Source: Escherichia phage EC121
Strand: one strand, 5' to 3'
DNA: 64,000 nucleotides
Sequence record: NC_054909.1
Shown here: positions 1-64,000 of the stretch, in pieces
Position numbering within the stretch: position 1 is the first letter of the stretch
How the letters are laid out: each line of letters opens with the position of its first letter
The notes under the pieces: model-generated
Database searches by the model: none
The model's input: the letters and a program-made list of their open reading frames with translations, nothing else
Told to the model about the DNA's origin: nothing
Program-made: the position numbers and the translations under genes

Positions 1-503
1 TCCAAAAAGAATCAACTTATACAGCAACGTTCTGTGTTGCTTCAGCTCGTGCCGCTGCGATTCTTGCTGCATCAGGTTGGTTAAAACATAAACCAGAAGA
101 TGATAAATATCTTTCACAAAATGCCTACGGGTTCTTAGCTAATGGTTTACCGCTTTATTGCGATACTAACAGCCCATTAGATTATGTAATCGTTGGTGTA
201 GTAGAAAATATCGGTGAAAAAGAAATTGTTGGGTCAATTTTCTATGCTCCGTATACAGAAGGTCTTGACTTAGATGACCCTGAACATGTAGGTGCATTTA
301 AAGTTGTAGTTGATCCAGAAAGTTTGCAGCCATCTATCGGTTTATTAGTTAGATATGCTTTATCTGCAAATCCTTACACTGTAGCAAAAGATGAAAAAGA
401 AGCAAGAGTAATTGACGGTGGAGACATGGATAAAATGGCGGGTCGTTCAGATTTGTCTGTTTTATTAGGTGTTAAGCTACCAAAAATTATCATTGATGAA
501 TAA
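1..503 (+). CDS. 24: Head vertex protein gp24, C-terminal fragment (5' end lies outside window)
   Basis: Open frame from window edge to TAA at 501-503 (…PYTVAKDEKEARVIDGGDMDKMAGRSDLSVLLGVKLPKIIIDE); sits just upstream of rnlB as in T4. Not in ORF track because it has no start in window. Confidence 0.55.
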   Translation, partial: QKESTYTATFCVASARAAAILAASGWLKHKPEDDKYLSQNAYGFLANGLPLYCDTNSPLDYVIVGVVENIGEKEIVGSIFYAPYTEGLDLDDPEHVGAFKVVVDPESLQPSIGLLVRYALSANPYTVAKDEKEARVIDGGDMDKMAGRSDLSVLLGVKLPKIIIDE

Positions 504-507
504 AACA

Positions 508-531
508 AAGGGACCGAAAGGTCCCTTTTTA
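508..531. terminator. Bidirectional hairpin terminator between gene 24 and rnlB
   Basis: GGGACC-GAAA-GGTCCC stem-loop flanked by an A-run upstream and T-run downstream, between convergent genes. Confidence 0.6.
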
Positions 532-532
532 T

Positions 533-1540
533 TTAACTTACCAATTCAATCCAAGCCGGACGAAGTACATCTTGTACCATTTTAACTAATTCCTTCTTAA
601 TCAAAGAAGGATTATCCGCTTGAGTTAGAGTAATACCTTCACGAGAAGTTTCTTCCAAAATATCTTGAACCGTTAGTCCCATCACCTTTCCAAAATCCTT
701 TGGACCAATTTCGCCAATTTTAGAAATAACGTTATTTACGCGGTTTAGTGTAACGTAACAAGCTAAAATTCCAACCAATTTGTTATCAGCTTCTGATAGT
801 TCAACTTTAGCTTTAATAGGCTTATCAGACTTTTTCTTTTCACTAAATTTAGAGTTCTTGCATTTAATCGCTACACGAGCACCGTTTGGCAGCCATTTAG
901 GGAAACAAGGCTTCAGAACATAACCTTCTGCAGTATTATCACCAATAACATTAGCATCAAATACACAATTATTTGCTTCGACAAGGTCTTCCGATGCCGT
1001 AACGTTATAAGCGGCTAAGACGGAATCAAGGTCGTTTGGAATCATGATAAGAGCATCAAATGTTCCACGTCCAAGCATTGGTGCCATTTTAAAACCAAAC
1101 GTATTACAGAAATCTTGCATTTCGTAATCACTCATGTAATAAGTATCACCGCTTTCCGTGTTTATGATGATATCGAATACATAGAAATCTTTTTCACCGT
1201 AGTCAACACCTTTCTGAATTCCACCACCAGCGAATTCACCAAAGACTTGATATGTCACCGGCACTGAAGTTGAAATACTGTCCATGACTTCTTGAACGCC
1301 TTTAATAGCTTTATCATACTTTTTGAGTACTATTTCATAGCCATAAAAATCTTCTGCTGGAAGAATAGGACCAGTACGTTTAGCGCAAGTTACTTTATCA
1401 CGCTCAATAATCAATGAGAAATTTGTACCATGAATCTTTTCACGAGCTACCCACTCCCCACCAGTCAATCCCAAGCTATAAAGTTTTTCAATGAATTTAG
1501 AATTGTAATGATTTTCAAGACTGCTATACTTTTTAAACAT
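533..1540 (-). CDS. rnlB: RNA ligase 2
   Basis: 335-aa ORF; N-terminus [25 protein letters not shown]…[10 protein letters not shown] matches T4 Rnl2 (gene 24.1) from memory, including the KxHG(T) nucleotidyltransferase lysine motif. Confidence 0.9.
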
Positions 1541-1549
1541 AATTAATCC

Positions 1550-1828
1550 TCAAAATGTAATTTCTAACCAATCACCATCACGCTGATCACTATTGACTTT
1601 AAAGCTAAATCCTTCTTTTCTCAGCCAATCACCAATTTCTTCAGTAATCAATTTATCGCGAGCAGTACAATAATAACTAAAATATGTTTTACCTTGTTCA
1701 GCTGCTTTATTAGCAAGTTCCGAAAAATCTTTAATAAAACACTCTAACTTAAACTGTTTACTTTTAAGTGCTTTTTCACGTAATTGATTAGCAAAAGATT
1801 CATTTTCATAAAGATCATACTGTTCCAT
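1550..1828 (-). CDS. Hypothetical protein (T4 24.2 position)
   Basis: 92-aa ORF, coding-dense context, synteny. Confidence 0.55.
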   Translation of the reverse strand: MEQYDLYENESFANQLREKALKSKQFKLECFIKDFSELANKAAEQGKTYFSYYCTARDKLITEEIGDWLRKEGFSFKVNSDQRDGDWLEITF

Positions 1829-2030
1829 TTTTCACCTTTTTATTAATATGCCTTTTTCTATAGACAACTTTTTCTCGAGTTTCAAATTTATTCTTAGCAG
1901 TCATAGCTCGAGCCCATAATACAGCCACTTCCTTTGCCTGTAAGTTCAATTCACGAGCAATTTCAATGAATGACTTTCCAGACTCATGAAGAGTAAACAC
2001 CACAACCTCAGTTCTCATAATCAATCTCAT
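1815..2030 (-). CDS. Hypothetical small protein with helix-turn-helix-like segment (T4 24.3 position)
   Basis: 71-aa ORF; segment SFIEIARELNLQAKEVAVLWARAM resembles an HTH. True start may be an internal Met. Confidence 0.45.
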   Translation of the reverse strand: MRLIMRTEVVVFTLHESGKSFIEIARELNLQAKEVAVLWARAMTAKNKFETREKVVYRKRHINKKVKNGTV

Positions 2031-2099
2031 GTTATCGAGTTGGTGCCATTATATACATCATTTTCTGAGTGTGTTTTGTGTGCTTTCAAAATGAAGAAA

Positions 2100-2114
2100 G
2101 GGGCCGAAGCCCCT
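2100..2114 (-). terminator. Hairpin terminator downstream of hoc
   Basis: GGGGC-CGAA-GCCCC stem-loop immediately 3' of hoc stop, followed by a T-rich run on the minus strand. Confidence 0.5.
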
Positions 2115-2119
2115 TATGA

Positions 2120-3250
2120 TTATGGATAGGTATAGATGATACCAGTTTCTAAAGCAGTTTTATGAATGATGTATCCATTACGTGATTCTTGAACATCAAC
2201 TTCTGGATAGTCTTTCATCATCTTCTGAAGGGTGTAACGATGCAGGTAGTATTTACTATCTGGATCTTCAGTTTTCCAATCTTTACCTTCTTCGGTCATT
2301 TTTTGGATTTCATCCATAACCCACCAACCGCACCAGATATAAGCCGAAGTACGATGTGGAAGAGGATGAACATAAGGCAATTCACCTTCTGGTTCTGGAG
2401 CAACTTTATCAGTTACCTGAACTTGACCTTCTGCTGTGATAGTTTTGCTATCATAATCAGTAGCAGTAACAGTTGCAGTAACTTCAATAGTTTGACTTCC
2501 AATAGATGATGTATCAACGGTGTATACATTAGTTGACCCTTCTACTGGAGAAGAATCTTTCTTCCATGAATATTCGATTTGCGCTTCTTCTGGAGCATCA
2601 GTGACATTAGCAGTAAATGTAGCCGAAGCATCTTGCTGAACGTTAATAGAAGGAGGAGTCAATGTAACCTGTGGATTCATTGTTTTCTTATTAACAGTCA
2701 ATGATACTTCATTAGAAGTAACTGTTTTTGCGTCATAATCTGTTGCTGTTACTTGCGCTACGCATTTAATTCTTTTTACTCCACTTGTAGTTGGAGTATA
2801 GCTAAATGTAGCAGAAGTCGCTTCACCAATTTGAGAATCATCTACATACCATTGATATGTAGCAGACGCTCCATCGGGTTGAGAAGCTAAGGCAGCAGTA
2901 AATTGAACTGGGGTTCCAATTACTCCAGCAGCGGGACTATTGGGAGTTACTGCCAATGTAGTTGTCTGAGTTTTGTTTTTGACTGTGATAGTTGTAGTAG
3001 CTTCTGCTATTTCAGCTTCAGATTCTGGAACTGTATTTGTTGCAACAACTTTAATAGTCTTTTGACCAGCAGGACCTTTTAATACATAATCAAAAGTTGC
3101 CGCTGATCCTTCTTGCGGAGCATTATCTACACTCCAAGCATAGGTAATAGTTCCACCTCCAGTTTCACCACTGGGTGCAGCAGTAAACTGCTTAGTTTCA
3201 TCAATAACTCCAGTAGGTGTTTTAGGAGTTATATCAACTGTAAAAGCCAT
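2120..3250 (-). CDS. hoc: Highly immunogenic outer capsid protein Hoc
   Basis: 376 aa (T4 Hoc length); repeated Ig-like segments (…ATFxYxxT…) typical of Hoc; synteny. Confidence 0.9.
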   Translation of the reverse strand: MAFTVDITPKTPTGVIDETKQFTAAPSGETGGGTITYAWSVDNAPQEGSAATFDYVLKGPAGQKTIKVVATNTVPESEAEIAEATTTITVKNKTQTTTLAVTPNSPAAGVIGTPVQFTAALASQPDGASATYQWYVDDSQIGEATSATFSYTPTTSGVKRIKCVAQVTATDYDAKTVTSNEVSLTVNKKTMNPQVTLTPPSINVQQDASATFTANVTDAPEEAQIEYSWKKDSSPVEGSTNVYTVDTSSIGSQTIEVTATVTATDYDSKTITAEGQVQVTDKVAPEPEGELPYVHPLPHRTSAYIWCGWWVMDEIQKMTEEGKDWKTEDPDSKYYLHRYTLQKMMKDYPEVDVQESRNGYIIHKTALETGIIYTYP

Positions 3251-3259
3251 AAGTTATCC

Positions 3260-3940
3260 TTATTTTAATGTTACGAAAGAAGAATTGCGTGTTTCACGAA
3301 TTAGAACTGATCCGTCGCGATTAATGTAATAAATTAAGCTAAATAAAGTTTGGTGCGCCGACGCGTGTTCAAAACTAGTTGGGTGAGATTTCCAATCCGG
3401 AGTTTCAGCAATCCACTGGTAAATCCACCAAGGAACGGTACAGAATCCTGGATTTTTTCCAATCAGTTGAAGATTCGGACTAAAGTTTTCCGGAAGAGTA
3501 AATACAGACGGCTTTTCAGATTCAATAATCTTATCTACAGCTTGTTCAAACTTTTCTTCAACAAAAGGAGTATCTTCAATCAAAACATCGGTATTTTCAG
3601 GAATTTTATCCGTTTCTACTACTTCAATTTTAATGTCAGATTTAACCGGAGAATCAATCAGAAGTGCTGCCTCTGGATTGACTTCTTCATCGTCATATTT
3701 TAATCCGTCTGCAGCATCAGCAGCATCAATTAAGTCTTTAATAGATAACCCATCAGTCTCTGGCATAGGTTCACTAGCGAGCTTCTGGAGGGCTTCTTCA
3801 ATATCATTAACGATATTATCAAAAGATTTATTCTTTTTGACTTTTATACCAAACTGTTCAGCATATTCAGCTAATTTAGCTTTAGCTTCTTTATTATCAT
3901 CAAGAGCCTTCAGCTCTGCAATATAATCTTTATCTATCAT
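3260..3940 (-). CDS. inh: Inhibitor of prohead protease (Inh)
   Basis: 226-aa acidic protein adjacent to hoc, as in T4; name assigned by synteny and size only. Confidence 0.6.
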   Translation of the reverse strand: MIDKDYIAELKALDDNKEAKAKLAEYAEQFGIKVKKNKSFDNIVNDIEEALQKLASEPMPETDGLSIKDLIDAADAADGLKYDDEEVNPEAALLIDSPVKSDIKIEVVETDKIPENTDVLIEDTPFVEEKFEQAVDKIIESEKPSVFTLPENFSPNLQLIGKNPGFCTVPWWIYQWIAETPDWKSHPTSFEHASAHQTLFSLIYYINRDGSVLIRETRNSSFVTLK

Positions 3941-3953
3941 AATATTTCCTCAG

Positions 3954-3961
3954 TATAAATA
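3954..3961 (+). promoter_or_regulatory. T4-type late promoter (TATAAATA) upstream of segE/uvsW
   Basis: Exact TATAAATA 29 nt upstream of the segE start codon. Confidence 0.5.
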
Positions 3962-3989
3962 TAGATATATTTATTACTCGGAAAATAGT

Positions 3990-4607
3990 ATGTACCACTT
4001 TGTATATGAAACAACAAATCTAATAAATGGTAAAAAGTATATAGGAAAACACTCTACTGATGACTTGAATGATGGTTACCTTGGTTCCGGTAAGGCAATT
4101 CAGCAGGCTATAAAGAAATATGGTGAAAACAATTTCTCTAGAACAATACTAAAAGAGTTTAAAACTTCCGAAGAAGCGTACATGTATGAAGAAGAAATTA
4201 TAACTCCTGAACTAATAAAAAGCAAAAATTATTATAATATGAAACCTGGTGGAATTGGTGGAATTGTTATGACTGCAGAGGTTATAGCAAAGATGAAAGA
4301 ATCTTCCGCTAAGAGATTTGAAAACTCACCGGGCACGGTATTAGGTACAACTTGTTACACTAATGGAACTAAAAATATTTTTATTAAACCTGGAGAACTT
4401 GTTCCAGAAGGATTTGTAAAAGGGATGGTTCATCTTAATAGAAAGTCCAGAAAAGGATGTAAAGTCAAACCGACTACCACAGGAACTTTTTGGGTCAATA
4501 ATGGAGCAATAAATAAATTAATACAACCAGACGGTATTATTCCCGACGGATTTATTAAAGGTCGTCTCATGAAAAGAGACTCTAAAGGCAAATTTAGTAA
4601 GGCATAA
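3990..4607 (+). CDS. segE: GIY-YIG homing endonuclease, Seg family (segE position)
   Basis: 205 aa; N-terminal GIY-YIG module (VYETTNLINGKKYIGKH…GYLGSG); lies between inh and uvsW where T4 segE sits. Confidence 0.75.
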   Translation: MYHFVYETTNLINGKKYIGKHSTDDLNDGYLGSGKAIQQAIKKYGENNFSRTILKEFKTSEEAYMYEEEIITPELIKSKNYYNMKPGGIGGIVMTAEVIAKMKESSAKRFENSPGTVLGTTCYTNGTKNIFIKPGELVPEGFVKGMVHLNRKSRKGCKVKPTTTGTFWVNNGAINKLIQPDGIIPDGFIKGRLMKRDSKGKFSKA

Positions 4608-4609
4608 TT

Positions 4610-6118
4610 ATGGATATTAAAGTACATTTTCACGACTTCAGTCATGTACGCATCGATTGTGAAGAGAGCACGTTCCACGAATTAAGAGATTTCTTTTCGT
4701 TTGAGGCCGATGGATATAGGTTTAATCCTCGCTTCAGATATGGCAACTGGGATGGACGAATCCGTCTTTTAGATTATAATCGCCTTCTTCCATTCGGTTT
4801 AGTCGGGCAAATTAAAAAGTTCTGTGATAACTTTGGCTATAAAGCCTGGATTGACCCGCAAATTAACGAAAAAGAAGAATTATCAAGAAAAGATTTTGAT
4901 GAATGGCTTTCTAAATTAGAAATCTATTCAGGAAATAAAAGAATTGAACCGCATTGGTATCAAAAAGATGCAGTGTTCGAAGGATTAGTTAATCGTCGTA
5001 GAATTCTTAATCTTCCAACATCCGCAGGTAAATCTTTAATTCAAGCTTTGCTTGCTCGGTATTATTTGGAAAATTATGAAGGTAAAATTCTTATCATTGT
5101 TCCAACAACTGCTCTGACAACTCAGATGGCTGATGACTTTGTTGACTATCGTTTATTCAGTCATGCAATGATAAAGAAAATCGGCGGTGGAGCATCAAAA
5201 GATGATAAATATAAAAATGATGCACCAGTCGTTGTTGGTACATGGCAAACTGTAGTAAAACAACCGAAAGAATGGTTCTCACAGTTTGGAATGATGATGA
5301 ATGATGAATGTCATCTTGCTACAGGAAAAAGTATTTCATCTATCATATCAGGTTTAAATAACTGTATGTTTAAATTTGGTTTGTCTGGTTCATTACGTGA
5401 TGGCAAAGCTAATATCATGCAGTATGTTGGAATGTTTGGCGAAATATTTAAGCCAGTAACGACTTCTAAATTAATGGAAGATGGACAAGTAACTGAGTTA
5501 AAAATTAATAGTATTTTTCTTCGCTATCCCGATGAGTTCACTACTAAATTAAAGGGAAAAACTTACCAAGAAGAAATAAAAATTATTACTGGACTCAGTA
5601 AAAGAAATAAATGGATCGCTAAATTAGCTATTAAGCTTGCACAAAAAGATGAAAACGCTTTTGTCATGTTTAAACACGTATCGCACGGTAAAGCTATTTT
5701 CGATTTAATTAAAAATGAATACGATAAAGTTTATTACGTATCAGGGGAAGTTGATACCGAAACACGCAACGTAATGAAAACCTTAGCTGAAAACGGTAAA
5801 GGAATAATTATAGTAGCTAGTTATGGTGTATTTTCTACTGGTATTTCAGTTAAAAATCTGCATCACGTTGTTTTAGCGCACGGTGTTAAATCAAAAATCA
5901 TTGTATTACAAACAATCGGTCGTGTATTACGTAAGCACGGTTCTAAGACAATAGCAACGGTCTGGGACCTCATAGATGACGCGGGCGTAGTTTCTAAATC
6001 AAAAACATCTTCTAAAAAATACTCGCATTTAAACTATCTTTTAAAACATGGACTTGATCGTATTCAGCGTTATGCTGATGAGAAGTTTAATTATGTGATG
6101 AAAGAGGTTAAACTTTGA
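4610..6118 (+). CDS. uvsW: UvsW DNA/RNA helicase (SF2)
   Basis: 502 aa (T4 UvsW length); N-terminus MDIKVHFHDFSHVRIDCEES… and Walker A TSAGKS, DExH-like NDECH motifs. Confidence 0.9.
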   Translation: MDIKVHFHDFSHVRIDCEESTFHELRDFFSFEADGYRFNPRFRYGNWDGRIRLLDYNRLLPFGLVGQIKKFCDNFGYKAWIDPQINEKEELSRKDFDEWLSKLEIYSGNKRIEPHWYQKDAVFEGLVNRRRILNLPTSAGKSLIQALLARYYLENYEGKILIIVPTTALTTQMADDFVDYRLFSHAMIKKIGGGASKDDKYKNDAPVVVGTWQTVVKQPKEWFSQFGMMMNDECHLATGKSISSIISGLNNCMFKFGLSGSLRDGKANIMQYVGMFGEIFKPVTTSKLMEDGQVTELKINSIFLRYPDEFTTKLKGKTYQEEIKIITGLSKRNKWIAKLAIKLAQKDENAFVMFKHVSHGKAIFDLIKNEYDKVYYVSGEVDTETRNVMKTLAENGKGIIIVASYGVFSTGISVKNLHHVVLAHGVKSKIIVLQTIGRVLRKHGSKTIATVWDLIDDAGVVSKSKTSSKKYSHLNYLLKHGLDRIQRYADEKFNYVMKEVKL

Positions 6119-6807
6119 ATTATAAATTAATATACGATAATTTAATTAATAGAGCCCAGAATCGGGCTCGCCTTAATGGATACACTGAAACTCATCATAT
6201 AATTCCTAGATGTATGGGCGGTACAGATGATAAGTGTAATTTGGTAGAACTAACAGCTGAAGAGCATTTTATAGCTCATAAACTTTTAGCTAAAATTCAT
6301 CCAAACCATTACGGTATAATTAAAGCCGTTATATGTATGGGGATGAATTCAAAGACTCATGAAAGACACGTTAATAAATCTTACGCCTGGGAACGTCGTA
6401 AAATGGCAGAACTTCAATCAGGTGAAGGTAATCCATTTTACGGAAAACACCATACGGAAGAACATAAACAATATATGTCAAAACTCATGAAAAATCGTCC
6501 AATTACATGGGGAAGTAAAATTAGTAAAACTAAAAGAATGAACCCAACAAAATGGACTGAAGAAGCTAAAAGATTGCATTCTATCAATCAATCAGGTAAA
6601 AATAATGGCATGTATGGAAGGAAACATTCCGCTAAATCTATTCAGAAAATTAAAGATAATATGCCAGATAATTCAGGAGCTAATAACCCAGCTGCTAAAC
6701 CTATAGAAGTAAATGGTGTTAAGTATAAATGTATGAAAGATGCTTCTAAAGCTACTGGATTATCAATGTACAAACTAAGAATACTTAGAAAAACAGTTAA
6801 TTTATAA
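6115..6807 (+). CDS. HNH homing endonuclease, Mob-like, with NUMOD-type DNA-binding repeats
   Basis: 230-aa ORF starting at TTG that overlaps the uvsW stop (TTGA); N-terminal ~65 aa are paralogous to the mobE product in this window (…ETHHIIPRCMGG…NLVELTAEEHFIAHKLL…); C-terminus has GK(H/R)HxxE repeats. Confidence 0.75.
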   Translation: MNYKLIYDNLINRAQNRARLNGYTETHHIIPRCMGGTDDKCNLVELTAEEHFIAHKLLAKIHPNHYGIIKAVICMGMNSKTHERHVNKSYAWERRKMAELQSGEGNPFYGKHHTEEHKQYMSKLMKNRPITWGSKISKTKRMNPTKWTEEAKRLHSINQSGKNNGMYGRKHSAKSIQKIKDNMPDNSGANNPAAKPIEVNGVKYKCMKDASKATGLSMYKLRILRKTVNL

Positions 6808-6832
6808 GGGCTTCGGCCCTTTGGAGAAAAAG

Positions 6833-7063
6833 ATGTTACTAGAATTTAAACAATTTCTTTATGAAGCTTCTATTGATGAATTTATGGGTAAAATTGCCTC
6901 TTGTCAAACATTAGAAGGTTTAGAAGAACTTGAAGCTTATTATAAGAAAAGAGTCAAAGAAACTGAATTAAAAGATACTGATGACATCTCCGTGAGAGAT
7001 GCTTTGGCAGGAAAAAGAGCTGAATTAGAAGATTCAGACGATGAAGTAGAAGAAAGCTTTTAA
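6833..7063 (+). CDS. uvsW.1: UvsW.1 small acidic protein
   Basis: 76 aa from the ATG at 6833, which is preceded by GGAG; the ORF track extends it to an upstream TTG. Matches T4 UvsW.1 in size and position. Confidence 0.6.
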   Translation: MLLEFKQFLYEASIDEFMGKIASCQTLEGLEELEAYYKKRVKETELKDTDDISVRDALAGKRAELEDSDDEVEESF

Positions 7064-7118
7064 ATTAAAAAAGGCCCAACCAAAAAGGAAGGGCCAAAAC
7101 TATAGACTAAAGGTCACA

Positions 7119-7286
7119 CTATAGCAAAAGTTGTGTTTCATTTAATTGTTCTTCCGAACTTTCTGAAACTGGTAGTTCTTTAATGTAATTATAGCAAGGC
7201 CCAGGATGTACAGGACCTTTGTCTGTTTCAACAACCAATGCAGAATCGATTGGAGTTTTACAGACAACACAAATCTTATCTGACAT
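7119..7286 (-). CDS. Small Cys-containing protein (uvsY.-2 position), absent from ORF track
   Basis: 55-aa ORF read by hand (MSDKICVVCKTPIDSALVVETDKGPVHPGPCYNY…); GAGGAG Shine-Dalgarno 7 nt upstream of the ATG. Confidence 0.45.
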   Translation of the reverse strand: MSDKICVVCKTPIDSALVVETDKGPVHPGPCYNYIKELPVSESSEEQLNETQLLL

Positions 7287-7314
7287 GATTGTCTCCTCTG
7301 AATTATATATCTAT

Positions 7315-7539
7315 TTATACAACTCTCATATGCATATCAATGCCCATATCTTTAGAATAAAAATATTCATCAAGATATCCGGCAAATTTTCCTTTAATAT
7401 AAAGGACATCTTCACTGCACGGGTGGTCGGCCAGGATACGAATATCCTGACGCTTAAGATTATACTTTTTCATTAAGAATTGAATTTCCGTTTCAAATTC
7501 TTCTTCATAATTAAAAGCATCATCAATGTTATATCTCAT
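7315..7539 (-). CDS. Hypothetical protein (uvsY.-1 position)
   Basis: 74-aa ORF immediately downstream of uvsY with start/stop overlap. Confidence 0.5.
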   Translation of the reverse strand: MRYNIDDAFNYEEEFETEIQFLMKKYNLKRQDIRILADHPCSEDVLYIKGKFAGYLDEYFYSKDMGIDMHMRVV

Positions 7540-7952
7540 TATTTTCCAGCCTCAAATGCCCGCATGTCTTGAATATGCTTAATAGCAAATCCACGTGATT
7601 TAATAGCATCAAGAGCTCCGCTACAGAAATCTAATAAAATCCCCCAATACTGTAACGAGGTATCAACCTTTAAAACATCCTTATCAGCTGATAGAACTGT
7701 TTTCATTTCTGATTTCTCATAACGATCCATACTAAATTCATCACCATCTCCTCGTCCCGAGTAGTAGTCTAATTTAGCTTTAAGAGCAACTTTTTTCTGT
7801 GCTTCAATTCTAAGCATTTCCTTTTTAATACTTGAATGCTTATTAAGCCATTTACTATATAACATCACATTATTAGCTGCTTCATACTGTAATTTAGTCG
7901 AATCTATAAACACATCTTTCTTCAATTCTTCTTGAAGATCTTCTAATCTCAT
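7539..7952 (-). CDS. uvsY: UvsY recombination mediator
   Basis: 137 aa (T4 UvsY length); sequence MRLEDLQEELKKDVFIDSTKLQYEAANN… consistent with T4 UvsY. Confidence 0.9.
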   Translation of the reverse strand: MRLEDLQEELKKDVFIDSTKLQYEAANNVMLYSKWLNKHSSIKKEMLRIEAQKKVALKAKLDYYSGRGDGDEFSMDRYEKSEMKTVLSADKDVLKVDTSLQYWGILLDFCSGALDAIKSRGFAIKHIQDMRAFEAGK

Positions 7953-7989
7953 ATTGTTCTCTATTCAATTGTTATTGGATGGACTTAGA

Positions 7990-8022
7990 TTCATTATACC
8001 ACGTTTTAACGTGAAGCATTAT
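7990..8022 (-). promoter_or_regulatory. MotA-dependent middle promoter for uvsY
   Basis: On the minus strand: MotA box TGCTTCA, 13-nt spacer, then -10 TATAAT about 40 nt upstream of the uvsY ATG. Confidence 0.5.
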
Positions 8023-8417
8023 ACTCTATTACTGGAAGCCAGTTGCAGTTTTATCTGCTCAATATCATCAGGGTTATCAATGACCGAAAAGCGTATTTCT
8101 ACTATCAGAGTATAATCATCATAAACTGGTATTACATTAACTGCTAATTTATCAATACGCGGCTCGTAGTTTCTTACTGCGCTTTCAATGTTACGCTCAA
8201 CAGTATCAGCAGTAAGAGGAGTCATATTCTCAAAAAGCTGATCAGATAAATCACATCCAAATTCCGGGTCAAATGGTCTCGACCCTTTTCTGGTTGTAAT
8301 AATTCCCAAAAGGCTATTTTTAATTGACCTTAATCCAAGAGATCTAGAAACATCTTTGTCCCAATCCATTTTCATTTCTGGGTCAATGTCAGAATAAAGC
8401 TTATTAATATTTGCCAT
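8019..8417 (-). CDS. 25: Baseplate wedge protein gp25
   Basis: 132 aa; [28 protein letters not shown]… matches T4 gp25. Confidence 0.9.
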   Translation of the reverse strand: MANINKLYSDIDPEMKMDWDKDVSRSLGLRSIKNSLLGIITTRKGSRPFDPEFGCDLSDQLFENMTPLTADTVERNIESAVRNYEPRIDKLAVNVIPVYDDYTLIVEIRFSVIDNPDDIEQIKLQLASSNRV

Positions 8418-9043
8418 TACAATAGCTCAAAGAATTCTTTGAGTCCTCTTATTACATGAGCGTGAGATTTTCCACACTCTGGACACTTAATTGGAACAGC
8501 CAAATACACAGTAGGCTTTAAAAGCATATCTTTTATAGCTACAATATCTGACTCTGTGATGATAGAATATAAATCTTCCAACTCTTTTTCATTTAAGTCT
8601 TCAATTGGAATGCTTTCACCGTTAGCATGAATCGTTTCTATACATGATACTATCATGTGGGCTATATTTTTATCATCAAAAATTTTAGGGTAATGGAACT
8701 TAATTTTAATGTCACCCAGTGTATACCAGAGGTCTTCTGGTGCATCTATTTGTGTATGTAATAGATTTATATGGGTTGGTATTTCAGTTCCGCAGGTGCA
8801 CTTCCAGGAGTTTTCGTGATTAACTTCGCCGAGAGAATGTGCCCATAAATGAATCAACAATAGTTCTGATTCTTGGCGGTTTAAATCTTTTGCATTTGTG
8901 CAGTCTTTGATTAGCTTTTTAACAATTACTTCTACGGAACCATTATTTTTGGCAGTAATAAGTTCTAGATATTCTTTAAGCGTGAATGCGCGACAATTGA
9001 TTATTTTAGAACCAACTCTCACATCAAATTTGTATTCATACAT
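8417..9043 (-). CDS. 26: Baseplate hub protein gp26
   Basis: 208 aa (T4 gp26 length); TAATG coupling to gene 25; synteny. Confidence 0.8.
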
Positions 9044-9065
9044 ATTTTAGCTCCTTTATTTATCA

Positions 9066-9077
9066 TATTTATAAATA
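9066..9077. promoter_or_regulatory. Overlapping divergent late promoters for gene 26 (minus) and gene 51 (plus)
   Basis: TATTTATAAATA contains TATAAATA on both strands (9070-9077 plus, 9066-9073 minus), centred between the two divergent genes. Confidence 0.55.
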
Positions 9078-9094
9078 GAATAAAAGGAGCATCT

Positions 9095-9844
9095 ATGGCA
9101 AACATTATTCGTTGTAAATTACCAGATGGTGTTCATCGTTTTAAACCATTTACGGTAGAAGATTATCGAGATTTTTTGTTAGTTCGAAACGATATAGAAC
9201 ATCGGTCACCACAAGAACAAAAAGAAATAATTACTGATTTAATTGATGATTATTTTGGAGACTATCCGAAGACTTGGCAACCATTTATATTTTTGCAGGT
9301 ATTTGTAGGGTCAATAGGTAAAACTAAAGTACCGGTCACATTTGTATGTCCAAAATGTAAAAAAGAAAAGACAGTTCCATTTGAAATATATCAAAAAGAA
9401 TTAAAGGAACCTATTTTTGATGTAGCTAATGTTAAAATTAAATTAAAGTTTCCTTCTGAGTTTTATGAAAATAAAGCAAAGATGATTACTGAAAATATTC
9501 ATTCTGTTCAAGTAGATGAAATATGGTATGATTGGAAGGAAATTAACGAGTCCAGTCAAATAGAACTAGTTGACGCCATCGAGATAGAAACATTAGAAAA
9601 AATTCTCAATGCAATGAATCCTATTAATTTAACTCTACATATGTCATGCTGTAATAAGTACATTAAAAAATACACTGATATAGTAGACGTGTTTAAGCTA
9701 TTAGTTAACCCAGATGAGATATTTACTTTTTATCAAATTAATCACACACTCGTAAAAAGTAATTATAGCTTAAATTCAATAATGAAAATGATTCCTGCTG
9801 AGCGCGGATTCGTATTAAAACTGATTGAGAAGGATAAACAATAA
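9095..9844 (+). CDS. 51: Baseplate hub assembly protein gp51
   Basis: 249 aa (T4 gp51 length); synteny. Confidence 0.8.
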
Positions 9845-11019
9845 TGAGTATGCTGCAACGCCCAGGATATCCAAATCTCAGCGTTAAATTATTTGATAGC
9901 TACGACGCTTGGAGTAATAATAGATTTGTTGAATTAGCTGCTACTATTACCACATTAACTATGCGGGATTCTCTTTATGGCCGAAATGAAGGAATGCTGC
10001 AGTTTTATGATTCTAAAAATATCCATACAAAAATGGATGGAAATGAAATAATTCAGATTTCTGTAGCTAATGCAAACGATATTAATAATGTTAAAACACG
10101 AATTTATGGATGTAAGCATTTTTCTGTATCTGTAGATTCAAAGGGTGATAACATCATTGCTATTGAATTGGGAACTATTCATTCCATAGAAAATCTTAAA
10201 TTTGGCAGACCGTTTTTCTCTGATGCAGGTGAATCTATAAAGGAAATGCTTGGCGTCATTTATCAGGATCGCACGTTATTAACTCCAGCAATAAATGCTA
10301 TAAATGCTTATGTTCCTGATATTCCATGGACTAGCACATTTGAAAACTATTTGTCGTATGTCAGAGAAGTTGCTCTAGCTGTAGGAAGTGACAAATTTGT
10401 ATTTGTGTGGCAAGACATCATGGGAGTTAACATGATGGACTATGATATGATGATAAATCAAGAACCGTATCCAATGATTGTCGGTGAGCCATCTTTAATA
10501 GGTCAATTCATCCAAGAATTAAAATATCCATTAGCATATGATTTCGTTTGGTTGACTAAATCGAATCCTCACAAACGCGACCCAATGAAAAATGCTACTA
10601 TTTATGCTCATTCATTTTTAGATTCTTCATTGCCAATGATTACTACAGGAAAGGGCGAAAACTCTATTGTAGTGTCAAGGTCAGGTGCTTATTCTGAAAT
10701 GACTTATAGGAATGGCTATGAAGAAGCTATTCGTCTTCAAACTATGGCGCAATATGACGGCTATGCTAAATGTTCTACTGTCGGTAATTTTAACTTGACT
10801 CCTGGCGTTAAAATTATTTTTAATGATAGTAAAAACCAATTTAAAACAGAATTTTACGTTGATGAAGTTATCCATGAATTATCCAATAATAATTCAGTAA
10901 CTCATCTATATATGTTCACTAATGCAACGAAACTGGAAACAATAGACCCAGTTAAGGTTAAAAATGAATTTAAATCTGATACTACCACTGAAGAAAGTAG
11001 TTCTTCCAATAAGCAATAA
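9844..11019 (+). CDS. 27: Baseplate hub protein gp27
   Basis: 391 aa (T4 gp27 length); TAATG overlap with gene 51. Confidence 0.85.
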
Positions 11020-11497
11020 AGAAGTTTCTATTCCTAAAATGGGTCTTAAACATTATAACATTTTGAAAGATGTTAAAGGTCCTGATGAAAATTTAAAACT
11101 TCTTATTGATTCTATTTGTCCGAATTTATCACCAGCAGAAGTTGATTTCGTTTCCATTCATTTATTGGAATTTAATGGAAAGATTAAATCTCGTAAAGAA
11201 ATAGATGGTTATACTTATGACATTAATGATGTTTATGTATGCCAAAGATTAGAATTTCAATACCAAGGAAATACATTTTATTTTAGACCTCCTGGAAAAT
11301 TTGAACAATTTTTAACGGTGAGCGATATGTTATCCAAATGCTTGCTTAAGGTCAATGATGAAGTTAAAGAAATTAATTTTCTTGAGATGCCAGCATTCGT
11401 TTTAAAATGGGCAAATGATATTTTTACAACTTTAGCAATTCCTGGCCCTAATGGTCCAATAACCGGAATTGGCAATATTATTGGATTATTTGAATGA
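10964..11497 (+). CDS. 28: Baseplate hub distal subunit gp28
   Basis: 177 aa (T4 gp28 length); overlaps the 3' end of gene 27 in another frame. Confidence 0.7.
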
Positions 11498-13266
11498 AAA
11501 AGCCACAAGAAATGCAAACGATGCGTAGAAAAGTTATTTCAGATAATAAACCAACACAGGAAGCGGCTAAATCCGCTTCTAACACTTTATCTGGACTTAA
11601 CGATATATCTACGAAATTGGATGATGCTCAAGCTGCTTCTGAATTAATTGCTCAAACTGTTGAAGAAAAATCGAATGAAATAATTGGAGCAATTGACAAT
11701 GTAGAAAGCGCAGTGAGTGATACTACTGCTGGTTCTGAGTTAATTGCTGAAACTGTAGAAATTGGCAACAATATTAATAAAGAAATCGGTGAATCACTCG
11801 GAAGTAAATTAGATAAATTAACAAGTTTACTAGAGCAAAAAATCCAGACAGCTGGAATTCAACAGACTGGAACTAGTTTAGCTACGGTTGAAAGCGCTAT
11901 TCCTGTTAAAGTTGTTGAGGACGATACAGCTGAATCTGTGGGTCCTTTATTACCGGCTCCTGAAGCAGTTAATAATGATCCTGATGCTGATTTTTTCCCT
12001 ACCCCTCAGCCAGTTGAACCTAAACAAGAATCGCCAGAAGAAAAACAGAAAAAAGACGCATTTAACTTAAAATTATCTCAAGCTTTAGATAAATTAACAA
12101 AGACTGTTGATTTCGGATTTAAGAAATCTATTTCAATTACTGATAAAATATCAAGCATGCTATTTAAGTATACCGTCAGTGCTGCTATTGAAGCTGCTAA
12201 AATGACAGCAATGATATTGGCTGTTGTTGTCGGAATAGACCTGTTGATGGTTCATTTCAAATATTGGTCAGATAAATTTTCACAGGCTTGGGATTTGTTT
12301 AGTTCAAACTTTACTAAATTCTCTAGTGAAACAGGAACATGGGGTCCTTTATTACAGAGCATCTTTAGTTCTATTGATGAAATTAAAAAATTCTGGGAAG
12401 AGGGAGATTGGGGCGGTTTGACGGTAGCTATTGTAGAAGGGCTTGGAAAGGTTCTTTATAATTTAGGAGAACTTATTCAGCTTGGAATGGCTAAATTATC
12501 TGCTGCAATTCTTCGAGTCATTCCTGGCATGAAGGATACCGCTGATGAAGTAGAAGGAAGAGCACTAGAAAATTTCCAAAATTCTACTGGAGCATCTCTC
12601 AATAAAGAAGACCAGGAAAAAGTTGCAAATTATCAAGATAAACGAATGAACGGAGACCTTGGTCCGATAGCAAAAGGATTAGATAAAATTGCTAATTGGA
12701 AAACTCGTGCATCTAACTGGATTCGTGGCGTTGATAATAAAGAAGCATTGACAACCGATGAAGAACGCGCAGCAGAAGAAGAAAAATTAAAGCAGCTTTC
12801 ACCAGAAGAAAGAAAAAATGCTTTAATGAAGGCTAATGAAGCTCGGGCCGCGATGATTCGTTTTGAAAAATATGCTGATTCAGCTGATATGAGTAAAGAC
12901 TCAACGGTTAAATCAGTTGAAGCTGCCTATGAAGACCTTAAAAAACGGATGGATGACCCGGATTTAAATAATTCACCGGCAGTTAAAAAAGAACTTGCTG
13001 CTAGATTTTCTAAAATTGATGCTACTTATCAAGAGCTCAAGAAAAATCAGCCTAATGCCAAACCTGAAACTTCTGCTAAATCGCCAGAAGCAAAACAAGT
13101 CCAGGTAATAGAAAAGAACAAAGCACAGCAAGCTCCTGTTCAACAAGCATCTCCTTCGATCAATAATACTAATAATGTTGTTAAGAAAAATACTGTCGTT
13201 CATAATATGACACCCGTAACGAGCACGACTGCTCCTGGTGTATTTGATGCGACCGGAGTTAATTAA
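11494..13266 (+). CDS. 29: Baseplate hub / tail length determinator gp29
   Basis: 590 aa (T4 gp29 length); ATGA overlap with gene 28. Confidence 0.85.
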   Translation: MKKPQEMQTMRRKVISDNKPTQEAAKSASNTLSGLNDISTKLDDAQAASELIAQTVEEKSNEIIGAIDNVESAVSDTTAGSELIAETVEIGNNINKEIGESLGSKLDKLTSLLEQKIQTAGIQQTGTSLATVESAIPVKVVEDDTAESVGPLLPAPEAVNNDPDADFFPTPQPVEPKQESPEEKQKKDAFNLKLSQALDKLTKTVDFGFKKSISITDKISSMLFKYTVSAAIEAAKMTAMILAVVVGIDLLMVHFKYWSDKFSQAWDLFSSNFTKFSSETGTWGPLLQSIFSSIDEIKKFWEEGDWGGLTVAIVEGLGKVLYNLGELIQLGMAKLSAAILRVIPGMKDTADEVEGRALENFQNSTGASLNKEDQEKVANYQDKRMNGDLGPIAKGLDKIANWKTRASNWIRGVDNKEALTTDEERAAEEEKLKQLSPEERKNALMKANEARAAMIRFEKYADSADMSKDSTVKSVEAAYEDLKKRMDDPDLNNSPAVKKELAARFSKIDATYQELKKNQPNAKPETSAKSPEAKQVQVIEKNKAQQAPVQQASPSINNTNNVVKKNTVVHNMTPVTSTTAPGVFDATGVN

Positions 13267-13274
13267 GGAATAAT

Positions 13275-14369
13275 ATGGCAATTGTTAAAGAAATAACTGC
13301 TGATTTAATTAAAAAGTCCGGTGAGAAAATTTCAGCCGGACAGAGTACTAAATCAGAAGTAGCAACTAAAACATACACTGCCCAGTTTCCAACTGGGCGT
13401 GCTAGTGGTAATGACACTACAGGGGACTTCCAGGTAACAGATCTATATAAGAATGGATTATTATTTACTGCATACAATATGTCATCTAGGGATTCTGGAA
13501 GTCTTAGATCGATGAGATCTAACTACTCTTCTTCATCTTCGAGTATTTTAAGTACAGCTAGAAACACTATTAGTAGTACAGTATCAAAACTATCAAATGG
13601 ATTAATATCAAATAATAATTCAGGAACAATAAGTAAAGCTCCTGTCGCAAACATTCTTTTACCGAGATCTAAATCTGACGTTGATACATCATCACATAGA
13701 TTTAATGATGTTCAAGAAAGTCTTATTAGCAGAGGCGGAGGTACTGCTACTGGTGTGTTAAGTAATATTGCTTCAACTGCAGTATTTGGGGCACTGGAAA
13801 GTATAACACAAGGTATAATGGCTGATAATAATGAACAGATTTATACGACAGCTAGAAGTATGTATGGCGGTGCTGAGAATAGAACTAAAGTGTTTACATG
13901 GGATTTGACGCCACGTTCAACAGAAGATTTAATGGCTATTATTAATATCTATCAATATTTTAACTATTTTTCTTATGGTGAAACGGGTAAATCTCAATAT
14001 GCTGCTGAAATAAAGGGGTATTTAGATGATTGGTATCGTTCTACGTTAATTGAACCTTTATCTCCGGAAGACGCAGCTAAAAATAAAACACTATTTGAGA
14101 AAATGACATCGAGTTTAACTAACGTTCTAGTAGTTTCAAACCCGACAATTTGGATGGTGAAAAACTTTGGTGCAACATCTAAGTTTGATGGAAAAACGGA
14201 AATATTTGGCCCATGCCAAATACAGAGCATCAGATTTGATAAAACGCCTAATGGTAACTTTAACGGATTAGCTATTGCTCCAAACCTCCCTAGTACATTT
14301 ACTCTTGAGATTACTATGAGAGAAATTATCACGTTAAACCGTGCTTCTTTATATGCGGGGACTTTTTAA
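13275..14369 (+). CDS. 48: Baseplate-tail tube junction protein gp48
   Basis: 364 aa (T4 gp48 length); synteny. Confidence 0.8.
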   Translation: MAIVKEITADLIKKSGEKISAGQSTKSEVATKTYTAQFPTGRASGNDTTGDFQVTDLYKNGLLFTAYNMSSRDSGSLRSMRSNYSSSSSSILSTARNTISSTVSKLSNGLISNNNSGTISKAPVANILLPRSKSDVDTSSHRFNDVQESLISRGGGTATGVLSNIASTAVFGALESITQGIMADNNEQIYTTARSMYGGAENRTKVFTWDLTPRSTEDLMAIINIYQYFNYFSYGETGKSQYAAEIKGYLDDWYRSTLIEPLSPEDAAKNKTLFEKMTSSLTNVLVVSNPTIWMVKNFGATSKFDGKTEIFGPCQIQSIRFDKTPNGNFNGLAIAPNLPSTFTLEITMREIITLNRASLYAGTF

Positions 14370-15334
14370 TGTATTCTTTAGAGGAATTTAATAATCAAGC
14401 AATAAACGCAGATTTCCAACGTAATAATATGTTTAGCTGCGTTTTTGCGACAACTCCATCAACTAAAAGCTCTTCGTTGATAAGTTCAATTAGCAACTTT
14501 TCTTATAATAACTTGGGTCTAAATTCAGATTGGTTAGGATTGACTCAAGGCGATATTAATCAGGGAATTACCACGCTAATTACCGCTGGCACACAAAAAC
14601 TGATAAGAAAATCAGGGGTTAGTAAATATCTTATTGGTGCCATGAGTCAACGTACAGTTCAAAGTTTATTGGGCTCATTTACAGTTGGTACATATTTAAT
14701 TGACTTCTTTAACATGGCATATAACTCATCTGGATTGATGATATATTCTGTAAAAATGCCAGAGAATAGATTATCCTATGAAACTGACTGGAACTATAAT
14801 TCTCCTAATATTCGTATAACTGGGAGAGAATTAGACCCTTTGGTTATTTCATTTAGGATGGATTCAGAAGCTTGTAACTATCGTGCGATGCAAGACTGGG
14901 TTAACGCTGTTCAAGACCCAGTAACTGGATTGCGTGCTTTGCCACAAGATGTCGAGGCAGATATTCAGGTTAATCTTCATGCTCGTAATGGATTACCTCA
15001 TACTGCGGTGATGTTCACTGGATGCATTCCAATGTCAGTGAGCGCTCCTGAGCTATCATATGATGGAGATAACCAAATAACTACATTTGATGTTACTTTT
15101 GCGTATAGAGTCATGCAGGCTGGGTCGGTTGATAGACAAGCTGCGCTTGAGTGGCTTGAATCTGCTGCTATAAACGGTATTCAAAGCGTTCTCGGAAATA
15201 GTGGAGGTGTTACTGGATTATCTAATTCGCTTTCACGACTTAGTAGATTAGGAGGAACTGCTGGAAGCATTTCAAACATTAATACTATGACGGGAATTGT
15301 CAACTCGCAAAGTAAAATATTAGGAGCAATATAA
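14369..15334 (+). CDS. 54: Baseplate-tail tube initiator gp54
   Basis: 321 aa; TAATG overlap with gene 48; synteny. Confidence 0.8.
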   Translation: MYSLEEFNNQAINADFQRNNMFSCVFATTPSTKSSSLISSISNFSYNNLGLNSDWLGLTQGDINQGITTLITAGTQKLIRKSGVSKYLIGAMSQRTVQSLLGSFTVGTYLIDFFNMAYNSSGLMIYSVKMPENRLSYETDWNYNSPNIRITGRELDPLVISFRMDSEACNYRAMQDWVNAVQDPVTGLRALPQDVEADIQVNLHARNGLPHTAVMFTGCIPMSVSAPELSYDGDNQITTFDVTFAYRVMQAGSVDRQAALEWLESAAINGIQSVLGNSGGVTGLSNSLSRLSRLGGTAGSISNINTMTGIVNSQSKILGAI

Positions 15335-15338
15335 CAAT

Positions 15339-15372
15339 GGGGACCGAAAGGTCCCCATATTTTTATTTACGG
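15339..15372 (+). terminator. Rho-independent terminator after gene 54
   Basis: GGGGACC-GAAA-GGTCCCC hairpin followed by ATATTTTTATTT. Confidence 0.65.
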
Positions 15373-15653
15373 AATGAAATGAAAGCAGCAACTGAAGCAA
15401 CTAAACTGTCTTCAATATAAACTTCAATTTTTACCGGAGCTTCTGACTCAAATTTACCTGTTACTACACCTTGGAAAATGCTTTCAGTCTGTTCTGGCTT
15501 TGAAAAATTTTCAGAAGGAAAAATTCCGAACTTTTTATCTGTTCCAAAAATTTTGATAAATTCATCATAAACTGCTTCATTAAAAGCGTTATCAGCAGGA
15601 ATAACGCCTTCAACTACAAGTTCTTGACCTAAAAAGCGTAAAGAAGATTTCAT
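15363..15653 (-). CDS. Hypothetical protein
   Basis: 96-aa ORF with its own early-promoter/leader cassette upstream. Confidence 0.5.
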   Translation of the reverse strand: MKSSLRFLGQELVVEGVIPADNAFNEAVYDEFIKIFGTDKKFGIFPSENFSKPEQTESIFQGVVTGKFESEAPVKIEVYIEDSLVASVAAFISFRK

Positions 15654-15660
15654 TTTGTGT

Positions 15661-15714
15661 TCCTCATGTTATGTCAGTAAGACTACTATAACACAACACG
15701 AGGGACTTGTAAAC
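15661..15714 (-). promoter_or_regulatory. T4-type early promoter plus leader, cassette copy 1
   Basis: Minus strand reads GTTTAC, 18-nt spacer, TATAGT, then a leader with GAGGA ahead of the ATG; 53 of 54 bp identical to 30938-30991. Confidence 0.55.
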
Positions 15715-17771
15715 TACATTTTGAACTTTTTAGACATTCCGTTGATGTTAACCAAAGAAGCTAAGATTTGAGAAACTTCGTTTTCCTCTTCTTTTGATTC
15801 TTCTACAAGGAATTGATTAAATCCAGCCATTGGACGAACTTCACCAGTTTCCATTAGATGGTCGCCATCATATACTGATTCTTCTAATTGTTCAGAAGGA
15901 GGAACGATTGTGCCTTCAATTAGATACTTGTTATAAGCAGTTTCTTTCATCATGTACGTGCTTACTTTATTAATCTTCAACAAAATTCCACGCGGTAGAA
16001 TAACTTCAGCTTCTGATGGAAATCCTGATAAATGACCTGGAACGATAACTTTAATTCGCTCAGCTCCTTTTATTACCATACCCACGCTAGTTTCAGCATC
16101 TTCATTAGCATATGCGGAATGACTACCCATATGCATTAAATCTTCGGCATCAACAGAACCTTCTCCTTCACCAGAAAATACTGCGCCGGAATCATCTAGA
16201 GCCATATAGTTTTTACCATGCTCACCGAAGATATTTGGTTTAAGCGATGTTGATACGAAGTTCTTGAAATAGAACATTTTATTTTCAATATTATGGCGTA
16301 AAGTTTTAAAAGTAACTTCTTGTCCACGATAAAGCGTAGTTCCCGGAGGAAGAACTGATCCTTTGGCGAATGCAGAATCCAACGTCTCGATGTGTTTAAT
16401 AGCTCGTTCCATGTATTCTTCACGGGTAGAATCTGGTTTACCCAAGAGGAACGAGTTCATTTCAACATATGAATCTGCACAATAATCTTCAATTACATCA
16501 GACTCAGCCTGAGTCAGTCCTTTTGGAGTTACTTCGGTGCTTGCGTATTCATATGCCTGAGCAGCAGATTCATTAATCAATTTATAAATGCCATTCATGA
16601 CAAATTGAATAATAGCTACCTTTTCGTCTGGTGTGGCTTTAGAACCTTTAACTAAATCATTGATAATTTTCTTAATAACATCAAAGCTATTAGAAATATT
16701 AATGTCAGCGAGATCGCTCAAAATTTTATCGGTTTTATAATCAAAAAATTCTTTATTCTTTAAATATTCTTGAGAACCTTGATGTGTTATATCGCTCTGC
16801 AGTCTGATAGACGGATCACGTAAACGTGCATGGGCCAATGCAATATGATTTCGGAAGCTTTCTAGTTCATAATCGTTAGATTTAAAACGAGAAGCACTTC
16901 TCATACCACCGATAGCTCCTTTGCCGAAGTTTGAACCAATCTGAATAACGCCAGAGTTCATTGGTCCTTCTGCTTTATATACAGGAACTTTAGATTCAAA
17001 CTCTTGATATTTCTTGGCAGCGAAGCTATCACCCTGAAGTGAAGCATCGACAGTAGAATATTGAGCTTGCGCTGCTAATCGACGACTAATTTTAGTTTTC
17101 TGAATAACAGCTTGATCCGTGCGCTTATCATTTTCTAAAGCAATAGAAGCAGCAACAGCAACAGCTTTAGGAACAGCATTACCTGTTTTAACATCTACAT
17201 AAACATCACCAACCTTTGATTCAACTTTTGTGAATAACTCAGTTGAAATAGGAGGTACGCCTGGAATGTCTTCTAAATTGGCATTTTTACGGTAAACCAT
17301 AATATATGCATACTTTTTATCATAATCCCAGATTTCCTTTAAAAGAACATATCGACCTGCTCCTTTAGTACGTACTAAACGATCAGCAATAACTTGCATT
17401 TGACGAGCTGCGCCATTTGTTTTACTTTTTAGTACGCGGAATAGGCATGCGTCAATTTTATACTGTTTCATTGTTTGAAGAGCAGTATCAAAAACCGCAT
17501 TAATGACACCAATTGGATTTCCACCCAAGTTTTTAAGTTTAACTAATGATAGTTTCTCATTAACACCTATCATTACGATATGCATCATTTTATCGCCTGG
17601 CTTAACGTTTTTATTTGTATCACCACCAGAGGTGTATGTACAAAATCTAAATCCAGGAAGCACACTTTCTTCGCCGGCTTGAATAGCAAAAATTTGAGGT
17701 ATTTTATGCTTAGGATTTAAGTTAACAACCGGCGCCGAAGCGCCGTCAAATAATTCTGTAATAAGTTCCAT
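15714..17771 (-). CDS. Alt-like ADP-ribosyltransferase, paralog B
   Basis: 685 aa; N-terminal ~230 aa highly similar to the adjacent Alt; C-terminus keeps ART motifs (LYRGQ, FVSTSL, SEAEVILPRG); middle region diverged. Confidence 0.8.
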   Translation of the reverse strand: MELITELFDGASAPVVNLNPKHKIPQIFAIQAGEESVLPGFRFCTYTSGGDTNKNVKPGDKMMHIVMIGVNEKLSLVKLKNLGGNPIGVINAVFDTALQTMKQYKIDACLFRVLKSKTNGAARQMQVIADRLVRTKGAGRYVLLKEIWDYDKKYAYIMVYRKNANLEDIPGVPPISTELFTKVESKVGDVYVDVKTGNAVPKAVAVAASIALENDKRTDQAVIQKTKISRRLAAQAQYSTVDASLQGDSFAAKKYQEFESKVPVYKAEGPMNSGVIQIGSNFGKGAIGGMRSASRFKSNDYELESFRNHIALAHARLRDPSIRLQSDITHQGSQEYLKNKEFFDYKTDKILSDLADINISNSFDVIKKIINDLVKGSKATPDEKVAIIQFVMNGIYKLINESAAQAYEYASTEVTPKGLTQAESDVIEDYCADSYVEMNSFLLGKPDSTREEYMERAIKHIETLDSAFAKGSVLPPGTTLYRGQEVTFKTLRHNIENKMFYFKNFVSTSLKPNIFGEHGKNYMALDDSGAVFSGEGEGSVDAEDLMHMGSHSAYANEDAETSVGMVIKGAERIKVIVPGHLSGFPSEAEVILPRGILLKINKVSTYMMKETAYNKYLIEGTIVPPSEQLEESVYDGDHLMETGEVRPMAGFNQFLVEESKEEENEVSQILASLVNINGMSKKFKM

Positions 17772-17774
17772 GAT

Positions 17775-19871
17775 TTATCCTTGAACGAACTTGTAAGGCA
17801 TGTTTGTAATATCTATGCAAGACGCAATAATTCCAAGAGATGATTCTACTTTTTGTTTAACATTTGATGAAACAAATGATGCAAAGTCAACTCTGTCTTC
17901 TATTTCAATATCACCTGTCATTGCAACTACTTCACCAGTTTCCATTAGACGGTCACCGTCATAAATTACTGATTCGGTGAGTTCTTCCGTAGTCATAACT
18001 TCAGCTTGAATGAGTTTTGTATTATTAGATGTTGTTCCGTCATTATTAGAAGCATCAGTTATTTTATTAACTTTGACCATCAATCCGCGTGGTAGAATAA
18101 CTTCAGCTTCTGTTGCTATTCCGAGACTTCCTGGATATACAACATTAACTTTATGAGCTCCATCAATTGCCCATCCTATTTGAACTTTAACGTATTCAGG
18201 ATTTTCTTTATACGCTCTTATTTCGTTTGGATTAATAGTTATTCCTTCTTCATTTTTATCAACTGTTAATTCATTACGAGCTTCTGGTTCTAAAAGACCA
18301 ATACCAGCATGTGTAATTCCAAAACGTCCAAAAATGATAGGAGTTAAAGAAGTAGATACAAAATTTCTGAAATAGAATACTTTATTTTTAACTAGTGCTT
18401 CGTATATAGGAGCAGTCATACTTTGAGCACGATAAACTGTAATGCCTTCTGGTATACGGTCACCATTTTCAAAAGCTGAATCTAAGTTATTTATAGCAGA
18501 TTCAATTTCTTTTTCACTCATTACATCATATCGTTCTGGATTGTAGCGTCCTAAAAGAAGATTATTGATGTCAGTATATCCTGAACCGCAATACTCTCTA
18601 ATGCCGCGCTTTTGTGATGGAGTATATTTAGAACCATCACGGGCAATAGTAATATCAATCATTGGACCTGCACCAATTCCAGAAAAGCTATAAATCATTC
18701 GTTTGAGGAATTTAGTTTTTGCTGCGTTCCAGGAATTTTTAGTTATTTCTTCCCAGACTTCATCTGGCTGTCCTTTACGGGTTTTATTATGTTTATCAAG
18801 CCAATTATCTTTATATTCTTCAAAGAGTTGATTAACAGCTGCTGCGTATTTCTCCAAACATTTTATTGAAGTAGTTGGTTCATTTTTAATCGCATTAAGA
18901 ATTACATCTTTAATCTTTTCAGAAACTTCATTAACCTCACTTTTTGAAAAGAATTTATAGTCATAATGAAGTTCATCTGCAGTTCCTTCAGCAATAATTT
19001 TTGCTGCCTTAGTTTTAGAAGCTAATGAATTAATTCCAAGCTTCATTTCTTCTGCTTCGGGAATTAAAGGAGCTGTAGCAGGTTTATTGAAATTAGCTGC
19101 GGTAGATTCATACTTCTGGAATAATTCACTTTCAAATCTAGAAGATTCTAATGATTGACTTTGTGCAATTGCTCTACGGGAAATTTTAACTTTAACGATT
19201 ACAGCTTGGTCAGAACGTTTATCGTTTTCTTGCGCAATAGATGCTGCAATTGCCTCATTTTTAGTTACTTGAGCTCCGGTATCTTTATTGATATAAACAT
19301 CACCGACCTTCGATTCAACTTTAGTAAAGAGCTCGGTACTAATTTCTGGAACTCCTGGAATGTCTTCTAGTGATACATTTTTACGATGTATAAGAATATA
19401 TGCATACTTTTTATCGTAATCCCAGAGTTCCTTAAGAAGGACGTATCTGCCACCTGAACGACTACGGATAAGTCTATCAGCAATAACTTGAATTTGTCGA
19501 GCTTGGCCAGCAGTTTTAGACTTAAGAATACGAAGCATACAAGCATCAATTTTATATTGACGCATTGTTTGCATTGCAACAGTAAAAACTGAATTGATAT
19601 AATTAATTGGGCTTGGACCAAGACCTTTTAATTTAGCAATTGAACCTTTAGCAGTTAATGTAAAAGGAACAATGTGCATCATTTTGTCGCCCATTTTTAA
19701 ATCGCGATTAGTATCACCTCCAGATGTATATGTACATAAACGAAAGCCTGGTTGTTCAATTGCATCATCAACATGAACTGAAAAAATTTGTGGTATTTTC
19801 TTCTTTGGATTTAAGTTTGTAATCGGAAGAGTAGTATCTTCGTCAAATAATTCTGTAATAAGTTCCATCAT
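17775..19871 (-). CDS. alt: Alt ADP-ribosyltransferase (virion-packaged, modifies host RNA polymerase alpha in T4)
   Basis: 698 aa; ART motifs VYRAQ, FVSTSL, ATEAEVILPRG; sits next to gene 30 as in T4; late promoter upstream. Confidence 0.8.
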   Translation of the reverse strand: MMELITELFDEDTTLPITNLNPKKKIPQIFSVHVDDAIEQPGFRLCTYTSGGDTNRDLKMGDKMMHIVPFTLTAKGSIAKLKGLGPSPINYINSVFTVAMQTMRQYKIDACMLRILKSKTAGQARQIQVIADRLIRSRSGGRYVLLKELWDYDKKYAYILIHRKNVSLEDIPGVPEISTELFTKVESKVGDVYINKDTGAQVTKNEAIAASIAQENDKRSDQAVIVKVKISRRAIAQSQSLESSRFESELFQKYESTAANFNKPATAPLIPEAEEMKLGINSLASKTKAAKIIAEGTADELHYDYKFFSKSEVNEVSEKIKDVILNAIKNEPTTSIKCLEKYAAAVNQLFEEYKDNWLDKHNKTRKGQPDEVWEEITKNSWNAAKTKFLKRMIYSFSGIGAGPMIDITIARDGSKYTPSQKRGIREYCGSGYTDINNLLLGRYNPERYDVMSEKEIESAINNLDSAFENGDRIPEGITVYRAQSMTAPIYEALVKNKVFYFRNFVSTSLTPIIFGRFGITHAGIGLLEPEARNELTVDKNEEGITINPNEIRAYKENPEYVKVQIGWAIDGAHKVNVVYPGSLGIATEAEVILPRGLMVKVNKITDASNNDGTTSNNTKLIQAEVMTTEELTESVIYDGDRLMETGEVVAMTGDIEIEDRVDFASFVSSNVKQKVESSLGIIASCIDITNMPYKFVQG

Positions 19872-19891
19872 AGCCTCTCTAGTGTTTATTC

Positions 19892-19899
19892 TATTTATA
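19892..19899 (-). promoter_or_regulatory. Late promoter (TATAAATA on minus strand) for alt
   Basis: Reverse complement is TATAAATA, about 20 nt upstream of the alt start. Confidence 0.5.
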
Positions 19900-19906
19900 A
19901 AATTAA

Positions 19907-19920
19907 AGGCCCGAAGGCCT
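19907..19920 (-). terminator. Hairpin terminator between the gene 30 unit and alt
   Basis: GGCC-CGAA/TTCG-GGCC hairpin followed on the minus strand by a T-rich run. Confidence 0.5.
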
Positions 19921-20109
19921 TTAGTAATCTAGTGGTAAGAGAGTACGATATATTTCAAACTTTGGTCCTTTTTCATAGGCATCAAATGTTTCTGTAAATT
20001 TATTGTAAGCATATGCATCTACAAATTCGAGAATGACTTGTGATACAGAAGTAGAAACATCTCCACCTTCTTTTTGAGCAATGACAATTGTTTCTAAGTA
20101 AGCTTTCAT
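19921..20109 (-). CDS. Hypothetical 62-aa protein coupled to DNA ligase
   Basis: ATG overlaps the gene 30 stop (ATGA); acidic small protein. Confidence 0.5.
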   Translation of the reverse strand: MKAYLETIVIAQKEGGDVSTSVSQVILEFVDAYAYNKFTETFDAYEKGPKFEIYRTLLPLDY

Positions 20110-21569
20110 AAACCAGTTACCTCATGAAAATCGCCAAATACATCCTCGAATGTATTAGCTTTAGTTTTATCTTCACGTAAACGAATCGCAATCGGAAGAA
20201 ATAATTTAACGTAATCAGTGCGGCCATCAGATTTTAACCAACCGTTGCATTCGCACTCTAGAATTTTTCCAATATAATAATTTTGGTTTTCCATAATGCG
20301 AGTACGGTCAAGTTCATGCGATTTTACACCAGCTTTATCTTTTAAGCCTGAACCAGCATTTACTTTAATTTTTCCACACTCTGACTCAAGAATAAATCCA
20401 CCCGCTTTAGTAGGGTCTTTACGGTGAGGATAAATTCCTACAATTTTTAAATCAACATCAATTACTTCTTTAAATTTATAAAGATTTTTTGAACGAGCAT
20501 TTTCCCATAATCCATCGATATTTTTGAGAATAATACCTTCAAGACCTTGGTCAATATACTTTTTGTAAATTACCTTAGCTTCATCTAGGTTATTTACTAC
20601 CTGGTTTTCAATTAAAATTACTTTATCATATCCCGATGTCATTTGTTCTAGTTTAGAAAAACGTACATCATATTTCAAACGAAATGCTGGAAGACCATAT
20701 ATTTCTACTAATGGAACATAATCCCAGACCTGAAACTTCATGCATTGAGCTTCTTTTTCTGAAATGGTTCCCTTTAAAGATTTATTAGCGATTCCATTAG
20801 AAGTAGTACGTGATTCAGCTACTTCGGCGAATTCTTTAGCTTTACTAATTTCAGGATAAGCATCAAAAAGAAAATCTAGGCCTTCTGGTTCCTTTTCAAC
20901 TTGCTCATGGTATACCAATTCGCCATCAATTAACACACCTTCTGGATGAATCTGGCGAGCTTCTGCAGTCATTTTGATTAACTCTTCCTTGAGAAGATCT
21001 AATCCTAGATATTCATTACCAGCTCGTGATAAAAGACGAACATCATCTAATTCATCACCTCTGACTTCAGCAAAGCACCGAGCTCCATCAGCTTTTAACT
21101 GGGCAAAAGCTGGAAATTTGATATTCTTATTAATGCCTTTTTCATCATAAGAACTTGCCAGCATTTGAGGTTGTTCAGGAATTAAACCTGGCCAAACTTT
21201 GTTTGCAATAGATACTGATGCACCACATTCAAGGTCTCGCATCATCACCCGACGCAAAACTTCAACATCATCTTTTTTACCGTCAGCAATATATCCAGTT
21301 AATTCCTCAATTGCCGCATTTCCGGTCAATTTCCGAGTAGCTAACGTGAATTCAATGAAGTCAAGCATATCGGTAAGAGTTAACATTCCAAAACTCTGGG
21401 TAGAAATACCCGGTTTAGGCCATTTCTTGATATAATACTGCAACCCACGAGAATAAGTCAGACGATATACTCGTTTAAGCAATTCATTATCTTTATTCTT
21501 TTCAAGAATTGCTTGCTTCTGCTTAGTTGAACCAATAGATGCTATTTCGTTCAGAATTTTAAGAATCAT
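20106..21569 (-). CDS. 30: ATP-dependent DNA ligase gp30
   Basis: 487 aa (T4 ligase length); N-terminus MILKILNEIASIGSTKQKQAILEKNKDNELLKRVYRLTYSRGLQYYIKKWPKP matches T4 DNA ligase. Confidence 0.92.
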   Translation of the reverse strand: MILKILNEIASIGSTKQKQAILEKNKDNELLKRVYRLTYSRGLQYYIKKWPKPGISTQSFGMLTLTDMLDFIEFTLATRKLTGNAAIEELTGYIADGKKDDVEVLRRVMMRDLECGASVSIANKVWPGLIPEQPQMLASSYDEKGINKNIKFPAFAQLKADGARCFAEVRGDELDDVRLLSRAGNEYLGLDLLKEELIKMTAEARQIHPEGVLIDGELVYHEQVEKEPEGLDFLFDAYPEISKAKEFAEVAESRTTSNGIANKSLKGTISEKEAQCMKFQVWDYVPLVEIYGLPAFRLKYDVRFSKLEQMTSGYDKVILIENQVVNNLDEAKVIYKKYIDQGLEGIILKNIDGLWENARSKNLYKFKEVIDVDLKIVGIYPHRKDPTKAGGFILESECGKIKVNAGSGLKDKAGVKSHELDRTRIMENQNYYIGKILECECNGWLKSDGRTDYVKLFLPIAIRLREDKTKANTFEDVFGDFHEVTGL

Positions 21570-21835
21570 TGTTCATCCTTTAGAGTTTGGTTTACAGCTC
21601 TATTATAAATCAATTCATCATTAAGCTCAGTCAAAGACTTGTGGTACGTGGTTCTAACTTTATTTCCTTGCATCCAGTGCTTGACGTAAATGAAACCTTG
21701 CTCTACACATTTTTTAAAAATTCGTTCGTCTTTTTGAGCTCGGAATTCTGGATTGCATCTAAAAAATTGATTTACGTGACCGTAATCACGTGTAGTATTA
21801 CCTTCATTTTCATAAATAGTGTGAACAACAAACAT
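21566..21835 (-). CDS. Hypothetical protein (30.1 position)
   Basis: 89-aa ORF, start/stop coupled. Confidence 0.55.
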   Translation of the reverse strand: MFVVHTIYENEGNTTRDYGHVNQFFRCNPEFRAQKDERIFKKCVEQGFIYVKHWMQGNKVRTTYHKSLTELNDELIYNRAVNQTLKDEQ

Positions 21836-22674
21836 TAGAATGCTCCTTGGAAAATATTATCACCACTAGTAGGTCTATTATACAAATACTCTATGCCACC
21901 AGGTTTAATATAGTTCCATGTCTGAAACGGACGTGTCTGATATGGATGATATAGATGATTATAAGGATTAAATCCAGGAGTTCTCCAGGTAGTGTTCCAA
22001 GGAAAAGAATCGTTTTTAACCATCTTCTCGATTACATCTTTTATAGCTTTTTCACAATCAAAACTTTCTTTATTTTCCTTCGGTGAAAAAAGCTTATTCT
22101 CTACATCATTCCATGTATAAACTCGCTGCGCAGTTTTTGGAATACTGTCACGCTCCCCTCGAGCCATCCAATAAACAGGAACATTTAATATTTCACTCGC
22201 GTGATCGCAGTGGTGAGCGAGATCGTCAATATAACAAATTACGTTATATTTCTCTTTTGCCTTTTTGAACAACTCTTCTTTTGAAGAATCATGACCACAC
22301 ATCAATACTTCTGAGAAGGCACCAGGAAAAAGAGCATTCAAATTAAATTGACGATTTAGCAGAGCGTCAATAGAATCACCCAATGCTGTAACAGCTACAA
22401 AATTATAATCTTCTTTTAATTTGTTAATTACACACAGGGCATCTTTATACGGAGACAAGTAACGAATAAAATCTGAACGATTATACTTTTCGATTAATTT
22501 AACACCAAGTTCTTCATCGCAATTAAAGAGCTTACCAGGAGAAATAAATTTTTCGTCCTGAATCATTTTTAAAATATGTTCCAACGGAAGATTATATTTT
22601 TGGGCAAAATAAGGAAGGCCCGATTGCCAGCTTAAACACACCCCGTCAATATCAGTCAAAATAGTAGGCTTCAT
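21835..22674 (-). CDS. HAD-superfamily phosphatase-like protein (30.2 position)
   Basis: 279 aa; N-terminal DIDGV motif (HAD motif I). Confidence 0.55.
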   Translation of the reverse strand: MKPTILTDIDGVCLSWQSGLPYFAQKYNLPLEHILKMIQDEKFISPGKLFNCDEELGVKLIEKYNRSDFIRYLSPYKDALCVINKLKEDYNFVAVTALGDSIDALLNRQFNLNALFPGAFSEVLMCGHDSSKEELFKKAKEKYNVICYIDDLAHHCDHASEILNVPVYWMARGERDSIPKTAQRVYTWNDVENKLFSPKENKESFDCEKAIKDVIEKMVKNDSFPWNTTWRTPGFNPYNHLYHPYQTRPFQTWNYIKPGGIEYLYNRPTSGDNIFQGAF

Positions 22675-23135
22675 AGAGAGTCTCTTAATAGGTTTAACAC
22701 ATCAATAAATTCAGCTTCGGTTAGTATTGTATCATCTTTTGTTAGACCACTAGCCATGCTATGCTTCAAAACTTTTCCTTTCGAGGCTAGTAATGCATCA
22801 CGAAAGCCCTTGTTTTGAATCGCTGCTTCAAAATATGCATTTGTGTACAACTCTTTCCACGCTGGTGAGTATCTTGAAAACGGAACTCCAAGCCAGAAGA
22901 GGGTCCCACGGTCCTGAGCTCTAGCATAAGACCTTCCAGCTTGTTGGGCGGCAAGCCCGGATAACCCAAATACACGACGTTGCTGTTCAACATTTTTCAC
23001 CTTACATCCTTGGAGGAATCCTTCGAGACCTCCAAATTGAATGCCATCCATAACGAAAGGCCAATAGGCGAAATTACTTAATGCACATGATGGCCACCTA
23101 AAATTACTTCTAATCTCTAACTCAGACATTTTCAA
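22671..23135 (-). CDS. NADAR/YbiA-like (DUF1768-type) domain protein (30.3 position)
   Basis: 154 aa; resembles the NADAR fold family by sequence features (WP…FGGLEGFLQ…W); family call from memory, not searched. Confidence 0.55.
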   Translation of the reverse strand: MKMSELEIRSNFRWPSCALSNFAYWPFVMDGIQFGGLEGFLQGCKVKNVEQQRRVFGLSGLAAQQAGRSYARAQDRGTLFWLGVPFSRYSPAWKELYTNAYFEAAIQNKGFRDALLASKGKVLKHSMASGLTKDDTILTEAEFIDVLNLLRDSL

Positions 23136-23328
23136 TGCTTATAATTTCAACATCAGCCCAATGACCATAGTTTGGTAGACGAAATTCAACTGGCCAGTCA
23201 CTGCCTTTTTCTAATATAATAGACTTAACTTGCGGTTCTTCATGTTCATCAGTATATGGATTTTTATCTGTTACTTTATATGTGACCTTAATGTACTGAA
23301 TTCCAAAAATCTTATTAATTATATTCAT
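23122..23328 (-). CDS. Hypothetical protein
   Basis: 68-aa ORF in coupled array. Confidence 0.45.
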   Translation of the reverse strand: MNIINKIFGIQYIKVTYKVTDKNPYTDEHEEPQVKSIILEKGSDWPVEFRLPNYGHWADVEIISIENV

Positions 23329-23522
23329 ACTAATTCCTTTAATCCGTAAATAGGAGATAATTCATCACCCATACGAAGGTCTTCATTTCCATCTACCCAG
23401 GAAACAATATAAGCCTCTTTTATTTGAACACCACTCCATTTAAATGGAGGTAGAACCTTAGAAATTAATCCAGGTATACCAACTCCCTTTAATTCAACAG
23501 TTTGACCTAAAAAGAATTTCAT
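23325..23522 (-). CDS. Hypothetical protein
   Basis: 65-aa ORF in coupled array. Confidence 0.45.
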   Translation of the reverse strand: MKFFLGQTVELKGVGIPGLISKVLPPFKWSGVQIKEAYIVSWVDGNEDLRMGDELSPIYGLKELV

Positions 23523-23809
23523 CAGAACCTCATCTGAAAGCCGTGTGATTTAACATTACCGCCGCCAATATCAGAAATATTAATTTCACGCGCAATTGAA
23601 GGGTCAATGTCAATTTCACGATTAAGTTTAGCGATAGCTAAAGTATCACGCCCATTTACTGTACGGAATTCTAAAGGACAAACCACATCAACATAATTTT
23701 TAATCGATTCACTGGTAGGTTGCAAATGAGCAGGAAGGTCTTTAGGCGCCTTAGAGAAAACAACTTCACAGAAATTTTTGCGGGTATCAAAATAAGTAGT
23801 CATAAACAT
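23522..23809 (-). CDS. Hypothetical protein
   Basis: ORF track gives 23522-23860; the Met at 23809 with a GAGGAAAA Shine-Dalgarno is the more likely start (96 aa). Confidence 0.45.
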   Translation of the reverse strand: MFMTTYFDTRKNFCEVVFSKAPKDLPAHLQPTSESIKNYVDVVCPLEFRTVNGRDTLAIAKLNREIDIDPSIAREINISDIGGGNVKSHGFQMRF

Positions 23810-23849
23810 AGTATTTTCCTCAGTAAGGGGCCGAAGCCCCTGTTTTATT

Positions 23850-24215
23850 TTAAATATCAAATTCGTTAAGAACTACATCAAAGATTGCTTCAAGATGCTC
23901 AGGTTTAGCTCTGTTACTCAAAATATGACGAATCCAAGTTTTAACCAGAAGCTTACGATTAGCGCCATTCCAGCAAGGATGGGTCCCTAAATCGCGTTGA
24001 CGAAAATCATCATCCAGAGCGATTTTGAAGTTTGAACCTTCCATTGTGATTGAAACCGTGATGCCATTTTCAAATCGCATATAAACGTAGTTAGGAGTCA
24101 TATACTGTTCAATTTCGCATACTGATCCATTTTGATGTTTCCAAAGGCAAATAGTATCAATAGAACCTGCAATACCATTAGAAACATATTTACGTTCAAA
24201 GTTGATGTAGTTCAT
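23850..24215 (-). CDS. Hypothetical protein
   Basis: 121-aa ORF. Confidence 0.5.
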   Translation of the reverse strand: MNYINFERKYVSNGIAGSIDTICLWKHQNGSVCEIEQYMTPNYVYMRFENGITVSITMEGSNFKIALDDDFRQRDLGTHPCWNGANRKLLVKTWIRHILSNRAKPEHLEAIFDVVLNEFDI

Positions 24216-24283
24216 TTTTATTCTCCGAGATGTTTAATTGCGGTACAGGTATATAATATCATATCCTGTACCAAAGTAAACAA

Positions 24284-24616
24284 TTATTTTACTACTTTCC
24301 AGTGCTTCATGTCAAGTTTACCAACTTTTTTCATCTTCTCAATCAAACGTTCGGCACGTTGGCGAGCTGTAACATAATACCATTCGCCTAATTCATTTTG
24401 TTCAATTTTTCCAACGATTACTGTATTCAATTCATAAATCCAACCAGTAAAGAAATTATGAACTTGAATTGTAAAGGTGAAATCTGTTCCCATACCTTCT
24501 GTTGTTTCTACTTCAATAATATCACCTTCAATTGCCATTAAGAACCACATAGTTTCATCATATTTACCATTGAAGCATTTAGTCTTAACTGCAGCGTTCA
24601 GATTAATCGTTTTCAT
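24284..24616 (-). CDS. Hypothetical protein
   Basis: 110-aa ORF preceded by AAGGAG and an early-promoter-like element. Confidence 0.5.
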   Translation of the reverse strand: MKTINLNAAVKTKCFNGKYDETMWFLMAIEGDIIEVETTEGMGTDFTFTIQVHNFFTGWIYELNTVIVGKIEQNELGEWYYVTARQRAERLIEKMKKVGKLDMKHWKVVK

Positions 24617-24703
24617 TTTATTCTCCTTTGTTTGTGTAAGATAATACTATCACAAAGGAACCATACTGTAAACAACTTTATGCAATCTTTGGAAAATAAA
24701 AAA

Positions 24704-24721
24704 GGACTCCCGAAGGAGTCC
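24704..24721 (-). terminator. Rho-independent terminator
   Basis: GGACTCC-TTCG-GGAGTCC hairpin followed by TTTTTTATTTT on the minus strand. Confidence 0.6.
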
Positions 24722-24726
24722 TTAAC

Positions 24727-24945
24727 TTATGCTTTCTGCTTACCAAAACGAGAAGCATCATCTCGAAGAACCGCACGTGCTCGGCGCATGATCTTCTCAA
24801 CAGTTTGATTGATACGAGAGTTCGACCCACGCTTGTAGCCAGCGCGTTTAGAATCACCAACTTTCTTTTCAACTGCTTTCTTTGCTTTAGCTTGTTTTGC
24901 CATTATAAATTCTCTTTTAAATGAAAATGCAGGACTTATTGGCAT
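24727..24945 (-). CDS. Small lysine/arginine-rich protein (30.9 position)
   Basis: 58-72 aa depending on start (MAKQAKAKKAVEKKVGDSKRAGYKRGS…); very basic. Confidence 0.45.
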   Translation of the reverse strand: MPISPAFSFKREFIMAKQAKAKKAVEKKVGDSKRAGYKRGSNSRINQTVEKIMRRARAVLRDDASRFGKQKA

Positions 24946-25146
24946 TGCCTGCGCAAGCCCTCAAGGGGAACATAGGTTTTGGATATTTAACGACAGGATA
25001 ACCATAAACCCGTCATCATTCACATTCAAGAGGTACACCATAAAACTGCCGGGGTCTTAAAACTATAATGATTCGCAAATCATTAATCAGACAGTTCGAT
25101 GGCTCCTCGATTTTAGCTCACACTAAGGCAGTGAATCTCCAATAAA

Positions 25147-25395
25147 TTACTTCAGTGTTACCACAAAGTGACGAACTGCTTTTCGTGCAGCAGAAGCCAG
25201 AGGCTTAGCATACTTAAGTTCATCTTTTTCCTGAAGCTCAGCAGCTAATGCAGTTTGAGCAGGATTCAGATGTTTGAAATAACGCAGGATTTCAAGAGCT
25301 TCGGCTTCAACATCAATAGATGCGCCATAGTTTTCGTGACCATTATTCCATGCGTTTCGTTGCAGTTCAAGAGCGTGTTGTAATTGTTTAATCAT
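25147..25395 (-). CDS. rIII: rIII lysis-inhibition accessory protein
   Basis: 82 aa (T4 rIII length), directly downstream of gene 31 as in T4. Confidence 0.6.
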   Translation of the reverse strand: MIKQLQHALELQRNAWNNGHENYGASIDVEAEALEILRYFKHLNPAQTALAAELQEKDELKYAKPLASAARKAVRHFVVTLK

Positions 25396-25542
25396 TTAAA
25401 AATTCTCGTTAGAGATTAAAACTCGGTAGTCACGTTCTTCTGAATTTCATCTTCTTTCGACAGATCTCTCAGTTGTAGACTACCACATAGAATTGTTCGG
25501 TTAACTTATTATTCCGACACCCAATTCATATTATTATTTATA

Positions 25543-25878
25543 TCACTTATAAAGACACGGAATAGCTTTATAGTGACAAGTAACGAATTTTTGTTTAATT
25601 TCTTTTGGCTGCTTAAGACCCAGAGCTACAAAAGGATGCGGAACATTTCGAATTTGACCAACTGGAAGAGAAGTCAAATCACCAACTTCGCAGAAACCTT
25701 CAGGAACATCAGGACCAACAGAGTGAATTACACACAGTTCAGGAACTTCACCTTGAACACGTTTACCGATAATAAGTCCTGATTCTGTAACTTCTTCATC
25801 ACCGGCTTGTGCAGGTTCAGAAACTAAAATAACATATTCACCGACAGCACGAATTGGTAACTGTTGTACTTCAGACAT
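25543..25878 (-). CDS. 31: gp31 co-chaperonin (GroES analogue)
   Basis: 111 aa; [30 protein letters not shown]… matches T4 gp31. Confidence 0.92.
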
Positions 25879-25934
25879 CGTTTTTCCTTTTTGTTAATAG
25901 ATGAATTAATAATAACAAATAATTCTTAAAGCAT

Positions 25935-26243
25935 TTATTTACCAATAAATTGGAGTAAATGCTCAACTTTCATACCATTAACAGAAATCAATTTGTCAAT
26001 AGAAAAACCTCGCCATGCACCAAGTTCAACATCAAATACTGGAATCATGTCAGTAGATTCTTTCCGAGTCGATTCAGTCAATTTACCAGTTTGCATGGTT
26101 GGCATAAAGTCTGCGTCACGAGTACCTTTCATAGTACGAATAGTACCATCAGACTTTTCAAAAACTACGTTTGAAACACCCATGGACAGTTTAGTTTTCA
26201 AAATTTCACGAATTGCTACTTTTTGTTCAGTCGTCAGTTTCAT
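25935..26243 (-). CDS. Hypothetical protein (31.1 position)
   Basis: 102-aa ORF. Confidence 0.5.
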   Translation of the reverse strand: MKLTTEQKVAIREILKTKLSMGVSNVVFEKSDGTIRTMKGTRDADFMPTMQTGKLTESTRKESTDMIPVFDVELGAWRGFSIDKLISVNGMKVEHLLQFIGK

Positions 26244-26480
26244 TTATTTACCTATTACAGTTTTAATATGAGTTCTTCCACGTTCTTTAAGAGTGGAAAG
26301 TAATTTTTGGCATTTTTCTAAATCAGATTTCCAACTATATGGTCTATCTATACTAGTCCAATCAGTTTTATAATACTGTTTCCATTTAGAGAAAAAATAT
26401 TTCTTATACTCTACAGCAAACGAGATGTTCTCGTTAGAATAAGAACTAATTGCTGTAAGCTTTACCAAACGAAATTTCAT
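26244..26480 (-). CDS. Hypothetical protein (31.2 position)
   Basis: 78-aa ORF. Confidence 0.5.
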   Translation of the reverse strand: MKFRLVKLTAISSYSNENISFAVEYKKYFFSKWKQYYKTDWTSIDRPYSWKSDLEKCQKLLSTLKERGRTHIKTVIGK

Positions 26481-27061
26481 TATTCACCACAGAATTCGTT
26501 GATATTTTCCCAGTTTAACTTATTCAAGTTTTTCTTAGGAACATTAAACACTTCAATACCTGCATTTCGCAGAATATCATCCCAGCCAGGTTTATTTTTA
26601 TCGTATGTTTCGCAATAAACCAGTTTTTTAATACCAGATTGAGCTATCGCTTTTGCACAATCTGGACAAGGAGAAAGTGTTACATACATAGTAGCACCTT
26701 CAATAGAAGAACCATTTCGTGCAGCAAACAAAATTGCATTTAGTTCAGCATGAATTTCATTTTTAGACGACCATTCAGAGTGAGCGCTCCGGTGTTCTTT
26801 TGCCAAGACAAAACGATCAGTTGAACCAAATGATACACATTCGGGCTTATGACCTTGGATGATAGTATGTTTAGGCTTATTCAGCAACCAACCTTGCTCA
26901 GCAGCATAATCACAACAGTTCACACCACCAGCAGGTGAACCATTATATCCGGTAGAAATAATACGTCCATTCTTTTCAATTACTGCTCCTACCTTCCAGG
27001 AGCAACATTTTGATTCCTGCGATACTAAATATGCAATTTGAAGTACTGTACTCGCTTTCAT
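26480..27061 (-). CDS. cd: dCMP deaminase
   Basis: 193 aa (T4 Cd length); zinc-binding deaminase motifs HAELNAI and PCPDCAKAI. Confidence 0.9.
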   Translation of the reverse strand: MKASTVLQIAYLVSQESKCCSWKVGAVIEKNGRIISTGYNGSPAGGVNCCDYAAEQGWLLNKPKHTIIQGHKPECVSFGSTDRFVLAKEHRSAHSEWSSKNEIHAELNAILFAARNGSSIEGATMYVTLSPCPDCAKAIAQSGIKKLVYCETYDKNKPGWDDILRNAGIEVFNVPKKNLNKLNWENINEFCGE

Positions 27062-27396
27062 TTCATAATCACCAGATAAGCAGATTTAGCAGTTTCAACA
27101 CGATAAATTTCGTGACGAAGTTTAGTTATACTTTTAATAACAGAACTAATTATATTCTGCCCATCTTTAAAGCGGTTTTTCTTATCAATAAAAATTGCGC
27201 CAACCATCTTTTTGTGAAGCTCAACTGGATACTTCGTCACAATAATAGCATCATATACGGAAGGATGAATACTATTTACTAGAGTGTCATTCATTAAAGT
27301 TATTCTAATGAACTGTGCTGTTTCAGAGTCAAGCGCTCTATGATCGCCAGTATCATTTTCAAGACAATTATCAATTATATCAGTTAAATTCATCAT
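27058..27396 (-). CDS. Hypothetical protein (cd.1 position)
   Basis: 112-aa ORF, ATGA-coupled. Confidence 0.5.
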   Translation of the reverse strand: MMNLTDIIDNCLENDTGDHRALDSETAQFIRITLMNDTLVNSIHPSVYDAIIVTKYPVELHKKMVGAIFIDKKNRFKDGQNIISSVIKSITKLRHEIYRVETAKSAYLVIMK

Positions 27397-27728
27397 AGTA
27401 CGCCATACACCCTTTGTGCTTCAACTAATCCATCAAAATCTAATTTAAGATGCGATATTTGATCGCCATCACCTGGATTCACAATTACTAATACTGAACG
27501 AGGAGTTTCAGTAATAACACGAACCGATGTTTCAGGAAATCGTTCAGAAACCTTATTTACCAATTCCTGTGCAAATAGCTTAACTTTTTCTTGGAATTCT
27601 TTAACAGTAATCGGTTTTTCACTTAGCAGCATTTTGTTTTCCTCATTTGTTTGGTAGAGCCATAATATCACAACTCTACCATAAAGTAAACTATTAAATC
27701 GCTTTGAATTCCGCAGTTTGAGATTCAA
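27393..27728 (-). CDS. Hypothetical protein (cd.2 position)
   Basis: 111-aa ORF; start may be internal. Confidence 0.45.
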   Translation of the reverse strand: MNLKLRNSKRFNSLLYGRVVILWLYQTNEENKMLLSEKPITVKEFQEKVKLFAQELVNKVSERFPETSVRVITETPRSVLVIVNPGDGDQISHLKLDFDGLVEAQRVYGVL

Positions 27729-27969
27729 AGCGAATGTCGCCTTTGATAACTAACTCAGCATCAAGACCGAATACGACAATGATATGCGCGGAACCTGGAT
27801 ACAGCGTAATGGCAACAGAATCCACCTGGTCTGGAAGCAAAGTGTTCAATACATGAGTCACTTGAGCATGAATTCGAAGCTCGGCTGCGTTATCAAGCTT
27901 TTCAAACATATTATTAGCGATAATTTGACTAAACACTACTTCTACAATTTTAGAATAAGTCGGAAACAT
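27694..27969 (-). CDS. Hypothetical protein (cd.3 position)
   Basis: 91-aa ORF. Confidence 0.45.
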   Translation of the reverse strand: MFPTYSKIVEVVFSQIIANNMFEKLDNAAELRIHAQVTHVLNTLLPDQVDSVAITLYPGSAHIIVVFGLDAELVIKGDIRFESQTAEFKAI

Positions 27970-27971
27970 AT

Positions 27972-28172
27972 TTACCTCACATAATTTTCTTCAAGCCAAT
28001 CAATAACATCCAACGCATTATCAAAAGTTGAACCATCTACTTTGTCTTCTGTTTCATAATCAAGAACATCTAAACCTACTCTTCCATCAACAATAGGCCA
28101 TAAACAAAATAGATATTTCTTTTCTTTTTCAATTTTATCACAAAGACGATAAATCTTTTCTAGGTTATTCAT
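27972..28172 (-). CDS. Hypothetical protein (cd.4 position)
   Basis: 66-aa ORF. Confidence 0.45.
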   Translation of the reverse strand: MNNLEKIYRLCDKIEKEKKYLFCLWPIVDGRVGLDVLDYETEDKVDGSTFDNALDVIDWLEENYVR

Positions 28173-28358
28173 AAGTTTTCCATGGTAAAGGCAGTTTAGT
28201 TTTCTTTACTGTTAGTTCAACATCAGGATTCTTTTCTCTTAATTTAAGGCATTCCTCCCAAGCTCTGATTTCACTAGTGAATACACAAAATTGCCCATTA
28301 CTAGTACCGACTAAACCACTATTTACAATAATAGCCCAAGTTTCATGATGCCACGCCA

Positions 28359-28359
<1 letters not shown>
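28165..28359 (-). CDS. Hypothetical protein (cd.5 position)
   Basis: 64-aa ORF. Confidence 0.45.
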
Positions 28360-29559
<1,200 letters not shown>

Positions 29560-29563
<4 letters not shown>

Positions 29564-29790
29564 TTATTTTTCTCAACCAATGATTGAATATAATCATGCA
29601 GGTCTTTAGATGCTTTACCCCACTTATTTTGATATTCATTTTTGAGATTAGCGCGTGATTGAGCTAATAAAACATCATTAGTTGGAGGTAAAGATTCTAA
29701 TCGTTGAATCTGTCGTCCATAAATCATTGCAGCCATCTCGGATTCATAAATTAATCCTTTTAGATGTTCAAATTGATACCATGAAATCAT
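29560..29790 (-). CDS. Hypothetical protein
   Basis: 76-aa ORF. Confidence 0.5.
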
Positions 29791-30086
29791 TTACATTTAT
29801 CCTCTTTTAGCTCTTGACGATAATAACATATCATAGTTTTCTGGTCATGTACATATCGTTTTACATCATTAAGCCAAATACGAAATTCCTGAGAATCTTC
29901 AAATGGCATACCTACCCAAGCTTTACCATCAATAACTTTAACTTGCCAAGATAGTTTAGCTTCGTCATATGACTTTATTTGCACAGGCCAATTAGGATGA
30001 ACTGTTTCTTTCTTTACTTCTAGAGGCTTTGTCGAACAACCAACTAGAAGACCAATAGATAATATTACTGCAGATAATTTAATCAT
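29787..30086 (-). CDS. Outer-membrane spanin (lipoprotein, Rz1-equivalent)
   Basis: 99 aa; signal peptide with lipobox LLVGC|S; sits next to an Rz-like gene, as for the T4 pseT.2/pseT.3 spanin pair. Confidence 0.6.
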   Translation of the reverse strand: MIKLSAVILSIGLLVGCSTKPLEVKKETVHPNWPVQIKSYDEAKLSWQVKVIDGKAWVGMPFEDSQEFRIWLNDVKRYVHDQKTMICYYRQELKEDKCK

Positions 30087-30436
30087 TTAGAAAGGTCCTG
30101 GATGTCTTCTGCGAACTTGTTGAAGGAGTTGTTGATTTGTTTTTCAACCAATCCTGGCTTACGAGCCACCACATCCGCCTTCTTTGCATCTTTGCGCAGT
30201 TTTTCATTTTCACGCTCAATAGCAGCAATCGCCTCACGATTTTTATTATTCATCGCATCAATATAATTATACTGAATTCGCAAATTATTTAATGCTAAGG
30301 CGTTTTCATTGGCCGTTTTTGTAATTTCTACAACAGACGTTTCTAATCTTTCTACCTTATTTTTTAAAATAATAGATGTTCCGCCAAATGCTATTACAAG
30401 TAATAGCAATCCAGCTGTAAAATTACTTACATGCAT
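30083..30436 (-). CDS. Inner-membrane spanin (Rz-equivalent)
   Basis: 117 aa; N-terminal transmembrane helix (LLLLVIAFGGTSIIL) then coiled-coil-like region. Confidence 0.55.
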   Translation of the reverse strand: MHVSNFTAGLLLLVIAFGGTSIILKNKVERLETSVVEITKTANENALALNNLRIQYNYIDAMNNKNREAIAAIERENEKLRKDAKKADVVARKPGLVEKQINNSFNKFAEDIQDLSK

Positions 30437-30933
30437 AAAGTTTTAATAACCTCTATAATATCGTCTTGAGAAAGACCGTTAATTAAAATATGATGTTCAG
30501 CCGGAGATTTAGAAATTTTAAAGCACGCCGCAACATCTTCTGCCATATCCGATGCGCTACGATTTGGATTACTAATTCCAAGACGATGCTTTCCTGTCAA
30601 AGGATTAACGATGATATAGCATTTGCAGCTATTGATATGAACATTAGGTTGAGTCTGATTAATAAACACTTCACAATCATACTTAGCGAGTTGATTTTCT
30701 AAAAAGACTTTCATCTCCTCAACCGCATCAGGAAGCATATCACGGGCTTGCTCAAGACGACGATTTCGATATTCTTTAATGGTCGTTTTCCGCTTGACTT
30801 GCTTAGCTAAATCTTTCTTAAGATCGGTGATATATCCAACTCGACGATTTCCTTTGAATACAGAAATCCCATCTGTAGTATCACCGTATGCTTCAACGAC
30901 CATTTCAGTAGTAATAATCTGCAAATCCATCAT
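30427..30933 (-). CDS. alc: Alc, inhibitor of host transcription on cytosine-containing DNA
   Basis: 168 aa (T4 Alc about 167 aa); position between the pseT cluster and rnlA. Confidence 0.65.
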   Translation of the reverse strand: MMDLQIITTEMVVEAYGDTTDGISVFKGNRRVGYITDLKKDLAKQVKRKTTIKEYRNRRLEQARDMLPDAVEEMKVFLENQLAKYDCEVFINQTQPNVHINSCKCYIIVNPLTGKHRLGISNPNRSASDMAEDVAACFKISKSPAEHHILINGLSQDDIIEVIKTLCM

Positions 30934-30937
30934 AAAG

Positions 30938-30991
30938 TCCTCATGTTATGTCAGTAAGATTACTATAACACAACACGAGGGACTTGTAAAC
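30938..30991 (-). promoter_or_regulatory. T4-type early promoter plus leader, cassette copy 2 (drives alc)
   Basis: GTTTAC, 18-nt spacer, TATAGT, leader with GAGGA; 53 of 54 bp identical to 15661-15714. Confidence 0.55.
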
Positions 30992-30994
30992 AGC

Positions 30995-32582
<1,588 letters not shown>

Positions 32583-32590
32583 AATAAAAT

Positions 32591-32604
32591 GGGCCTTGCG
32601 GCCC
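32591..32604 (-). terminator. Hairpin (attenuator/terminator) between nrdB and denA
   Basis: GGGCC-TTGC-GGCCC hairpin followed on the minus strand by ATTTTATTAT. Confidence 0.45.
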
Positions 32605-32609
32605 ACTCC

Positions 32610-33788
32610 TTAAAAGTATTTTTTAAAACTCATCATAACTTTATCATCAACATCATTATCAATCTGTGCAACAAGATAAGATGACAGTTCTACTTCTTGC
32701 GGCGCGGATTGAACATTATCAGAATTAAGGTATTCACGAATCCAAGGATATGGATGTTTAACCGGAGCATCGGTAATCGGGCATGGAAGACCACACTGTT
32801 TCATACGAGATACAGTTAAGTAATCAATAAAGCTCCACATGCTATTTGTATTTAATCCAGGAACATCGCCATCTTTAAATAAATGAACTGCCCAATCTTT
32901 TTCTTGACGGTTAACTTCCATGAAAATATCAACTGCTTCTTGTTCACACTCTTTGGCAATTTTAACCCATTCATCGCCATCAGTACCAGATTGAAGTTGA
33001 CGAATAATATATTGTGTACCTTTAAGATGAAGCTGCTCATCACGTGCAATAAATTTCATAATCTTCGCATTACCTTCCATGATTTCCATGTTCTTATGGA
33101 AGTTGAAAGTACATGCAAAGGATACATAAAAACGAATAGCTTCCAGAGCATTGATAACGTGCAGACAGAGATAAAGCGACTTCATCAGGTCTCGTTTACA
33201 TTCTTCCAAATGAGTGAGACTGTTTGAATATGCTTCTAAATCATATTCATTTTCAGCAAAATAACTAAAGTTTTCTTTGGCGTTTTCCCAAATACGTGTC
33301 TTGTCCAGAACATCATCATAATAACGACCCATAGATTCAGCACGTTTCATGATAGCTTTATCTAATACAATCTCATCAAATACCCTTGACGGATCAGTAT
33401 AAAGATTTCGCATAATATGAGTGTATGAACGACTGTGAATAGTTTCACTAAAAGTCCATGTAGCAACCCATGTATCAAGGCTTGGGTCTGAAATCAATGA
33501 CATAAGTACAGCAGACGGTGCACGACCCTGAATGCTATCCAGAAGTGATTGATACTTCAGATTATTAGTAAAAATATTCTGCTGATATTGAGGAAGCTTA
33601 TTAAACTGTGCAGCATCCATCATTAAGTTTACTTCTTCAGGACGCCAGAAAAATGATAATTGCTTTTCGGTCAAATCTTCAAAAACTTTATGGCGTTGAA
33701 TATCATAACGCGCAATACCAAGACCTGAACCAAAAAACATAGGTTCTTTTAAAACATCAACTGGATTTGTATTAAAAACTGTAGACAT
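32610..33788 (-). CDS. nrdB: Ribonucleotide reductase small subunit NrdB, intronless
   Basis: 392 aa from the Met at 33788 (AGAGGA Shine-Dalgarno; TAATG overlap with the mobE stop); continuous ORF with no intervening sequence. Confidence 0.9.
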   Translation of the reverse strand: MSTVFNTNPVDVLKEPMFFGSGLGIARYDIQRHKVFEDLTEKQLSFFWRPEEVNLMMDAAQFNKLPQYQQNIFTNNLKYQSLLDSIQGRAPSAVLMSLISDPSLDTWVATWTFSETIHSRSYTHIMRNLYTDPSRVFDEIVLDKAIMKRAESMGRYYDDVLDKTRIWENAKENFSYFAENEYDLEAYSNSLTHLEECKRDLMKSLYLCLHVINALEAIRFYVSFACTFNFHKNMEIMEGNAKIMKFIARDEQLHLKGTQYIIRQLQSGTDGDEWVKIAKECEQEAVDIFMEVNRQEKDWAVHLFKDGDVPGLNTNSMWSFIDYLTVSRMKQCGLPCPITDAPVKHPYPWIREYLNSDNVQSAPQEVELSSYLVAQIDNDVDDKVMMSFKKYF

Positions 33789-34519
33789 TAATTTTTCCTC
33801 TTTAAAATTCTGCCGCGTTTCCAACCTGGCGGTATAATATCATCTTTACCTATAAGCGTGCATTCACTTCCATTATTAATCCATTTCTTACCGCGGATTC
33901 CTTTATAATCTCTTGGTTGTATTTTGTCAAACTTTGCATCAGGTTGATATGCCCATCTAAATCCATAGGCATATTGAAATTTACCCTCAGCACAATATTT
34001 GATATTTGACCCGTTTCCATTAACTGACCTGGACGCTGCCGCAATAGAGTGAAAGGTTTCTATGAAATCCCCATCTAATGAGAATTTATGTATTTCGATA
34101 GATGGGCATGCATACCTATTCACGTTTGATACATGTCGTTTAGTTTCGTTTTTATGATGCTTGCCTAACATTCCTCTAGGATGAGGATTATTTTTCCAGT
34201 ATTTCTTAAAGAAATCAGAATTAGCTTTAGCAAATAATTTTCTGTGCAAGCTATACAATCTGTTATTAATTCTATTACCAGCTTTATCTGTTGCCATTAA
34301 CGTTAACGCAGAGGCAAGCCCAAAATGGCCTTCATTTATCTTACATAGTAATAGATGCGCTATAAAATGTTCTCTAGCTGTTAATTCAACTAAATTTTCT
34401 TTATCATCAGAACCTCCCATGCATTTAGGGACTATATGATGTGTCTCTTTATATTCGGATAAAGGTTCCCGAGCCTGAGCTCGGGAAATTAGGTCGTTAT
34501 AGATTTTTTGATAATTCAT
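33788..34519 (-). CDS. mobE: HNH homing endonuclease MobE (free-standing)
   Basis: 243 aa; HNH core (ETHHIVPKCMGG…NLVELTAREHFIAH); lies between nrdA and nrdB as T4 mobE does; TAATG-coupled on both sides. Confidence 0.8.
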   Translation of the reverse strand: MNYQKIYNDLISRAQAREPLSEYKETHHIVPKCMGGSDDKENLVELTAREHFIAHLLLCKINEGHFGLASALTLMATDKAGNRINNRLYSLHRKLFAKANSDFFKKYWKNNPHPRGMLGKHHKNETKRHVSNVNRYACPSIEIHKFSLDGDFIETFHSIAAASRSVNGNGSNIKYCAEGKFQYAYGFRWAYQPDAKFDKIQPRDYKGIRGKKWINNGSECTLIGKDDIIPPGWKRGRILKRKN

Positions 34520-36783
34520 TACAATTTACACGCTGCACAATCGTCGGCTTTTGGAGTTTCTATTTCATAATCATCAGTACCGGAACCATCACGGGTATTA
34601 TGATAATAGAAATTTTTAATGCCATAATACCATCCGTATAGCATATCATCAATCATTATTGACATTGGAACCTTTCCTTTTGGAAAAATCTGCGGGTCAT
34701 AATATGTATTCGCTGAAGCTGATTGACATACCCATTTAAGCATAATAGCTACCTGCGTAAGATAAGGTTTATTACCTTTCTTAGCTAATTTCCATGTATA
34801 ATCATAGAGGTCTATGTTATGTTCAATATTGGGCACGACTTGATTAAAGGAACCCTCTTTTGATTCTTTAACAGAGACTGGTCCACGTGGAGGCTCGATA
34901 CCGTTTGTACTGTTAGAAACTTGGGAAGATGACTCACATGGCATAAGTGCTGATAATGTGCTATTACGGATGCCAAAGAGCTTAAGGTCTTCCCGCAGCT
35001 CCGACCAGTCACAAACGTATTTTGGAGCTGCGATTTGGTCAATCTTTTTATTGTACCAGTCGATAGGTAATTCGCCTCGAGACCAACGAGTGTCTGAATA
35101 ATATTCGCAAGGTCCTTTTTCTTTGGCGAGCTTAATGGATGCTTTAATGAGCCCATACTGTAATCTCTCAAATAGTTCATGTGTTAAATCGTTAGCATCT
35201 TCATAAGAAGCAAAGTTACTTGCCAGCCAAGCTGCATAGTTAGTAACACCTACGCCAAGGTTTCGACGCTTTTTAGCTTTTTCTGCTTCAGGAACTGGAT
35301 ATCCTTGGTAATCCAAAAGATTATCAAGAGCGCGAACTTGAACTTCTGCTAATTCATTAATTTTATCTTGGTCTTGCCAATCAAAGTTATCCAACACAAA
35401 TGCAGATAACGTGCACAATCCAATTTCAGCATCAGGACTATTCACATCATTTGTTGGAATAGCAATTTCACAACACAGGTTACTCTGACGAATCGGTGCC
35501 TTTTCACGAATAAATGGAGTATAGTTATTCGTATTATCAATGAACTGTACATAAATCCTTGCTGTTCCTGAGCGTTCAGTCATGAGCAATTCAAACAGTT
35601 CACGGGCTTTAATACGCTTTTTACGAATATTAGGGTCTTTTTCTGCAGCTTCGTATAATTCACGGAAACGGTCTTGGTCTTTAAAATAAGAATAATAAAG
35701 CTCGCCACCCATTTCATGCGGACTGAACAAAGTAATGTAGTCGTTCTTTCCGAATCGTTCCATCATCAAATCATTCAGCTGGACACCATAATCCATATGG
35801 CGGATACGGTTTTCTTCTACGCCTTTGTTATTTTTCAAAACGAGAAGATTTTCAACTTCCAAATGCCAAATAGGATAATAAGCAGTAGCAGCGCCGCCAC
35901 GAATTCCACCCTGTGAGCATGATTTAACAGCAGTCTGAAAATGTTTCCAAAAAGGAATAACACCAGTATGGCGTACTTCACCTGTGCCAATCTTAGAACC
36001 TTCGGCACGAATCATACCAACGTTAATACCAATTCCAGCGCGTTTGGAGATATATTCAACAATTGAAGCGGAAGCCTTATTGATAGACTTCAGCGAATCA
36101 CCTGCTTCAATAACAACGCATGAACTAAACTGCCGGGTTGGAGTACGACATCCAGCCATAATAGGAGTTGGCAATGAAATCTGTCGAGTAGATACCGCTT
36201 CATAAAAACGGATAACGTGTTTTAATCTATCAACAGGTTCATCTTGATGCAATGCCATTCCAATAGTCATAAATGCAAACTGTGGAGTTTCATAAATTTG
36301 ACCAGTGGTTTTATCTTTAACTAGATATTTTTCTTTTAATTGCATCGCCCCGGAATAAGTAAATTCCATATCCCGTTCATGCTTAATTTTTGATTCTAAA
36401 AATGTAATTTCTTCTGCTGAATATTTTGACAACAATTCAGGGTCATATTTACCTTCATTTACGCAGTAAGAAATATGGTCAATAAATGAACGTGGTTCAT
36501 ACTGTCCATAAACATGCTTACGAAGAGCGAACATTAAACAGCGTGCAGCTACGTATTGATAATCAGGCTCTTCAACTGAAATAGAATTCGCAGCAGCCTT
36601 AATTACAATGGTTTGAATGTCATCAGTTGTCATTCCATCACGGAGATATGATTTAATATTTTCATATAATTCATAAGGATCTACTGATGTTCCTTCAGCT
36701 GCCCAAGATAAAACTTTAATAATTTTTTGTGGGTCAAAGCTCTGAGAAACACCACTACTTTTGATAACATTAATTAATTGCAT
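34519..36783 (-). CDS. nrdA: Ribonucleotide reductase large subunit NrdA
   Basis: 754 aa (T4 NrdA length); ATP-cone N-terminus and class Ia catalytic motifs. Confidence 0.95.
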   Translation of the reverse strand: MQLINVIKSSGVSQSFDPQKIIKVLSWAAEGTSVDPYELYENIKSYLRDGMTTDDIQTIVIKAAANSISVEEPDYQYVAARCLMFALRKHVYGQYEPRSFIDHISYCVNEGKYDPELLSKYSAEEITFLESKIKHERDMEFTYSGAMQLKEKYLVKDKTTGQIYETPQFAFMTIGMALHQDEPVDRLKHVIRFYEAVSTRQISLPTPIMAGCRTPTRQFSSCVVIEAGDSLKSINKASASIVEYISKRAGIGINVGMIRAEGSKIGTGEVRHTGVIPFWKHFQTAVKSCSQGGIRGGAATAYYPIWHLEVENLLVLKNNKGVEENRIRHMDYGVQLNDLMMERFGKNDYITLFSPHEMGGELYYSYFKDQDRFRELYEAAEKDPNIRKKRIKARELFELLMTERSGTARIYVQFIDNTNNYTPFIREKAPIRQSNLCCEIAIPTNDVNSPDAEIGLCTLSAFVLDNFDWQDQDKINELAEVQVRALDNLLDYQGYPVPEAEKAKKRRNLGVGVTNYAAWLASNFASYEDANDLTHELFERLQYGLIKASIKLAKEKGPCEYYSDTRWSRGELPIDWYNKKIDQIAAPKYVCDWSELREDLKLFGIRNSTLSALMPCESSSQVSNSTNGIEPPRGPVSVKESKEGSFNQVVPNIEHNIDLYDYTWKLAKKGNKPYLTQVAIMLKWVCQSASANTYYDPQIFPKGKVPMSIMIDDMLYGWYYGIKNFYYHNTRDGSGTDDYEIETPKADDCAACKL

Positions 36784-37100
36784 AAGTCCTCAACTTGAAA
36801 ATCGTCTTTAAACAATCGGTTAACTATATGAGCTATTATATCACCATGACACGGCTTCAGTTTACATGTGCATCCTAGCCTCATTCCACGTAAAGGCTCT
36901 AAATGTGCTTTAGTTATTTCTCCGGATTTAATTCGACGTATAAAATCTTTTTTGAATAATTCAATGGCAGCCTCCCGGCTGCCAGCATCTTTACCGACGT
37001 AATTTCCCCAAAATGTACCACGGTGAATATTAACATCAAAGTCGGATTTATATTTATTCACTACCTGACATAGACGGCCCGCGCGGTGATAATTCGTCAT
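36774..37100 (-). CDS. Hypothetical protein (nrdA.1 position)
   Basis: 108-aa ORF. Confidence 0.5.
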
Positions 37101-37329
37101 ATTGTTTTTCCGTTAAAACAGTAATATCATAATAACAATCAGAAGAAGTTTTAACTGTAGAAATTTTATTATCAAAATACTCACGAGTCATTTTATGAGT
37201 ATAATATTTTTTGCCATAAATGATAATAGGCTGATTTGGTCCTGGAACTTCTAACTCGCTTGGATTAGGAAGTGTAAAAAGAACGACACCAGAAGTATCT
37301 TTAAATCGTAAAATCATATATCCTCGCAA
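37054..37329 (-). CDS. Hypothetical protein (nrdA.2 position)
   Basis: 91-aa ORF; likely starts at an internal Met. Confidence 0.45.
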
Positions 37330-37337
37330 TAATAAAA

Positions 37338-37649
37338 TTACACCGCCATCTTTCCTTTAATAGGAGGATGTGATTCATAGTTGTTAAGAACAAAATTATG
37401 AGGCTTTGCAAATTGACTCAACCAAAATACCTGCGATTCTGTGTCCCATTCATCAAATTCATCTGGAAATTTTAATTGTAATTCGCATAAATCCATAGGT
37501 TCACGACATAAAATTTCTTTACATTGTTCTACGTGATTCATATAGATATGAGTATTACCACCAGAAAATATCAAATCTCCAGGAATAAGATTACACATCT
37601 TAGCTACAATATGAACTAACGTAGCATATGATGCAATATTAAATGGTAG
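37338..37649 (-). CDS. td: Thymidylate synthase, exon 2
   Basis: Encodes [19 protein letters not shown]…PPIKGKMAV; begins immediately after the intron 3' end (…CATAATG|CTACCATTT). Confidence 0.9.
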
Positions 37650-38665
37650 CATTATGTTCAGATAAGGTCGTTAATCTTACCCCGGAATTATATCCAGCTG
37701 CATGTCACCATGCAGATCAGACTATATCTCCAACTTGTTAAAGCAAGTTGTCTATCGTTTCGAGTCACTTGACCCTACTCCCCAAAGGGATAGTCGTTAG
37801 GCATTTATGTAGAACCAATTCCATTTATCAGATTTTACACGATAAGTAACTAATCCAGACGAAATTTTAAAATGTCTAGCTGCATCTGCTGCACAATCAA
37901 AAATAACCCCATCACATGAAATCTTTTTAATATTACTAGGCTTTTTACCTTTCATCTTTTCTGATATTTTAGATTTAGTTATGTCTGAATGCTTATGATT
38001 AAAGAATGAATTATTTTCACCTGAACGATTTCTGCATTTACTACAAGTATAAGCAGAAGTTTGTATGCGAACACCGCACTTACAAAACTTATGGGTTTCT
38101 GGATTCCAACGCCCGTTTTTACTTCCGGGTTTACTGTAAAGAGCTTTCCGACCATCAGGTCCAAGTTTAAGCATCTTAGCTTTAACAGTTTCAGAACGTT
38201 TCTTAATAATTTCTTCTTTTAATGGATGCGTAGAACATGTATCACCAAACGTTGCATCAGCAATATTGTATCCATTAATTTTAGAATTAAGCTCTTTAAT
38301 CCAAAAATTTTCTCGTTCAATAATCAAATCTTTCTCATATGGAATTTCTTCCAAAATAGAACATTCAAACACATTACCATGTTTGTTAAAAGACCTCTGA
38401 AGTTTTATAGAAGAATGGCATCCTTTTTCTAAATCTTTAAAATGCCTCTTCCATCTCTTTTCAAAATCTTTAGCACTTCCTACATATACTTTATTGTTTA
38501 AAGTATTTTTAATCTGATAAATTCCGCTTTTCATAAATACCTCTTTAAATATAGAAGTATTTATTAAAGGGCAGTCCTACAATTTAGCACGGGATTGTCT
38601 ACTAGAGAGGTTCCCCGTTTAGATAGATTACAAGTATAAGTCACCTTATACTCAGGCCTCAATTA
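37650..38665 (-). mobile_element. Group I self-splicing intron in td (1016 nt) carrying the I-TevI ORF
   Basis: 5' end UAAUUGAGGCCUGAGUAUAAGGUGACUUAUACUUGUAAUCUAUCUAAACGGGGAACCUCUCUAG… and 3' end …GGGGUAAGAUUAACGACCUUAUCUGAACAUAAUG match the T4 td intron as I recall it; same length. Confidence 0.88.
37797..38534 (-). CDS. I-TevI: Intron-encoded GIY-YIG homing endonuclease I-TevI
   Basis: 245 aa; MKSGIYQIKNTLNNKVYVGSAKDFEKRWKRH… with GIY-YIG N-domain, zinc finger (CKCGVRIQTSAYTCSKC) and C-terminal HTH; inside the td intron. Confidence 0.92.
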   Translation of the reverse strand: MKSGIYQIKNTLNNKVYVGSAKDFEKRWKRHFKDLEKGCHSSIKLQRSFNKHGNVFECSILEEIPYEKDLIIERENFWIKELNSKINGYNIADATFGDTCSTHPLKEEIIKKRSETVKAKMLKLGPDGRKALYSKPGSKNGRWNPETHKFCKCGVRIQTSAYTCSKCRNRSGENNSFFNHKHSDITKSKISEKMKGKKPSNIKKISCDGVIFDCAADAARHFKISSGLVTYRVKSDKWNWFYINA

Positions 38666-39213
38666 ACCCAAGAAAACATCTACTGATCGCTGATACCACT
38701 GCAGATCCAAATAGCCATTACGCACATTAAATTGATAGAACATATGACAAGGTGGTAATGCCATTTGCTTGAGTTCTGCCGGATTCCATGCTGAAACAAT
38801 TTGACGTCTATCATTTGGCAGTTTTTTAATACGTTCAACAACTTCTATAATTTGATCTACGCCACCAAAATCGCGCCACTGTTTTCCATAAATTGGACCA
38901 AGTTCACCGCTATGGTATCCTAAATCTTTTGCTTGATTTTCGTAATTTTCATCCCAAACTGTTTTGCCTTGGATTAACGAATCATGTTGAATTAATCGCA
39001 AATCATTGACATTTGTGCTTCCCGATAAAAACCATATTAGCTCAGCAATACAGGCTTTCCATGCTAATTTTTTAGTTGTTACCACAGGAAAACCTTTAGT
39101 TAAATCCCAGCGTAATTTAGTACCGAACAAAGCAATTGTTCCTGTGCCTGTTCGGTCATCGGTTTCATAGCCATTTTCCAGAATATCTTTAATTAAAAAT
39201 TGGTATTGTTTCA

Positions 39214-39214
<1 letters not shown>
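38666..39214 (-). CDS. td: Thymidylate synthase, exon 1
   Basis: Starts at MKQYQFLIKDILENGYETDDRTGTGT… (ATG 39212-39214) and ends …RSVDVFLG at the 5' splice site; the ORF track extends it to an upstream TTG. Confidence 0.9.
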
Positions 39215-40243
<1,029 letters not shown>

Positions 40244-40251
40244 ATTATCTC

Positions 40252-40587
40252 CTAATATAAAGGATCGGGAACATATCCACTGGCTTTAATCATTTTAATT
40301 AACGTTAGCAGTCCTTTATTAACTGCTTGTGAGATTTCATCAAAAACTTCATCACTAAAAAGTTCTAACACGCCCTTCTGAACTTTTAATTTACAACCAA
40401 TAATTTCGTCATCGCCTATAGTAAATTCGTTTCCGCCAATTCCACCGAAAAACTTAATTACGCCAGTTAACTGTCTTCCACGAGAATATGGGTCGTGTGA
40501 TAAAGTAATATGAGTCACCCCAGGTACAGTTTTAAATTGGCAGCGAATGTTTACTTGGGAAATTCCAGTTACGTGAATGTCAGACAT
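40252..40587 (-). CDS. Hypothetical protein
   Basis: 111-aa ORF. Confidence 0.5.
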   Translation of the reverse strand: MSDIHVTGISQVNIRCQFKTVPGVTHITLSHDPYSRGRQLTGVIKFFGGIGGNEFTIGDDEIIGCKLKVQKGVLELFSDEVFDEISQAVNKGLLTLIKMIKASGYVPDPLY

Positions 40588-40597
40588 AATATTTTCC

Positions 40598-40840
40598 TCA
40601 AACAGACTTTTTCACAATTTTCCAATCAGCTTTAAACTGTTCAACGTCAGAATGATAAATCCAGAATCCTGCGCTTTCTCCATCCTCATAAAGAGGGCAC
40701 CCATCGCATTCATCTTCCCATCCCATATCACGCAAAAGACGTTCAGCTTTTTCAACAAGTTCAGAATCTTTACCGATGATATTAAAATACCATTTACCTC
40801 TAACTTCTGAATCTTTAATGCTCTGACGTTGTAATCTCAT
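40598..40840 (-). CDS. Hypothetical protein
   Basis: 80-aa ORF. Confidence 0.5.
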   Translation of the reverse strand: MRLQRQSIKDSEVRGKWYFNIIGKDSELVEKAERLLRDMGWEDECDGCPLYEDGESAGFWIYHSDVEQFKADWKIVKKSV

Positions 40841-40894
40841 TTTATTCTCCTTAGTTGATAGGGTAATAGTATCACACTACTACCCTTCTGTAAA

Positions 40895-41275
40895 CTACTT
40901 TTTGAAAGTTTTTCGCAAAAGTTCAATGATTTCATCTACATTGTTTTCGTCTACAATGCAGTGAATTTTTGTTACGCCAGAAATCTTGTCTTTGACTTCA
41001 TCTTCTTCAGAAGTCGATTCTTTATACTCACGAAAACAATGAAATTCATCTTCACAAATTTCTAAAAGTCTATCTTTGAGGTAAAAATGTTTTCCATTTG
41101 CGCATTCAATGTGTTTTACTGCTTTATATCCATTAGCGACGGAAACTTCTTTAACTTCAAACCATCCGCCATTATCTCGAATAGCTTTAACTATTGATGA
41201 ATTAGAACGTGGGCTATAATTAATAAATGTATCAATAAGTCTTGGAACAAGTTCATACTTTCTACCAGTATACAT
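40895..41275 (-). CDS. Hypothetical protein
   Basis: 126-aa ORF. Confidence 0.5.
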   Translation of the reverse strand: MYTGRKYELVPRLIDTFINYSPRSNSSIVKAIRDNGGWFEVKEVSVANGYKAVKHIECANGKHFYLKDRLLEICEDEFHCFREYKESTSEEDEVKDKISGVTKIHCIVDENNVDEIIELLRKTFKK

Positions 41276-41318
41276 TGTGTTTCCTCATTTTAATAGGGGC
41301 TTGATAGCCCCTTAATAA

Positions 41319-41546
41319 TTATTGTTCGATCAGTCCCATGTAAAATTCTGCGTCTTCAGAATCCATGCCGTCACAATACTCATTGGCCATAAAGCGGGTG
41401 AGGTCTTCAAGAGGACCTTCAATAACGATTTGAATACTCCAAAACTTAGAATCTTGTACGCTTGTGATACTAAGTTCAGGATAACGATTACGAATAATTT
41501 CTTCAATATATTCGAAATCAACAATGTCAATATCAACTTTAGCCAT
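41319..41546 (-). CDS. Hypothetical acidic protein
   Basis: 75-aa ORF with an early-promoter/leader cassette upstream. Confidence 0.5.
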
Positions 41547-41574
41547 ATTATTTTCCTCTTTAATCGTCAGCAGT

Positions 41575-41640
41575 ATTGCCGATAGTTGTATAGTACCATA
41601 GAAGAACAGAGATGTAAACAGTTTTGTGAAAAAAATTTTT
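41575..41640 (-). promoter_or_regulatory. T4-type early promoter/leader cassette
   Basis: Minus strand: AAAACTGTTTACA…GGTACTATACAACTATC… then a leader ending in AAGAGGAAAATAATATG. Confidence 0.45.
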
Positions 41641-41653
41641 TTGAAATAAAAAA

Positions 41654-41672
41654 GGGGACCTCTAGGGTCCCC
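41654..41672 (-). terminator. Rho-independent terminator after gene 32
   Basis: GGGGACC-TCTA-GGGTCCCC hairpin followed by TTTTTTATTTC on the minus strand. Confidence 0.6.
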
Positions 41673-41694
41673 AATTAATTAGTAATATAATCTA

Positions 41695-42603
41695 TTAAAG
41701 GTCATTCAAAAGGTCATCCAGGTCCGTGTCATCAGCACTAGATGAACTGCCAGAGCTTGAGCTCATAAAATCATCTTCAGTTTTTGTTTTGAAGTCATCA
41801 ACATTGAATGCATCCAAATCATCAGCAACTTTATCAGCTTTCTTAGCAGCAGTTGCTGCGGCACCGCCCATAGCAGCAGTTCCCATAACTTGACTGAACT
41901 TAGTGCTCAATTCTTCAAACGATTTGAATTTATCTTTAGAAGTCATTTCAGAAAGGTCAACCATTTGTTCGAACAGTTCTTTCTGGAAAGATTCATCATC
42001 AATGTTTGGAATCGCAGATTGATTCAGGAATTTAGATTCGTCGTAGTTACTAAAACCAGAAACTTGTTTAACTTTCAGTACAAAGTTAGCACCTTCCCAC
42101 GGACAAGTTACATCAACCGGAGTTTCACCCATTTCAACATCAACTGCAATCATTGCGTTGATTTTATCCCAGATTTTCTTACCGAAGCGGTATTTAAATA
42201 CTTTACCTTCATTTTCTGGAGCAGCTGGGTCTTTTACTACAAGAATGTTAGCCCAGTAAGAAGTTTTACGTTTAACAAGACCGTACTCTTTATTGTCAGT
42301 GTTGTACAAATCATTTTTACTGATGTACTGACATACTGGGCAAGAATCGTAATCACCGTGGGTAGATGAACAGTTTTCAATATACCATTTACCATTTTTC
42401 TTGAAACCGTGATTTACAAGAATTGCGAATGGTGCTTGTTCATCATTTTTAGACGGAAGAAAACGAATTACTGCTTGACCGTTACCCGCATTATCGAGTT
42501 TCAGTTTCCACTCGCCTTTATCTTCAGAAGAAAAACCACCTTTATTTCCAGCCAGTTTAGCCATTTGTGCAGCGAGTTCAGCAGTAGATTTACGTTTAAA
42601 CAT
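41695..42603 (-). CDS. 32: Single-stranded DNA-binding protein gp32
   Basis: 302 aa; [17 protein letters not shown]… and acidic Ser/Asp-rich C-terminal tail match T4 gp32. Confidence 0.95.
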
Positions 42604-42694
42604 TTTTATTTCCTTTTTAATTTAATTAACAGTTGGTGCTATGACGATGTATGACCTCATAGCTGGTCAGTGAGATAATTATAATCTATTTATA
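42604..42694 (-). promoter_or_regulatory. Gene 32 leader: translational operator (pseudoknot plus AU-rich tract) and promoters
   Basis: Minus strand reads …GCUAUGAGGUCAUACAUCGUCAUAGCAC…UUAAUUAAAUUAAAAAGGAAAUAAAAAUG, the gp32 autoregulatory leader; TATAAATA (late) and GATTATAAT lie upstream. Confidence 0.6.
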
Positions 42695-42702
42695 ATAAGC
42701 AA

Positions 42703-43356
42703 TTAATACTTGCAAGATTTCACAGTTTCAATGAAAACACTTTTGGCTTTCTGTGAATCAATATTTAAAATTTTTCTATAAGCTTTTAACTTTATAGAAT
42801 AATTATTCCAGACTAAATTATCAGTCTGTTCATCATGTTTATCAATTATATTTAAAAACGAATCAAGCAAGATAAACGTCTCAAACGAAATTATATTCGA
42901 TTGAAGTAGTTTAAAAATATAACTTGATTGAACTTTTGGATTATATTCAAAAATTTCTTTAAAAGCAGAAACTTCAACTTTTTTACTAAAATAGTAAATA
43001 TTGCGAATATCTTCTTCAAACTTAAATTTAATTTGCTTTAAGCGTCCGATATATTCACGATAAAACACAAGTGCATCAGCGTCAGAGATGTCACCAATCC
43101 AAGCATCCTGGTTAGCAACCAGATTGCTTATAAAGATTAAAGCAAGTTCCTTTAATTTATATTTTTCTGATAACTTCTGGAAAAAATACTTATCCCTTCG
43201 CTTTTGATAAGCGGCATCAGACACCCGCATGCACCAATTATACTTAATTACATCATACTTTCCATTCATATGTTGTTTTATCATTAAGTATAATTTATAA
43301 ACTGATTTACCATCAATATATCTTTCACCACCAGCAGGCATGCGGAGTTTAATCAT
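42703..43356 (-). CDS. 59: Helicase loader gp59
   Basis: 217 aa (T4 gp59 length); ATGA overlap with gene 33. Confidence 0.85.
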   Translation of the reverse strand: MIKLRMPAGGERYIDGKSVYKLYLMIKQHMNGKYDVIKYNWCMRVSDAAYQKRRDKYFFQKLSEKYKLKELALIFISNLVANQDAWIGDISDADALVFYREYIGRLKQIKFKFEEDIRNIYYFSKKVEVSAFKEIFEYNPKVQSSYIFKLLQSNIISFETFILLDSFLNIIDKHDEQTDNLVWNNYSIKLKAYRKILNIDSQKAKSVFIETVKSCKY

Positions 43357-43691
43357 AGCAGAAAATCTAATGTATTAGTTTTTTCACAACGAACAACAGA
43401 AGGACGTAAAAGATTTTCGTCAATAGCTTCTGACTGAATTTTTTCGATTATACCCGAAGGAATAAATTTAGCAAATTGAGTTTCAGGAATAGAATTTTCT
43501 TCTAAGAATGCTGTTGTAGCTTCAAGATAACTCATTCCAAACTCTTCTACCATTTTTTCAATAATAAATCCATTTTCTTGACGATCAAGAAGCTTTGTTA
43601 TTTCATCCTTTTCTTTCTTGATTGAAAGTTCTTTTTCTGAAAGACCGGTCTCATCGACCGGACGAATATCATTTAGAGAAAACTGTGTCAT
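43353..43691 (-). CDS. 33: Late transcription co-activator gp33
   Basis: 112 aa from MTQFSLNDIRPVDETG…; the ORF track's upstream TTG extension is rejected. Confidence 0.8.
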   Translation of the reverse strand: MTQFSLNDIRPVDETGLSEKELSIKKEKDEITKLLDRQENGFIIEKMVEEFGMSYLEATTAFLEENSIPETQFAKFIPSGIIEKIQSEAIDENLLRPSVVRCEKTNTLDFLL

Positions 43692-43938
43692 AAAGTTCAA
43701 CTACCTCTTCAGTTTCAGCTTCAAACACATCACGGTTATCTTTATGATACAAAGCTAATAGACGATTAAACATCTTACCATCAACGCCAAGTTCATCTTT
43801 GGCACGAATTCGAATATCTTTAATCAGTTCATTATAACCGGAAATTTTCAGTTTATGATCAGATGCTTCTTTAATAAATTTAGCCAAGTCTTCGCCATGG
43901 ATAGCTTCATCAAATTCAACCATTTCTTTTTTAGCCAT
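43669..43938 (-). CDS. dsbA: dsDNA-binding protein DsbA (late transcription enhancer)
   Basis: 89 aa (T4 DsbA length); synteny 33-dsbA-rnh. Confidence 0.8.
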   Translation of the reverse strand: MAKKEMVEFDEAIHGEDLAKFIKEASDHKLKISGYNELIKDIRIRAKDELGVDGKMFNRLLALYHKDNRDVFEAETEEVVELYDTVFSK

Positions 43939-43946
43939 TATTCACC

Positions 43947-44864
43947 TCAAAATTCATTAATGCTATTAGTTAATTTAGAAAGACCCGCTTTTACAAAATA
44001 TGAATAAATTTTGCCACGCGGTGGTAATTTATATGAATTATAGTAATTCACAATGTTTGAAGCAATATTATCAGGAATATAATCAAAATCAATTAGAACT
44101 AAATTTTCTTTATAACGATTATATTCAGATTCTGTGAGAAGCACCTTAGCTTGCTCACGGTCATTAGCAATGGCTTCAACGATTGAAGTTTTCATTGAAG
44201 GAGTTCGTTCACCTTCAACTTTGGTAAACCAAAAGTCAGATCGCACTTTAACTGAAGCAACGTTATCCTTTTTGTCGCCTTTAAGGATTTTAGTCATACA
44301 GTCAATTTCAGCAGAACCGCTTTTAATTTTAACCCATTTCTTGTGCATCGGTGACCATTGCTTAACATTTGGGTATTTGTGAAGTTGAGTAAAGTCACCA
44401 TCCGATGAAATGATTAAAATCTTATGCCCTTCTAAAGAGAACTTTTTAACAAGAACAGCAATATGGTCATCTGCTTCATACTTATCAATATCCATAACGA
44501 TGTATGGCATATAAGCTTTCAATTCATCTATAACTTTATGACTGGATTCAAAATAACCTTCCCAGTCCCAAGTAGATTCTTCTCGTGCTTTTCCACGGTT
44601 TTTCTTATAATAATAGGCGAAATCACGACGCCAATATCCAGATTTCGCGTTATCAATACACAGTACAATTTTAGTGTATCCAAGCGTTTTTGCTTTTTTG
44701 ACATTAAACTTAATTGAGTTCAATATCAAATGACGAACCATTGATAAATTAATTTTTTCTTTATCTGGAAAGTTTACTAGAGCAGTCGAAAGTGCAATTT
44801 GACTAAAGTCAATTAAGCAAATTCCTTCTTTGTAATCTTCATCCAGCATCATTTCTAAATCCAT
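43947..44864 (-). CDS. rnh: RNase H / 5'-3' exonuclease (FEN family)
   Basis: 305 aa from MDLEMMLDEDYKEGICLIDFSQIALS… (T4 RNase H). Confidence 0.85.
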   Translation of the reverse strand: MDLEMMLDEDYKEGICLIDFSQIALSTALVNFPDKEKINLSMVRHLILNSIKFNVKKAKTLGYTKIVLCIDNAKSGYWRRDFAYYYKKNRGKAREESTWDWEGYFESSHKVIDELKAYMPYIVMDIDKYEADDHIAVLVKKFSLEGHKILIISSDGDFTQLHKYPNVKQWSPMHKKWVKIKSGSAEIDCMTKILKGDKKDNVASVKVRSDFWFTKVEGERTPSMKTSIVEAIANDREQAKVLLTESEYNRYKENLVLIDFDYIPDNIASNIVNYYNSYKLPPRGKIYSYFVKAGLSKLTNSINEF

Positions 44865-44926
44865 ATGAACCTCGTTCAATTAGTGAGATTTCTATTATAT
44901 ACTATCCAAATCTTAAAGTAAACAAG

Positions 44927-44934
44927 TATAAATA
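44927..44934 (+). promoter_or_regulatory. Late promoter for gene 34
   Basis: TATAAATA about 35 nt upstream of the gene 34 ATG. Confidence 0.6.
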
Positions 44935-44968
44935 CTTATTATTGAAAACACAATAGGAGCCCGGGAGA

Positions 44969-47900
44969 ATGGCCGAGATTAAAAGAAAGTTCAGAGCAGA
45001 AGATGGTCTGGACGCAGGTGGCGATAAAATAATCAACGTAGCTTTAGCTGATCGTGCCGTAGGAACTGACGGTGTTAACGTTGATTACCTAATTCAAGAA
45101 AACACAGTTCAACAATATGATCCAACTCGTGGATATTTAAAAGATTTTGTAATCATTTATGATAACCGCTTTTGGGCTGCTATAAATGATATTCCAAAAC
45201 CAGCAGGAGCTTTTAATAGTGTACAATGGAGAGCATTACGTACTGATGCTAATTGGACAACTGTTTCATCAGGACCTTATCAATTAAAGTCAGGCGAATC
45301 AATTTCAGTTGATACTGCAGCTGGTAATGACATTACATTTACTTTGCCATCTTCTCCAATTGATGGAGATACTATCGTTCTTCAAGATATTGGTGGAAAA
45401 CCTGGTGTTAACCAAGTTTTAATTGTAGCTCCAGTGCAAAGTATTGTAAACTTCAGAGGCGAACAAGTACGTTCAGTACTAATGACTCATCCAAAATCGC
45501 AGATAGTTTTAATTTTTAGTAATCGTCTGTGGCAAATGTATGTTGCTGATTATAGCAGAGAAGCTGTAGTCGTAACACCGGCAAGTCTTTATCAGGCGCA
45601 ATCTAACGATTTTATCGTGCGCAGATTTACTTCAGCCGCGGCGATTAATATTAAACTTCCGAGATTTGCTAATCATGGCGATATTATTAATTTCGTCGAT
45701 TTAGACAAATTAAATCCACTTTATCATACAATTGTTACTACATACGATGAAACAACTTCAGTGCAAGAAGTTGGAACTCATTCCATTGAAGGCCGTACAT
45801 CGATTGATGGTTTCTTGATGTATGATGATAATGAGAAATTGTGGAGATTGTTTGACGGGGATAGTAAAGCACGTTTACGCATTATAACAACTAATTCTAA
45901 TATTCGTCCAAATGAAGAAGTCATGGTATTTGGCGCGAATAATGGAACAACCCAAACAATTGAACTTCAGCTTCCAACCGATATTTCCATTGGTGATACT
46001 GTTAAAATTTCCATGAATTACATGAGAAAAGGCCAAACAGTTAAAATCAAAGCTGCCGGTGAAGATAAAATTGCTTCTTCAGTTCAGTTGTTGCAATTCC
46101 CAAAACGTTCAGAATATCCGCCTGAAGCTGAATGGGTGACTGTTCAAGAATTAGTTTTTAACGGTGAAACTAATTATGTTCCAGTTTTACAACTTGCTTA
46201 TATAGAAGATTCTGACGGAAAATACTGGGTTGTACAACAAAACGTTCCAACAGTTGAAAGAGTTGATTCTTTAAATGATTCTACTAGAGCAAGATTAGGC
46301 GTAATAGCTTTAGCTACACAAGCTCAAGCTAACGTCGATTTAGAAAATTCTCCGCAAAAAGAATTAGCAATTACACCAGAAACATTAGCTAATCGTACTG
46401 CTACAGAAACTCGTAGAGGTATCGCAAGAATAGCAACTACTGCCCAAGTGAACCAGGATACTACATTCTCTTTTGCTGATGATATTATCGTCACTCCTAA
46501 AAAGCTGAATGAAAGAACTGCTACAGAAACTCGTAGAGGTGTTGCTGAAATTGCTACGCAACAAGAAACTAATGCAGGTACTGATGATACTACAATCATC
46601 ACTCCTAAAAAGCTTCAAGCTCGTCAAGGTTCTGAATCATTATCTGGTATTGTAACCTTTGTATCTACTGCAGGTGCTACTCCAGCTTCTAGCCGTGAAT
46701 TAAATGGTACGAATGTTTATAATAAAAACACTAATAATTTAGTTGTTTCGCCTAAAGCTTTGGATCAGTATAAAGCTACTCCAACGCAACAAGGTGCAGT
46801 AATTCTAGCAGTCGAAAGTGAAGTAATTGCTGGACAAAGCCAAGAAGGATGGGCAAATGCGGTTGTAACGCCAGAAACGTTACATAAAAAGACATCAACT
46901 GATGGAAGAATTGGTTTAATTGAAATTGCTACGCAAAGTGAAGTTAATACAGGAACTGATTATACACGTGCAGTCACTCCTAAAACTTTAAATGACCGTA
47001 GAGCAACTGAAAGTTTAAGTGGTATAGCTGAAATTGCTACACAAGTTGAATTCGACGCAGGCGTCGACGATACTCGTATCTCTACACCATTAAAAATTAA
47101 AACTAGATTTAATAGTACTGATCGTACTTCTGTTGTTGCTCTATCTGGATTAGTTGAATCAGGAACTCTCTGGGACCATTATACCCTTAATATTCTTGAA
47201 GCAAATGAGACACAGCGTGGTACACTTCGTGTAGCTACACAAGTTGAAGCTGCTGCAGGAACATTGGATAATGTTCTAATAACTCCTAAAAAGCTTTTAG
47301 GTACTAAATCTACTGAAGCACAGGAAGGCGTTATTAAAGTTGCAACTCAGTCTGAAACTGTAGCTGGAACGTCAGCAAATACTGCTGTATCTCCAAAAAA
47401 TTTAAAATGGATTGTGCAGAGTGAACCTACTTGGGCAGCTACTACCCTGGTAAGAGGTTTTGTTAAAACTTCATCTGGTTCAATTACATTCGTTGGTAAT
47501 GATACAGTTGGTTCAACACAGTCATTAGAATTATACGAGAAAAATAGCTATGCAGTATCGCCATATGAATTAAACCGTGTATTAGCAAATTATTTGCCGT
47601 TAAAAGCAAAAGCCGTAGATAGTAATTTACTGGATGGTCTAGATTCATCTCAGTTCATTCGTAGGGATATTGCACAAACGGTTAATGGTTCACTAACCTT
47701 AACCCAACAAACGAATCTGAGTGCCCCTCTTGTATCATCTAGTACTGCTACGTTTGGTGGATCAGTTTCAGCAAATAGTACACTAACCATTTCTAATACT
47801 GATGGAACAGCAACTCGTCTGATTTTTGAGAAAGGACCTCAAACTGGAACGAACCCGGCTCAAACGATGACAGTCAGCGTGTGGGGGAATCAATTTAGTG

Positions 47901-48841
47901 GGGAATCAAACACAACACGTTCTACCGTATTTGAAGTTAGTGATGAAACATCTTATCACTTTTATTCTCAACGCGATAAAGATGGTAATATAGCATTTAG
48001 CATTAATGGTACTGTAATGCCAATAAATGTGAATGCTTTAGGTTCTTTGAACGCGAACGGCGTTGCAACATTCGGTAGTTCAGTTACTGCTAATGGCGAA
48101 TTTATCAGTAAATCGTCGAATGCTTTTAGAGCAATAAACGGTGATTATGGATTCTTTATTCGTAATGATGCTGCTAACACCTATTTTATGCTTACTGCAT
48201 CTGGTGATCAGACTGGTGGATTTAATGGATTACGTCCATTATCAATTAATAATCAATCTGGTCAGGTTACAATTGGTGAAAGCTTAATCATTGCCAAAGG
48301 TGCTACTATAACTTCAGGTGGTTTAACTGTCAACTCGAGAATTCGTTCTCAGGGTACTAAAACCTCTGATTTATATACTCGTGCGCCAACATCTGATACT
48401 GTAGGATTCTGGTCAATCGATATTAATGATTCAGCCACTTATAACCAGTTCCCGGGTTATTTTAAAATGGTTGAAAAAACTAATGAAGTGACTGGGCTTC
48501 CATACTTAGAACGCGGTGAAGAGGTTAAATCTCCTGGTACGCTGACTCAATTTGGTAACACACTCGATTCGCTTTACCAAGATTGGATTACTTATCCAAC
48601 GACCCCAGAAGCGCGCACCAGTCGCTGGACGCGTACATGGCAGAAAACCAAAAACTCTTGGTCAAGTTTTGTTCAGGTATTTGATGGGGGTAACCCTCCT
48701 CAGCCATCTGATATCGGTGCTTTACCATCTGATAATGCTATAATGGGGAATCTTACTATTCGTGATTTCTTACGAATTGGTAATGTTCGCATTATTCCTG
48801 ACCCAGTGAATAAAACGGTTAAATTTGAATGGGTTGAATAA
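44969..48841 (+). CDS. 34: Long tail fibre proximal subunit gp34
   Basis: 1290 aa; MAEIKRKFRAEDGLDAGGDKIINVALADRAVGTDGVNVDYLIQE… matches T4 gp34; internal repeated TPxxLxxRxATExxRG(I/V)AxIAT units. Confidence 0.95.
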   Translation: MAEIKRKFRAEDGLDAGGDKIINVALADRAVGTDGVNVDYLIQENTVQQYDPTRGYLKDFVIIYDNRFWAAINDIPKPAGAFNSVQWRALRTDANWTTVSSGPYQLKSGESISVDTAAGNDITFTLPSSPIDGDTIVLQDIGGKPGVNQVLIVAPVQSIVNFRGEQVRSVLMTHPKSQIVLIFSNRLWQMYVADYSREAVVVTPASLYQAQSNDFIVRRFTSAAAINIKLPRFANHGDIINFVDLDKLNPLYHTIVTTYDETTSVQEVGTHSIEGRTSIDGFLMYDDNEKLWRLFDGDSKARLRIITTNSNIRPNEEVMVFGANNGTTQTIELQLPTDISIGDTVKISMNYMRKGQTVKIKAAGEDKIASSVQLLQFPKRSEYPPEAEWVTVQELVFNGETNYVPVLQLAYIEDSDGKYWVVQQNVPTVERVDSLNDSTRARLGVIALATQAQANVDLENSPQKELAITPETLANRTATETRRGIARIATTAQVNQDTTFSFADDIIVTPKKLNERTATETRRGVAEIATQQETNAGTDDTTIITPKKLQARQGSESLSGIVTFVSTAGATPASSRELNGTNVYNKNTNNLVVSPKALDQYKATPTQQGAVILAVESEVIAGQSQEGWANAVVTPETLHKKTSTDGRIGLIEIATQSEVNTGTDYTRAVTPKTLNDRRATESLSGIAEIATQVEFDAGVDDTRISTPLKIKTRFNSTDRTSVVALSGLVESGTLWDHYTLNILEANETQRGTLRVATQVEAAAGTLDNVLITPKKLLGTKSTEAQEGVIKVATQSETVAGTSANTAVSPKNLKWIVQSEPTWAATTLVRGFVKTSSGSITFVGNDTVGSTQSLELYEKNSYAVSPYELNRVLANYLPLKAKAVDSNLLDGLDSSQFIRRDIAQTVNGSLTLTQQTNLSAPLVSSSTATFGGSVSANSTLTISNTDGTATRLIFEKGPQTGTNPAQTMTVSVWGNQFSGESNTTRSTVFEVSDETSYHFYSQRDKDGNIAFSINGTVMPINVNALGSLNANGVATFGSSVTANGEFISKSSNAFRAINGDYGFFIRNDAANTYFMLTASGDQTGGFNGLRPLSINNQSGQVTIGESLIIAKGATITSGGLTVNSRIRSQGTKTSDLYTRAPTSDTVGFWSIDINDSATYNQFPGYFKMVEKTNEVTGLPYLERGEEVKSPGTLTQFGNTLDSLYQDWITYPTTPEARTSRWTRTWQKTKNSWSSFVQVFDGGNPPQPSDIGALPSDNAIMGNLTIRDFLRIGNVRIIPDPVNKTVKFEWVE
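46397..46540 (+). repeat. Intragenic direct repeats in gene 34 (two perfect 24-bp copies 120 bp apart)
   Basis: ACTGCTACAGAAACTCGTAGAGGT at 46397-46420 and 46517-46540, encoding the repeated TATETRRG motif; explains spurious antisense ORFs. Confidence 0.8.
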
Positions 48842-48849
48842 GAGGTATT

Positions 48850-49965
48850 ATGGAAAAATTTATGGCAGAGTTTGGACAAGGATATGTCCAAACGCCATTT
48901 TTATCGGAAAGCAATTCAGTAAGATATAAAATAAGCATAGCGGGTTCTTGCCCGCTTTCTACAGCAGGACCATATGTCAAATTTCAGGATAATCCTATCG
49001 GAAGTCAAACATTTAACGCAGGTCTTCATTTAAGAGTTTTTGACCCTTCTACGGGAGCATTAGTTGATAGTAAGTCATATGCTTTTTCGGCTTCAAATGA
49101 TACTACATCAGCTGCTTTTGTTAGTTTCATGAACTCTTTGACGAATAATAGACTTGTTGCTATATTAACTAGCGGAAAGGTTAATTTTCCTCCTGAGGTA
49201 GTATCTTGGCTAAGAGCCACAGGAACGTCTGCTTTTCCATCTGATTCTATATTGTCAAGATTTGACGTATCATATGCTGCTTTTTACACTTCTTCTAAAA
49301 GAGCTATTGCATTAGAACATGTTAAACTAAGTAATAGAAAAAGCACAGATGACTATCAAACTATTTTAGATGTTGTATTTGACAGTTTAGAAGACGTTGG
49401 AGCTACGGGATTTCCTAAAAGAACATATGAAAGCGTTGAGCAATTTATGTCAGCGGTTGGTGGAACTAATAACGAAATTGCACGTTTGCCAACTTCATCC
49501 GCGATAAGTAAACTCTCTGATTATAATTTAATTCCTGGCGATGTTCTTTATCTTAAAGCACAGTTATATGCTGATGCCGATTTACTTGCGCTTGGAACTA
49601 CAAATATATCTATCCGTTTTTATGATGAATCGAATGGATATATTTCTTCAACACATGCCGAGTTTACCGGACAAGCTGGGTCATGGGAATTAAAGGAAGA
49701 TTATGTAGTTATTCCAGAAAACGCAGTAGGATTTACGATATATGCACAAAGAACTGCTCAAGCTGGTCAAGGCGGCATGAGAAATTTAAGCTTTTCTGAA
49801 GTATCAAGAAATGGTGGAATTTCAAAACCTGCTGAATTTGGCGTCAATGGTATTCGAGTTAATTATGTCTGTGAATCTGCTTCACCTCCGGATATAATGG
49901 TACTTCCTACGCAAGCATCGTCTAAAACTGGTAAAGTGTTTGGACAAGAATTTAGAGAAGTTTAA
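48850..49965 (+). CDS. 35: Long tail fibre hinge connector gp35
   Basis: 371 aa (T4 gp35 is 372 aa); synteny. Confidence 0.85.
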   Translation: MEKFMAEFGQGYVQTPFLSESNSVRYKISIAGSCPLSTAGPYVKFQDNPIGSQTFNAGLHLRVFDPSTGALVDSKSYAFSASNDTTSAAFVSFMNSLTNNRLVAILTSGKVNFPPEVVSWLRATGTSAFPSDSILSRFDVSYAAFYTSSKRAIALEHVKLSNRKSTDDYQTILDVVFDSLEDVGATGFPKRTYESVEQFMSAVGGTNNEIARLPTSSAISKLSDYNLIPGDVLYLKAQLYADADLLALGTTNISIRFYDESNGYISSTHAEFTGQAGSWELKEDYVVIPENAVGFTIYAQRTAQAGQGGMRNLSFSEVSRNGGISKPAEFGVNGIRVNYVCESASPPDIMVLPTQASSKTGKVFGQEFREV

Positions 49966-49970
49966 ATTGA

Positions 49971-49996
49971 GGGAGCCTTCGGGTTCCCTTTTTCTT
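49971..49996 (+). terminator. Rho-independent terminator after gene 35
   Basis: GGGAGCC-TTCG-GGTTCCC hairpin followed by TTTTTCTTT. Confidence 0.6.
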
Positions 49997-50004
49997 TATA
50001 AATA
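49997..50004 (+). promoter_or_regulatory. Late promoter for genes 36-37-38
   Basis: TATAAATA 24 nt upstream of the gene 36 ATG. Confidence 0.6.
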
Positions 50005-50027
50005 CTATTAAAATAAAGGGGCATACA

Positions 50028-50684
50028 ATGGCTGATTTAAAAGTAGGTTCAACAACTGGAGGCTCTGTCATTTGGCATCAAGGAAATTTTCCATTGAATC
50101 CAGCCGGTGACGATGTACTCTATAAATCATTTAAAATATATTCAGAATACAATAAACCACAAGCTGCTGATAACGATTTCGTTTCTAAAGCTAATGGTGG
50201 TACATATTTAAATAAAGTAATTTTTAATAAAGGAATGACTGTTCCTGGTGCAGGGTCAGGTGACAATGGTATTTTTGCTGGTCCTGGTGATAGTGCCACG
50301 TATGATACTACAAATATGGATATTGTTTCGTGGTATGGTGTTGGTTTTAAATCATCACAAGGAACAGCAGGTAGAACTGTAGTAATTAACACACGAAATG
50401 GAGATATTAGCTCAAAGGGCGTAATTGAAGCATCACAAATCCGTGTAACTTCGTTATCACCAGTAAATAATTATGACCTTACGCGGAAAGATTATGTTGA
50501 TGGAGCAATAAATATTGTTACAGCAAACGCAAACTCTAGGGTATTACGCTCTGGAGACACTATGATAGGAAATTTAACTGCGCCAAACCTTTTTTCACAG
50601 AATCCTGCATCTCAACCCTCGCATGTTCCACGATTTGACCAAATTGTTATTAAGGATTCTGTTCAAGATTTCGGCTATTATTAA
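50028..50684 (+). CDS. 36: Long tail fibre distal connector gp36
   Basis: 218 aa; synteny. Confidence 0.85.
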   Translation: MADLKVGSTTGGSVIWHQGNFPLNPAGDDVLYKSFKIYSEYNKPQAADNDFVSKANGGTYLNKVIFNKGMTVPGAGSGDNGIFAGPGDSATYDTTNMDIVSWYGVGFKSSQGTAGRTVVINTRNGDISSKGVIEASQIRVTSLSPVNNYDLTRKDYVDGAINIVTANANSRVLRSGDTMIGNLTAPNLFSQNPASQPSHVPRFDQIVIKDSVQDFGYY

Positions 50685-50692
50685 GAGGACTT

Positions 50693-54815
<4,123 letters not shown>

Positions 54816-54845
54816 TTTGAATAAATATCCTTAAAAGGAGGGTCT

Positions 54846-55502
54846 ATGGCAGCACCTAGAATATCATTTTCGCCCTCTGATATTCTGTTGGGTGTTCTAG
54901 ATCGCTTGTTCAAAGATAACGCTACCGGGAAGGTTCTTGCTTCCCGAGTAGCTGTCGTAATTCTTTTATTTATGATGGCGATTGTTTGGTATAGGGGAGA
55001 TAGTTTCTTTGAGTACTATAAGCAATCAAAGTATGAAACATACAGTGAAATTATTGAAAAGGAAAGAAATGCACGCTTTGAATCTGTCGCCCTGGAACAA
55101 CTCCAGATAGTTCATATATCATCTGAGGCAGACTTTAGTGCGGTGTATTCTTTCCGCCCTAAAAACTTAAACTATTTTGTTGATATTATAGCATATGAAG
55201 GAAAATTACCTTCAACAATAAGTGAAAAATCACTTGGAGGATATCCTGTTGATAAAACTATGGATGAATATGCAGTTCATTTAAATGGACGTCATTATTA
55301 TTCCAACTCAAAATTTGCTTTTTTACCAACTAAAAAGCCTACTCCCGAAATAAACTACATGTACAGTTGTCCATATTTTAATTTGGATAATATCTATGCT
55401 GGAACGATAACCATGTACTGGTATAGAAATGATCATATAAGTAATGACCGCCTTGAATCAATATGTGCTCAGGCGGCCAGAATATTAGGAAGGGCTAAAT
55501 AA
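54846..55502 (+). CDS. t: Holin T
   Basis: 218 aa; MAAPRISFSPSDILLGVLDRLFKDNATGKVLASRVAVVILLFMMAIVWYRG… matches the T4 holin, with one transmembrane domain and a large periplasmic domain. Confidence 0.92.
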   Translation: MAAPRISFSPSDILLGVLDRLFKDNATGKVLASRVAVVILLFMMAIVWYRGDSFFEYYKQSKYETYSEIIEKERNARFESVALEQLQIVHISSEADFSAVYSFRPKNLNYFVDIIAYEGKLPSTISEKSLGGYPVDKTMDEYAVHLNGRHYYSNSKFAFLPTKKPTPEINYMYSCPYFNLDNIYAGTITMYWYRNDHISNDRLESICAQAARILGRAK

Positions 55503-55775
55503 TTATTTGTTCGTATACATCTCTAGATATCGATATACACCCTCAAAACCCTCGTTGAATTCGTCGATGAGGGTTTTCTTATCTTCCTGAGTTAATTCAG
55601 AAACAATTTTACGGAATGAATTCTGATTTAACTTTCTACCTTCATGCGTTACTCCAATCTCATTCAGAAATGCAATAAAATTAGCACGATTTTCAACAAT
55701 ATCTTCTCTGGAAAATTTAATCAAAATAGACGCAACAGTAATAATTTCACGAACTGTATCAATGTTTTTATTCAT
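55503..55775 (-). CDS. asiA: Anti-sigma-70 factor AsiA
   Basis: 90 aa; MNKNIDTVREIITVASILIKFSREDIVENRANFIAFLNEIG… matches T4 AsiA. Confidence 0.92.
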   Translation of the reverse strand: MNKNIDTVREIITVASILIKFSREDIVENRANFIAFLNEIGVTHEGRKLNQNSFRKIVSELTQEDKKTLIDEFNEGFEGVYRYLEMYTNK

Positions 55776-55787
55776 TAACTATACCAC

Positions 55788-55940
55788 TCAATTAGTTGAC
55801 TTTGTTATAATATCATCAGACGCTTGATTTGTAAACTGGTCTGTGTTATTTTCTTCAAAAATTTTTTCTACGAATTCCTTGAACGACTCACGTTCCTGAG
55901 CTGCATTATGCTCGATTACCTTTTCAAGATTATGACTCAT
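55788..55940 (-). CDS. Small acidic hypothetical protein, not in ORF track
   Basis: 50-aa ORF read by hand (MSHNLEKVIEHNAAQERESFKEF…); ATGA overlap with the arn stop. Confidence 0.35.
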   Translation of the reverse strand: MSHNLEKVIEHNAAQERESFKEFVEKIFEENNTDQFTNQASDDIITKSTN

Positions 55941-56215
55941 TCGAAATAATCTTCAATTTCGTAATCATGGACGTAAATCATTATAGTTTTTAATACATCA
56001 TCAATACTTTTTCCTGGAGCTGGAATTACGTAAAAATATCCTGCTTTTGGGAGGTCTTTATAAGTTCCAATTAAGAAATCATTATTCTCAAGATGCAGTT
56101 CTTCAACTAATTCATCGACAATTGAGTGGTATAAATTTGGTAGAAACTTATATAGCTTTTCTAGAATGTCAATTTTGATTGTATATTGAACCACAGATTG
56201 AGAATCAATAATCAT
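55937..56215 (-). CDS. arn: Arn-like anti-restriction (McrBC inhibitor) protein
   Basis: 92 aa, acidic; position between asiA and motA as in T4; named by size and synteny. Confidence 0.55.
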   Translation of the reverse strand: MIIDSQSVVQYTIKIDILEKLYKFLPNLYHSIVDELVEELHLENNDFLIGTYKDLPKAGYFYVIPAPGKSIDDVLKTIMIYVHDYEIEDYFE

Positions 56216-56298
56216 AGACCTTCCCCTTATGTTTCTGTTTGCGATTAGATTCTTTAAACGCTTTCTTCTTATCTTTATGAACAGAAGCTTTATTAAAA

Positions 56299-56517
56299 TT
56301 ATGTTTTGCGACTAAATTGTTCATAGTGCTGAATTACCTCTCTTAAACATTTGCATGTGAATGAAAACTTTTTAGCTACACCACATTCAAATATATGTTC
56401 TCTTAAATCACGTGTGTCAGTATATCCCATCTCAACAATAAAATGCCGTATTAGATTTTTATCTTTATCATTGAGAGAGTTAAAATAATCGGATTTTGAA
56501 TTAATTTCCCTGGCCAA
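56299..56517 (-). CDS. Hypothetical protein
   Basis: 72-aa ORF with Cys pairs (CGVAKKFSFTCKC). Confidence 0.45.
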   Translation of the reverse strand: MAREINSKSDYFNSLNDKDKNLIRHFIVEMGYTDTRDLREHIFECGVAKKFSFTCKCLREVIQHYEQFSRKT

Positions 56518-56797
56518 ATTGAATCACCTCCAGTTGACGTTTTAGCTCTTTTATCATCTCTTCATTCATCGCAATATAAAGATCGCGTAAAGCAGGTTTT
56601 AACATTCCATTTATTGGAGAACTAAATGGGCATACATAATCTTTTCCTACGAGCTTTTTAGTGAATTCCATATCACAAAACTGAAATGCAGGTTCATTAG
56701 CATAAATTCCCCAATTAGTTGACATCATTTTATTGGCATATTCTAATGCCTGGATTTGATTAGTAATTCCATCAATTTGAAACTTTTTAATATTCAT
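56501..56797 (-). CDS. Hypothetical protein
   Basis: 98-aa ORF. Confidence 0.45.
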   Translation of the reverse strand: MNIKKFQIDGITNQIQALEYANKMMSTNWGIYANEPAFQFCDMEFTKKLVGKDYVCPFSSPINGMLKPALRDLYIAMNEEMIKELKRQLEVIQFGQGN

Positions 56798-57258
56798 TAG
56801 TAAAGGTCCTCAGAGTAAAGTTCTTTTTCACTACCACCACGTTCAATACGTACTTGTCCAGCGTAAGTTGCAATAATCATTGCTTCTTCACGTGTCCAAT
56901 AATTACTATATTGGTCAATAAACCCTTGATCATCATCACAAACTTGCTGAGTAACTAATTGAGGTTTAACTACATCTAAAACTGCTGCCATATCTTTAGA
57001 ATAATGACGAGCACCCGGAATAATAAGAGTTCGTCCATCTTTTAATTTAAAACGGTTGGCTGCGCAAACAATTCGTCGTTGATACTTTTGGTTTTCATCC
57101 CAGTATGCGGTTTGCCAACAGATTTCAGGAACTTCTGCAAGAATATCTTCTTCTGTGCATTTATAACCATGCGCTTTAAATTTTTGAACAAGACTTTCTG
57201 GAGTCTCACGAGATAAAGGAACATTCAGCATTTTTAAACGATTAATAAATGGATTCAT
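56797..57258 (-). CDS. Hypothetical protein
   Basis: 153-aa ORF, TAATG-coupled. Confidence 0.5.
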
Positions 57259-57584
57259 TTAAACCATCCTTTAATACGTTGCCACAAAGTTTTCTGTTGA
57301 GCTTTGTTAACACCAATTGAGCGAATAACTGGTTGAGATTCCTGGAATTCTTTATAATCAGCAAGGTAAATTTCGTAAGCTGAATCCGTAAAGGAACTTA
57401 TAGCTGCCATGAAATTATTGCGAATACCCACTGGAGCATCTTTACTTTCACGAATAATCATGTATTTGCCAGTCTTAATCTTTACAATAGTTCCAAGATA
57501 AGCCCCATGGTACCAGATGTCCCACCCCTCTTGAGTAGGTTCTGCGCAACGACGAAGTTCATTAACAATTTCTAACTTGTTCAT
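57255..57584 (-). CDS. Hypothetical protein
   Basis: 109-aa ORF. Confidence 0.5.
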
Positions 57585-57594
57585 TATTTATTCC

Positions 57595-58230
57595 TCACAG
57601 TTCAGATGCTACGGTGATTACAGCTTCAATGTTTTCTGCTGAGCGTTTAATGTCAAGATACACATTACCATTTTTAGCGATTTTACATGACATACCGATA
57701 TCAGTAAATTTCTGAATATGATGTTCCATCATTTTGTATCCAAAAATTCGCATATTTCCATTGTTGTTAATTTCAAAATTACGAATTCCGTGAGTGCGTT
57801 TTTCTAAAATAGCGAGATAGTTACTACGATAAGTTTCAACCTTTTTAAGAACAAATCCATTTTCATCTAAAAGTTTTAACATGAAGTCTTTATCTTCTTC
57901 CATATCAGAAGTAATCTCGCGAGCTTTACGAGTTGCTCGTTTTTTCAGCAGTTCCGGAGCGTTTTCCTGTGCGTATAAAGTTGCTGCATTTGAAATAATA
58001 TCCTGAGCTTCACCAGTAATGATTAATCCATCACCAGATTTCTCTACCAGGCCTTTTTTAATCAATACCCCAATATTACTATTAACTACTGCATTACCTA
58101 AATCTGGATGCACCTCACGAACTTCTGCAGCTGTAATGAAATCTTTCTTAGCAATAGTAATTAAAATCGCAGCAGTTTTTTCATTCAGAATATCGTTAGA
58201 AGCTTTGATGATGTAAGTTACTTTAGACAT
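57595..58230 (-). CDS. motA: Middle-transcription activator MotA
   Basis: 211 aa; MSKVTYIIKASNDILNEKTAAILITIAKKDFITAAEVREVHPDLG… matches T4 MotA. Confidence 0.92.
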   Translation of the reverse strand: MSKVTYIIKASNDILNEKTAAILITIAKKDFITAAEVREVHPDLGNAVVNSNIGVLIKKGLVEKSGDGLIITGEAQDIISNAATLYAQENAPELLKKRATRKAREITSDMEEDKDFMLKLLDENGFVLKKVETYRSNYLAILEKRTHGIRNFEINNNGNMRIFGYKMMEHHIQKFTDIGMSCKIAKNGNVYLDIKRSAENIEAVITVASEL

Positions 58231-58265
58231 TTTCTAATCTCCGTAATTCTGTATCAGTAGTTGAT

Positions 58266-58320
58266 AGTTGTATAGTACCACAGTATGCTTTGGTTGTAAA
58301 CCGTTTTGTGAAAAAAATTT
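58266..58320 (-). promoter_or_regulatory. T4-type early promoter/leader cassette upstream of motA
   Basis: Minus strand: AAAACGGTTTACA…GGTACTATACAACTATCAACTAC… about 40 nt upstream of the motA ATG. Confidence 0.5.
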
Positions 58321-58331
58321 AAAATAAAAAA

Positions 58332-58351
58332 GGGAGAGCCTCGGCTCTCCC
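58332..58351 (-). terminator. Rho-independent terminator
   Basis: GGGAGAGC-CTCG-GCTCTCCC hairpin followed by TTTTTTATTTT on the minus strand. Confidence 0.6.
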
Positions 58352-58356
58352 TAAAA

Positions 58357-58506
58357 TTACTGCATGACAGTTATCACAGTCATGATAACACGTTGAATGC
58401 CGAACGCAAGAAGACCTCCCGCTACAGCTGGAACAACACCTAGACCCGCTAGTAAAATGCTACCAGATACTAATGCAGCGCTTGTAATACCAATGAATGG
58501 ACTCAT
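58357..58506 (-). CDS. Small hydrophobic membrane protein, not in ORF track
   Basis: 49 aa read by hand (MSPFIGITSAALVSGSILLAGLGVVPAVAGGLLAFGIQRVIMTVITVMQ); ATGA overlap with the gene 52 stop. Confidence 0.4.
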   Translation of the reverse strand: MSPFIGITSAALVSGSILLAGLGVVPAVAGGLLAFGIQRVIMTVITVMQ

Positions 58507-59831
58507 TTGATTTCCTCTAAATCTTTGGTGTATTCTGTAACTACATCAGTAGTTTTCCAATATTCGTTTTCTTCTTTTTTAGCTTTAGCTTCTTCAGCAA
58601 GTTTCTTTGCTTCGTCGGAAGTCATATGAAAAATATTCATTCCGACTAGTTTATCAACATAAGAAGAATACATATCAATTTTAGAAAGTTCTTCGGTCAG
58701 TTCTTTGCGAGTTTTACCCTGCACAACAATTTCACCTGAAATTACTTTCTTAATGAAATGTGCCTTGGCAAAGGCTAAACGAAATGCTGATTCAGTTTCT
58801 TTGATTTTGTTATCAATTCGTTTTTGGACATAAGTTTTACGAACTTCAACAAAGTCTTTAATTAAATCAACTACGTTATCGTAAACTTGTAGCTTTCCTT
58901 TCTCATTAATGACTGTAATATTCTGAGAACGACGCTCAATCAACCCAAAGTCTTTCATAATTTTTGCATGACGTTCTTCTTCGTTATCACTCAAAGAGTA
59001 TTCTTTGCGGAATTTAACTTTAAAGCCAAAGCCATGCTCACCGCAAGCATCATCCCATGTAATGAAGCCTTTATCTTCAAGCGGGTCTAAGATTTTACTC
59101 ACGTAAGTTTCACGATCATACTTATACGGAATCTCAGTGATATTCATTTGAGTTCGTGAAGTAAACTTATATGTTCCACGAATTTCATATTGCCCGTCAA
59201 TCTCAACGACTTCACCGCGAAATTCTGGGAATTCTACTTTCGGTTTAGTTACTTTCTTTCCTTGAAGAGCTTGTAATACAGCTTTCTTAACAGAAGAAAC
59301 ACTATGAGGAAGAATGTAAGTTGCATAACCAGTTGCAATACCGGAAACACCATTAAGAAGAACAGTAGGAATAATAGGCAAATAGAAAGCAGGAGGAATG
59401 TGTTCTTTATCTTGATGTACCGGAGCATATTCAGTATCTTTATATACGTTATAGAAATTTTTACTTACACGAGCAAAAATATAACGACTTGCCGCTGCTT
59501 TTTGAACAGTACGAGAACCAAAGTTTCCTTGACCATCTAACAAAGGAAAGTTATTATTCCATGTATTAGCCATCAAAGCCCCCGCATCTTGTGCAGAGTT
59601 TTCACCGTGGTGATACCCAAGGTCAGCTACACCACCTGCAATAGAAGCAAGTTTGTGAAACTTATCTTTATTTCCCCGTGCCAAATCAAGAGCTCGAGCG
59701 ATAACAAATCGTTGAACTGGCTTAAATCCATCAATCATATTTGGGATAGCACGATTTTCAACCGTGTACATAGCATAAGCCAATGCTTCATTATCAATGA
59801 TACTTTTTAAATCGCGATTATTCAGTTGCAT
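58503..59831 (-). CDS. 52: DNA topoisomerase II medium subunit gp52
   Basis: 442 aa (T4 gp52 length); GyrA-like N-terminus with the active-site Tyr region. Confidence 0.9.
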   Translation of the reverse strand: MQLNNRDLKSIIDNEALAYAMYTVENRAIPNMIDGFKPVQRFVIARALDLARGNKDKFHKLASIAGGVADLGYHHGENSAQDAGALMANTWNNNFPLLDGQGNFGSRTVQKAAASRYIFARVSKNFYNVYKDTEYAPVHQDKEHIPPAFYLPIIPTVLLNGVSGIATGYATYILPHSVSSVKKAVLQALQGKKVTKPKVEFPEFRGEVVEIDGQYEIRGTYKFTSRTQMNITEIPYKYDRETYVSKILDPLEDKGFITWDDACGEHGFGFKVKFRKEYSLSDNEEERHAKIMKDFGLIERRSQNITVINEKGKLQVYDNVVDLIKDFVEVRKTYVQKRIDNKIKETESAFRLAFAKAHFIKKVISGEIVVQGKTRKELTEELSKIDMYSSYVDKLVGMNIFHMTSDEAKKLAEEAKAKKEENEYWKTTDVVTEYTKDLEEIK

Positions 59832-59835
59832 AAAT

Positions 59836-59976
59836 TTACCATACTAGTGAATGTAGTGCCATAATAACATCAGAAATGAAAAGCACGACTTGAATTAATC
59901 CGAACATTACTCCATAATATAGTGCTACCAATAAAGCAGCAAGGGCTACTGAGTAGCCCAAGATTTTCTTAATCAT
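59836..59976 (-). CDS. Small hydrophobic membrane protein, not in ORF track
   Basis: 46 aa read by hand (MIKKILGYSVALAALLVALYYGVMFGLIQVVLF…). Confidence 0.35.
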   Translation of the reverse strand: MIKKILGYSVALAALLVALYYGVMFGLIQVVLFISDVIMALHSLVW

Positions 59977-60127
59977 TAGTAGATAACAACACAAATGTTA
60001 AATATGCACACATACCCTGGGCTAAAGCTTGTGAAAACACACTGCTAGCATCAATACAAATAGTTAAAACACATGCTACTATCCAACAAATAAATGAAAT
60101 AACTCCTAATAATTTTGCAATATTCAT
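59969..60127 (-). CDS. ac: Small membrane protein (ac position)
   Basis: 52 aa read by hand (MNIAKLLGVISFICWIVACVLTICIDASSVFSQALAQGMCAYLTFVLLSTND); T4 ac encodes a ~51-aa membrane protein in this slot. Confidence 0.4.
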   Translation of the reverse strand: MNIAKLLGVISFICWIVACVLTICIDASSVFSQALAQGMCAYLTFVLLSTND

Positions 60128-60137
60128 ATTTTCCTCA

Positions 60138-60215
60138 CTAGCGTCCGAAGATGCCTTTAGTTTTAAGATTGTTACGATAGAACTGCATTACATGTTCGTT
60201 ATGGAAATTACTCAT
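60138..60215 (-). CDS. stp: Stp peptide (anticodon-nuclease activator in T4)
   Basis: 25 aa read by hand, [25 protein letters not shown], matching T4 Stp; TAATG overlap with the ndd stop. Confidence 0.6.
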
Positions 60216-60673
60216 TAGTATGCCTGCAAAACAAATTTAAAGTTATCAGCCAACATACGATTCATTTCTTCAAGCGTTTGATACTCAGAATGATGATTAC
60301 GAGTAAACGCTAAAGCTAACTGACCTTTTCCAAATCCCGTCGTCAGAGGTTTCATCTTAGAAGCAGGTAGATAAAATACTGTGTATGGAACATTGTTATT
60401 TGCAATAGTACGCGCAAGCTGAGACCGACGCTGGCGAATATGACTTAGAACTGCACTGAATCCTTGCTTAGAACGCTGATTACCTACATAAAATCGTGCA
60501 GATACGCATCGACTACCAAATGGACGACCATCTAATTTACTCGCTAAAAAGTAAAATCCAGGGTTAGACAAAATGTCTTTATGTGGAGTTCCAAAAACCC
60601 ATTCACCGCCCTTGATTGTACCAATAACAGTTGCGCCTGCATTATTCAAATCAGTAACAGTCATATATTTCAT
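60215..60673 (-). CDS. ndd: Nucleoid disruption protein Ndd
   Basis: 152 aa; [25 protein letters not shown]… matches T4 Ndd. Confidence 0.85.
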
Positions 60674-60732
60674 GTTAATTTCCTCTAATTATTTTCTACT
60701 CCAAGGCCGCATGAATACACACGGCCGATAAA

Positions 60733-60948
60733 TTAATCGTCGCAGTCGACGCTCAATTCCCAGAACTCTTCTACAGTATAAGTTTCAGTATCATTTTCAA
60801 TACAGAAACGTTCATTACTGTTATTTGCTAAAGTAGCGTTAACTGTCATTTTCTCGCTGGTGCTCTTAAGAGGCGAAATACGAATTAACTGATCACCATT
60901 ATCTAAGCAAAAAATTTCGCCAACTTTTACATCTTTAAAAATTTTCAT
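60733..60948 (-). CDS. Hypothetical protein (ndd.1 position)
   Basis: 71-aa ORF. Confidence 0.45.
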   Translation of the reverse strand: MKIFKDVKVGEIFCLDNGDQLIRISPLKSTSEKMTVNATLANNSNERFCIENDTETYTVEEFWELSVDCDD

Positions 60949-61065
60949 AATTCACCTCAAGGAGTATAAAATCCAAATGCAGTTGTTGACCATCCCATCC
61001 AATATGGGGGATATTTGCGCCAATGTAAAATACAAGAATATAAAACCAAATGCTTAGTAAATTCA

Positions 61066-61284
61066 TTATTTTACACCATTCCAAATTGTTTCAACCACAG
61101 ATTTTAAACCATTTTGGTGAATATCCATTCCGACAACCGCCATCAAATAGATTCCAACCACAACTGAACCCAAGGCAAAAATCAGCATGAAAATGAATAA
61201 AGCTGGAAAAATATTATCGAAAAACCATTCCATAAATGTAAAAGCACTACGTTTACGCTTCATATTTTCCTCACATAAATCCAA
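61066..61284 (-). CDS. Small membrane protein
   Basis: 72 aa with two hydrophobic helices. Confidence 0.4.
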   Translation of the reverse strand: MDLCEENMKRKRSAFTFMEWFFDNIFPALFIFMLIFALGSVVVGIYLMAVVGMDIHQNGLKSVVETIWNGVK

Positions 61285-61384
61285 AGTAAGCGTTTAATAC
61301 ATCAATCATTAAAACGATTGGGAATATACTCAAAACTACTAGTATTATAACTACATTCCATATAGCTTTAACAATCTTTTTCAT
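61271..61384 (-). CDS. Small membrane protein
   Basis: 37 aa from the Met at 61384 (GGAGGAACAGAAAATG Shine-Dalgarno); the ORF-track extension overlaps a promoter and is rejected. Confidence 0.4.
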   Translation of the reverse strand: MKKIVKAIWNVVIILVVLSIFPIVLMIDVLNAYFGFM

Positions 61385-61395
61385 TTTCTGTTCCT

Positions 61396-61450
61396 CCGTA
61401 GTTGATAGAGTAATAATACCACAGAGGAACAGTCTTGTAAACAACTTTTT
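61396..61450 (-). promoter_or_regulatory. T4-type early promoter/leader cassette
   Basis: Minus strand: GTTTACAAGACTGTTCCTCTGTGGTATTATTACTCTATCAACTACGGAGG…. Confidence 0.45.
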
Positions 61451-61627
61451 TAAAAATATTCGTAATAAATGTGAATACCAATCACTACTGCCGAAACTTG
61501 CGCAACCCACCACGCACAAGCAATAAGTACAGAATTTAAAATTTTCATAATAACCTCATCACAAAAGTAAATGTTAAACAAATTAATGGAATACTAATTA
61601 ACCAAACAAAACACCACCATAATGAAC

Positions 61628-61891
61628 TCATAGTTCAATCTCAGCGATTTTCATTTCATTACTATTAATAGCCGCTTTAAGACTATCTGAAAGAATTACA
61701 TTCCAGTGGTCATTCATATGACCATTAACTAAGCGTGTAATTTCTTCGGGAGTTGAAAAATAAGGCGTATCAGACTCCCAATGCGATAGTCCCAAGCGAG
61801 TATAAATCATACCTTCATCGTCGCTAGAATATTCAACTGACACAAACTCATCAGTTATTTTATGTTTAGCGTAATAAAATTTAAATTTCAT
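61628..61891 (-). CDS. Hypothetical protein
   Basis: 87 aa from MKFKFYYAKHK… (GGAGGAGCGGAAA Shine-Dalgarno); ORF-track N-terminal extension rejected. Confidence 0.45.
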   Translation of the reverse strand: MKFKFYYAKHKITDEFVSVEYSSDDEGMIYTRLGLSHWESDTPYFSTPEEITRLVNGHMNDHWNVILSDSLKAAINSNEMKIAEIEL

Positions 61892-61894
61892 TTT

Positions 61895-61960
61895 CCGCTC
61901 CTCCGTAGTTGATAGTTGTATAGTACCACGGTCCTTGTGGTATGTAAACCGTTTTGTGAA
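61895..61960 (-). promoter_or_regulatory. T4-type early promoter/leader cassette
   Basis: Minus strand: AAAACGGTTTACATACCACAAGGACCGTGGTACTATACAACTATCAACTACGGAGGAGCGGAAAATG. Confidence 0.5.
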
Positions 61961-61965
61961 AATTT

Positions 61966-62523
61966 TTAAATGGAAAGATACCATCCATTGTAGTTGCTTT
62001 TTCTTACAACCTTACGAAGGTCTTCTCTGTCACCGATGAACTTCGGAGTGTACTGGATGACACCTGGATGAATTTCTTTAGTGTTGAATATAATTATACA
62101 GTCAGCGACTTGATGATTCAGAATGGGCCCTAGATTTATTCCAGAACCGTATGGATACTCTCCGCTGCATCCGGTTGTTACCGAAATCCAACGTGAGTCA
62201 GTTTGATGTGTCTTAACTTCTACACGAAGCCCGCAGTATCTTGGATGCGCCAATACATCCCATGCATATGTATACGGGTCATCGACATCTTCTTGACCTT
62301 TGTTAACATACCCGCTCAGCCAATCTGCTACAAAAAACTCTGCGTACACAGCGATACGGCATCTTTCGATAACTTCTGCCTTATCCTGATTCGGATTTTG
62401 TTTTAAAGAGTATCTTGCTGTATCAGCAATTTTGACCTTCATTTCACTAGTCAAGTCACCGTTCGATAGGGTAAATGTCGGAATCTGAAATAGTCTCTGT
62501 AAACCCGGATTCGTTTTCTGCAT
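61966..62523 (-). CDS. denB: Endonuclease IV
   Basis: 185 aa (T4 DenB length); position between ndd and rIIB; named by size and synteny. Confidence 0.6.
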   Translation of the reverse strand: MQKTNPGLQRLFQIPTFTLSNGDLTSEMKVKIADTARYSLKQNPNQDKAEVIERCRIAVYAEFFVADWLSGYVNKGQEDVDDPYTYAWDVLAHPRYCGLRVEVKTHQTDSRWISVTTGCSGEYPYGSGINLGPILNHQVADCIIIFNTKEIHPGVIQYTPKFIGDREDLRKVVRKSNYNGWYLSI

Positions 62524-62785
62524 TTAGACTTTCCTTTTTACCACTGAGATAAGCGTTATATACTTTAAGAGTGCCGTAATAAATTCGGTCATTTTCATCT
62601 AAAGACTCGCGGTCAAGTTCATCGAGCTCCTTTTTATCCATGACTATAACATCATTACAGTAAAGAAACCCAAGTTTTTCGTGACCAAACTCAAATTTAT
62701 TACAGTACACAATATTAGCGTGATGATTTCCGTGCAGTTTAATCTCTTTTATATCGGAATCACCGATATTCATACAATAAATCAT
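62456..62785 (-). CDS. Hypothetical protein
   Basis: 109-aa ORF; its start overlaps denB, so the true start may be internal. Confidence 0.4.
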   Translation of the reverse strand: MIYCMNIGDSDIKEIKLHGNHHANIVYCNKFEFGHEKLGFLYCNDVIVMDKKELDELDRESLDENDRIYYGTLKVYNAYLSGKKESLNAENESGFTETISDSDIYPIER

Positions 62786-62823
62786 AATTTTTCCTTAAAA
62801 CAAAAGGGCCGAAGCCCTTTATT

Positions 62824-63018
62824 TTACTTGAATTGTGCAATTCTTTTCTCTAGACATTCAGCATAAGATTTCATTGAGATAAACTGTGAAAGTAACAGTT
62901 CTTGCTCAACTGCACTAACTGTTAGAAACTTTGCGCTTTCTAAAAATTTACTCAGTGCATTAATTTTGAGCATTAATTGATCGTATTCTTCTTTTACTCG
63001 TGCTTGATAACCTAACAT
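62824..63018 (-). CDS. Hypothetical protein
   Basis: 64-aa ORF flanked by GGGCC-GAAG-CCC hairpins. Confidence 0.45.
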   Translation of the reverse strand: MLGYQARVKEEYDQLMLKINALSKFLESAKFLTVSAVEQELLLSQFISMKSYAECLEKRIAQFK

Positions 63019-63050
63019 AATTTTCCTTAATGTGATAAGGGCCGAAGCCC

Positions 63051-63989
63051 TTATTTAAATTGTTCAGTAACGTCTTCAACTACTTCGTATTGGCAGGTAC
63101 GCATTTTAGCATCGTTGTAATCAATCGGAATTGATACTACATCGCGAGGATGAACTTTAACTTTTACAACTCGGCTGGTTGAACTGCCAAAGTGACGAAT
63201 ATAAGATTTAGAACACACATGCAGACCGCGAGAACAAGTTTGCGTATCATCGTCATTCACACGAGTACGTGGCATTTTAACTACTTTACCAGGACTGTTA
63301 TCAAAGGTATTTGAGTGACAATCAAAGTAATTGCTGCGAACTACTTTCCAAGCATAGAAGTAACCATCTTCTGTAATTTCAATATCGTTTGCTACCAAGA
63401 AATCAAAGAGTCGAGAAACCGCTTTCTGGCTTGGGTTTTCCAGCAGATTTTCCAAGAACGGAAAATAAAATTCAAAGTTTTCGCCTTTTTCCATCGAATC
63501 AAGAATACGATCAACCAAACCAGACCGCAATTCAATATTTTGATAGAACAAGCTTCCACCTTCAATTCGAACATCGCCGGAAATATATTTTTCAACAGCG
63601 CGACGAACATTAATTTTTTGTGCTGCTTCTTCTAACTTATCTGCTACAAGCAGATTAAGAATTTCCTGGAAGTTTGAATGAGTATTAGGAGTTGCGTTAT
63701 AAGTTACGCCATCAACAGTAATTGAAATGAATTTTTTAGATGCATTCCAAATAATGTCAGATTTAGCAACTGGAGCAATAGCTGTATCGCTATCAACTTT
63801 AACCGTAATGTCACCGCTAATAGTAACTTTAGGACGTTTAGCTTCTTCAGCATTTTTCAAAACACGACGGATTGTGTCAACCGATACATCCTTCCAATAA
63901 GCTAATTCCTGCTGGGTGTAATTACCGCTTGAATACAGTTTGACAATTTCAGCTTGTTCGTTTTTGGTCAGGCATTTAATATTGTACAT
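63051..63989 (-). CDS. rIIB: rIIB rapid-lysis protein
   Basis: 312 aa (T4 rIIB length); N-terminus MYNIKCLTKNEQAEIVKLYSSGNYTQQELAYWKDVS… matches T4 rIIB from memory. Confidence 0.8.
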   Translation of the reverse strand: MYNIKCLTKNEQAEIVKLYSSGNYTQQELAYWKDVSVDTIRRVLKNAEEAKRPKVTISGDITVKVDSDTAIAPVAKSDIIWNASKKFISITVDGVTYNATPNTHSNFQEILNLLVADKLEEAAQKINVRRAVEKYISGDVRIEGGSLFYQNIELRSGLVDRILDSMEKGENFEFYFPFLENLLENPSQKAVSRLFDFLVANDIEITEDGYFYAWKVVRSNYFDCHSNTFDNSPGKVVKMPRTRVNDDDTQTCSRGLHVCSKSYIRHFGSSTSRVVKVKVHPRDVVSIPIDYNDAKMRTCQYEVVEDVTEQFK

Positions 63990-64000
63990 AATTTTCCTTA

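Follow-up and report, generated by a model that had tools for sequence, protein, structure and literature searches.

A gene that opens on the uvsW stop codon

In phage T4, the recombination helicase gene uvsW and its neighbour uvsW.1 are separated by 25 nt. In the 64 000 nt of Escherichia phage EC121 that were analysed here (the window), a 693-bp reading frame stands between the two genes. The initial annotation had described it as a Mob-type HNH endonuclease gene that starts with TTG and seems to have invaded an intergenic site. This raises the questions of what the gene encodes, where precisely it is lodged and how it came to be there. We looked for the same gene in T4 itself, and T4 has no gene at this site. 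In the window, the reading frame was confirmed, and the local order is as follows:

4610–6118 (+), uvsW helicase gene, 502 aa, the T4 length
6104–6107 (+), GAGG Shine–Dalgarno (SD) sequence of the new gene, 7 nt before the TTG
6115–6118 (+), TTGA overlap of the start TTG of the new gene and the uvsW stop TGA
6115–6807 (+), free-standing HNH homing endonuclease gene (hereafter uvsW HEG), 230 aa, TTG start
6808–6832 (+), native spacer, identical in T4, that contains a GGGC-UUCG-GCCC hairpin and the uvsW.1 SD sequence GGAG
6833–7063 (+), uvsW.1, 76 aa, PF11637 (1.7e-30)

The TTG (6115–6117) overlaps the uvsW TGA (6116–6118), as had been noted from the sequence. No earlier start is possible because a TAA stands in the HEG frame at 6109–6111, two codons before the TTG; after the TTG, ATG first occurs in this frame at codon 34, 3′ of the invariant His27/His28. 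The same TAA and the lack of a slippery heptamer rule out a programmed frameshift by which uvsW translation would enter the HEG frame. Downstream, uvsW.1 starts with the ATG behind GGAG rather than with a TTG at 6821, and is essentially identical to its T4 counterpart, with no HEG-linked divergence.

The uvsW HEG is no chance reading frame, since its product matches the PHROG 655 'homing endonuclease' profile over residues 1–217 (1.6e-61) and contains two NUMOD3 motifs (Pfam, 7.7e-14; best stretch, residues 94–122), and since its dN/dS relative to T6 is 0.06. The frame is intact in all lineages examined, and by its sequence the gene is under purifying selection.

The product is a Mob-type HNH protein, paralogous to MobE

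The HNH motif occupies residues ~23–55 (nt ~6181–6279), and among 69 homologues H27/H28, N42, H51 and H55 vary little or not at all; the general base (His), the structural Asn and the metal ligands (His/Asn) typical of the HNH superfamily are all in place. The structure model has a strand–strand–helix at residues 25–61 (pLDDT ~95), and its Foldseek matches include the HNH domains of Cas8-HNH, McrA and Gme. The score against Pfam PF01844 is 16.8 bits, below the gathering cut-off of 21.4. The MobE of the window likewise stays below this cut-off (19.3 bits), so the low score is a sign of how far the Mob subfamily has diverged and does not exclude the protein from the family. An I-TevI-like DNA-binding helix–turn–helix follows at residues ~157–218. 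The full-length profile match, the common N-terminal head and the NUMOD-type modules are those of Mob-type proteins and PHROG 655, and the earlier assignment to the free-standing Mob-type HNH homing endonucleases is borne out. The gene is an uncharacterized homing endonuclease gene, already annotated in relatives; our literature search found no published cleavage, nicking or biased inheritance by its product.

A close relative of the nuclease head is encoded elsewhere in the window:

33788–34519 (−), MobE-like paralogue (HNH + NUMOD1), ATG overlapping the nrdA stop by 1 nt

BLASTP aligned the two proteins with 47% identity over 134 aa (E 6e-35), and 42 of the first 60 residues are identical (70%). 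The paralogy with MobE that had been proposed for the N-terminus therefore holds, for the nuclease head only. We considered orthology to MobE and rejected it: the site is the 3′ end of uvsW, the similarity does not extend beyond residue ~124, and the C-terminal parts are built from different modules, namely NUMOD1 in the window's MobE and two NUMOD3 plus an I-TevI-type helix–turn–helix in the uvsW HEG. To judge from these comparisons, the uvsW HEG is a paralogue, neither MobE nor MobD. T4 MobE shares its nuclease head and PHROG 655 membership, is likewise free-standing behind a conserved gene of DNA metabolism, and also starts on the preceding stop codon (UAAUGA in mobE, UUGA in the uvsW HEG). 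In contrast to T4 mobE, which sits between nrdA and nrdB, the uvsW HEG starts with TTG, lies within the last codons of its host gene and brings a replacement tail. The mobE/nrdA overlap is regarded as a probable coupling that limits expression, and Mob enzymes are described as nicking enzymes (review PMC2988022).

The C-terminal ~60–75 residues match, in sequence and predicted fold, the DNA-binding domain of I-TevI (PDB 1I3J/1T2T), the GIY-YIG intron endonuclease of td. This match implies extended site recognition through the minor groove and a helix–turn–helix, with the nuclease tethered at a distance. Unlike I-TevI, which is intron-encoded and has a GIY-YIG catalytic domain, the uvsW HEG is free-standing and of the HNH type. 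I-HmuI, the nicking homing endonuclease of Bacillus phage SPO1, combines HNH, NUMOD3-type linkers and a helix–turn–helix; in its structure (PDB 1U3E), as here, the HNH head is followed by an extended DNA-binding tail.

The insertion lies within the last codons of uvsW

Alignment with T4 defined the boundaries of the inserted DNA:

6104–6792 (+), segment present here and absent in T4, 689 bp, containing the HEG body and, before it, a substitute end of uvsW (EVKL*)
6790–6807 (+), relic of the native uvsW tail, AAAACAGTTAATTTATAA (KTVNL*), identical to the T4 uvsW 3′ end

A repeated AAA leaves the boundary uncertain by 3 nt. Contrary to the initial annotation, the site is not intergenic: the segment interrupts uvsW five codons ahead of its native stop. 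Its first codons, GAG GTT AAA CTT TGA, supply a new end for uvsW, read as KEVKL* with the preceding Lys, and the displaced native tail AAAACAGTTAATTTATAA has become the 3′ end of the uvsW HEG, providing its last five codons and its stop. The GAGG sits in the Glu-Val codons of the substitute tail; the T4 uvsW tail is without GAGG. The insertion with its substitute tail, the native tail that finishes the HEG frame and the TTGA behind GAGG can all be read directly from the DNA. Old and new tails (6790–6807 and 6098–6118) form a degenerate 21-nt direct repeat, and the empty sites of T4, JS10 and Mineola match the right junction of the uvsW HEG.

HEG insertions that leave the interrupted host gene functional have precedents in the T4 mobA/gene 60 cassette and in Aeh1 mobE within nrdA. 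As in these cases, the insertion carries host-gene-restoring sequence, here a substitute UvsW C-terminus and stop that also hold the ribosome-binding site of the HEG. In contrast to these cases (cited in PMC10236363 and PMC2988022), UvsW stays in one piece, with no more than its four C-terminal residues exchanged (TVNL to EVKL), and a bypass element is absent.

Sporadic occurrence and a diverged uvsW flank

A scan of IMG/VR proteins with the uvsW HEG returned two close orthologues only (ZN18 and G8) in addition to distant paralogues; since this was unhelpful for population questions, counts were taken from the GenBank phage collection instead. In the Tequatrovirus search, 47 of 747 matching phage records carry the gene, among them T6, HY03, PST, ACG-C40 and others with the same TTG coordinates annotated, while T4, T2 and most others lack it. 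Orthologues occupy the uvsW/uvsW.1 junction in five named genera (including Jiaodavirus, Dhakavirus, Gaprivervirus and Bragavirus), in Morganella phage Rgz1 and on three metagenome contigs. All checked members of this tight orthologue group are flanked by uvsW and uvsW.1 and show the 4-nt overlap; the gene thus has the sporadic presence at one fixed site that is expected of a homing gene, and the picture of a fresh invasion peculiar to EC121 has to be given up. Annotations of the gene are inconsistent (mobD in PST, mobE in W143, group I intron endonuclease, even portal protein), and in the SP18 RefSeq record it is shortened to start at the internal ATG.

The upstream flank of the uvsW HEG differs markedly from T4:

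5975–6118 (+), diverged uvsW 3′ tract, ~27% different from T4, compared with 0–4% elsewhere

Divergence peaks at 5975–6103 only, on the left flank of the gene alone, and its boundaries are sharp. The HEG-less phage OES_C-2 shares sub-tract A (~5981–6025). Sub-tract B (6031–6118) reaches at least 97.5% identity in 47 records and no more than 85.5% in the best of the rest; the same figures describe the 79 nt upstream of the uvsW HEG. Sub-tract B and the HEG thus occur in equal numbers of records (47 and 47), counts that come from two lists not matched record by record. They conform to a co-inherited flanking marker tract, with linkage tabulated as totals rather than per record. We also sought the donor of the tract among other genera and found none closer than ~72%, which places the donor outside the sampled phages. 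The tract looks like a co-conversion or immunity tract, and is the predicted location of target or immunity polymorphisms.

On its 5′ side, uvsW is bordered by another endonuclease gene:

3990–4607 (+), segE, GIY-YIG homing endonuclease gene

ZN18 and G8 have the uvsW HEG and the diverged tract, lack segE and carry another uvsW 5′ allele; the allele linked to segE has ~98% identity in segE-positive and ~93% in segE-negative genomes. By its distribution, segE is a second mobile gene flanking uvsW, spread independently of the HNH gene. T4 SegE, encoded at inh/uvsW with its target in uvsW, resembles the uvsW HEG in flanking uvsW and having a linked uvsW allele of its own; it differs in belonging to an unrelated nuclease family and in sitting at the opposite end. 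Two independent nucleases, each dragging its own side of the gene, would explain the mosaic uvsW alleles of T-even genomes.

These data bear on whether the gene is instead an old resident, inherited vertically from an enterobacterial T4-like ancestor, lost many times and perhaps kept for a function such as excluding co-infecting relatives. Between genera, HEG amino acid identity (55–70%) does roughly track that of uvsW (65–77%) and uvsW.1 (57–80%), the nearest HEGs (Roth16, L098) adjoin the nearest uvsW genes, and we found no near-identical HEG common to two genera. Against such an origin, only the 47 of 747 records have the gene, together with a foreign-looking, sharp-edged flank of 145 nt; it occurs on segE-positive and segE-negative backgrounds with differing uvsW 5′ alleles; its catalytic residues and reading frame are intact everywhere; and hundreds of precise losses, each restoring the exact T4 tail, are less parsimonious than gain. 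We therefore regard long vertical residence as unlikely.

Start codon and expression of the uvsW HEG

The TTG is not a conserved feature, as might have been supposed from EC121. What is invariant, in 10/10 lineages examined, is the NTGA start/stop overlap; the start codon is TTG, GTG or ATG depending on the lineage, with ATG in three of the 10. TTG or GTG mostly goes with an SD sequence and ATG comes without one, whereas uvsW.1 always has both ATG and SD. In the window, the start region is further marked by a predicted structure:

6076–6122 (+), predicted RNA hairpin, −9.2 kcal/mol, z −4.1, 0/200 shuffles

Its main stem (6082–6092 with 6106–6116) takes up the GG of the SD sequence as well as the start-codon UU; the empty site of T4 forms no comparable hairpin. 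Across 11 lineages, RNAalifold predicted zero pairs at the HEG start, and the pairs of the window's hairpin are only weakly conserved (83.5% paired across lineages versus 80.6% in shuffles). We therefore regard the hairpin as a feature of the Tequatrovirus allele (partly shared by PM2), not of the family.

The proposal that initiation is attenuated is plausible, given the TTG, the start/stop overlap and a hairpin predicted over part of the SD sequence and start; weak initiation that depends on coupling to uvsW is plausible as well. The same three features make it probable that expression occurs late, stays low and depends on ribosomes that terminate uvsW. An exact TATAAATA is present on this strand at 3954–3961, upstream of segE, and the transcript that includes the uvsW HEG would begin there. 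A late promoter inside the uvsW HEG was rejected, TATAAATT at 6122–6129 being a 7/8 match only.

If translation began at the internal ATG (codon 34), the TTG would be irrelevant and the product a ~197-aa DNA-binding protein with an incomplete HNH site. The SP18 RefSeq CDS starts there, and TTG is a rare start in T4-type phages; in T4, the free-standing HEGs all start with AUG except for GUG in mobA (PMC2988022). However, the protein sequence of codons 1–33 is kept in every lineage and in MobE as well (with little or no variation at Y3, H27 and H28), the reading frame opens exactly at NTGA in 10/10 lineages, three of them with ATG at that position, a stop lies two codons before the TTG, and GAGG is ideally spaced for the TTG, while codon 34 has no SD sequence. 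Initiation at codon 34 is consequently very improbable.

Equally far-fetched is a once-continuous helicase gene that an HEG ancestor split into uvsW and uvsW.1, HEG-less phages being secondary losses. 'Genes in pieces' such as nrdA with Aeh1 mobE and gene 39/60 with mobA offer a precedent, the HEG family lies exactly at the split in every lineage, uvsW and uvsW.1 overlap as ATGA in HEG-less genera, and HEG tails repeat the uvsW tail (18-nt perfect repeat in SP18, 15-nt repeat in PM2); yet no fused UvsW–UvsW.1 protein was found, 75/75 word-indexed clusters being ~75 aa and 1.84 billion representatives, searched exhaustively with a profile, giving 36 matches and 0 helicases with a C-terminal UvsW.1 domain.

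A model for homing into uvsW

Collectively, the evidence is best explained, with a probability of roughly 80%, by a free-standing homing endonuclease gene of the Mob-type HNH class that has its home at the uvsW 3′ end and spreads as follows, the steps being modelled on MobE, I-HmuI and I-TevI. During mixed infection, the I-TevI-like tail would bind a relative's DNA at the 3′ end of its HEG-less uvsW or at the junction, and the HNH head would nick or cut close by. The break would be mended by phage recombination from the HEG-carrying genome, copying the gene together with the adjacent ~80–140 nt of uvsW. Two things would shield the HEG-carrying allele: its site is interrupted, and the linked tract differs at many, mostly synonymous, positions. 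Translation of uvsW probably brings ribosomes to the HEG start, and expression, fed by ribosomes terminating uvsW, would be late and low.

More tentatively, the unit may be a self-contained cassette in which a resistant uvsW 3′ allele is joined to a substitute C-terminus, with its SD sequence and overlapping start, and to a nuclease that is finished by the recipient's own tail. Start codon and SD strength would then be traded against each other such that expression stays low and coupled to uvsW. Were this doubtful extension correct, the locus would amount to a tunable 'parasite thermostat', set by TTG with GAGG in some lineages and ATG without SD in others.

To our knowledge, the list of Mob-type HNH homing endonucleases is short and MobE is the sole member that has been studied. 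The uvsW HEG family is a site-specific, multi-genus addition to it, and its predicted target is precise: the final ~130 bp of uvsW in phages without the HEG. The family also illustrates how a gene can lodge in coding sequence without damage, by way of a replacement tail that doubles as a translation signal, and it leaves uvsW, a recombination helicase gene, flanked by two independent selfish nucleases.

An endonuclease gene overlapping the uvsW stop codon

The homing endonuclease gene (HEG) that the initial annotation placed between uvsW and uvsW.1 is present exactly as described, and its TTG (6115-6117) overlaps the uvsW stop as claimed, TTGA being common to both genes.

Genes discussed (window coordinates)
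3990-4607, plus strand: segE, a GIY-YIG HEG at the other end of uvsW
4610-6118, plus strand: uvsW, with TGA at 6116-6118
6115-6807, plus strand: HEG, 230 codons, TTG start
6833-7063, plus strand: uvsW.1, 76 aa (Pfam UvsW-1, 1.7e-30)
33788-34519, minus strand: MobE-like ORF, HNH and NUMOD1

A TAA in the HEG frame at 6109-6111 makes an upstream start impossible, and GAGG (6104-6107) lies 7 nt 5′ of the TTG. For uvsW.1, the TTG at 6821 called by an ORF finder was rejected and the ATG behind GGAG preferred. Codons 13-19 of the HEG (6153-6170) contain a perfect 6-bp GC-rich hairpin, GAGCCC-AGAATC-GGGCTC, which scored as terminator-like on the minus strand, is poor in its T-run and is unchanged in sequence in T6 and HY03.

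The HEG protein falls into PHROGs family 655 'homing endonuclease' (1.6e-61), which also takes in the window's MobE and the Bp7 HEG. Pfam returned two NUMOD3 motifs (7.7e-14), a weak match to the I-TevI DNA-binding domain and an HNH match below threshold (16.8 bits vs 21.4); the residues invariant among 69 aligned homologues (Y3, H28, P31, G36, N42, L46, E50, H51, H55 and L58) form the HNH signature. The proposed N-terminal paralogy to MobE was borne out: 134 residues align at 47% identity (E 6e-35), identical positions number 42 among the first 60, and the protein alignment detected no similarity past residue ~124. Given this common nuclease head, and NUMOD3 vs NUMOD1, the window's two Mob-type proteins differ in their DNA-binding modules; we thus rejected the labels MobE and MobD of some records in favour of a MobE paralogue. 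The I-TevI DNA-binding domain is an in-window relative of the HEG C-terminus (32% identity, 69 aa); I-TevI itself (245 aa; 37797-38534, minus strand) lies within the td intron, between thymidylate synthase exons at 37338-37652 and 38663-39226 (minus strand).

For the HEG, comparison of the window with T6 gives a dN/dS ratio of 0.06, and the orthologous ORFs are intact in all examined. We regard the HEG as a genuine and apparently functional free-standing Mob-type HNH homing endonuclease, specific to the uvsW 3′ end.

Distribution and site fidelity

At ≥ 95% identity, the HEG occupies this position in 47 phage records, including T6, HY03, PST, ACG-C40 and UFV-AREG1; GenBank/RefSeq duplicates inflate every record count given here. 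The T6 and HY03 annotations match the window's TTG-start coordinates, and the gene is not new to the databases. Product names among the Tequatrovirus records disagree (mobD, mobile endonuclease E, group I intron endonuclease, NUMOD3 motif protein, portal protein, hypothetical). Our literature search found no published description of the HEG at this junction: the UFV-AREG1 genome paper lists the two flanking helicase CDSs without comment, and the 2010 reviews count the T6 mob-like genes, nothing more.

Diverged orthologues (55-70% amino acid identity) occupy the junction in further groups.

HEG orthologues at the uvsW/uvsW.1 junction
Jiaodavirus: Roth16, PSE-D1
Dhakavirus: PSD2002
Gaprivervirus: SP18
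Bragavirus: PM2
Morganella phage: Rgz1
Metagenome: three contigs

They form a tight group in the protein search (full length, E ≤ 1e-68; next match 3e-36), and all those whose context was examined lie between UvsW and UvsW.1 with a 4-nt overlap with the uvsW stop. Bp7 and two relatives (UGJNEcP3/4) carry a different, 260-aa Mob-type HNH gene here (in Bp7, locus L089, 2042-2824), with a TTGA start, an ATGA end, PF01844 above threshold and an unrelated C-terminus. The junction is thus a recurrent landing site.

Anatomy of the insertion

The T4 junction carries no HEG: in the corrected T4 sequence, uvsW ends ...ATGAAAACAGTTAATTTATAA and uvsW.1 starts 25 nt further on. The former reading of both genes as one ORF, also mentioned in the initial annotation, persists in the T4 RefSeq NC_000866.4 (locus L003, 2178-3941) as a fused uvsW of 587 codons, which results from a single-nucleotide error at the stop codon of uvsW (TTTA-ATAAG in place of TTTATAAGG); the resequenced record MT984581 has a uvsW of 503 codons. 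Relative to T4, the window contains 689 bp of extra DNA (6104..6792, with a 3-nt boundary ambiguity from repeated AAA). The insertion is not intergenic, as had been supposed, but lies ahead of the native uvsW tail.

Codons at the insertion site (the slash marks the insert boundary)
T4: ...GTA ATG AAA / ACA GTT AAT TTA TAA GGGCTTCGGCCC
Window, left edge: ...GTG ATG AAA / GAG GTT AAA CTT TGA ATT ...
Window, right edge: ... CTT AGA AAA / ACA GTT AAT TTA TAA GGGCTTCGGCCC

Consequently, UvsW keeps its length (502 aa) and ends in KEVKL in place of KTVNL, the insert's Glu-Val codons providing GAGG and its Leu-stop TTGA, and the HEG ORF continues into the native uvsW tail without a change of codon phase, to stop at the native TAA. 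This tail (6790-6807) is identical to that of T4. The C-terminus of the PSD2002 HEG, MKQVDL-stop, equals the uvsW tail of the HEG-less JS10, and both HEG ends carry a perfect 18-nt direct repeat in SP18 (AATTAAACAGGTGGAAAT) and a 15-nt repeat in PM2. The native uvsW/uvsW.1 overlap is ATGA in JS10 and Mineola; in genera with this overlap, ATGA-type overlaps flank the HEG at either end, and it in effect borrows the coupling signal otherwise serving uvsW.1.

A diverged flank linked to the HEG

Leaving the insert aside, the window departs from T4 at 0-4 positions per 100 nt in uvsW and about 0-1 per 100 nt in uvsW.1, vs 38 of ~130 positions at about 5975-6103; synonymous third-position changes predominate in the last ~75 nt of this tract. 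At ≥ 97.5% identity, 47 records match its 79 nt at 6036-6114 (next best 85.5%, none between), a total equal to that of the HEG-bearing records, compared as counts. The HEG-less OES_C-2 is a mosaic, window-like to about 6025 and T4-like from 6031, which divides the tract into a loosely linked part A (~5981-6025) and a part B (6031-6118) seen so far in HEG-bearing records only. ZN18 and G8 have the HEG and the tract, lack segE and differ in their uvsW 5′ allele (about 93% identity vs 98%); tract and HEG are found on different genomic backgrounds. No sampled genus is closer to the tract than about 72%; the donor lineage is thus unsampled.

A fixed site, sporadic distribution and a linked diverged piece of the target gene form the pattern predicted by intronless homing. 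From this pattern, the enzyme would act on HEG-less genomes in the last ~130 bp of uvsW, and the OES_C-2 breakpoint near 6026-6030 is a candidate pointer to the cut site, as a lead only. Between genera, HEG identity (55-70%) tracks that of uvsW (65-77%) and uvsW.1 (57-80%), which fits a long association with each lineage and could mean that the HEG is an old vertical resident later lost in many phages. However, the foreign flank with its sharp edges and the independent assortment within Tequatrovirus render such a history unlikely.

Translation initiation

Start codons were compared in ten lineages, including Bp7 with its unrelated HEG. The HEG starts with TTG in four (Tequatrovirus, PSD2002, SP18 and contig L096), GTG in two (PM2, contig L098) and ATG in three (Roth16, Rgz1, contig L097); the Bp7 gene starts with TTG. 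In every one of these lineages the overlap with the uvsW stop takes the form NTGA. As the last uvsW codon is Leu or Ile in all and ATGA would suit it just as well, coding does not dictate the TTG. Initiation at an internal ATG is assumed in the SP18 RefSeq annotation (locus L090, 2045-2742), whose start at ATG 2141 loses the first 32 codons with the catalytic His. This is very improbable for the HEG, as codons 1-33 and the NTGA start are conserved; the full SP18 ORF opens with a TTG at 2045 that overlaps the stop codon of uvsW, and in the window the next in-frame ATG, codon 34, would drop the first catalytic histidines.

GAGG or AGGTGG precedes every TTG start by 6-7 nt, whereas none of the HEG's three ATG starts has a good SD, and uvsW.1 has ATG plus SD in all lineages. 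This pattern (Fisher exact p about 0.06, by our own count in a small, phylogenetically non-independent sample) suggests that the HEG is held to a lower level of initiation than the neighbouring gene. In the window allele, an 11-bp A/U-rich stem (6082-6092 paired with 6106-6116) is predicted to mask the GG of the SD together with the UU of the start codon (-9.2 kcal/mol, z -4.1; no shuffle in 200 folds this well); the T4 empty site has a folding energy of 0 kcal/mol, and the stem is not conserved across the HEG family. The sole exact late-promoter box nearby on the plus strand, TATAAATA (3954-3961), lies 5′ of segE, and a conserved bidirectional terminator after uvsW.1 is known from the literature; segE-uvsW-HEG-uvsW.1 is therefore probably a single late transcript.

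T4 free-standing HEGs have AUG starts (except mobA, GUG), the start of mobE (AUG) and the stop of nrdA overlap, probably as a limit on expression, and phage HEGs commonly have RBS-sequestering hairpins (Edgell review, PMC2988022). Given this and the SD and stem data, attenuated initiation, as initially proposed, is a reasonable idea, but the key feature would be coupling to uvsW termination, not the TTG as such. In the window, the ATG of the MobE-like gene shares one nucleotide with the nrdA stop (34517-34521, minus strand), the UAAUGA arrangement reported for T4 (PMC2988022), so that both Mob-type genes of the window are start/stop-coupled to a conserved upstream gene.

Nuclease genes around uvsW

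That the HEG created the uvsW/uvsW.1 split is not supported: the 75 near homologues found for UvsW.1 all have a length of about 75 aa, and when 1.84 billion representatives were searched with a profile, no helicase carrying UvsW.1 at its C-terminus emerged. Separately, a protein family of ~260-300 aa (P0214-P0229) has the UvsW.1 domain (PF11637, up to 1e-23) at its N-terminus and ~220 further residues behind it; one member shows a weak cytidylyltransferase-like match. This architecture is undescribed for UvsW.1, which is known elsewhere only as a stand-alone phage protein of 75 aa.

Comparison of the uvsW 5′ region (window 4610-5300; loci L004, L005 and L091) revealed a common allele (~98% identity) in genomes with segE (window, T6, HY03, T4) and ~93-94% identity in those without (ZN18, G8, OES_C-2). 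This allele looks like SegE's own co-conversion tract, in which case uvsW would be bracketed by two independent selfish nucleases. In Proteus phage PM2, a 291-aa ORF (locus L087, 668-1543) splits uvsW into two helicase CDSs; it matches PHROG 15427 'endonuclease' and, weakly, the N-terminal domain of TnsA-like endonucleases, and is apparently a further mobile nuclease, here within the helicase gene.

The initial observation was confirmed and its interpretation was partly right. The kind of element is well known, and the putative enzyme is known from sequence, annotated in T6 and many other phages. A short study may be warranted of the substitute tail that doubles as a ribosome-binding site, the reuse of the native tail, the candidate resistant linked tract, and the fidelity to one site across several genera, combined with a start codon that varies.

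Follow-up and report, generated by a model that had tools for sequence, protein, structure and literature searches.

Alt of bacteriophage T4 (gpAlt, NP_049811) is a NAD+--arginine ADP-ribosyltransferase (ART) packaged in the phage head. The protein is made late, packaged in the head in about 40 copies and injected, and it is cleaved by gp21 at the sites ITE-6 and LTE-619 (PMC9026906; PMC5694885; PMC9697503), the latter of which has been mapped by mass spectrometry (PMC5694885). Mutation of the second Glu of its E-x-E motif abolishes activity (PMC11404850), and ADP-ribosylation of the alpha subunit of RNA polymerase is established for the T4 Alt allele only (PMC5512222; PMC9503650). T4 also encodes ModA and ModB, which are early, non-packaged enzymes (PMC5512222). 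Nearly all knowledge of injected phage ADP-ribosyltransferases comes from T4, which has one Alt allele plus a stub. Here, we analysed a window of 64,000 nucleotides from Escherichia phage EC121 (NC_054909.1), in which two Alt-type genes stand in tandem. On the basis of the data below, these genes probably encode two functional paralogous Alt enzymes, that is, late-made, head-packaged and injected arginine ADP-ribosyltransferases that are likely to differ in their targets.

Both genes lie on the minus strand, with A1 (17775-19871, 698 aa) upstream of A2 (15714-17771, 685 aa), as defined by ORF, profile and alignment data. A preliminary description of this DNA had reported two tandem ORFs of these lengths only 3 nt apart, and our coordinates agree. 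The junction reads TAA-ATC-ATG, in which ATC is the intergenic spacer (17772-17774, minus strand), and an AAGGA ribosome-binding site of A2 sits within the 3' end of A1. The junction sequence TTCAAGGATAAATCATGG was invariant in all compared loci, including that of T4, and a terminator scan of the coding strand between A1 and A2 returned no terminator-like site. The start of A1 contains two in-frame ATG codons (ATGATGGAA), as it does in T4. The second of these, at 19868, yields a 697-aa protein beginning with MELITE and is the one used in GenBank records; the Shine-Dalgarno sequence GAGAGG (19874-19879, minus strand) is 2 nt from the first ATG and 5 nt from the second, a spacing that suits the latter better. 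A1 residues are numbered from 19868 throughout.

Upstream of A1, a sequence scan identified a terminator-like hairpin, TAAAGGCCTTCGGGCCTTTA, with a T-rich tail (19904-19923, minus strand), which ends the upstream alt.1/gp30 unit. This hairpin is invariant in T2, T6, T4, RB3, RB27 and other loci, and a conserved terminator upstream of alt was reported previously (Nolan 2006; PMC1524935). Just after the hairpin is the T4-type late promoter motif TATAAATA (19892-19899, minus strand), at the position where a late promoter had been proposed from the sequence. The motif alone is statistically uninformative, as evidenced by 11 matches in the window against 9.4 expected; what makes this putative promoter credible is its position, the invariance of the whole upstream block across the same set of phages, and the fact that T4 alt is a late-transcribed gene (PMC9697503). 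Behind this predicted promoter, the locus adjoins the baseplate genes 48/54 and the ligase gene 30. The downstream neighbor of A2 is alt.-3 (15363-15653, minus strand; 96 aa, DUF5498; ORF and profile search), preceded by a sigma-70-like promoter match, TTTACA-17-TATAGT (15685-15713, minus strand). The genes gp54 and alt.-3 converge, and between them is a hairpin (15337-15358) that was found on both strands, with a T-rich tail that is clear on the plus strand only; transcription of the alt unit is likely to end here.

The assignment of both products as Alt-type ARTs in the preliminary description was borne out by a profile search, in which PF03496 (ADPrib_exo_Tox; curated cutoff of 23.4 bits) matched A1 with 129.2 bits (E = 1.6e-37) and A2 with 72.7 bits (E = 3.2e-20), while the C-terminal part of A2 alone scored 74.4 bits. 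The ART fold is present in both proteins. In A2, the following parts were delineated on the minus strand: (i) an N-terminal alpha/beta domain of residues 1-238 (17058-17771), which includes the predicted propeptide MELITE (17754-17771), (ii) a central all-helical region of residues 239-415 (16527-17057), (iii) the ART core of residues 416-625 (15897-16526), containing a low-confidence acidic insert at residues 516-555, and (iv) a predicted C-terminal protease site, L-E-E631 (codon 15879-15881), with a propeptide of residues 632-685 (15717-15881). The corresponding parts of A1 are an N-domain of residues 1-238, a helical central region of 239-412 and an ART core of about 413-625, with predicted protease sites at ITE-6 and LTE-632. 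Precomputed Pfam annotation assigns the N-domain to PF26846 (Tevenvirinae_ADPRT), with matches in P0001, a cluster representative of 99% identity, and in every relative listed; PF26846 was not among the families reported by our local Pfam profile search of A1 and A2. Among 1.84 billion proteins searched, no more than 69 representatives contain the domain; 59 of these are long, of which 57 have an ART domain as well.

The C-terminal motifs pointed out earlier, YR(A/G)Q, FVSTSL and (T/S)EAEVILPRG, occur in both proteins at aligned positions. The catalytic residues are R480, S505-T-S507 and E587-A-E589 in A1, and R482 (16326-16328), S507-T-S509 (16245-16253) and E587-A-E589 (16005-16013, all on the minus strand) in A2; the R, S-T-S and E-x-E elements align in register with those of T4 Alt, ModA and ModB. 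The concern raised beforehand that the catalytic Glu or Arg might be lost on careful alignment thus did not materialize, and the Glu equivalent to the essential one of T4 Alt is E589 in both A1 and A2.

A1 and T4 Alt occupy the same locus, between gp54/alt.-3 and alt.1/gp30, and have in common the terminator, the late promoter motif and the Shine-Dalgarno block. A1, A2 and T4 Alt are built on the same four-part architecture with R-S-E residues and two gp21 sites. Implicitly, A1 had been taken for the T4 Alt allele, a view that our alignment does not sustain: residues 1-238 are the same in the two proteins (100%) and identity is 89% for the last 97 residues, but only 32% in the central region and 59% in the ART core. 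Because of these latter values, A1 has to be regarded as the allele of T2/T6, whose catalytic cassette has diverged, and not as the enzyme that has been studied biochemically. A2 is 42% identical to T4 Alt overall. N-domain chimeras were also seen at the alt locus.

Between A1 and A2, identity is 41% overall, and the divergence is unevenly distributed. The N-terminal third is conserved, as had been noted, but with 66% identity over residues 1-238 it is not near-identical as had been claimed; the central regions do differ substantially (15%), and the ART cores are 32% identical. Relative to the spacing in C3, Alt proteins have an insert of approximately 45 residues between S-T-S and E-x-E, and the inserts of A1 and A2 are essentially unrelated. 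Within each orthologue group, on the other hand, both the central region and this insert are conserved. Of 498 phage records that matched, 400 (T2, T6, RB3 and RB27 among them) contain full-length A2 at the same position, with the same length and with 95-100% protein identity. Strong purifying selection acts on both genes: dN/dS (Nei-Gojobori, 8-9 genomes, dS of about 0.13-0.17) was 0.058 for A1 and 0.037 for A2, with a value of 0.020 when the ART core of A2 was taken by itself.

The preliminary description left it undecided whether T4 carries the second copy as a gene of known, identical function. T4 has only a remnant of it, made up of alt.-1 (NP_049810; phrog_23015) and alt.-2 (NP_049809; phrog_15247), which correspond to residues 1-56 and 62-116 of A2, respectively, with 95-98% identity, and which follow the same TAA-ATC-ATG junction. 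The two PHROG families align with A2 residues 1-56 and 62-117. A2 is the undeleted form of this remnant. The T4 sequence aligned with the window at 17800-17424 (96.8%) and 15733-15319 (97.3%), the two matches overlapping by 9 nt where they join. The stretch missing from T4, approximately 1.7 kb, lies between two 9-nt direct repeats, CTAAAAAGT, on the minus strand: the upstream repeat (17424-17432; A2 gene offset 340) coincides with the left T4 breakpoint and the downstream repeat (15725-15733; offset 2039) with the right one. Codons 116-680 of A2 are thereby gone, which removes the whole catalytic domain of the A2 equivalent, and a disruption of the reading frame also breaks the T4 gene. In its annotation, the T4 record speaks of a duplicated first part of alt, and the T6 record of an insertion in alt.-2; the comparison of T4 with A2 points instead to a deletion in T4. 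The T4-type junction was present in 91 records (T4 and 90 others), and since these phages lack A2, growth on laboratory hosts, at least, does not require the protein.

The prohead protease motifs of A1 (ITE-6 and LTE-632) and A2 (ITE-6 and LEE-631) are at homologous positions. Of 59 representatives of the family, 56 have the P1 Glu at the N-terminal site and 58 at the C-terminal site, and Leu or Ile occupies P3 in 52 and 48, respectively. In the course of events that we propose by analogy with T4 Alt, gp55-directed RNA polymerase would transcribe a single mRNA spanning A1 and A2 late in infection, and both proteins would be incorporated in the prohead core. The prohead protease gp21 would then cut each protein twice at its conserved (L/I)-x-E motifs, behind E6 in both and behind E632 in A1 or E631 in A2, to give mature proteins of about 70 kDa (A1) and about 69 kDa (A2). 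These would enter the next host with the DNA and carry out NAD+-dependent mono-ADP-ribosylation of arginines of host proteins within the first seconds of infection. The target sets of A1 and A2 may be different or may overlap in part, an idea we hold more weakly and which is suggested by central regions and inserts that are almost unrelated between the paralogues and conserved within orthologues; on the other hand, the targets could overlap heavily, since T4 Alt itself is promiscuous.

If the overlap were extensive, A2 might be a dosage or back-up duplicate that is packaged and injected and modifies the targets of Alt (RNA polymerase alpha and others), so that quantity and not specificity would be at stake. 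The common architecture, catalytic residues, protease sites and N-domain of the two proteins are in keeping with such a role, as are the growth of T4 without the second gene and the reported promiscuity of Alt (PMC5512222). Nevertheless, we consider this reading rather unlikely, because pure redundancy does not predict the long-term upkeep of two cores that differ as much as the identities and unrelated inserts given above indicate, with each version near-constant among its orthologues (dN/dS of 0.04-0.06); tandem pairs persist in more distant phages as well. A much less probable alternative is that A2 is made late but left out of the head and acts in the producing cell, for instance on host or phage proteins during assembly. 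The packaging of A2 is an extrapolation from T4 Alt, and ModA and ModB are phage ARTs able to act intracellularly. A2, however, has a complete Alt N-domain, a MELITE propeptide at its start and an (L/I)-x-E site towards its C-terminus, with both cleavage Glu residues nearly invariant across the family, while ModA and ModB lack all three elements and are 16-20% identical to the A2 core. More remote still is the idea that A2 transfers ADP-ribose or NAD-capped RNA to RNA, DNA, a small molecule or the like and not to protein arginine. RNAylation of proteins is reported for the related T4 enzyme ModB (PMC10468400), R-S-E enzymes with non-protein substrates exist, and Vis, the best structural match, was crystallised with agmatine; against this, the E-x-E motif and fold of A2 fit arginine-specific protein ARTs, and the sequence contains no pointer to a nucleic-acid substrate. 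Finally, the proposal that A2 is a decaying or catalytically dead duplicate, which persists only to fill space or to serve as a structural protein of the core, is very unlikely despite the loss of most of the gene in T4 and 90 other records, given its intact state in 400 records, its low dN/dS and the presence of every catalytic residue.

We therefore retain two functional paralogous Alt enzymes as the preferred interpretation. A bolder and doubtful extension would be that A2 has a host target of its own, possibly a component of a defence or toxin-antitoxin system, that T4 lost this effector through the deletion between 9-nt repeats, and that the alt locus is a recombining cassette system with two slots. 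T4 Alt reportedly acts on MazF, a toxin-antitoxin component. Were this extension correct, slot 1 would hold either the T4-type or the T2/T6-type alt and slot 2 either A2 or the deletion, and the missing A2 might account for some of the ways in which T4 has long been noted to differ from T2/T6, in host takeover or in sensitivity to defence systems. In the phage collection searched, about four-fifths of the Tequatrovirus genomes, T2 and T6 included, have two intact Alt enzymes, and in most of these the catalytic cassette of the first enzyme differs from that of T4 Alt; for this reason, what is known from T4 about early host modification may not describe the group fully.

As a sequence observation, the gene pair is already known and ordinary. 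The second gene is annotated as 'alt.-2' or 'Alt-like RNA polymerase ADP-ribosyltransferase' in T2, T6, RB3, RB27, ime09 and approximately 400 other Tequatrovirus records, from which the EC121 window, a common haplotype, does not differ in substance; with annotations in hundreds of GenBank records, the tandem pair is not a discovery. In the literature that could be searched, neither virion proteomics nor an activity assay nor a list of targets was found for the A2 protein. Among other ADP-ribosyltransferases, ModA and ModB have R-S-E catalytic residues that align with those of A2, but they are about 200 aa long, lack the N-domain, central region and propeptides, and have identities to the A2 core of 20% (ModA) and 16% (ModB). 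A ModA/ModB-type early ART was rejected as an identity for A1 and A2, which are multi-domain proteins of 685-698 aa and not short single-domain ones. The bacterial R-S-E toxins Vis, Certhrax, C3bot, CDTa, iota Ia and VIP2 have the same catalytic fold and R / S-T-S / E-x-E motifs as A1 and A2, with 14-22% identity, but have neither the phage N-domain and helical region nor the tails with protease sites. At least two full-length Alt-like genes are also located beside gp54 in other T4-like genera, namely ORF187c/188c of 44RR (PMC1524935), those of Aeromonas phage avDM10-HWA, and alt/altb of JS98, whose products are distant relatives with 32-48% identity to A2.

The ADP-ribosyltransferase identity of both alt genes in the window is clear from domain and catalytic-residue evidence. 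The Pfam ADPrib_exo_Tox cutoff of 23.4 bits was well exceeded by the upstream protein (A1), at 129 bits, and by its downstream paralogue (A2), at 73 bits, and each protein matched PHROG 802, "Alt-like RNA polymerase ADP-ribosyltransferase", from end to end. The preliminary description had made its case dependent on retention of the catalytic residues, and a careful alignment upheld it: the Arg, Ser-Thr-Ser and Glu-x-Glu residues of A1 and A2 are in register with those of T4 Alt, ModA and ModB. The second Glu of Glu-x-Glu is required for the activity of T4 Alt (PMC11404850). AlphaFold models (pLDDT 76.7 for A1 and 73.9 for A2) displayed the same layout in both proteins, with a predicted alpha/beta N-domain at approximately residues 1-238, an all-helical region at approximately 245-410, an ART domain at approximately 415-625 and a poorly predicted tail. 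Searched by sequence against solved structures, A1 had no more than weak matches to CDTa/iota and A2 had none, and no solved Alt structure was found in the structure searches.

The genome is of the Tequatrovirus (T4-like) type and the gene order around A1 and A2 is the same as in T4. Both genes are intact, the two minus-strand ORFs having been located as described earlier: A1 at 17775-19871 (698 aa) and A2 at 15714-17771 (685 aa). Their junction, which reads ...CAAGGA TAA ATC ATG GAA..., confirmed the 3-nt separation and places an AAGGA ribosome-binding site for A2 inside the 3' end of A1. Also on the minus strand are alt.-3 (15363-15653; 96 aa, DUF5498), alt.1 (19921-20109; 62 aa) and, beyond alt.1, the DNA ligase gene 30; the plus strand carries genes 29, 48 and 54. 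Over 15300-20200 the best DNA match was Shigella phage ESh26 (98.4%), and at least 80% of this interval is covered by 343 phage records. The alt.1 product matches Pfam PF24647, "Phage blade protein" (E 1.9e-29), and alt.1 is absent from a divergent tandem-Alt locus (L015). Directly 3' of A2, alt.-3 is conserved at this locus (dN/dS 0.078) and has a putative sigma-70-like promoter of its own (TTTACA-17-TATAGT with TG) at 15685-15713 (minus strand). In T4, mutations that extend the C-terminus of Alt.-3 lead to escape from the CmdTAC defence system (PMC11618068).

The minus strand leading into A1 has, in this order, a terminator hairpin (19923-19904), TATAAATA (19899-19892), and GAGAGG followed by the two in-frame ATGs. 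Since the number of TATAAATA sites in the window is about what chance predicts (11 observed versus 9.4 expected), the motif count alone is not evidence; the weight of this site comes from the invariance of the entire block in T2, T6, T4, RB3, RB27 and other loci, and from the lateness of T4 alt (PMC9697503). An internal TATAAATA at 18488-18495 (minus strand; A1 codon 458) was considered as a possible further late promoter serving A2. This was not supported, because a synonymous change removes the motif from RB3 and one IMG/VR genome and the window count is at chance; it is probably a chance match. The one further coding-strand hairpin that was found, at 15337-15358, shows a clear T-rich tail only when read on the opposite strand.

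The start of alt consists of two in-frame ATGs (ATGATGGAA) at 19866-19871 (minus strand), and T4 likewise has ATGATG. GenBank records begin at the second ATG, giving an A1 of 697 aa (MELITE...). The double ATG probably accounts for one-residue offsets in the literature, namely the catalytic Glu of T4 Alt, which is E577 in one paper and E576 by RefSeq numbering, and a propeptide of 7 versus 6 residues.

Overall, A1 and A2 share 41% identity. The preliminary description of a near-identical N-terminal third was too generous, as identity in the N-domain (A1 residues 1-238) is 66%; the remainder of that description of their similarity held. Identity between A1 and A2 is 15% in the central region (239-412), 32% in the ART core (413-600) and 32% in the tail (601-697), and the ART core is least conserved between Ser-Thr-Ser and Glu-x-Glu (5-20% in 40-column windows). 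The corresponding values for A1 versus T4 Alt are 100% (237/238), 32%, 59% and 89%. A1 is thus not the T4 allele of alt. By segment identity, A1 (17775-19868, minus strand) and T4 alt (5455-7503 of the T4 alt locus, L001) form a sharp mosaic, and there are therefore at least two alleles of the alt catalytic cassette in Tequatrovirus. That T4 Alt might be an A1/A2 recombinant was ruled out, since sliding-window identities revealed no switch to A2-like sequence.

Selection was evaluated by the Nei-Gojobori method in 8-9 genomes from GenBank phage records, an IMG/VR scan having yielded only five loci. The dN/dS was 0.058 for A1 (dS 0.13) and 0.037 for A2 (dS 0.17), with 0.020 for the A2 ART core (dS 0.23) and 0.019 for the A2 N-domain (dS 0.14). 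Both genes are under purifying selection, and these low values exclude a decaying duplicate in the genomes analysed.

T4 Alt is a prohead core protein; each head contains approximately 40 copies, which are ejected into the host (PMC9026906). Mass spectrometry has localized its cleavage by the prohead protease gp21 to ITE-6 and LTE-619, giving a product of 68.2 kDa (PMC5694885), and the mass that we computed for residues 7-619 agrees (68.2 kDa). Predicted gp21 sites are found in A1 at ITE-6 and LTE-632 (predicted mature mass 70.1 kDa) and in A2 at ITE-6 and, at the homologous position, LEE-631 (69.1 kDa), which is consistent with packaging of both proteins. A search with the A2 N-domain of 1.84 billion representative proteins gave only 69 matches, and the 59 long ones were aligned. 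The P1 Glu is kept in 56 of the 59 at the N-terminal site and in 58 at the C-terminal site, with Leu or Ile at P3 in 52 and 48, respectively; in the same proteins the catalytic Arg is present in 56, the two Ser in 57 and 56, and the two Glu in 56 and 57. Conservation of the sites on a par with that of the catalytic residues indicated that the processing sites characterize the family as a whole. The N-domain is tied to the ART, which is present in 57 of the 59 proteins, and Pfam domains of other kinds were absent; a role of the N-domain as a general module for the delivery of other cargo was thereby ruled out. In the virion proteome of Morganella phage MP1 an Alt homologue was detected and a second copy goes unmentioned; in the fPS phage paper, the main text contains no reference to Alt, ADP-ribosylation or LC-MS.

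By analogy with T4 Alt, we propose that a single late mRNA from the TATAAATA promoter would span A1 and A2, possibly extending past alt.-3 as far as the 15337-15358 hairpin. Both proteins would enter the prohead core, be trimmed at both ends by gp21, and be injected with the DNA to ADP-ribosylate arginines of host proteins. Solely from the divergence pattern, we infer that A1 and A2 may have different targets. The gene pair is annotated in hundreds of records and has been present in the literature since 2006. A literature search on the second Alt enzyme found no experimental work, and one for such an enzyme under a name of its own ("Alt2", "AltB", "alt.-2") brought up Nolan 2006 and otherwise only papers on other subjects.

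Of 498 matching phage records, 400 contain full-length A2 at approximately 90-98.6% DNA identity (401 records at 80% protein identity or more), including T2, RB3, RB27, ECO4, Ozark, teqsoen and T6. The annotation of the second gene ranges from "hypothetical protein" or "alt.-2" to "Alt-like RNA polymerase ADP-ribosyltransferase". The A1-type central and catalytic cassette occurs in 331 records, among them the 1990s GenBank T6 alt entry (X69894) and complete T2 genomes, and the T4-type cassette in 175.

Whether T4 itself carries the second copy had been left undecided; it has only a stub. Downstream of alt (682 aa) lie alt.-1 (61 aa), with 95% identity to residues 1-56 of A2, and alt.-2 (67 aa), with 98% identity to residues 62-116. 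The T4 and window DNA align in two collinear blocks, 17800-17424 and 15733-15319, with 9 nt common at the junction. CTAAAAAGT occurs twice in the A2 gene, at offsets 340 and 2039 (17424-17432 and 15725-15733, minus strand), versus a single copy in T4 (5105-5113 of its locus). From this pattern, a stretch of 1,699 bp that holds the entire catalytic domain was lost from T4 through deletion at these short direct repeats. The records differ on polarity: "old duplication of the first part of gene alt" is the label given to the remnant in that of T4, whereas that of T6 has "apparent insertion in alt.-2" for the full-length gene. A deletion in the T4 lineage is favoured by the junction with its flanking repeats and by how the full-length gene is distributed.

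The T4-type junction was present in 91 records, comprising many T4 isolates and derivatives, RB55, RB59 and some wild phages. The T4-type allele and the deletion occur together in T4, fPS-2 and pSe_SNUABM_01, but strict linkage was ruled out by two genomes (G4498 and G4507) that combine T4-type alt with full-length A2; the counts concur (175 versus 91), and the two positions assort. Three database proteins (P0004, P0005 and P0007) are chimeras with an A1-like N-domain and the central, ART and tail body of A2. One of them, P0007 (locus L014, 4001-6061), occupies the first slot right behind alt.1, where the contig ends, which suggests recombination between the tandem copies, or possibly an assembly artefact.

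Duplications of alt in T4 (alt.-1, alt.-2), RB49 and 44RR, the last with one full-length, were noted in 2006 (Nolan et al., PMC1524935), and a tandem Alt pair is also found in a more divergent metagenomic phage. In Aeromonas phage avDM10-HWA (Biquartavirus), two Alt-like genes in tandem (639 and 640 aa) adjoin gp54 (locus L019, 6049-9920), and tblastn located Alt-like sequence at four positions of this genome. The number of Alt copies is variable across Straboviridae.

What the first reader, a model, noticed from the sequence alone, without database searches (positions are those of the whole stretch)
15661..15714. 54-bp promoter-plus-leader cassette duplicated 15 kb apart (second copy 30938-30991)
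The sequences upstream of the 96-aa ORF and upstream of alc are 53/54 identical. The block spans the -35 GTTTAC, -10 TATAGT and the whole 5' leader including the Shine-Dalgarno. Identity this high in an otherwise divergent AT-rich genome suggests recent transfer of a portable expression cassette, or a substrate for recombination. The copies are direct repeats.
Basis: seen in the sequence. Interest (0 to 1): 0.4.

Follow-up and report, generated by a model that had tools for sequence, protein, structure and literature searches.

The report
Duplicated hairpin-embedded early promoter cassette
Two nearly identical 54-base control units (promoter plus leader) sit in front of the T4-type phage genes alt.-3 and alc; the pair is an old, genus-wide feature of a known kind of phage regulatory cassette, and it is predicted to fold in long transcripts so as to hide the ribosome-binding site.

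Summary
Window 15661-15714 and 30938-30991 are 53/54 identical direct repeats. They read on the minus strand and fill the intergenic gaps before alt.-3 (96 aa) and alc. Each carries TTTACA-17-TGtTATAGT and an SD (GAGGA).

"Recent transfer" is not supported. The block occurs twice in essentially all 498 Tequatrovirus records, including T4 and T6, and is absent from other genera that have both genes. Polymorphisms shared between the two sites point to occasional gene conversion. Dhakavirus VR5 independently homogenised a different 31-nt leader between the same two genes.

The promoter spacer pairs with the leader and SD, and the -10 box sits near the apex. Read-through RNA should therefore mask the SD (predicted opening cost 9-11 kcal/mol). 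RNA started at the block's own promoter should not (1-3 kcal/mol).

The same design, with different stems and compensatory changes, lies upstream of alc in most Tevenvirinae lineages.

It fits the published PeSL cassette class and resembles the T4 e/soc/49/I-TevI hairpin-with-internal-promoter control, but with an early promoter. No transcription start, translation or termination was measured here.

The parts
15661..15714 (-). Copy A of the 54-nt cassette, upstream of alt.-3. It is identical to the T4 alc copy.
30938..30991 (-). Copy B of the 54-nt cassette, upstream of alc. It has one difference (G32A, + strand 30960), which lies in the hairpin loop.
15708..15713 (-). -35 hexamer TTTACA of copy A (GTTTAC = 15709-15714). 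G 15714 is also the last base of the TAG stop of the upstream Alt-like ORF.
15685..15693 (-). Extended -10 TGtTATAGT of copy A (TG 15692-15693, hexamer 15685-15690). It lies at the top of the hairpin.
15690..15703 (-). 5' arm of the main stem, copy A (CCUCGUGUUGUGUU, block positions 12-25). It lies in the promoter spacer, upstream of the predicted start, so it is absent from the promoter's own transcript.
15662..15675 (-). 3' arm of the main stem, copy A (GACAUAACAUGAGG, positions 40-53). It forms the leader and includes four of the five bases of the SD GAGGA (15661-15665).
15676..15687 (-). Apical stem AGUA/UACU with loop GUCU, copy A. The transcription start is predicted near A37 (about 15678), 7 nt past the -10. 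This is inferred from spacing and has not been mapped.
   Evidence: spacing rule for sigma-70 promoters (own knowledge)
30985..30990 (-). -35 hexamer TTTACA of copy B.
30962..30970 (-). Extended -10 TGtTATAGT of copy B.
30967..30980 (-). 5' arm of the main stem, copy B. With its flanks the stem extends to AAGUCC/GGACUU.
30938..30952 (-). 3' arm of the main stem plus SD GAGGA (30938-30942), copy B.
15363..15653 (-). alt.-3 (96 aa, unknown function), the gene served by copy A.
30427..30930 (-). alc (167 aa from the ATG that T4 annotates; an in-frame ATG lies 3 nt upstream). It encodes the inhibitor of host transcription and is the gene served by copy B.
15714..17771 (-). Full-length second Alt-like ADP-ribosyltransferase paralog (685 aa), whose transcripts would read into copy A. 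In T4 it is reduced to alt.-1/alt.-2.
30995..32119 (-). rnlA (gene 63, RNA ligase 1), whose transcripts would read into copy B. No terminator-like site lies between it and alc.

Best explanation
Each copy is a self-contained early-gene expression cassette of the PeSL type, that is, an early promoter combined with a stem-loop. It has a strong sigma-70-type T4 early promoter (TTTACA, 17 nt, TGtTATAGT), a leader of about 25 nt and an SD.

The cassette is also an 18-bp hairpin in sense RNA. The promoter spacer (5' arm) pairs with the leader and SD (3' arm), and the -10 box and the predicted start lie near the apex. Transcripts that enter from the upstream gene (the Alt paralog or rnlA) contain both arms and are predicted to hide the SD of alt.-3 or alc. 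Transcripts that start at the cassette's own promoter contain only the 3' arm and leave the SD free. Translation of Alc and Alt.-3 would thus be tied to the brief period when early promoters fire, whatever reads through later.

The hairpin-around-the-promoter design is ancestral upstream of alc across Tevenvirinae. In the Tequatrovirus ancestor the whole unit, from -35 to SD, was copied onto the alt.-3 site, most likely in the direction alc to alt.-3. The two copies have since stayed alike through shared constraint, low divergence within the genus and occasional gene conversion.

Shown here: the sequence anatomy, the predicted structure, the covariation and the phylogenetic distribution. Inferred: promoter use, the start site, the translational effect and the direction of copying.
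For: Anatomy: promoter consensus at both sites. The block exactly fills the gap between the upstream stop codon and the SD.

Structure: MFE is -23.0 and -24.4 kcal/mol for the 61-nt blocks, z -5.2 and -5.8. The same hairpin forms in 86-nt context. RNA starting after the -10 has z -0.35 and -0.75.

SD accessibility: the predicted cost of opening the SD is 11.0 and 8.9 kcal/mol in read-through RNA, against 2.8 and 1.2 kcal/mol in promoter-proximal RNA.

Strand specificity in the T4-type block: 3 G.U pairs; sense -24.4 versus antisense -15.4 kcal/mol.

Conservation with covariation upstream of alc: different stems in many lineages. In a swap test, the native 5' half plus 3' half folds better than all 18 chimeras in 11 of 19 lineages and is second best in 4 more. 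In a collinear set of 11 sequences, 94.6% of cells are paired against 39-46% with slid partners. Four of 17 pairs have compensatory double changes, including pairs inside the SD. The covariation score is 0.212 against 0.096 in shuffles (0/500).

Within Tequatrovirus: C15-G50 goes to U.G and then to U-A; G16.U49 goes to A-U; U25.G40 goes to U-A.

Expression context in T4: alt.-3 and alc are early RNA / early protein, alt.-2 and alt.-1 are middle RNA, and rnlA is early RNA / late protein.

Precedent: in T4 genes e, soc, 49 and I-TevI the SD is masked in long transcripts, and a promoter lies inside the 5' strand of the helix (PMC3014915).

Origin and maintenance: two copies in 498 of 498 Tequatrovirus records. 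Other genera have unrelated sequences at the two sites, and alt.-3 there has no SD-pairing hairpin. Haplotypes are shared between sites. Within-genome copies are slightly more alike than between-genome copies (2.1 versus 2.67 differences, permutation P = 0.043).
Against: No transcription start, translation or RNA-structure measurement was available; every functional step is predicted.

In three alc lineages (L011, L026, L039) the stem stops 1-3 nt before the SD. In RB69-like lineages there is no spacer:leader stem at all. SD masking is therefore not universal, and the conserved property may be the hairpin itself.

Outside the T4-type block the stems are almost all Watson-Crick with no consistent strand bias, so an RNA-level role is not proven there.

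Within Tequatrovirus, 4 of 13 distinct substitutions weaken the stem (G16T, T19A, G29A, G40T). By my own rough estimate (not a tool result), chance would leave about 58% of substitutions harmless, so this is not clearly different from chance.

The cassette evolves at about half the synonymous rate, which is moderate constraint, not strong. That sample was chosen for low identity.

Ribosomes terminating at the adjacent upstream stop codon could partly open the stem.

The direction of copying rests only on the absence of the hairpin at alt.-3 in outgroups. The 3' motif AACATGAGGAAC also resembles outgroup alt.-3 leaders.
Confidence: 0.55

Rival explanations
1. The stem-loop is mainly a transcription terminator, attenuator or insulator for RNA polymerase arriving from the upstream gene. 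This is what the PeSL authors proposed. SD pairing would be incidental. This reading is not exclusive of the main explanation.
For: PeSL stem-loops at the same kind of position were reported to act as terminators or attenuators in a lacZ assay (PMC2839356). The hairpin directly follows the upstream stop codon. In some alc lineages the stem stops short of the SD. Several other early promoters in the window have spacer:leader hairpins that do not reach the SD.
Against: No U-run follows either hairpin, and the terminator scan does not call them. The alc stems of other lineages also lack U-tracts. The T4-type stem extends exactly over the SD, and covarying pairs lie inside the SD.
Confidence: 0.25
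2. The hairpin provides translational coupling, not a block. Ribosomes finishing the upstream ORF, whose stop codon overlaps or abuts the -35, melt the base of the stem and let alc or alt.-3 be translated from read-through RNA in proportion to upstream translation.
For: The stop codon is 0-3 nt from the block, and the 5' arm begins 8-11 nt after it. This is within or near a terminating ribosome's footprint, a figure that rests on my own knowledge of footprint size.
Against: The SD-pairing bases C12-C15 lie at or beyond the expected footprint edge. rnlA protein is classed late while Alc is classed early, which argues against tight coupling.
Confidence: 0.1
3. The inverted repeat acts at the DNA level. 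It could be a binding site for a dimeric regulator, or a cruciform or ssDNA hairpin that affects promoter activity or marks a recombination hot spot.
For: Most non-T4 stems are perfect Watson-Crick palindromes with no strand bias. The PeSL authors speculated about a recombination protein binding the stem-loops. The two loci do exchange sequence.
Against: Stem sequences are unrelated between lineages, so no common protein-recognition sequence exists. The T4-type stem has 3 G.U pairs and is 6-9 kcal/mol weaker on the other strand. Polymorphisms pass through G.U intermediates.
Confidence: 0.07
4. One reading: a portable cassette was transferred recently within this genome, which would explain the near-identity.
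For: 53/54 identity, with sharp boundaries at the -35 and the SD.
Against: Both copies are present at the same two sites in essentially all 498 Tequatrovirus records. Orthologous diversity of each copy (2.2-2.9 differences per 54) equals the divergence between paralogs (2.1-2.7). Copies differ by up to 5 of 54 in T6.
Confidence: 0.03

Closest known systems
PeSL (promoter-early stem-loop) cassettes of T4-type phages (Arbiol et al. 2010, PMC2839356; Comeau et al. 2014, PMC4122927)
   Same: [quoted passage not shown] It has a strong sigma-70-type early promoter. In the 2010 definition the stem-loop lies between the -35 and -10 or overlaps the -10. The SD and start codon are at the 3' end. Copies are similar enough to recombine. 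The PST/T4 promoter consensus TTTACW-N17-TAYWAT matches this block except at one -10 position (TATAGT has G where the consensus has W). The exchange between two such units seen here is what the PeSL model predicts.
   Different: The PeSL papers treat the stem-loop as a terminator or attenuator and never discuss translation. For PST/T4 they draw the stem-loops upstream of the promoter. Here the stem spans the spacer, the -10 and the SD, has no poly-G/poly-C and no U-tract. There are only two copies at 98% identity, 15 kb apart, flanking essential genes, so excision as a mini-circle would be lethal. I could not see their figures, so I do not know whether these two sites were on their list.
SD-masking hairpins with an internal promoter in T4 genes e, soc, 49 and I-TevI (reviewed in PMC3014915)
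   Same: Long transcripts from upstream fold so that the SD is in a helix. A promoter placed inside the 5' strand of that helix gives transcripts that lack the masking arm and are translated. The geometry here is the same.
   Different: In the known cases the internal promoter is a late one (TATAAATA), and the purpose is to delay translation. Here it is an early sigma-70-type promoter, so the predicted effect is to confine translation to the immediate-early period. No experiment exists for alc or alt.-3, and alc is not mentioned in that review.
T-even internal-protein (IP) locus repeats (Repoila et al. 1994, as described in PMC2839356)
   Same: They are conserved T4 early-promoter-based elements with weaker AT-rich stem-loops that flank variable genes, and they are proposed to mediate shuffling.
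   Different: Known to me only through the citing paper, because the original is not held. Those elements flank interchangeable IP genes, whereas here the flanked genes are fixed and only the regulatory unit was copied.

Membership tests
PeSL cassette | Occupies the intergenic space from the stop codon of the upstream gene to the ATG of the downstream gene | tested here: met
   Copy A begins at the G of the TAG stop and copy B begins 3 nt after the TAA stop. Both end 7 nt before the ATG.
PeSL cassette | Sigma-70-like early promoter (-35, about 17-nt spacer, -10) | tested here: met
   TTTACA / 17 / TATAGT with TG, 10 of 12 matches, at both copies. This is a sequence match only; activity was not measured. 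T4 expression classes are consistent.
PeSL cassette | Stable stem-loop within or overlapping the promoter | tested here: met
   An 18-bp stem spans the spacer, -10 and leader; -23 and -24 kcal/mol, z -5.2 and -5.8.
PeSL cassette | AT-rich tract upstream of the -35 | tested here: inconclusive
   The upstream sequence is the 3' end of a coding gene. It is AT-rich at copy A (AAAAAGTTCAAAATGTA) and less so at copy B.
PeSL cassette | Stem-loop acts as a terminator or attenuator of upstream transcription | not testable with these tools
   No U-run follows the stem, and the terminator scan does not call it. Activity would need Term-seq or a reporter assay.
PeSL cassette | Repeated, similar copies that recombine with each other | tested here: met
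   Two copies are 98% identical. Derived haplotypes are shared between the sites. VR5 shows an independent leader conversion.
SD-masking hairpin with internal promoter (T4 e/soc/49/I-TevI type) | SD and/or AUG lies in a helix in transcripts coming from upstream | tested here: met
   This is a prediction only. GAGG pairs with CCUC of the spacer, and the opening cost is 9-11 kcal/mol in read-through RNA.
SD-masking hairpin with internal promoter (T4 e/soc/49/I-TevI type) | A promoter lies within the 5' strand, so that its own transcripts lack the masking arm | tested here: met
   The -10 is at block positions 25-30 near the apex and the predicted start is about position 37. The short RNA has z about -0.4 to -0.8 and an opening cost of 1-3 kcal/mol. 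The start site was not mapped.
SD-masking hairpin with internal promoter (T4 e/soc/49/I-TevI type) | The internal promoter is a T4 late promoter (TATAAATA) | tested here: not met
   The promoter is of the early sigma-70 type, and no TATAAATA is in the block. The block works like this class but is not a member as the class is classically described.
SD-masking hairpin with internal promoter (T4 e/soc/49/I-TevI type) | Demonstrated difference in translation between long and short transcripts | not testable with these tools
   Needs toeprinting or reporter fusions.
Intrinsic (Rho-independent) terminator | G+C-rich hairpin followed by a run of U | tested here: not met
   Neither copy is called in the scans of 15300-16000 and 30400-31300. 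The downstream sequences are AACACAAAAUG and CUUUAUGAUGG.
Rfam RNA families | Match to any curated covariance model | tested here: not met
   No family reaches its gathering score anywhere in the window.

The most novel reading that the evidence does not exclude
Embedding an early promoter inside a hairpin that masks the downstream SD is a conserved, selected gate that depends on where the transcript starts. It would restrict synthesis of the host-transcription inhibitor Alc (and, in Tequatrovirus, of Alt.-3) to transcripts fired in the first minutes of infection. It would be the early-gene mirror image of the T4 lysozyme (e) control. The two genes would then have been put under the same gate by copying the whole unit, which implies that Alt.-3 is needed on the same schedule as Alc. 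More broadly, many PeSL stem-loops would be translational insulators and not terminators.
Probability: 0.35. Interest if true: 0.55.

Novelty: new member of a known kind. Interest (0 to 1): 0.35.

Why it matters
If the gate works as predicted, it extends a classic T4 control principle from late genes to early genes: a promoter placed inside an SD-masking helix. It gives the PeSL stem-loops a second, translational role. It also explains how Alc, a protein that stops transcription on unmodified DNA, can be made only at the very start of infection even though later transcripts run through its gene.

It links the uncharacterised Alt.-3 to Alc by shared regulation, which is a lead to its function. 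The two-copy family with shared polymorphisms, together with the independent VR5 event, is a clean natural example of gene conversion between short regulatory cassettes in T4-type phages.

If the gate does not work, the finding is simply two members of a known cassette class that are already present in the T4 reference genome.

Tried and rejected
RNAalifold on a MAFFT alignment of 25 alc-upstream sequences gave no consensus structure, because the stem register differs by up to 3 columns between lineages. I replaced it with a swap test and a pair count on a collinear subset.

Rfam found nothing in the window.

A strand-bias test meant to prove an RNA-level role worked only for the T4-type block. 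Other lineages show no consistent bias.

The within-genus substitution pattern is compatible with structure conservation but is not clearly better than chance.

The test for concerted evolution was weak (P = 0.043, on a sample chosen for low identity).

A pairing between alt.-3 and alc regulatory regions across genera was rejected. In RB69, Melville and Kosakonia 305 the two are not each other's best match.

Literature: the T4 genome review (PMC150520) and Repoila 1994 (PMC395341) are not held. Full-text searches for the sequence and for alc promoter studies found nothing relevant. No T4 transcription-start map turned up. The PeSL 2014 paper has no held supplements.

RegB cleavage was considered and dropped, because the block has no GGAG.

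The IMG/VR pattern scan returned mostly unrelated chance matches and only a handful of Tequatrovirus contigs.

Full report
**The observation**

The two stretches, 15661-15714 and 30938-30991, are 53/54 identical. A search allowing three mismatches finds only these two copies in the 64-kb window, with none expected in 100 shuffles. Identity ends abruptly on both sides.

The genes here are on the minus strand, where the block reads GTTTACAAGTCCCTCGTGTTGTGTTATAGTAGTCTTACTGACATAACATGAGGA. The single difference is at block position 32 (G in copy A, A in copy B).

Copy A lies between a 685-aa Alt-like ORF and a 96-aa ORF, and the G of GTTTAC is the last base of that ORF's TAG stop. Copy B lies between rnlA and alc. 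PHROGs identify the 96-aa protein as a family of unknown function, and alc as the inhibitor of host transcription. A consensus scan calls TTTACA / 17 nt / TATAGT with an extended -10 TG at both sites. The SD GAGGA ends 7 nt before the start codon in both.

**Where the window comes from, and how widespread the repeat is**

The window is a Tequatrovirus (T4-like), about 98.5% identical to phages such as SH-2 and ime09 over the alt.-3 region.

The 54-mer is found in 498 phage records at 995 places, that is, twice in essentially every Tequatrovirus. These include T4 and T6, always at 90% identity or more. In reference T4 the same two sites are upstream of alt.-3 (122742-123032) and alc (135772-136275). 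Alc homologs occur in 1135 records and Alt.-3 homologs in 835, so the block is confined to one genus among many that have both genes.

The duplication is therefore old, at the base of the genus. It is not a recent event in this genome.

Folded as sense RNA, the promoter spacer CCUCGUGUUGUGUU (positions 12-25) pairs with the leader GACAUAACAUGAGG (positions 40-53), which contains the SD. A short apical stem AGUA/UACU and loop GUCU cap the structure, and the -10 box sits at the top.

The energy is -23.0 and -24.4 kcal/mol, with z-scores of -5.2 and -5.8. The same hairpin forms in 86-nt context. RNA beginning just after the -10, where a sigma-70 promoter would start (about position 37; inferred from spacing), has only the 3' arm and no significant structure, with z -0.35 and -0.75.

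The predicted cost of opening the five SD bases is 11.0 and 8.9 kcal/mol in read-through RNA. In promoter-proximal RNA it is 2.8 and 1.2 kcal/mol.

The stem has three G.U pairs and is 6-9 kcal/mol weaker on the opposite strand. No U-run follows it, and it is not called as a terminator.

**Comparative evidence for the structure**

Upstream of alc in 35 IMG/VR T4-like contigs and five reference genomes from other genera, most lineages have a GTTTAC promoter whose spacer pairs with the leader. The stem sequences are quite different. Examples are CUCCAUUUCGUUGUGU / ACACUAACGAAAUGGAG in Kosakonia phage 305, UCUCCUCAU / AUGAGGAGA in Dhakavirus and AACCUCUCAUUUUU / GAAAAUGAGAGGUU in a Proteus phage.

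A MAFFT-based RNAalifold run failed because the stems are out of register between lineages. I therefore used two other tests:

- **Swap test.** Joining each lineage's promoter half to every other lineage's leader half shows that the native combination is the most stable of 19 in 11 lineages and second in 4 more.
- **Pair count.** In a collinear subset of 11 sequences, 94.6% of cells are paired, against 39-46% when partners are slid. Four of 17 pairs show compensatory double changes, two of them inside the SD. The covariation score exceeds all 500 shuffles.

There are exceptions. In L011, L026 and L039 the stem ends 1-3 nt before the SD. RB69-like lineages have only a small hairpin inside the spacer. 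VR20-type phages have no early promoter there.

Outside the T4-type block there is no consistent strand bias.

**The alt.-3 site and the origin of the duplicate**

In RB69, VR5, IME08, Melville, Kosakonia 305 and VR20-type phages, the alt.-3 promoter is a different sequence with no SD-pairing stem. The hairpin design is thus ancestral at alc and derived at alt.-3. This favours copying from alc to alt.-3 in the Tequatrovirus ancestor. The 3' motif AACATGAGGAAC also resembles outgroup alt.-3 leaders, however, so the direction is only moderately supported.

The block's boundaries, the -35 and the SD, are motifs shared by all T4-type early promoters. They are plausible crossover points.

**How the copies stay alike**

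I compared ten genomes with both copies. Four of them were chosen for low identity, so the sample is not random.

- The copies differ by 0-5 bases (T6: 5). Mean within-genome difference is 2.1 and mean between-genome difference is 2.67 (permutation P = 0.043).
- Orthologous diversity of the cassette is 0.053 (alt.-3 site) and 0.041 (alc site). Third codon positions of the downstream genes are at 0.096 and 0.084, and those coding regions overall at about 0.03. Constraint is therefore moderate.
- The same derived variants occur at both sites. The linked pair G29A+G32A is at alt.-3 in ZN18, P8 and PP01 and at alc in PP01. T27C and G16A also occur at both sites. This is the signature of occasional gene conversion.
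- Some substitutions preserve the stem: C15-G50 to U.G to U-A, G16.U49 to A-U, and U25.G40 to U-A. Four of 13 distinct changes weaken it. By my own rough estimate about 58% of random substitutions would be harmless, so the within-genus pattern alone is not decisive.

Independently, Dhakavirus VR5 has an identical 31-nt leader (CCTTACACAAACATGAGGAGAACATTATGAA) at both alt.-3 and alc. Its relative IME08 has that leader only at alt.-3. This indicates a separate alt.-3 to alc conversion.

**Comparison with what is known**

The unit fits the PeSL definition of Arbiol et al. 2010: stop codon, early promoter, stem-loop between the boxes or overlapping the -10, then SD and ATG. Their model of recombination between such cassettes also fits. 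The 2014 paper reports PeSLs in the PST/T4 pair with consensus TTTACW-N17-TAYWAT. Those papers interpret the stem-loops as terminators or attenuators and never mention translation.

The predicted mechanism is that of T4 genes e, soc, 49 and I-TevI, where a promoter inside the 5' strand of an SD-masking helix frees the SD. In those cases the promoter is a late one, and alc is not discussed there.

T4 omics data class alt.-3 and alc as early RNA / early protein, alt.-2 and alt.-1 as middle RNA, and rnlA as early RNA / late protein. This is consistent with an autonomous early promoter and a discontinuity in expression at the cassette, but it is not a start-site map.

I found no published description of this particular repeat.

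**Verdict**

The cassette reading is right, the "recent transfer" reading is wrong, and the recombination idea is right in the sense of gene conversion.

The element is a member of a known class (PeSL-type early promoter cassettes) and is already present in the T4 reference genome. The additions from this work are a well-supported conserved hairpin that joins the promoter spacer to the SD upstream of alc, and the inference that it makes translation depend on where the transcript starts.

That inference is untested. The terminator/attenuator reading remains a serious, non-exclusive rival.

Noticed in passing
window minus strand, -35 (G of GTTTAC) at 61442, 27691, 24281, 40895, 24673: Other early-type promoters are also embedded in hairpins joining the promoter spacer to the leader, with unrelated stem sequences. 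61442 (-23.2 kcal/mol, z -5.7) and 24673 (z -2.2) pair the spacer with the SD. 27691, 24281 and 40895 (z -4.5 to -3.6) stop before it. Five other GTTTAC promoters on the minus strand show no such stem. Similar stems occur at homologous promoters in RB69, VR5, IME08 and Kosakonia 305.
   Followed up: partly
window 15714-17771 (-) versus T4 L003:366-751 (alt.-2/alt.-1): This phage has a full-length second Alt-like ADP-ribosyltransferase (685 aa). T4's alt.-1/alt.-2 are its remnant, left by a deletion of about 1.7 kb between two copies of CTAAAAAGT (window about 17424 and 15725). This shifts the frame so that T4 alt.-2 reads 29 nt into the 54-nt repeat. It also explains the 13.2-kb (T4) versus 15.3-kb (here) spacing of the repeat. 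The T4 record describes the genes as a duplication of the first part of alt.
   Followed up: yes
L007:461-520 (-) and L014:1444-1503 (VR5); L008 (IME08): Dhakavirus VR5 has an identical 31-nt leader, running through ATGAA, in front of both alt.-3 and alc. IME08 has it only at alt.-3. This is a second, independent homogenisation between the same two genes.
   Followed up: yes
L004, L005, L007, L008, L047 (alt.-3 promoters of RB69, Melville, VR5, IME08, VR20-type); L019, L038, L040 (alc, RB69-like): These promoters carry a small hairpin wholly inside the spacer, such as CCACAAGGATGTGG, CATCCATGGAAGGATG and ACACCAAGGAAGGTGT. It ends at the TG of the extended -10. Its meaning is unknown.
   Followed up: no
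window 15337-15358, and family members at 508-538, 2098-2128, 23825-23855, 62803-62833, 63016-63052, 19885-19921: A bidirectional terminator-like hairpin (ATGGGGACCGAAAGGTCCCCAT) lies between the convergent alt.-3 and gene 54. It belongs to a dispersed family of GGGNCC-GAA(A)G-GGNCCC hairpins followed by T-runs.
   Followed up: no
window 46311-47295: There are several short direct-repeat families (D4, D7, D15; 63-90% identity, spacings of 108-921 nt) within what looks like one coding region. This may be a repetitive structural protein.
   Followed up: no
L022, L024, L041 (VR20/VR25/VR26-type contigs), about 100 nt upstream of alc: alc has no GTTTAC early promoter in these phages. In L024 and L041 a G+C-rich hairpin (AAAAAGGGGTGTACAAGCCCCTT) precedes it, and the tblastn match to Alc spans 742 nt instead of about 500, which suggests an insertion or a different gene structure.
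   Followed up: no
L005 (Melville) minus-strand promoters at script offsets 8070 and 9015; L006 (Kosakonia 305) at 8967 and 15025: Other pairs of early promoter cassettes within one genome are 77-81% identical, with leaders 81-84% identical. Partial homogenisation between cassettes therefore seems common in T4-type phages.
   Followed up: no

Follow-up and report, generated by a model that had tools for sequence, protein, structure and literature searches.

Homing endonucleases are patchily distributed among T-even phages. The described systems closest to the locus analyzed here are the td–nrdA–nrdB regions of phages T4, T6 and RB3. In T4 (NC_000866), nrdB carries a 598-nt intron with a defective I-TevIII, and mobE is annotated with 141 aa, plus nrdB.1. 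RB3 (KM606994) and the near-identical phages RB5, RB6, RB7, RB9 and RB10 have a 1091-nt nrdB intron with an intact I-TevIII. The combination of a td intron, an nrdB lacking its intron and a mobE gene is already a known state, published for T6 (MH550421 / AP018814). T4 MobE nicks T2 nrdB at nt 122–126, in a polymorphic region of nt 114–131; deletion of its residues 33–62 abolished nicking, it drags the nrdB intron along in trans, and its gene contains a weak internal terminator (PMC2790892). A UAAUGA coupling of nrdA and mobE has also been described for T4 (PMC2988022).

We examined a 64,000-nt stretch of Escherichia phage EC121 (NC_054909.1), hereafter the window, in which the td, nrdA, mobE and nrdB genes all lie on the minus strand. 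The window belongs to a Tequatrovirus and is collinear with T4 at 108.1–168.9 kb with 92–97% identity. The nrdB intron and segG of T4 are missing from it, and an additional mob-like gene separates uvsW from uvsW.1; this agrees with the description in a first-pass annotation of a T4-like phage, distinct from T4, with a mixed intron and homing-endonuclease state. We computed directly the anatomy of the region, its identity to experimentally characterized elements, the contrast between intron and exon identity, and the presence of this state in further phages. From these data we conclude with high confidence that the region is a normal Tequatrovirus td–nrdA–nrdB nucleotide-metabolism cluster into which two selfish elements, the td intron with I-TevI and mobE, were acquired independently. 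Nothing that we found contradicts this explanation.

The td gene is split into exon 1 (38666..39214, minus strand; 549 nt) and exon 2 (37338..37649, minus strand; 312 nt) by a group I intron (37650..38665, minus strand) of exactly 1016 nt, the length that had been annotated, which is 100% identical to the td introns of T6 and RB3. The annotated range of the locus, 32610–38665, ended at the first intron base and so omitted exon 1, but the observations made within it hold. The junctions read ...CTTGGGT|TAATTG... and ...CATAATG|CTACC..., such that exon 1 ends in U and the intron ends in G; the predicted spliced junction joins the CTTGGGT end of exon 1 to CTACCATT. Reconstruction across this junction yielded a 286-aa Td, equal in length to, and collinear with, the product of the td gene of T2 and Jbel, which has no intron. 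From the T4 reference, the intron differs at two positions, a 1-nt indel in a T-run at nt 92, upstream of the I-TevI ORF, and an A/C difference at nt 949, in a stretch that is unpaired in the Rfam group I model and lies between the last two 3′ helices.

When the whole window was searched with the Rfam group I intron model (RF00028) at the gathering threshold, no match was obtained, because the 738-nt I-TevI ORF splits the intron core. The 3′ core of the window's intron alone scored 42.5 bits (E 4e-9), under the gathering score of 50, and the td intron of phage PYps55T, which naturally lacks the ORF and agrees fully with the window's intron in the conserved core segments, scored 66.9 bits (E 4e-16). 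Given this sub-threshold match and the passing score of the ORF-less relative, we did not take the missing gathering-level match to speak against an intron. What is said here of splicing, of cleavage by I-TevI, of the activity of MobE and of how these genes are regulated draws on the T4 literature. As the td intron is 100% identical to those of T6 and RB3 and differs from that of T4 at two positions, it would be expected to self-splice by the guanosine-dependent route; its removal from td mRNA would give the full-length 286-aa thymidylate synthase.

The intron contains an intact I-TevI ORF (37797..38534, minus strand) of 245 aa, full-length as annotated. The protein is without a single amino-acid difference from T4 I-TevI (245/245), as it is in T6, RB3 and EC101, so that inactivating changes, which the annotation had allowed for, are absent relative to T4. 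Its architecture consists of an N-terminal GIY-YIG domain, a zinc-finger linker and a C-terminal minor-groove/HTH DNA-binding domain, with Pfam matches above the cut-offs for GIY-YIG (PF01541), I-TevI_ZnF (PF22635) and I-TevI_DNA-bd (PF20987); residues 1–97 match the PDB chains 1MK0 and 1LN0, and residues 130–245 match 1I3J, each over the full length of the chain. Judging from this identity, the enzyme would be expected to cleave the intronless td homing site. It would cut the intronless td of co-infecting phages 23–25 nt upstream of the insertion site, and double-strand-break repair would then copy the intron, together with short exon flanks, into the cut gene. In the phages that share the 100% identical intron, td exon 1 is only 91–95% and exon 2 only 70–96% identical, while the flanks are conserved for 24 nt before the intron, identical in all intron-bearing relatives compared, and for up to 89 nt after it, identical to RB3. 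Intron identity amid diverged exons, with short conserved flanks, is the mark left by recent homing in which short tracts are co-converted. Sandegren and Sjoberg (2004) reportedly described such a pattern as 'recent transfer of old introns', and an intron that is 100% identical across phages whose exons differ by 5–10% or more restates this known pattern.

At the other end of the cluster, nrdB (32610..33788, minus strand), encoding the small subunit of class Ia ribonucleotide reductase (392 aa; Pfam Ribonuc_red_sm, 6e-37), is one continuous ORF, as had been read from the sequence, with no intron in the codon-225 region. Its length equals that of the intronless nrdB of T2, and it is collinear with the spliced nrdB of T4 and RB3. 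The alignment with T4 proposed in the first-pass annotation located the empty intron site between nrdB nt 676 and 677 (33112..33113, minus strand): the T4 and RB3 introns each form one gap after nt 676 of the window's gene. A cryptic intron or insertion within nrdB was rejected; collinearity is broken only by an in-frame hypervariable patch, which is also present in T4_ev151 and Jbel. No match to I-TevIII was found by tblastn in the 64-kb window.

Between nrdB and nrdA lies a free-standing HNH homing endonuclease gene, mobE (33788..34519, minus strand; 243 aa; phrog_655, 1e-57), of the type found in RB3. The annotated TAATG coupling on both sides is borne out by the junction sequences, TTGTAATGAAT for nrdA/mobE and AATTAATGTCT for mobE/nrdB, both of which contain TAATG, in overlap with the nrdA stop codon and the nrdB start codon, respectively. 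Wedged in this position, mobE would be translationally coupled to nrdA through the UAAUG overlap. Its 5′ end contains a hairpin (34466..34487, minus strand) with a 9-bp stem and a UCAG loop, followed by CCUUUAU and folding at −16.7 kcal/mol (z −3.6); this hairpin corresponds to the weak terminator inside T4 mobE. Consensus promoter and terminator scans of positions 32500–39500 gave counts no higher than those of shuffled sequences and missed the hairpin because its U-tract is short; we recognized it by reading the sequence and by folding. To spread, the element would nick or cut genomes without mobE close to the nrdA/nrdB junction, and gene conversion would follow.

The remaining genes of the cluster are nrdA (34519..36783, minus strand; 754 aa; Pfam ATP-cone, Ribonuc_red_lgN and Ribonuc_red_lgC), an nrdA.1 homolog (DUF4326; 36774..37100, minus strand), identified by Pfam in the position of T4 nrdA.1, and an nrdA.2 homolog (DUF5496; 37054..37317, minus strand), identified by Pfam (2e-58) and T4 annotation, the start of which is probably an internal ATG, considering its 264-nt length in T4. 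A tblastn search of the window with nine nuclease proteins gave four homing-endonuclease loci, the number that had been annotated, and none beyond them. In addition to mobE and I-TevI, they comprise segE (3990..4607, plus strand), a free-standing GIY-YIG homing endonuclease gene upstream of uvsW that is collinear with T4 segE (Pfam SegE_GIY-YIG), and a mob-like HNH gene between uvsW and uvsW.1 (6115..6807, plus strand; phrog_655, 2e-61; NUMOD3). The latter locus is a 678-bp insertion relative to T4, which lacks this gene; the product is 47% identical to MobE over its N-terminal 133 aa, with a sub-threshold Pfam HNH match, and the gene was found in 47 phage records. We did not count denA, a GIY-YIG protein that is the host-DNA endonuclease II, as a homing endonuclease; the denA query matched only denA.

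The intact appearance of the td intron or of I-TevI could be misleading if either were a decayed, non-functional copy. Decay does happen in this family, as seen from the ORF-less or shortened td introns of relatives such as PYps55T and HMD-9 (24–32% coverage), but for the window's copy we consider it extremely improbable, given that the intron is the same, base for base, as in T6 and RB3, that I-TevI has the amino-acid sequence of the T4 enzyme, and that the intron departs from the T4 reference only by the T-run indel before the ORF and by one base unpaired in the model. A stronger challenge concerns nrdB, which we take to come from an intronless lineage, like those of T2 and T6. Alternatively, nrdB could once have contained the I-TevIII intron, and recombination, either with a spliced cDNA or with an allele lacking the intron, could have removed it precisely; the absence of the intron would then be secondary. 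In RB3 and the phages nearly identical to it, an RB3-type mobE does stand beside an nrdB that contains the intron, and the dragging of the nrdB intron in trans by T4 MobE makes an intron-carrying donor of mobE plausible. However, the flanks of the empty site differ from the T4 exon junction at −8, −2, +5 and +8, and the variants at −8, +5 and +8 are synonymous, absent from T4 and RB3 and common to the intronless T4_ev151, which argues for an old intronless allele over a fresh, precise deletion. The whole of nrdB, including the hypervariable patch, is 98–100% identical to the intronless genes of T4_ev151 and Jbel as against 90–94% to those of RB3 and T4, nrdB and mobE together are 99.1% identical in DNA to T4_ev151, and the RB3-type mobE occurs with an intronless nrdB in at least T4_ev151, Jbel, EC101 and KMB39. 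Loss of the intron therefore seems unlikely, and descent from an intronless lineage is the reading that we prefer.

A more balanced question is whether the window's MobE is the functional equivalent of T4 MobE. Residues 1–60 are nearly identical to those of T4 and T6 MobE, and this is the reason for the HNH assignment, as the Pfam HNH model did not reach its threshold on MobE. BLASTP similarity to T6 MobE ends at about residue 101, and in a multiple alignment with T4 and T6 the C-terminus is unrelated: NUMOD1 takes the place of their NUMOD3/Cys-His region, and the last 32 aa resemble SegE. A PDB sequence search with MobE gave no match. The nrdB segment homologous to the T4-MobE nick region of T2 (nt 114–131; 33658..33675, minus strand) is T2-like rather than T4-like, with only two synonymous differences from T2 and one more at nt 132; the divergence of its own nrdB at the nick site that is expected of a phage with a T4-type mobE is absent from the window. 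T4_ev151 does not differ from T2 at any position of nrdB nt 91–160, a stretch in which T4 and T6 have strongly diverged, and phages with the RB3-type mobE are T2-like across nt 1–210, the nick site included. The fixed differences between genomes with the RB3-type mobE and those without mobE, of which four were compared, are confined to the last ~28 nt of nrdA and to nrdB codon 2.

That the phage's own nrdB is T2-like at the T4-MobE nick site suggests that the RB3-type MobE may recognize a different target. The enzyme might be a domain-swapped relative of T4 MobE rather than its equivalent, with a target that is most likely the junction of the nrdA 3′ end with the nrdB start instead of nrdB nt 122–126; alternatively, it might cut mobE-containing and mobE-less genomes alike, with no discrimination between own and foreign DNA. 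We hold this reading tentatively, at somewhat less than even chances, since the catalytic N-terminus is nearly identical to that of T4 MobE and the locus is the same, some mobE-containing phages in the published logo already keep AAG at codon 42 (PMC2790892), and the comparison rests on four mobE-less genomes. If it is true, two or more endonucleases that differ in specificity and compete for a single intergenic site would share the name mobE. As it stands, the commonest mobE allele, the RB3 type, differs from the sole experimentally studied MobE in an unrelated C-terminal part, with no matching 'immunity' changes in nrdB; these two features together are the only point of the region with some follow-up value.

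We then placed the window among its relatives. The full-length td intron was found in 195 phage records, the nrdB intron in about 129 and the RB3-type mobE in 53. An IMG/VR scan with NrdB yielded 34 loci, mostly from more distant T4-like phages, and provided a few mobE-less comparators; it also yielded a relative with only 82% NrdB identity (L017), in which an intronless nrdB occurs with an RB3-type mobE and an I-TevI-like ORF. A td intron, an nrdB without an intron and mobE are annotated together in T6, EC101, T4_ev151 and KMB39. With T4, the window shares the gene order, segE, the nrdA/mobE UAAUGA overlap and the mobE 5′ hairpin, whereas T4 has segG and no gene between frd and td. The RB3 group shares the 243-aa type of mobE, at 98–100% DNA identity, but differs in its nrdB intron. 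T6 has the identical 1016-nt td intron with I-TevI, an intronless nrdB, mobE between nrdA and nrdB, and the same allele of the variable segment of td exon 2; it differs in a 213-aa MobE, the NUMOD3/Cys-His C-terminal part of which is unrelated to that of the window, in a 388-aa nrdB product whose gene has diverged in its 5′ 140 nt, and in another ORF (348 nt) between frd and td. The td intron with I-TevI, the RB3-type mobE and the intronless 392-aa nrdB recur together in EC101 (OL310488), T4_ev151 (LR597660) and vB-Eco-KMB39, of which EC101 also has the 68-aa ORF between frd and td; these phages are only 95.8–97.4% identical to the window over 7.9 kb, with a different mosaic in the nrdB patch, the td exons and the frd–td ORF. 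Each homing element is inherited independently, both of the other elements and of the backbone, which makes 'mixed' states the norm in T-even phages; the pattern of introns and endonucleases in the window is ordinary because the same combination is already present in T6 and many sequenced relatives. The window thus adds one further Tequatrovirus genome, of little consequence in itself, in which, as in T6, mobE and a mobile td intron occur with an nrdB that has no intron.

The window is a Tequatrovirus segment collinear with T4 from ~108.1 to 168.9 kb at 92-97% nucleotide identity, and it carries several insertions, deletions and replaced segments relative to T4, which supports the first-pass reading of a phage that is T4-like but not T4. 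T4 segG is missing, with 35 nt between genes 32 and 59 (42667-42701) as against 623 nt in T4; the distal tail-fibre/adhesin region (genes 37-38; 50860-54820) is replaced; a 295-bp insertion lies in the pseT/pseT.1 region (29262-29556); and the frd-frd.1 interval (40019-40530) has two additional small ORFs, one of them DUF7247. Two tandem full-length Alt-like ADP-ribosyltransferase genes (15714-19871, minus strand; 685 and 698 aa) stand where T4 has a single alt and the alt.-1/-2/-3 remnants. All genes of the td-nrdB region are minus-strand genes and follow the gene order of T4: frd - td - nrdA.2 - nrdA.1 - nrdA - mobE - nrdB - denA - rnlA.

The td gene starts at 39214, and its exon 1 (39214..38666, ending in ...CTTGGGT) is separated from exon 2 (37649..37338) by an intron running from 38665 (TAATTGAGGCC...) to 37650 (...ACATAATG), exactly the 1016 nt that had been proposed for a group I intron. 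Joining of the exons yields a 286-aa thymidylate synthase, equal in length to the product of the uninterrupted td of T2 and Jbel. Rfam at its gathering threshold reported no group I intron in the window, because the 738-nt I-TevI ORF sits within the ribozyme; at a relaxed threshold, RF00028 aligned the 3′ core of the td intron (42.5 bits, E 4e-9). The ORF-less td intron of Yersinia phage PYps55T, which is identical to that of the window in the conserved core segments, reaches 66.9 bits, above the gathering score of 50. This natural intron (1204-1517 of the PYps55T record) has lost nearly the entire I-TevI ORF, leaving about 314 nt, and HMD-9 has a similar short form. In the window, I-TevI (38534..37797, minus strand) is full-length, with every one of its 245 residues the same as in T4, so that a check for inactivating changes gave none relative to T4. 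Its GIY-YIG, zinc-finger and DNA-binding domains were recognized by Pfam, and the solved structures of I-TevI domains align to it along their entire lengths.

The intron is the same as those of T6 and RB3, and there is one difference from that of EC101. Against the T4 reference there are two: an indel in a T run at intron nt 92, and an A/C difference at nt 949, which the Rfam alignment leaves unpaired between the final two 3′ helices. A full-length td intron was found in 195 of 50,697 phage records, nearly always (192/195) at 99% identity or more. Phages in which this intron is 100% identical share just 91-95% identity with the window in td exon 1 and 70-96% in exon 2, and the conserved flanks are limited to 24 nt on the 5′ side and at most 89 nt on the 3′ side of the intron. 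Such intron identity with short conserved flanks is what recent I-TevI-driven homing predicts, and such homing may have spread the td intron with short co-conversion tracts in the exon flanks. Likewise, the last ~28 nt of nrdA are common to mobE-bearing genomes of all types and different in mobE-less genomes, a pattern consistent with co-conversion. Separately, the C-terminal part of Td (aa ~225-270; 37370-37510, minus strand) occurs in two very different allelic forms, ~52% identical in DNA; one is found in the window and T6, the other in T4, T2, RB3, EC101, T4_ev151 and Jbel.

Between frd and td, a 68-aa ORF (39214-39420, minus strand; phrog_9550, of unknown function) overlaps its neighbours through ATGA and TAATG, and Pfam detected no domain in it. 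T4 has no gene at this place; an unrelated ORF of 348 nt occupies it in T6, RB3 and T2, and PYps55T has a 207-nt ORF there. In the comparison by sliding-window identity, EC101 was the only other phage with the 68-aa ORF.

The nrdB gene (33788..32610, minus strand) is a continuous 392-aa ORF (Pfam Ribonuc_red_sm), as the first-pass annotation had stated. Alignment placed the T4 (598 nt) and RB3 (1091 nt) nrdB introns each as one gap after nt 676 of the window gene (33113|33112), and comparison with intron-bearing and intronless homologues revealed no cryptic intron. The NrdB proteins of the window and of the intronless T2, EC101, T4_ev151 and Jbel genes are collinear and all of 392 aa. Four positions of the empty site (-8, -2, +5 and +8) are unlike the T4 exon junction, and none of these differences alters the protein. 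Private synonymous variants at the site are present in T4_ev151 too. Therefore, as judged from these variants, the window nrdB more likely stems from an old intronless lineage than from a recent precise loss. The sole poorly alignable stretch of NrdB is an in-frame hypervariable patch (aa ~172-203; 33180-33275), the remainder being at least 97% conserved; at least four unrelated allelic forms of it occur in eight phages, and the form in the window is also that of T4_ev151 and Jbel.

Between nrdA and nrdB lies mobE (34519..33788, minus strand; 243 aa), whose junctions, TTGTAATGAAT and AATTAATGTCT, bear out the proposed TAATG on each side; the UAAUGA overlap of T4 nrdA/mobE, read as translational coupling, has been published (PMC2988022). 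A hairpin within the window mobE (34487..34466; 9-bp GC-rich stem, 4-nt loop, short U-tract) corresponds to the weak internal terminator known in T4 mobE, a feature that mobE-bearing phages conserve (PMC2790892). The window protein falls in phrog_655 ('homing endonuclease') and can be aligned with T6 MobE over only the first ~100 residues, the first 60 being nearly identical; beyond, it is unrelated and carries NUMOD1. The window mobE is of a different type from the T4 allele. RB3 has the same 243-aa form, annotated mobE; this RB3-type form occurs in 53 phage records, and three more distant T4-like phages (L017, L019 and L023) have more diverged copies at the same locus. The last 32 residues of MobE resemble a repeated SegE C-terminal motif (50% identity), an example of the module shuffling typical of homing endonucleases. 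In the T4 reference (6217-6917 of L004), mobE, annotated with 141 aa, and nrdB.1, with 83 aa, together resemble a frame-shifted 213-aa T6 MobE, and NrdB.1 is almost the same as the C-terminus of T6 MobE.

T4 MobE introduces a nick at nt 122-126 of T2 nrdB, and polymorphisms at nt 114-131 were proposed to protect mobE-bearing genomes (PMC2790892). The stretch nrdB nt 1-210 is T2-like in the window and in all other compared phages with RB3-type mobE, T4_ev151 being the same as T2 across nt 91-160; only T4 and T6 diverge in this stretch. Combined with the unrelated MobE C-terminal part, the pattern in this small sample suggests that the target of the RB3-type enzyme may be a different one, or that the enzyme may fail to spare its own genome.

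Searching the window by tblastn with nine nuclease proteins recovered, besides a denA self-match, the four putative homing endonucleases listed earlier: segE (3990..4607; Pfam SegE_GIY-YIG), mobE, I-TevI and a mob-like HNH gene (6115..6807, plus strand) that lies between uvsW and uvsW.1 and constitutes an insertion of 678 bp compared with T4. The HNH gene, absent from T4, is found in 47 phage records and is 100% identical in KFS-EC3. It has an apparent TTG start overlapping the uvsW stop (cTTTGAat), and its N-terminus, MNYKLIY, aligns residue for residue with MNYQKIY of MobE. In both mob paralogues, the equivalent codons ~12-18 (RAQxR) contain a GC-rich hairpin (6152-6169, plus strand, and 34466-34487, minus strand); the uvsW-proximal one has a 6-nt loop and lacks a U-tract, and the mobE copy is the published terminator. 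The C-terminus of the HNH protein (6586-6780, plus strand) is 32% identical (E 1e-5) to the C-terminal DNA-binding region of I-TevI (aa 169-234; 37833-38030, minus strand), and therefore GIY-YIG and HNH enzymes of one genome have a binding module in common.

Homing-endonuclease genes are unequally distributed even among the closest T4 relatives (PMC2993671). An nrdB intron occurs in ~129 phage records, 85 of them with full-length I-TevIII. EC101, T4_ev151 and KMB39 have the same state as the window, with RB3-type mobE. In L017 (IMGVR_UViG_2706796116_000001; 2506-9176), whose NrdB is 82% identical, td is split at the identical codon, with an I-TevI homologue (76% identity) inside the split, nrdB is intronless, and an RB3-type mobE is present (66%/58% identity). 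T6 likewise combines the td intron and I-TevI with mobE and an intronless nrdB, and this T6-like feature is already known and ordinary.
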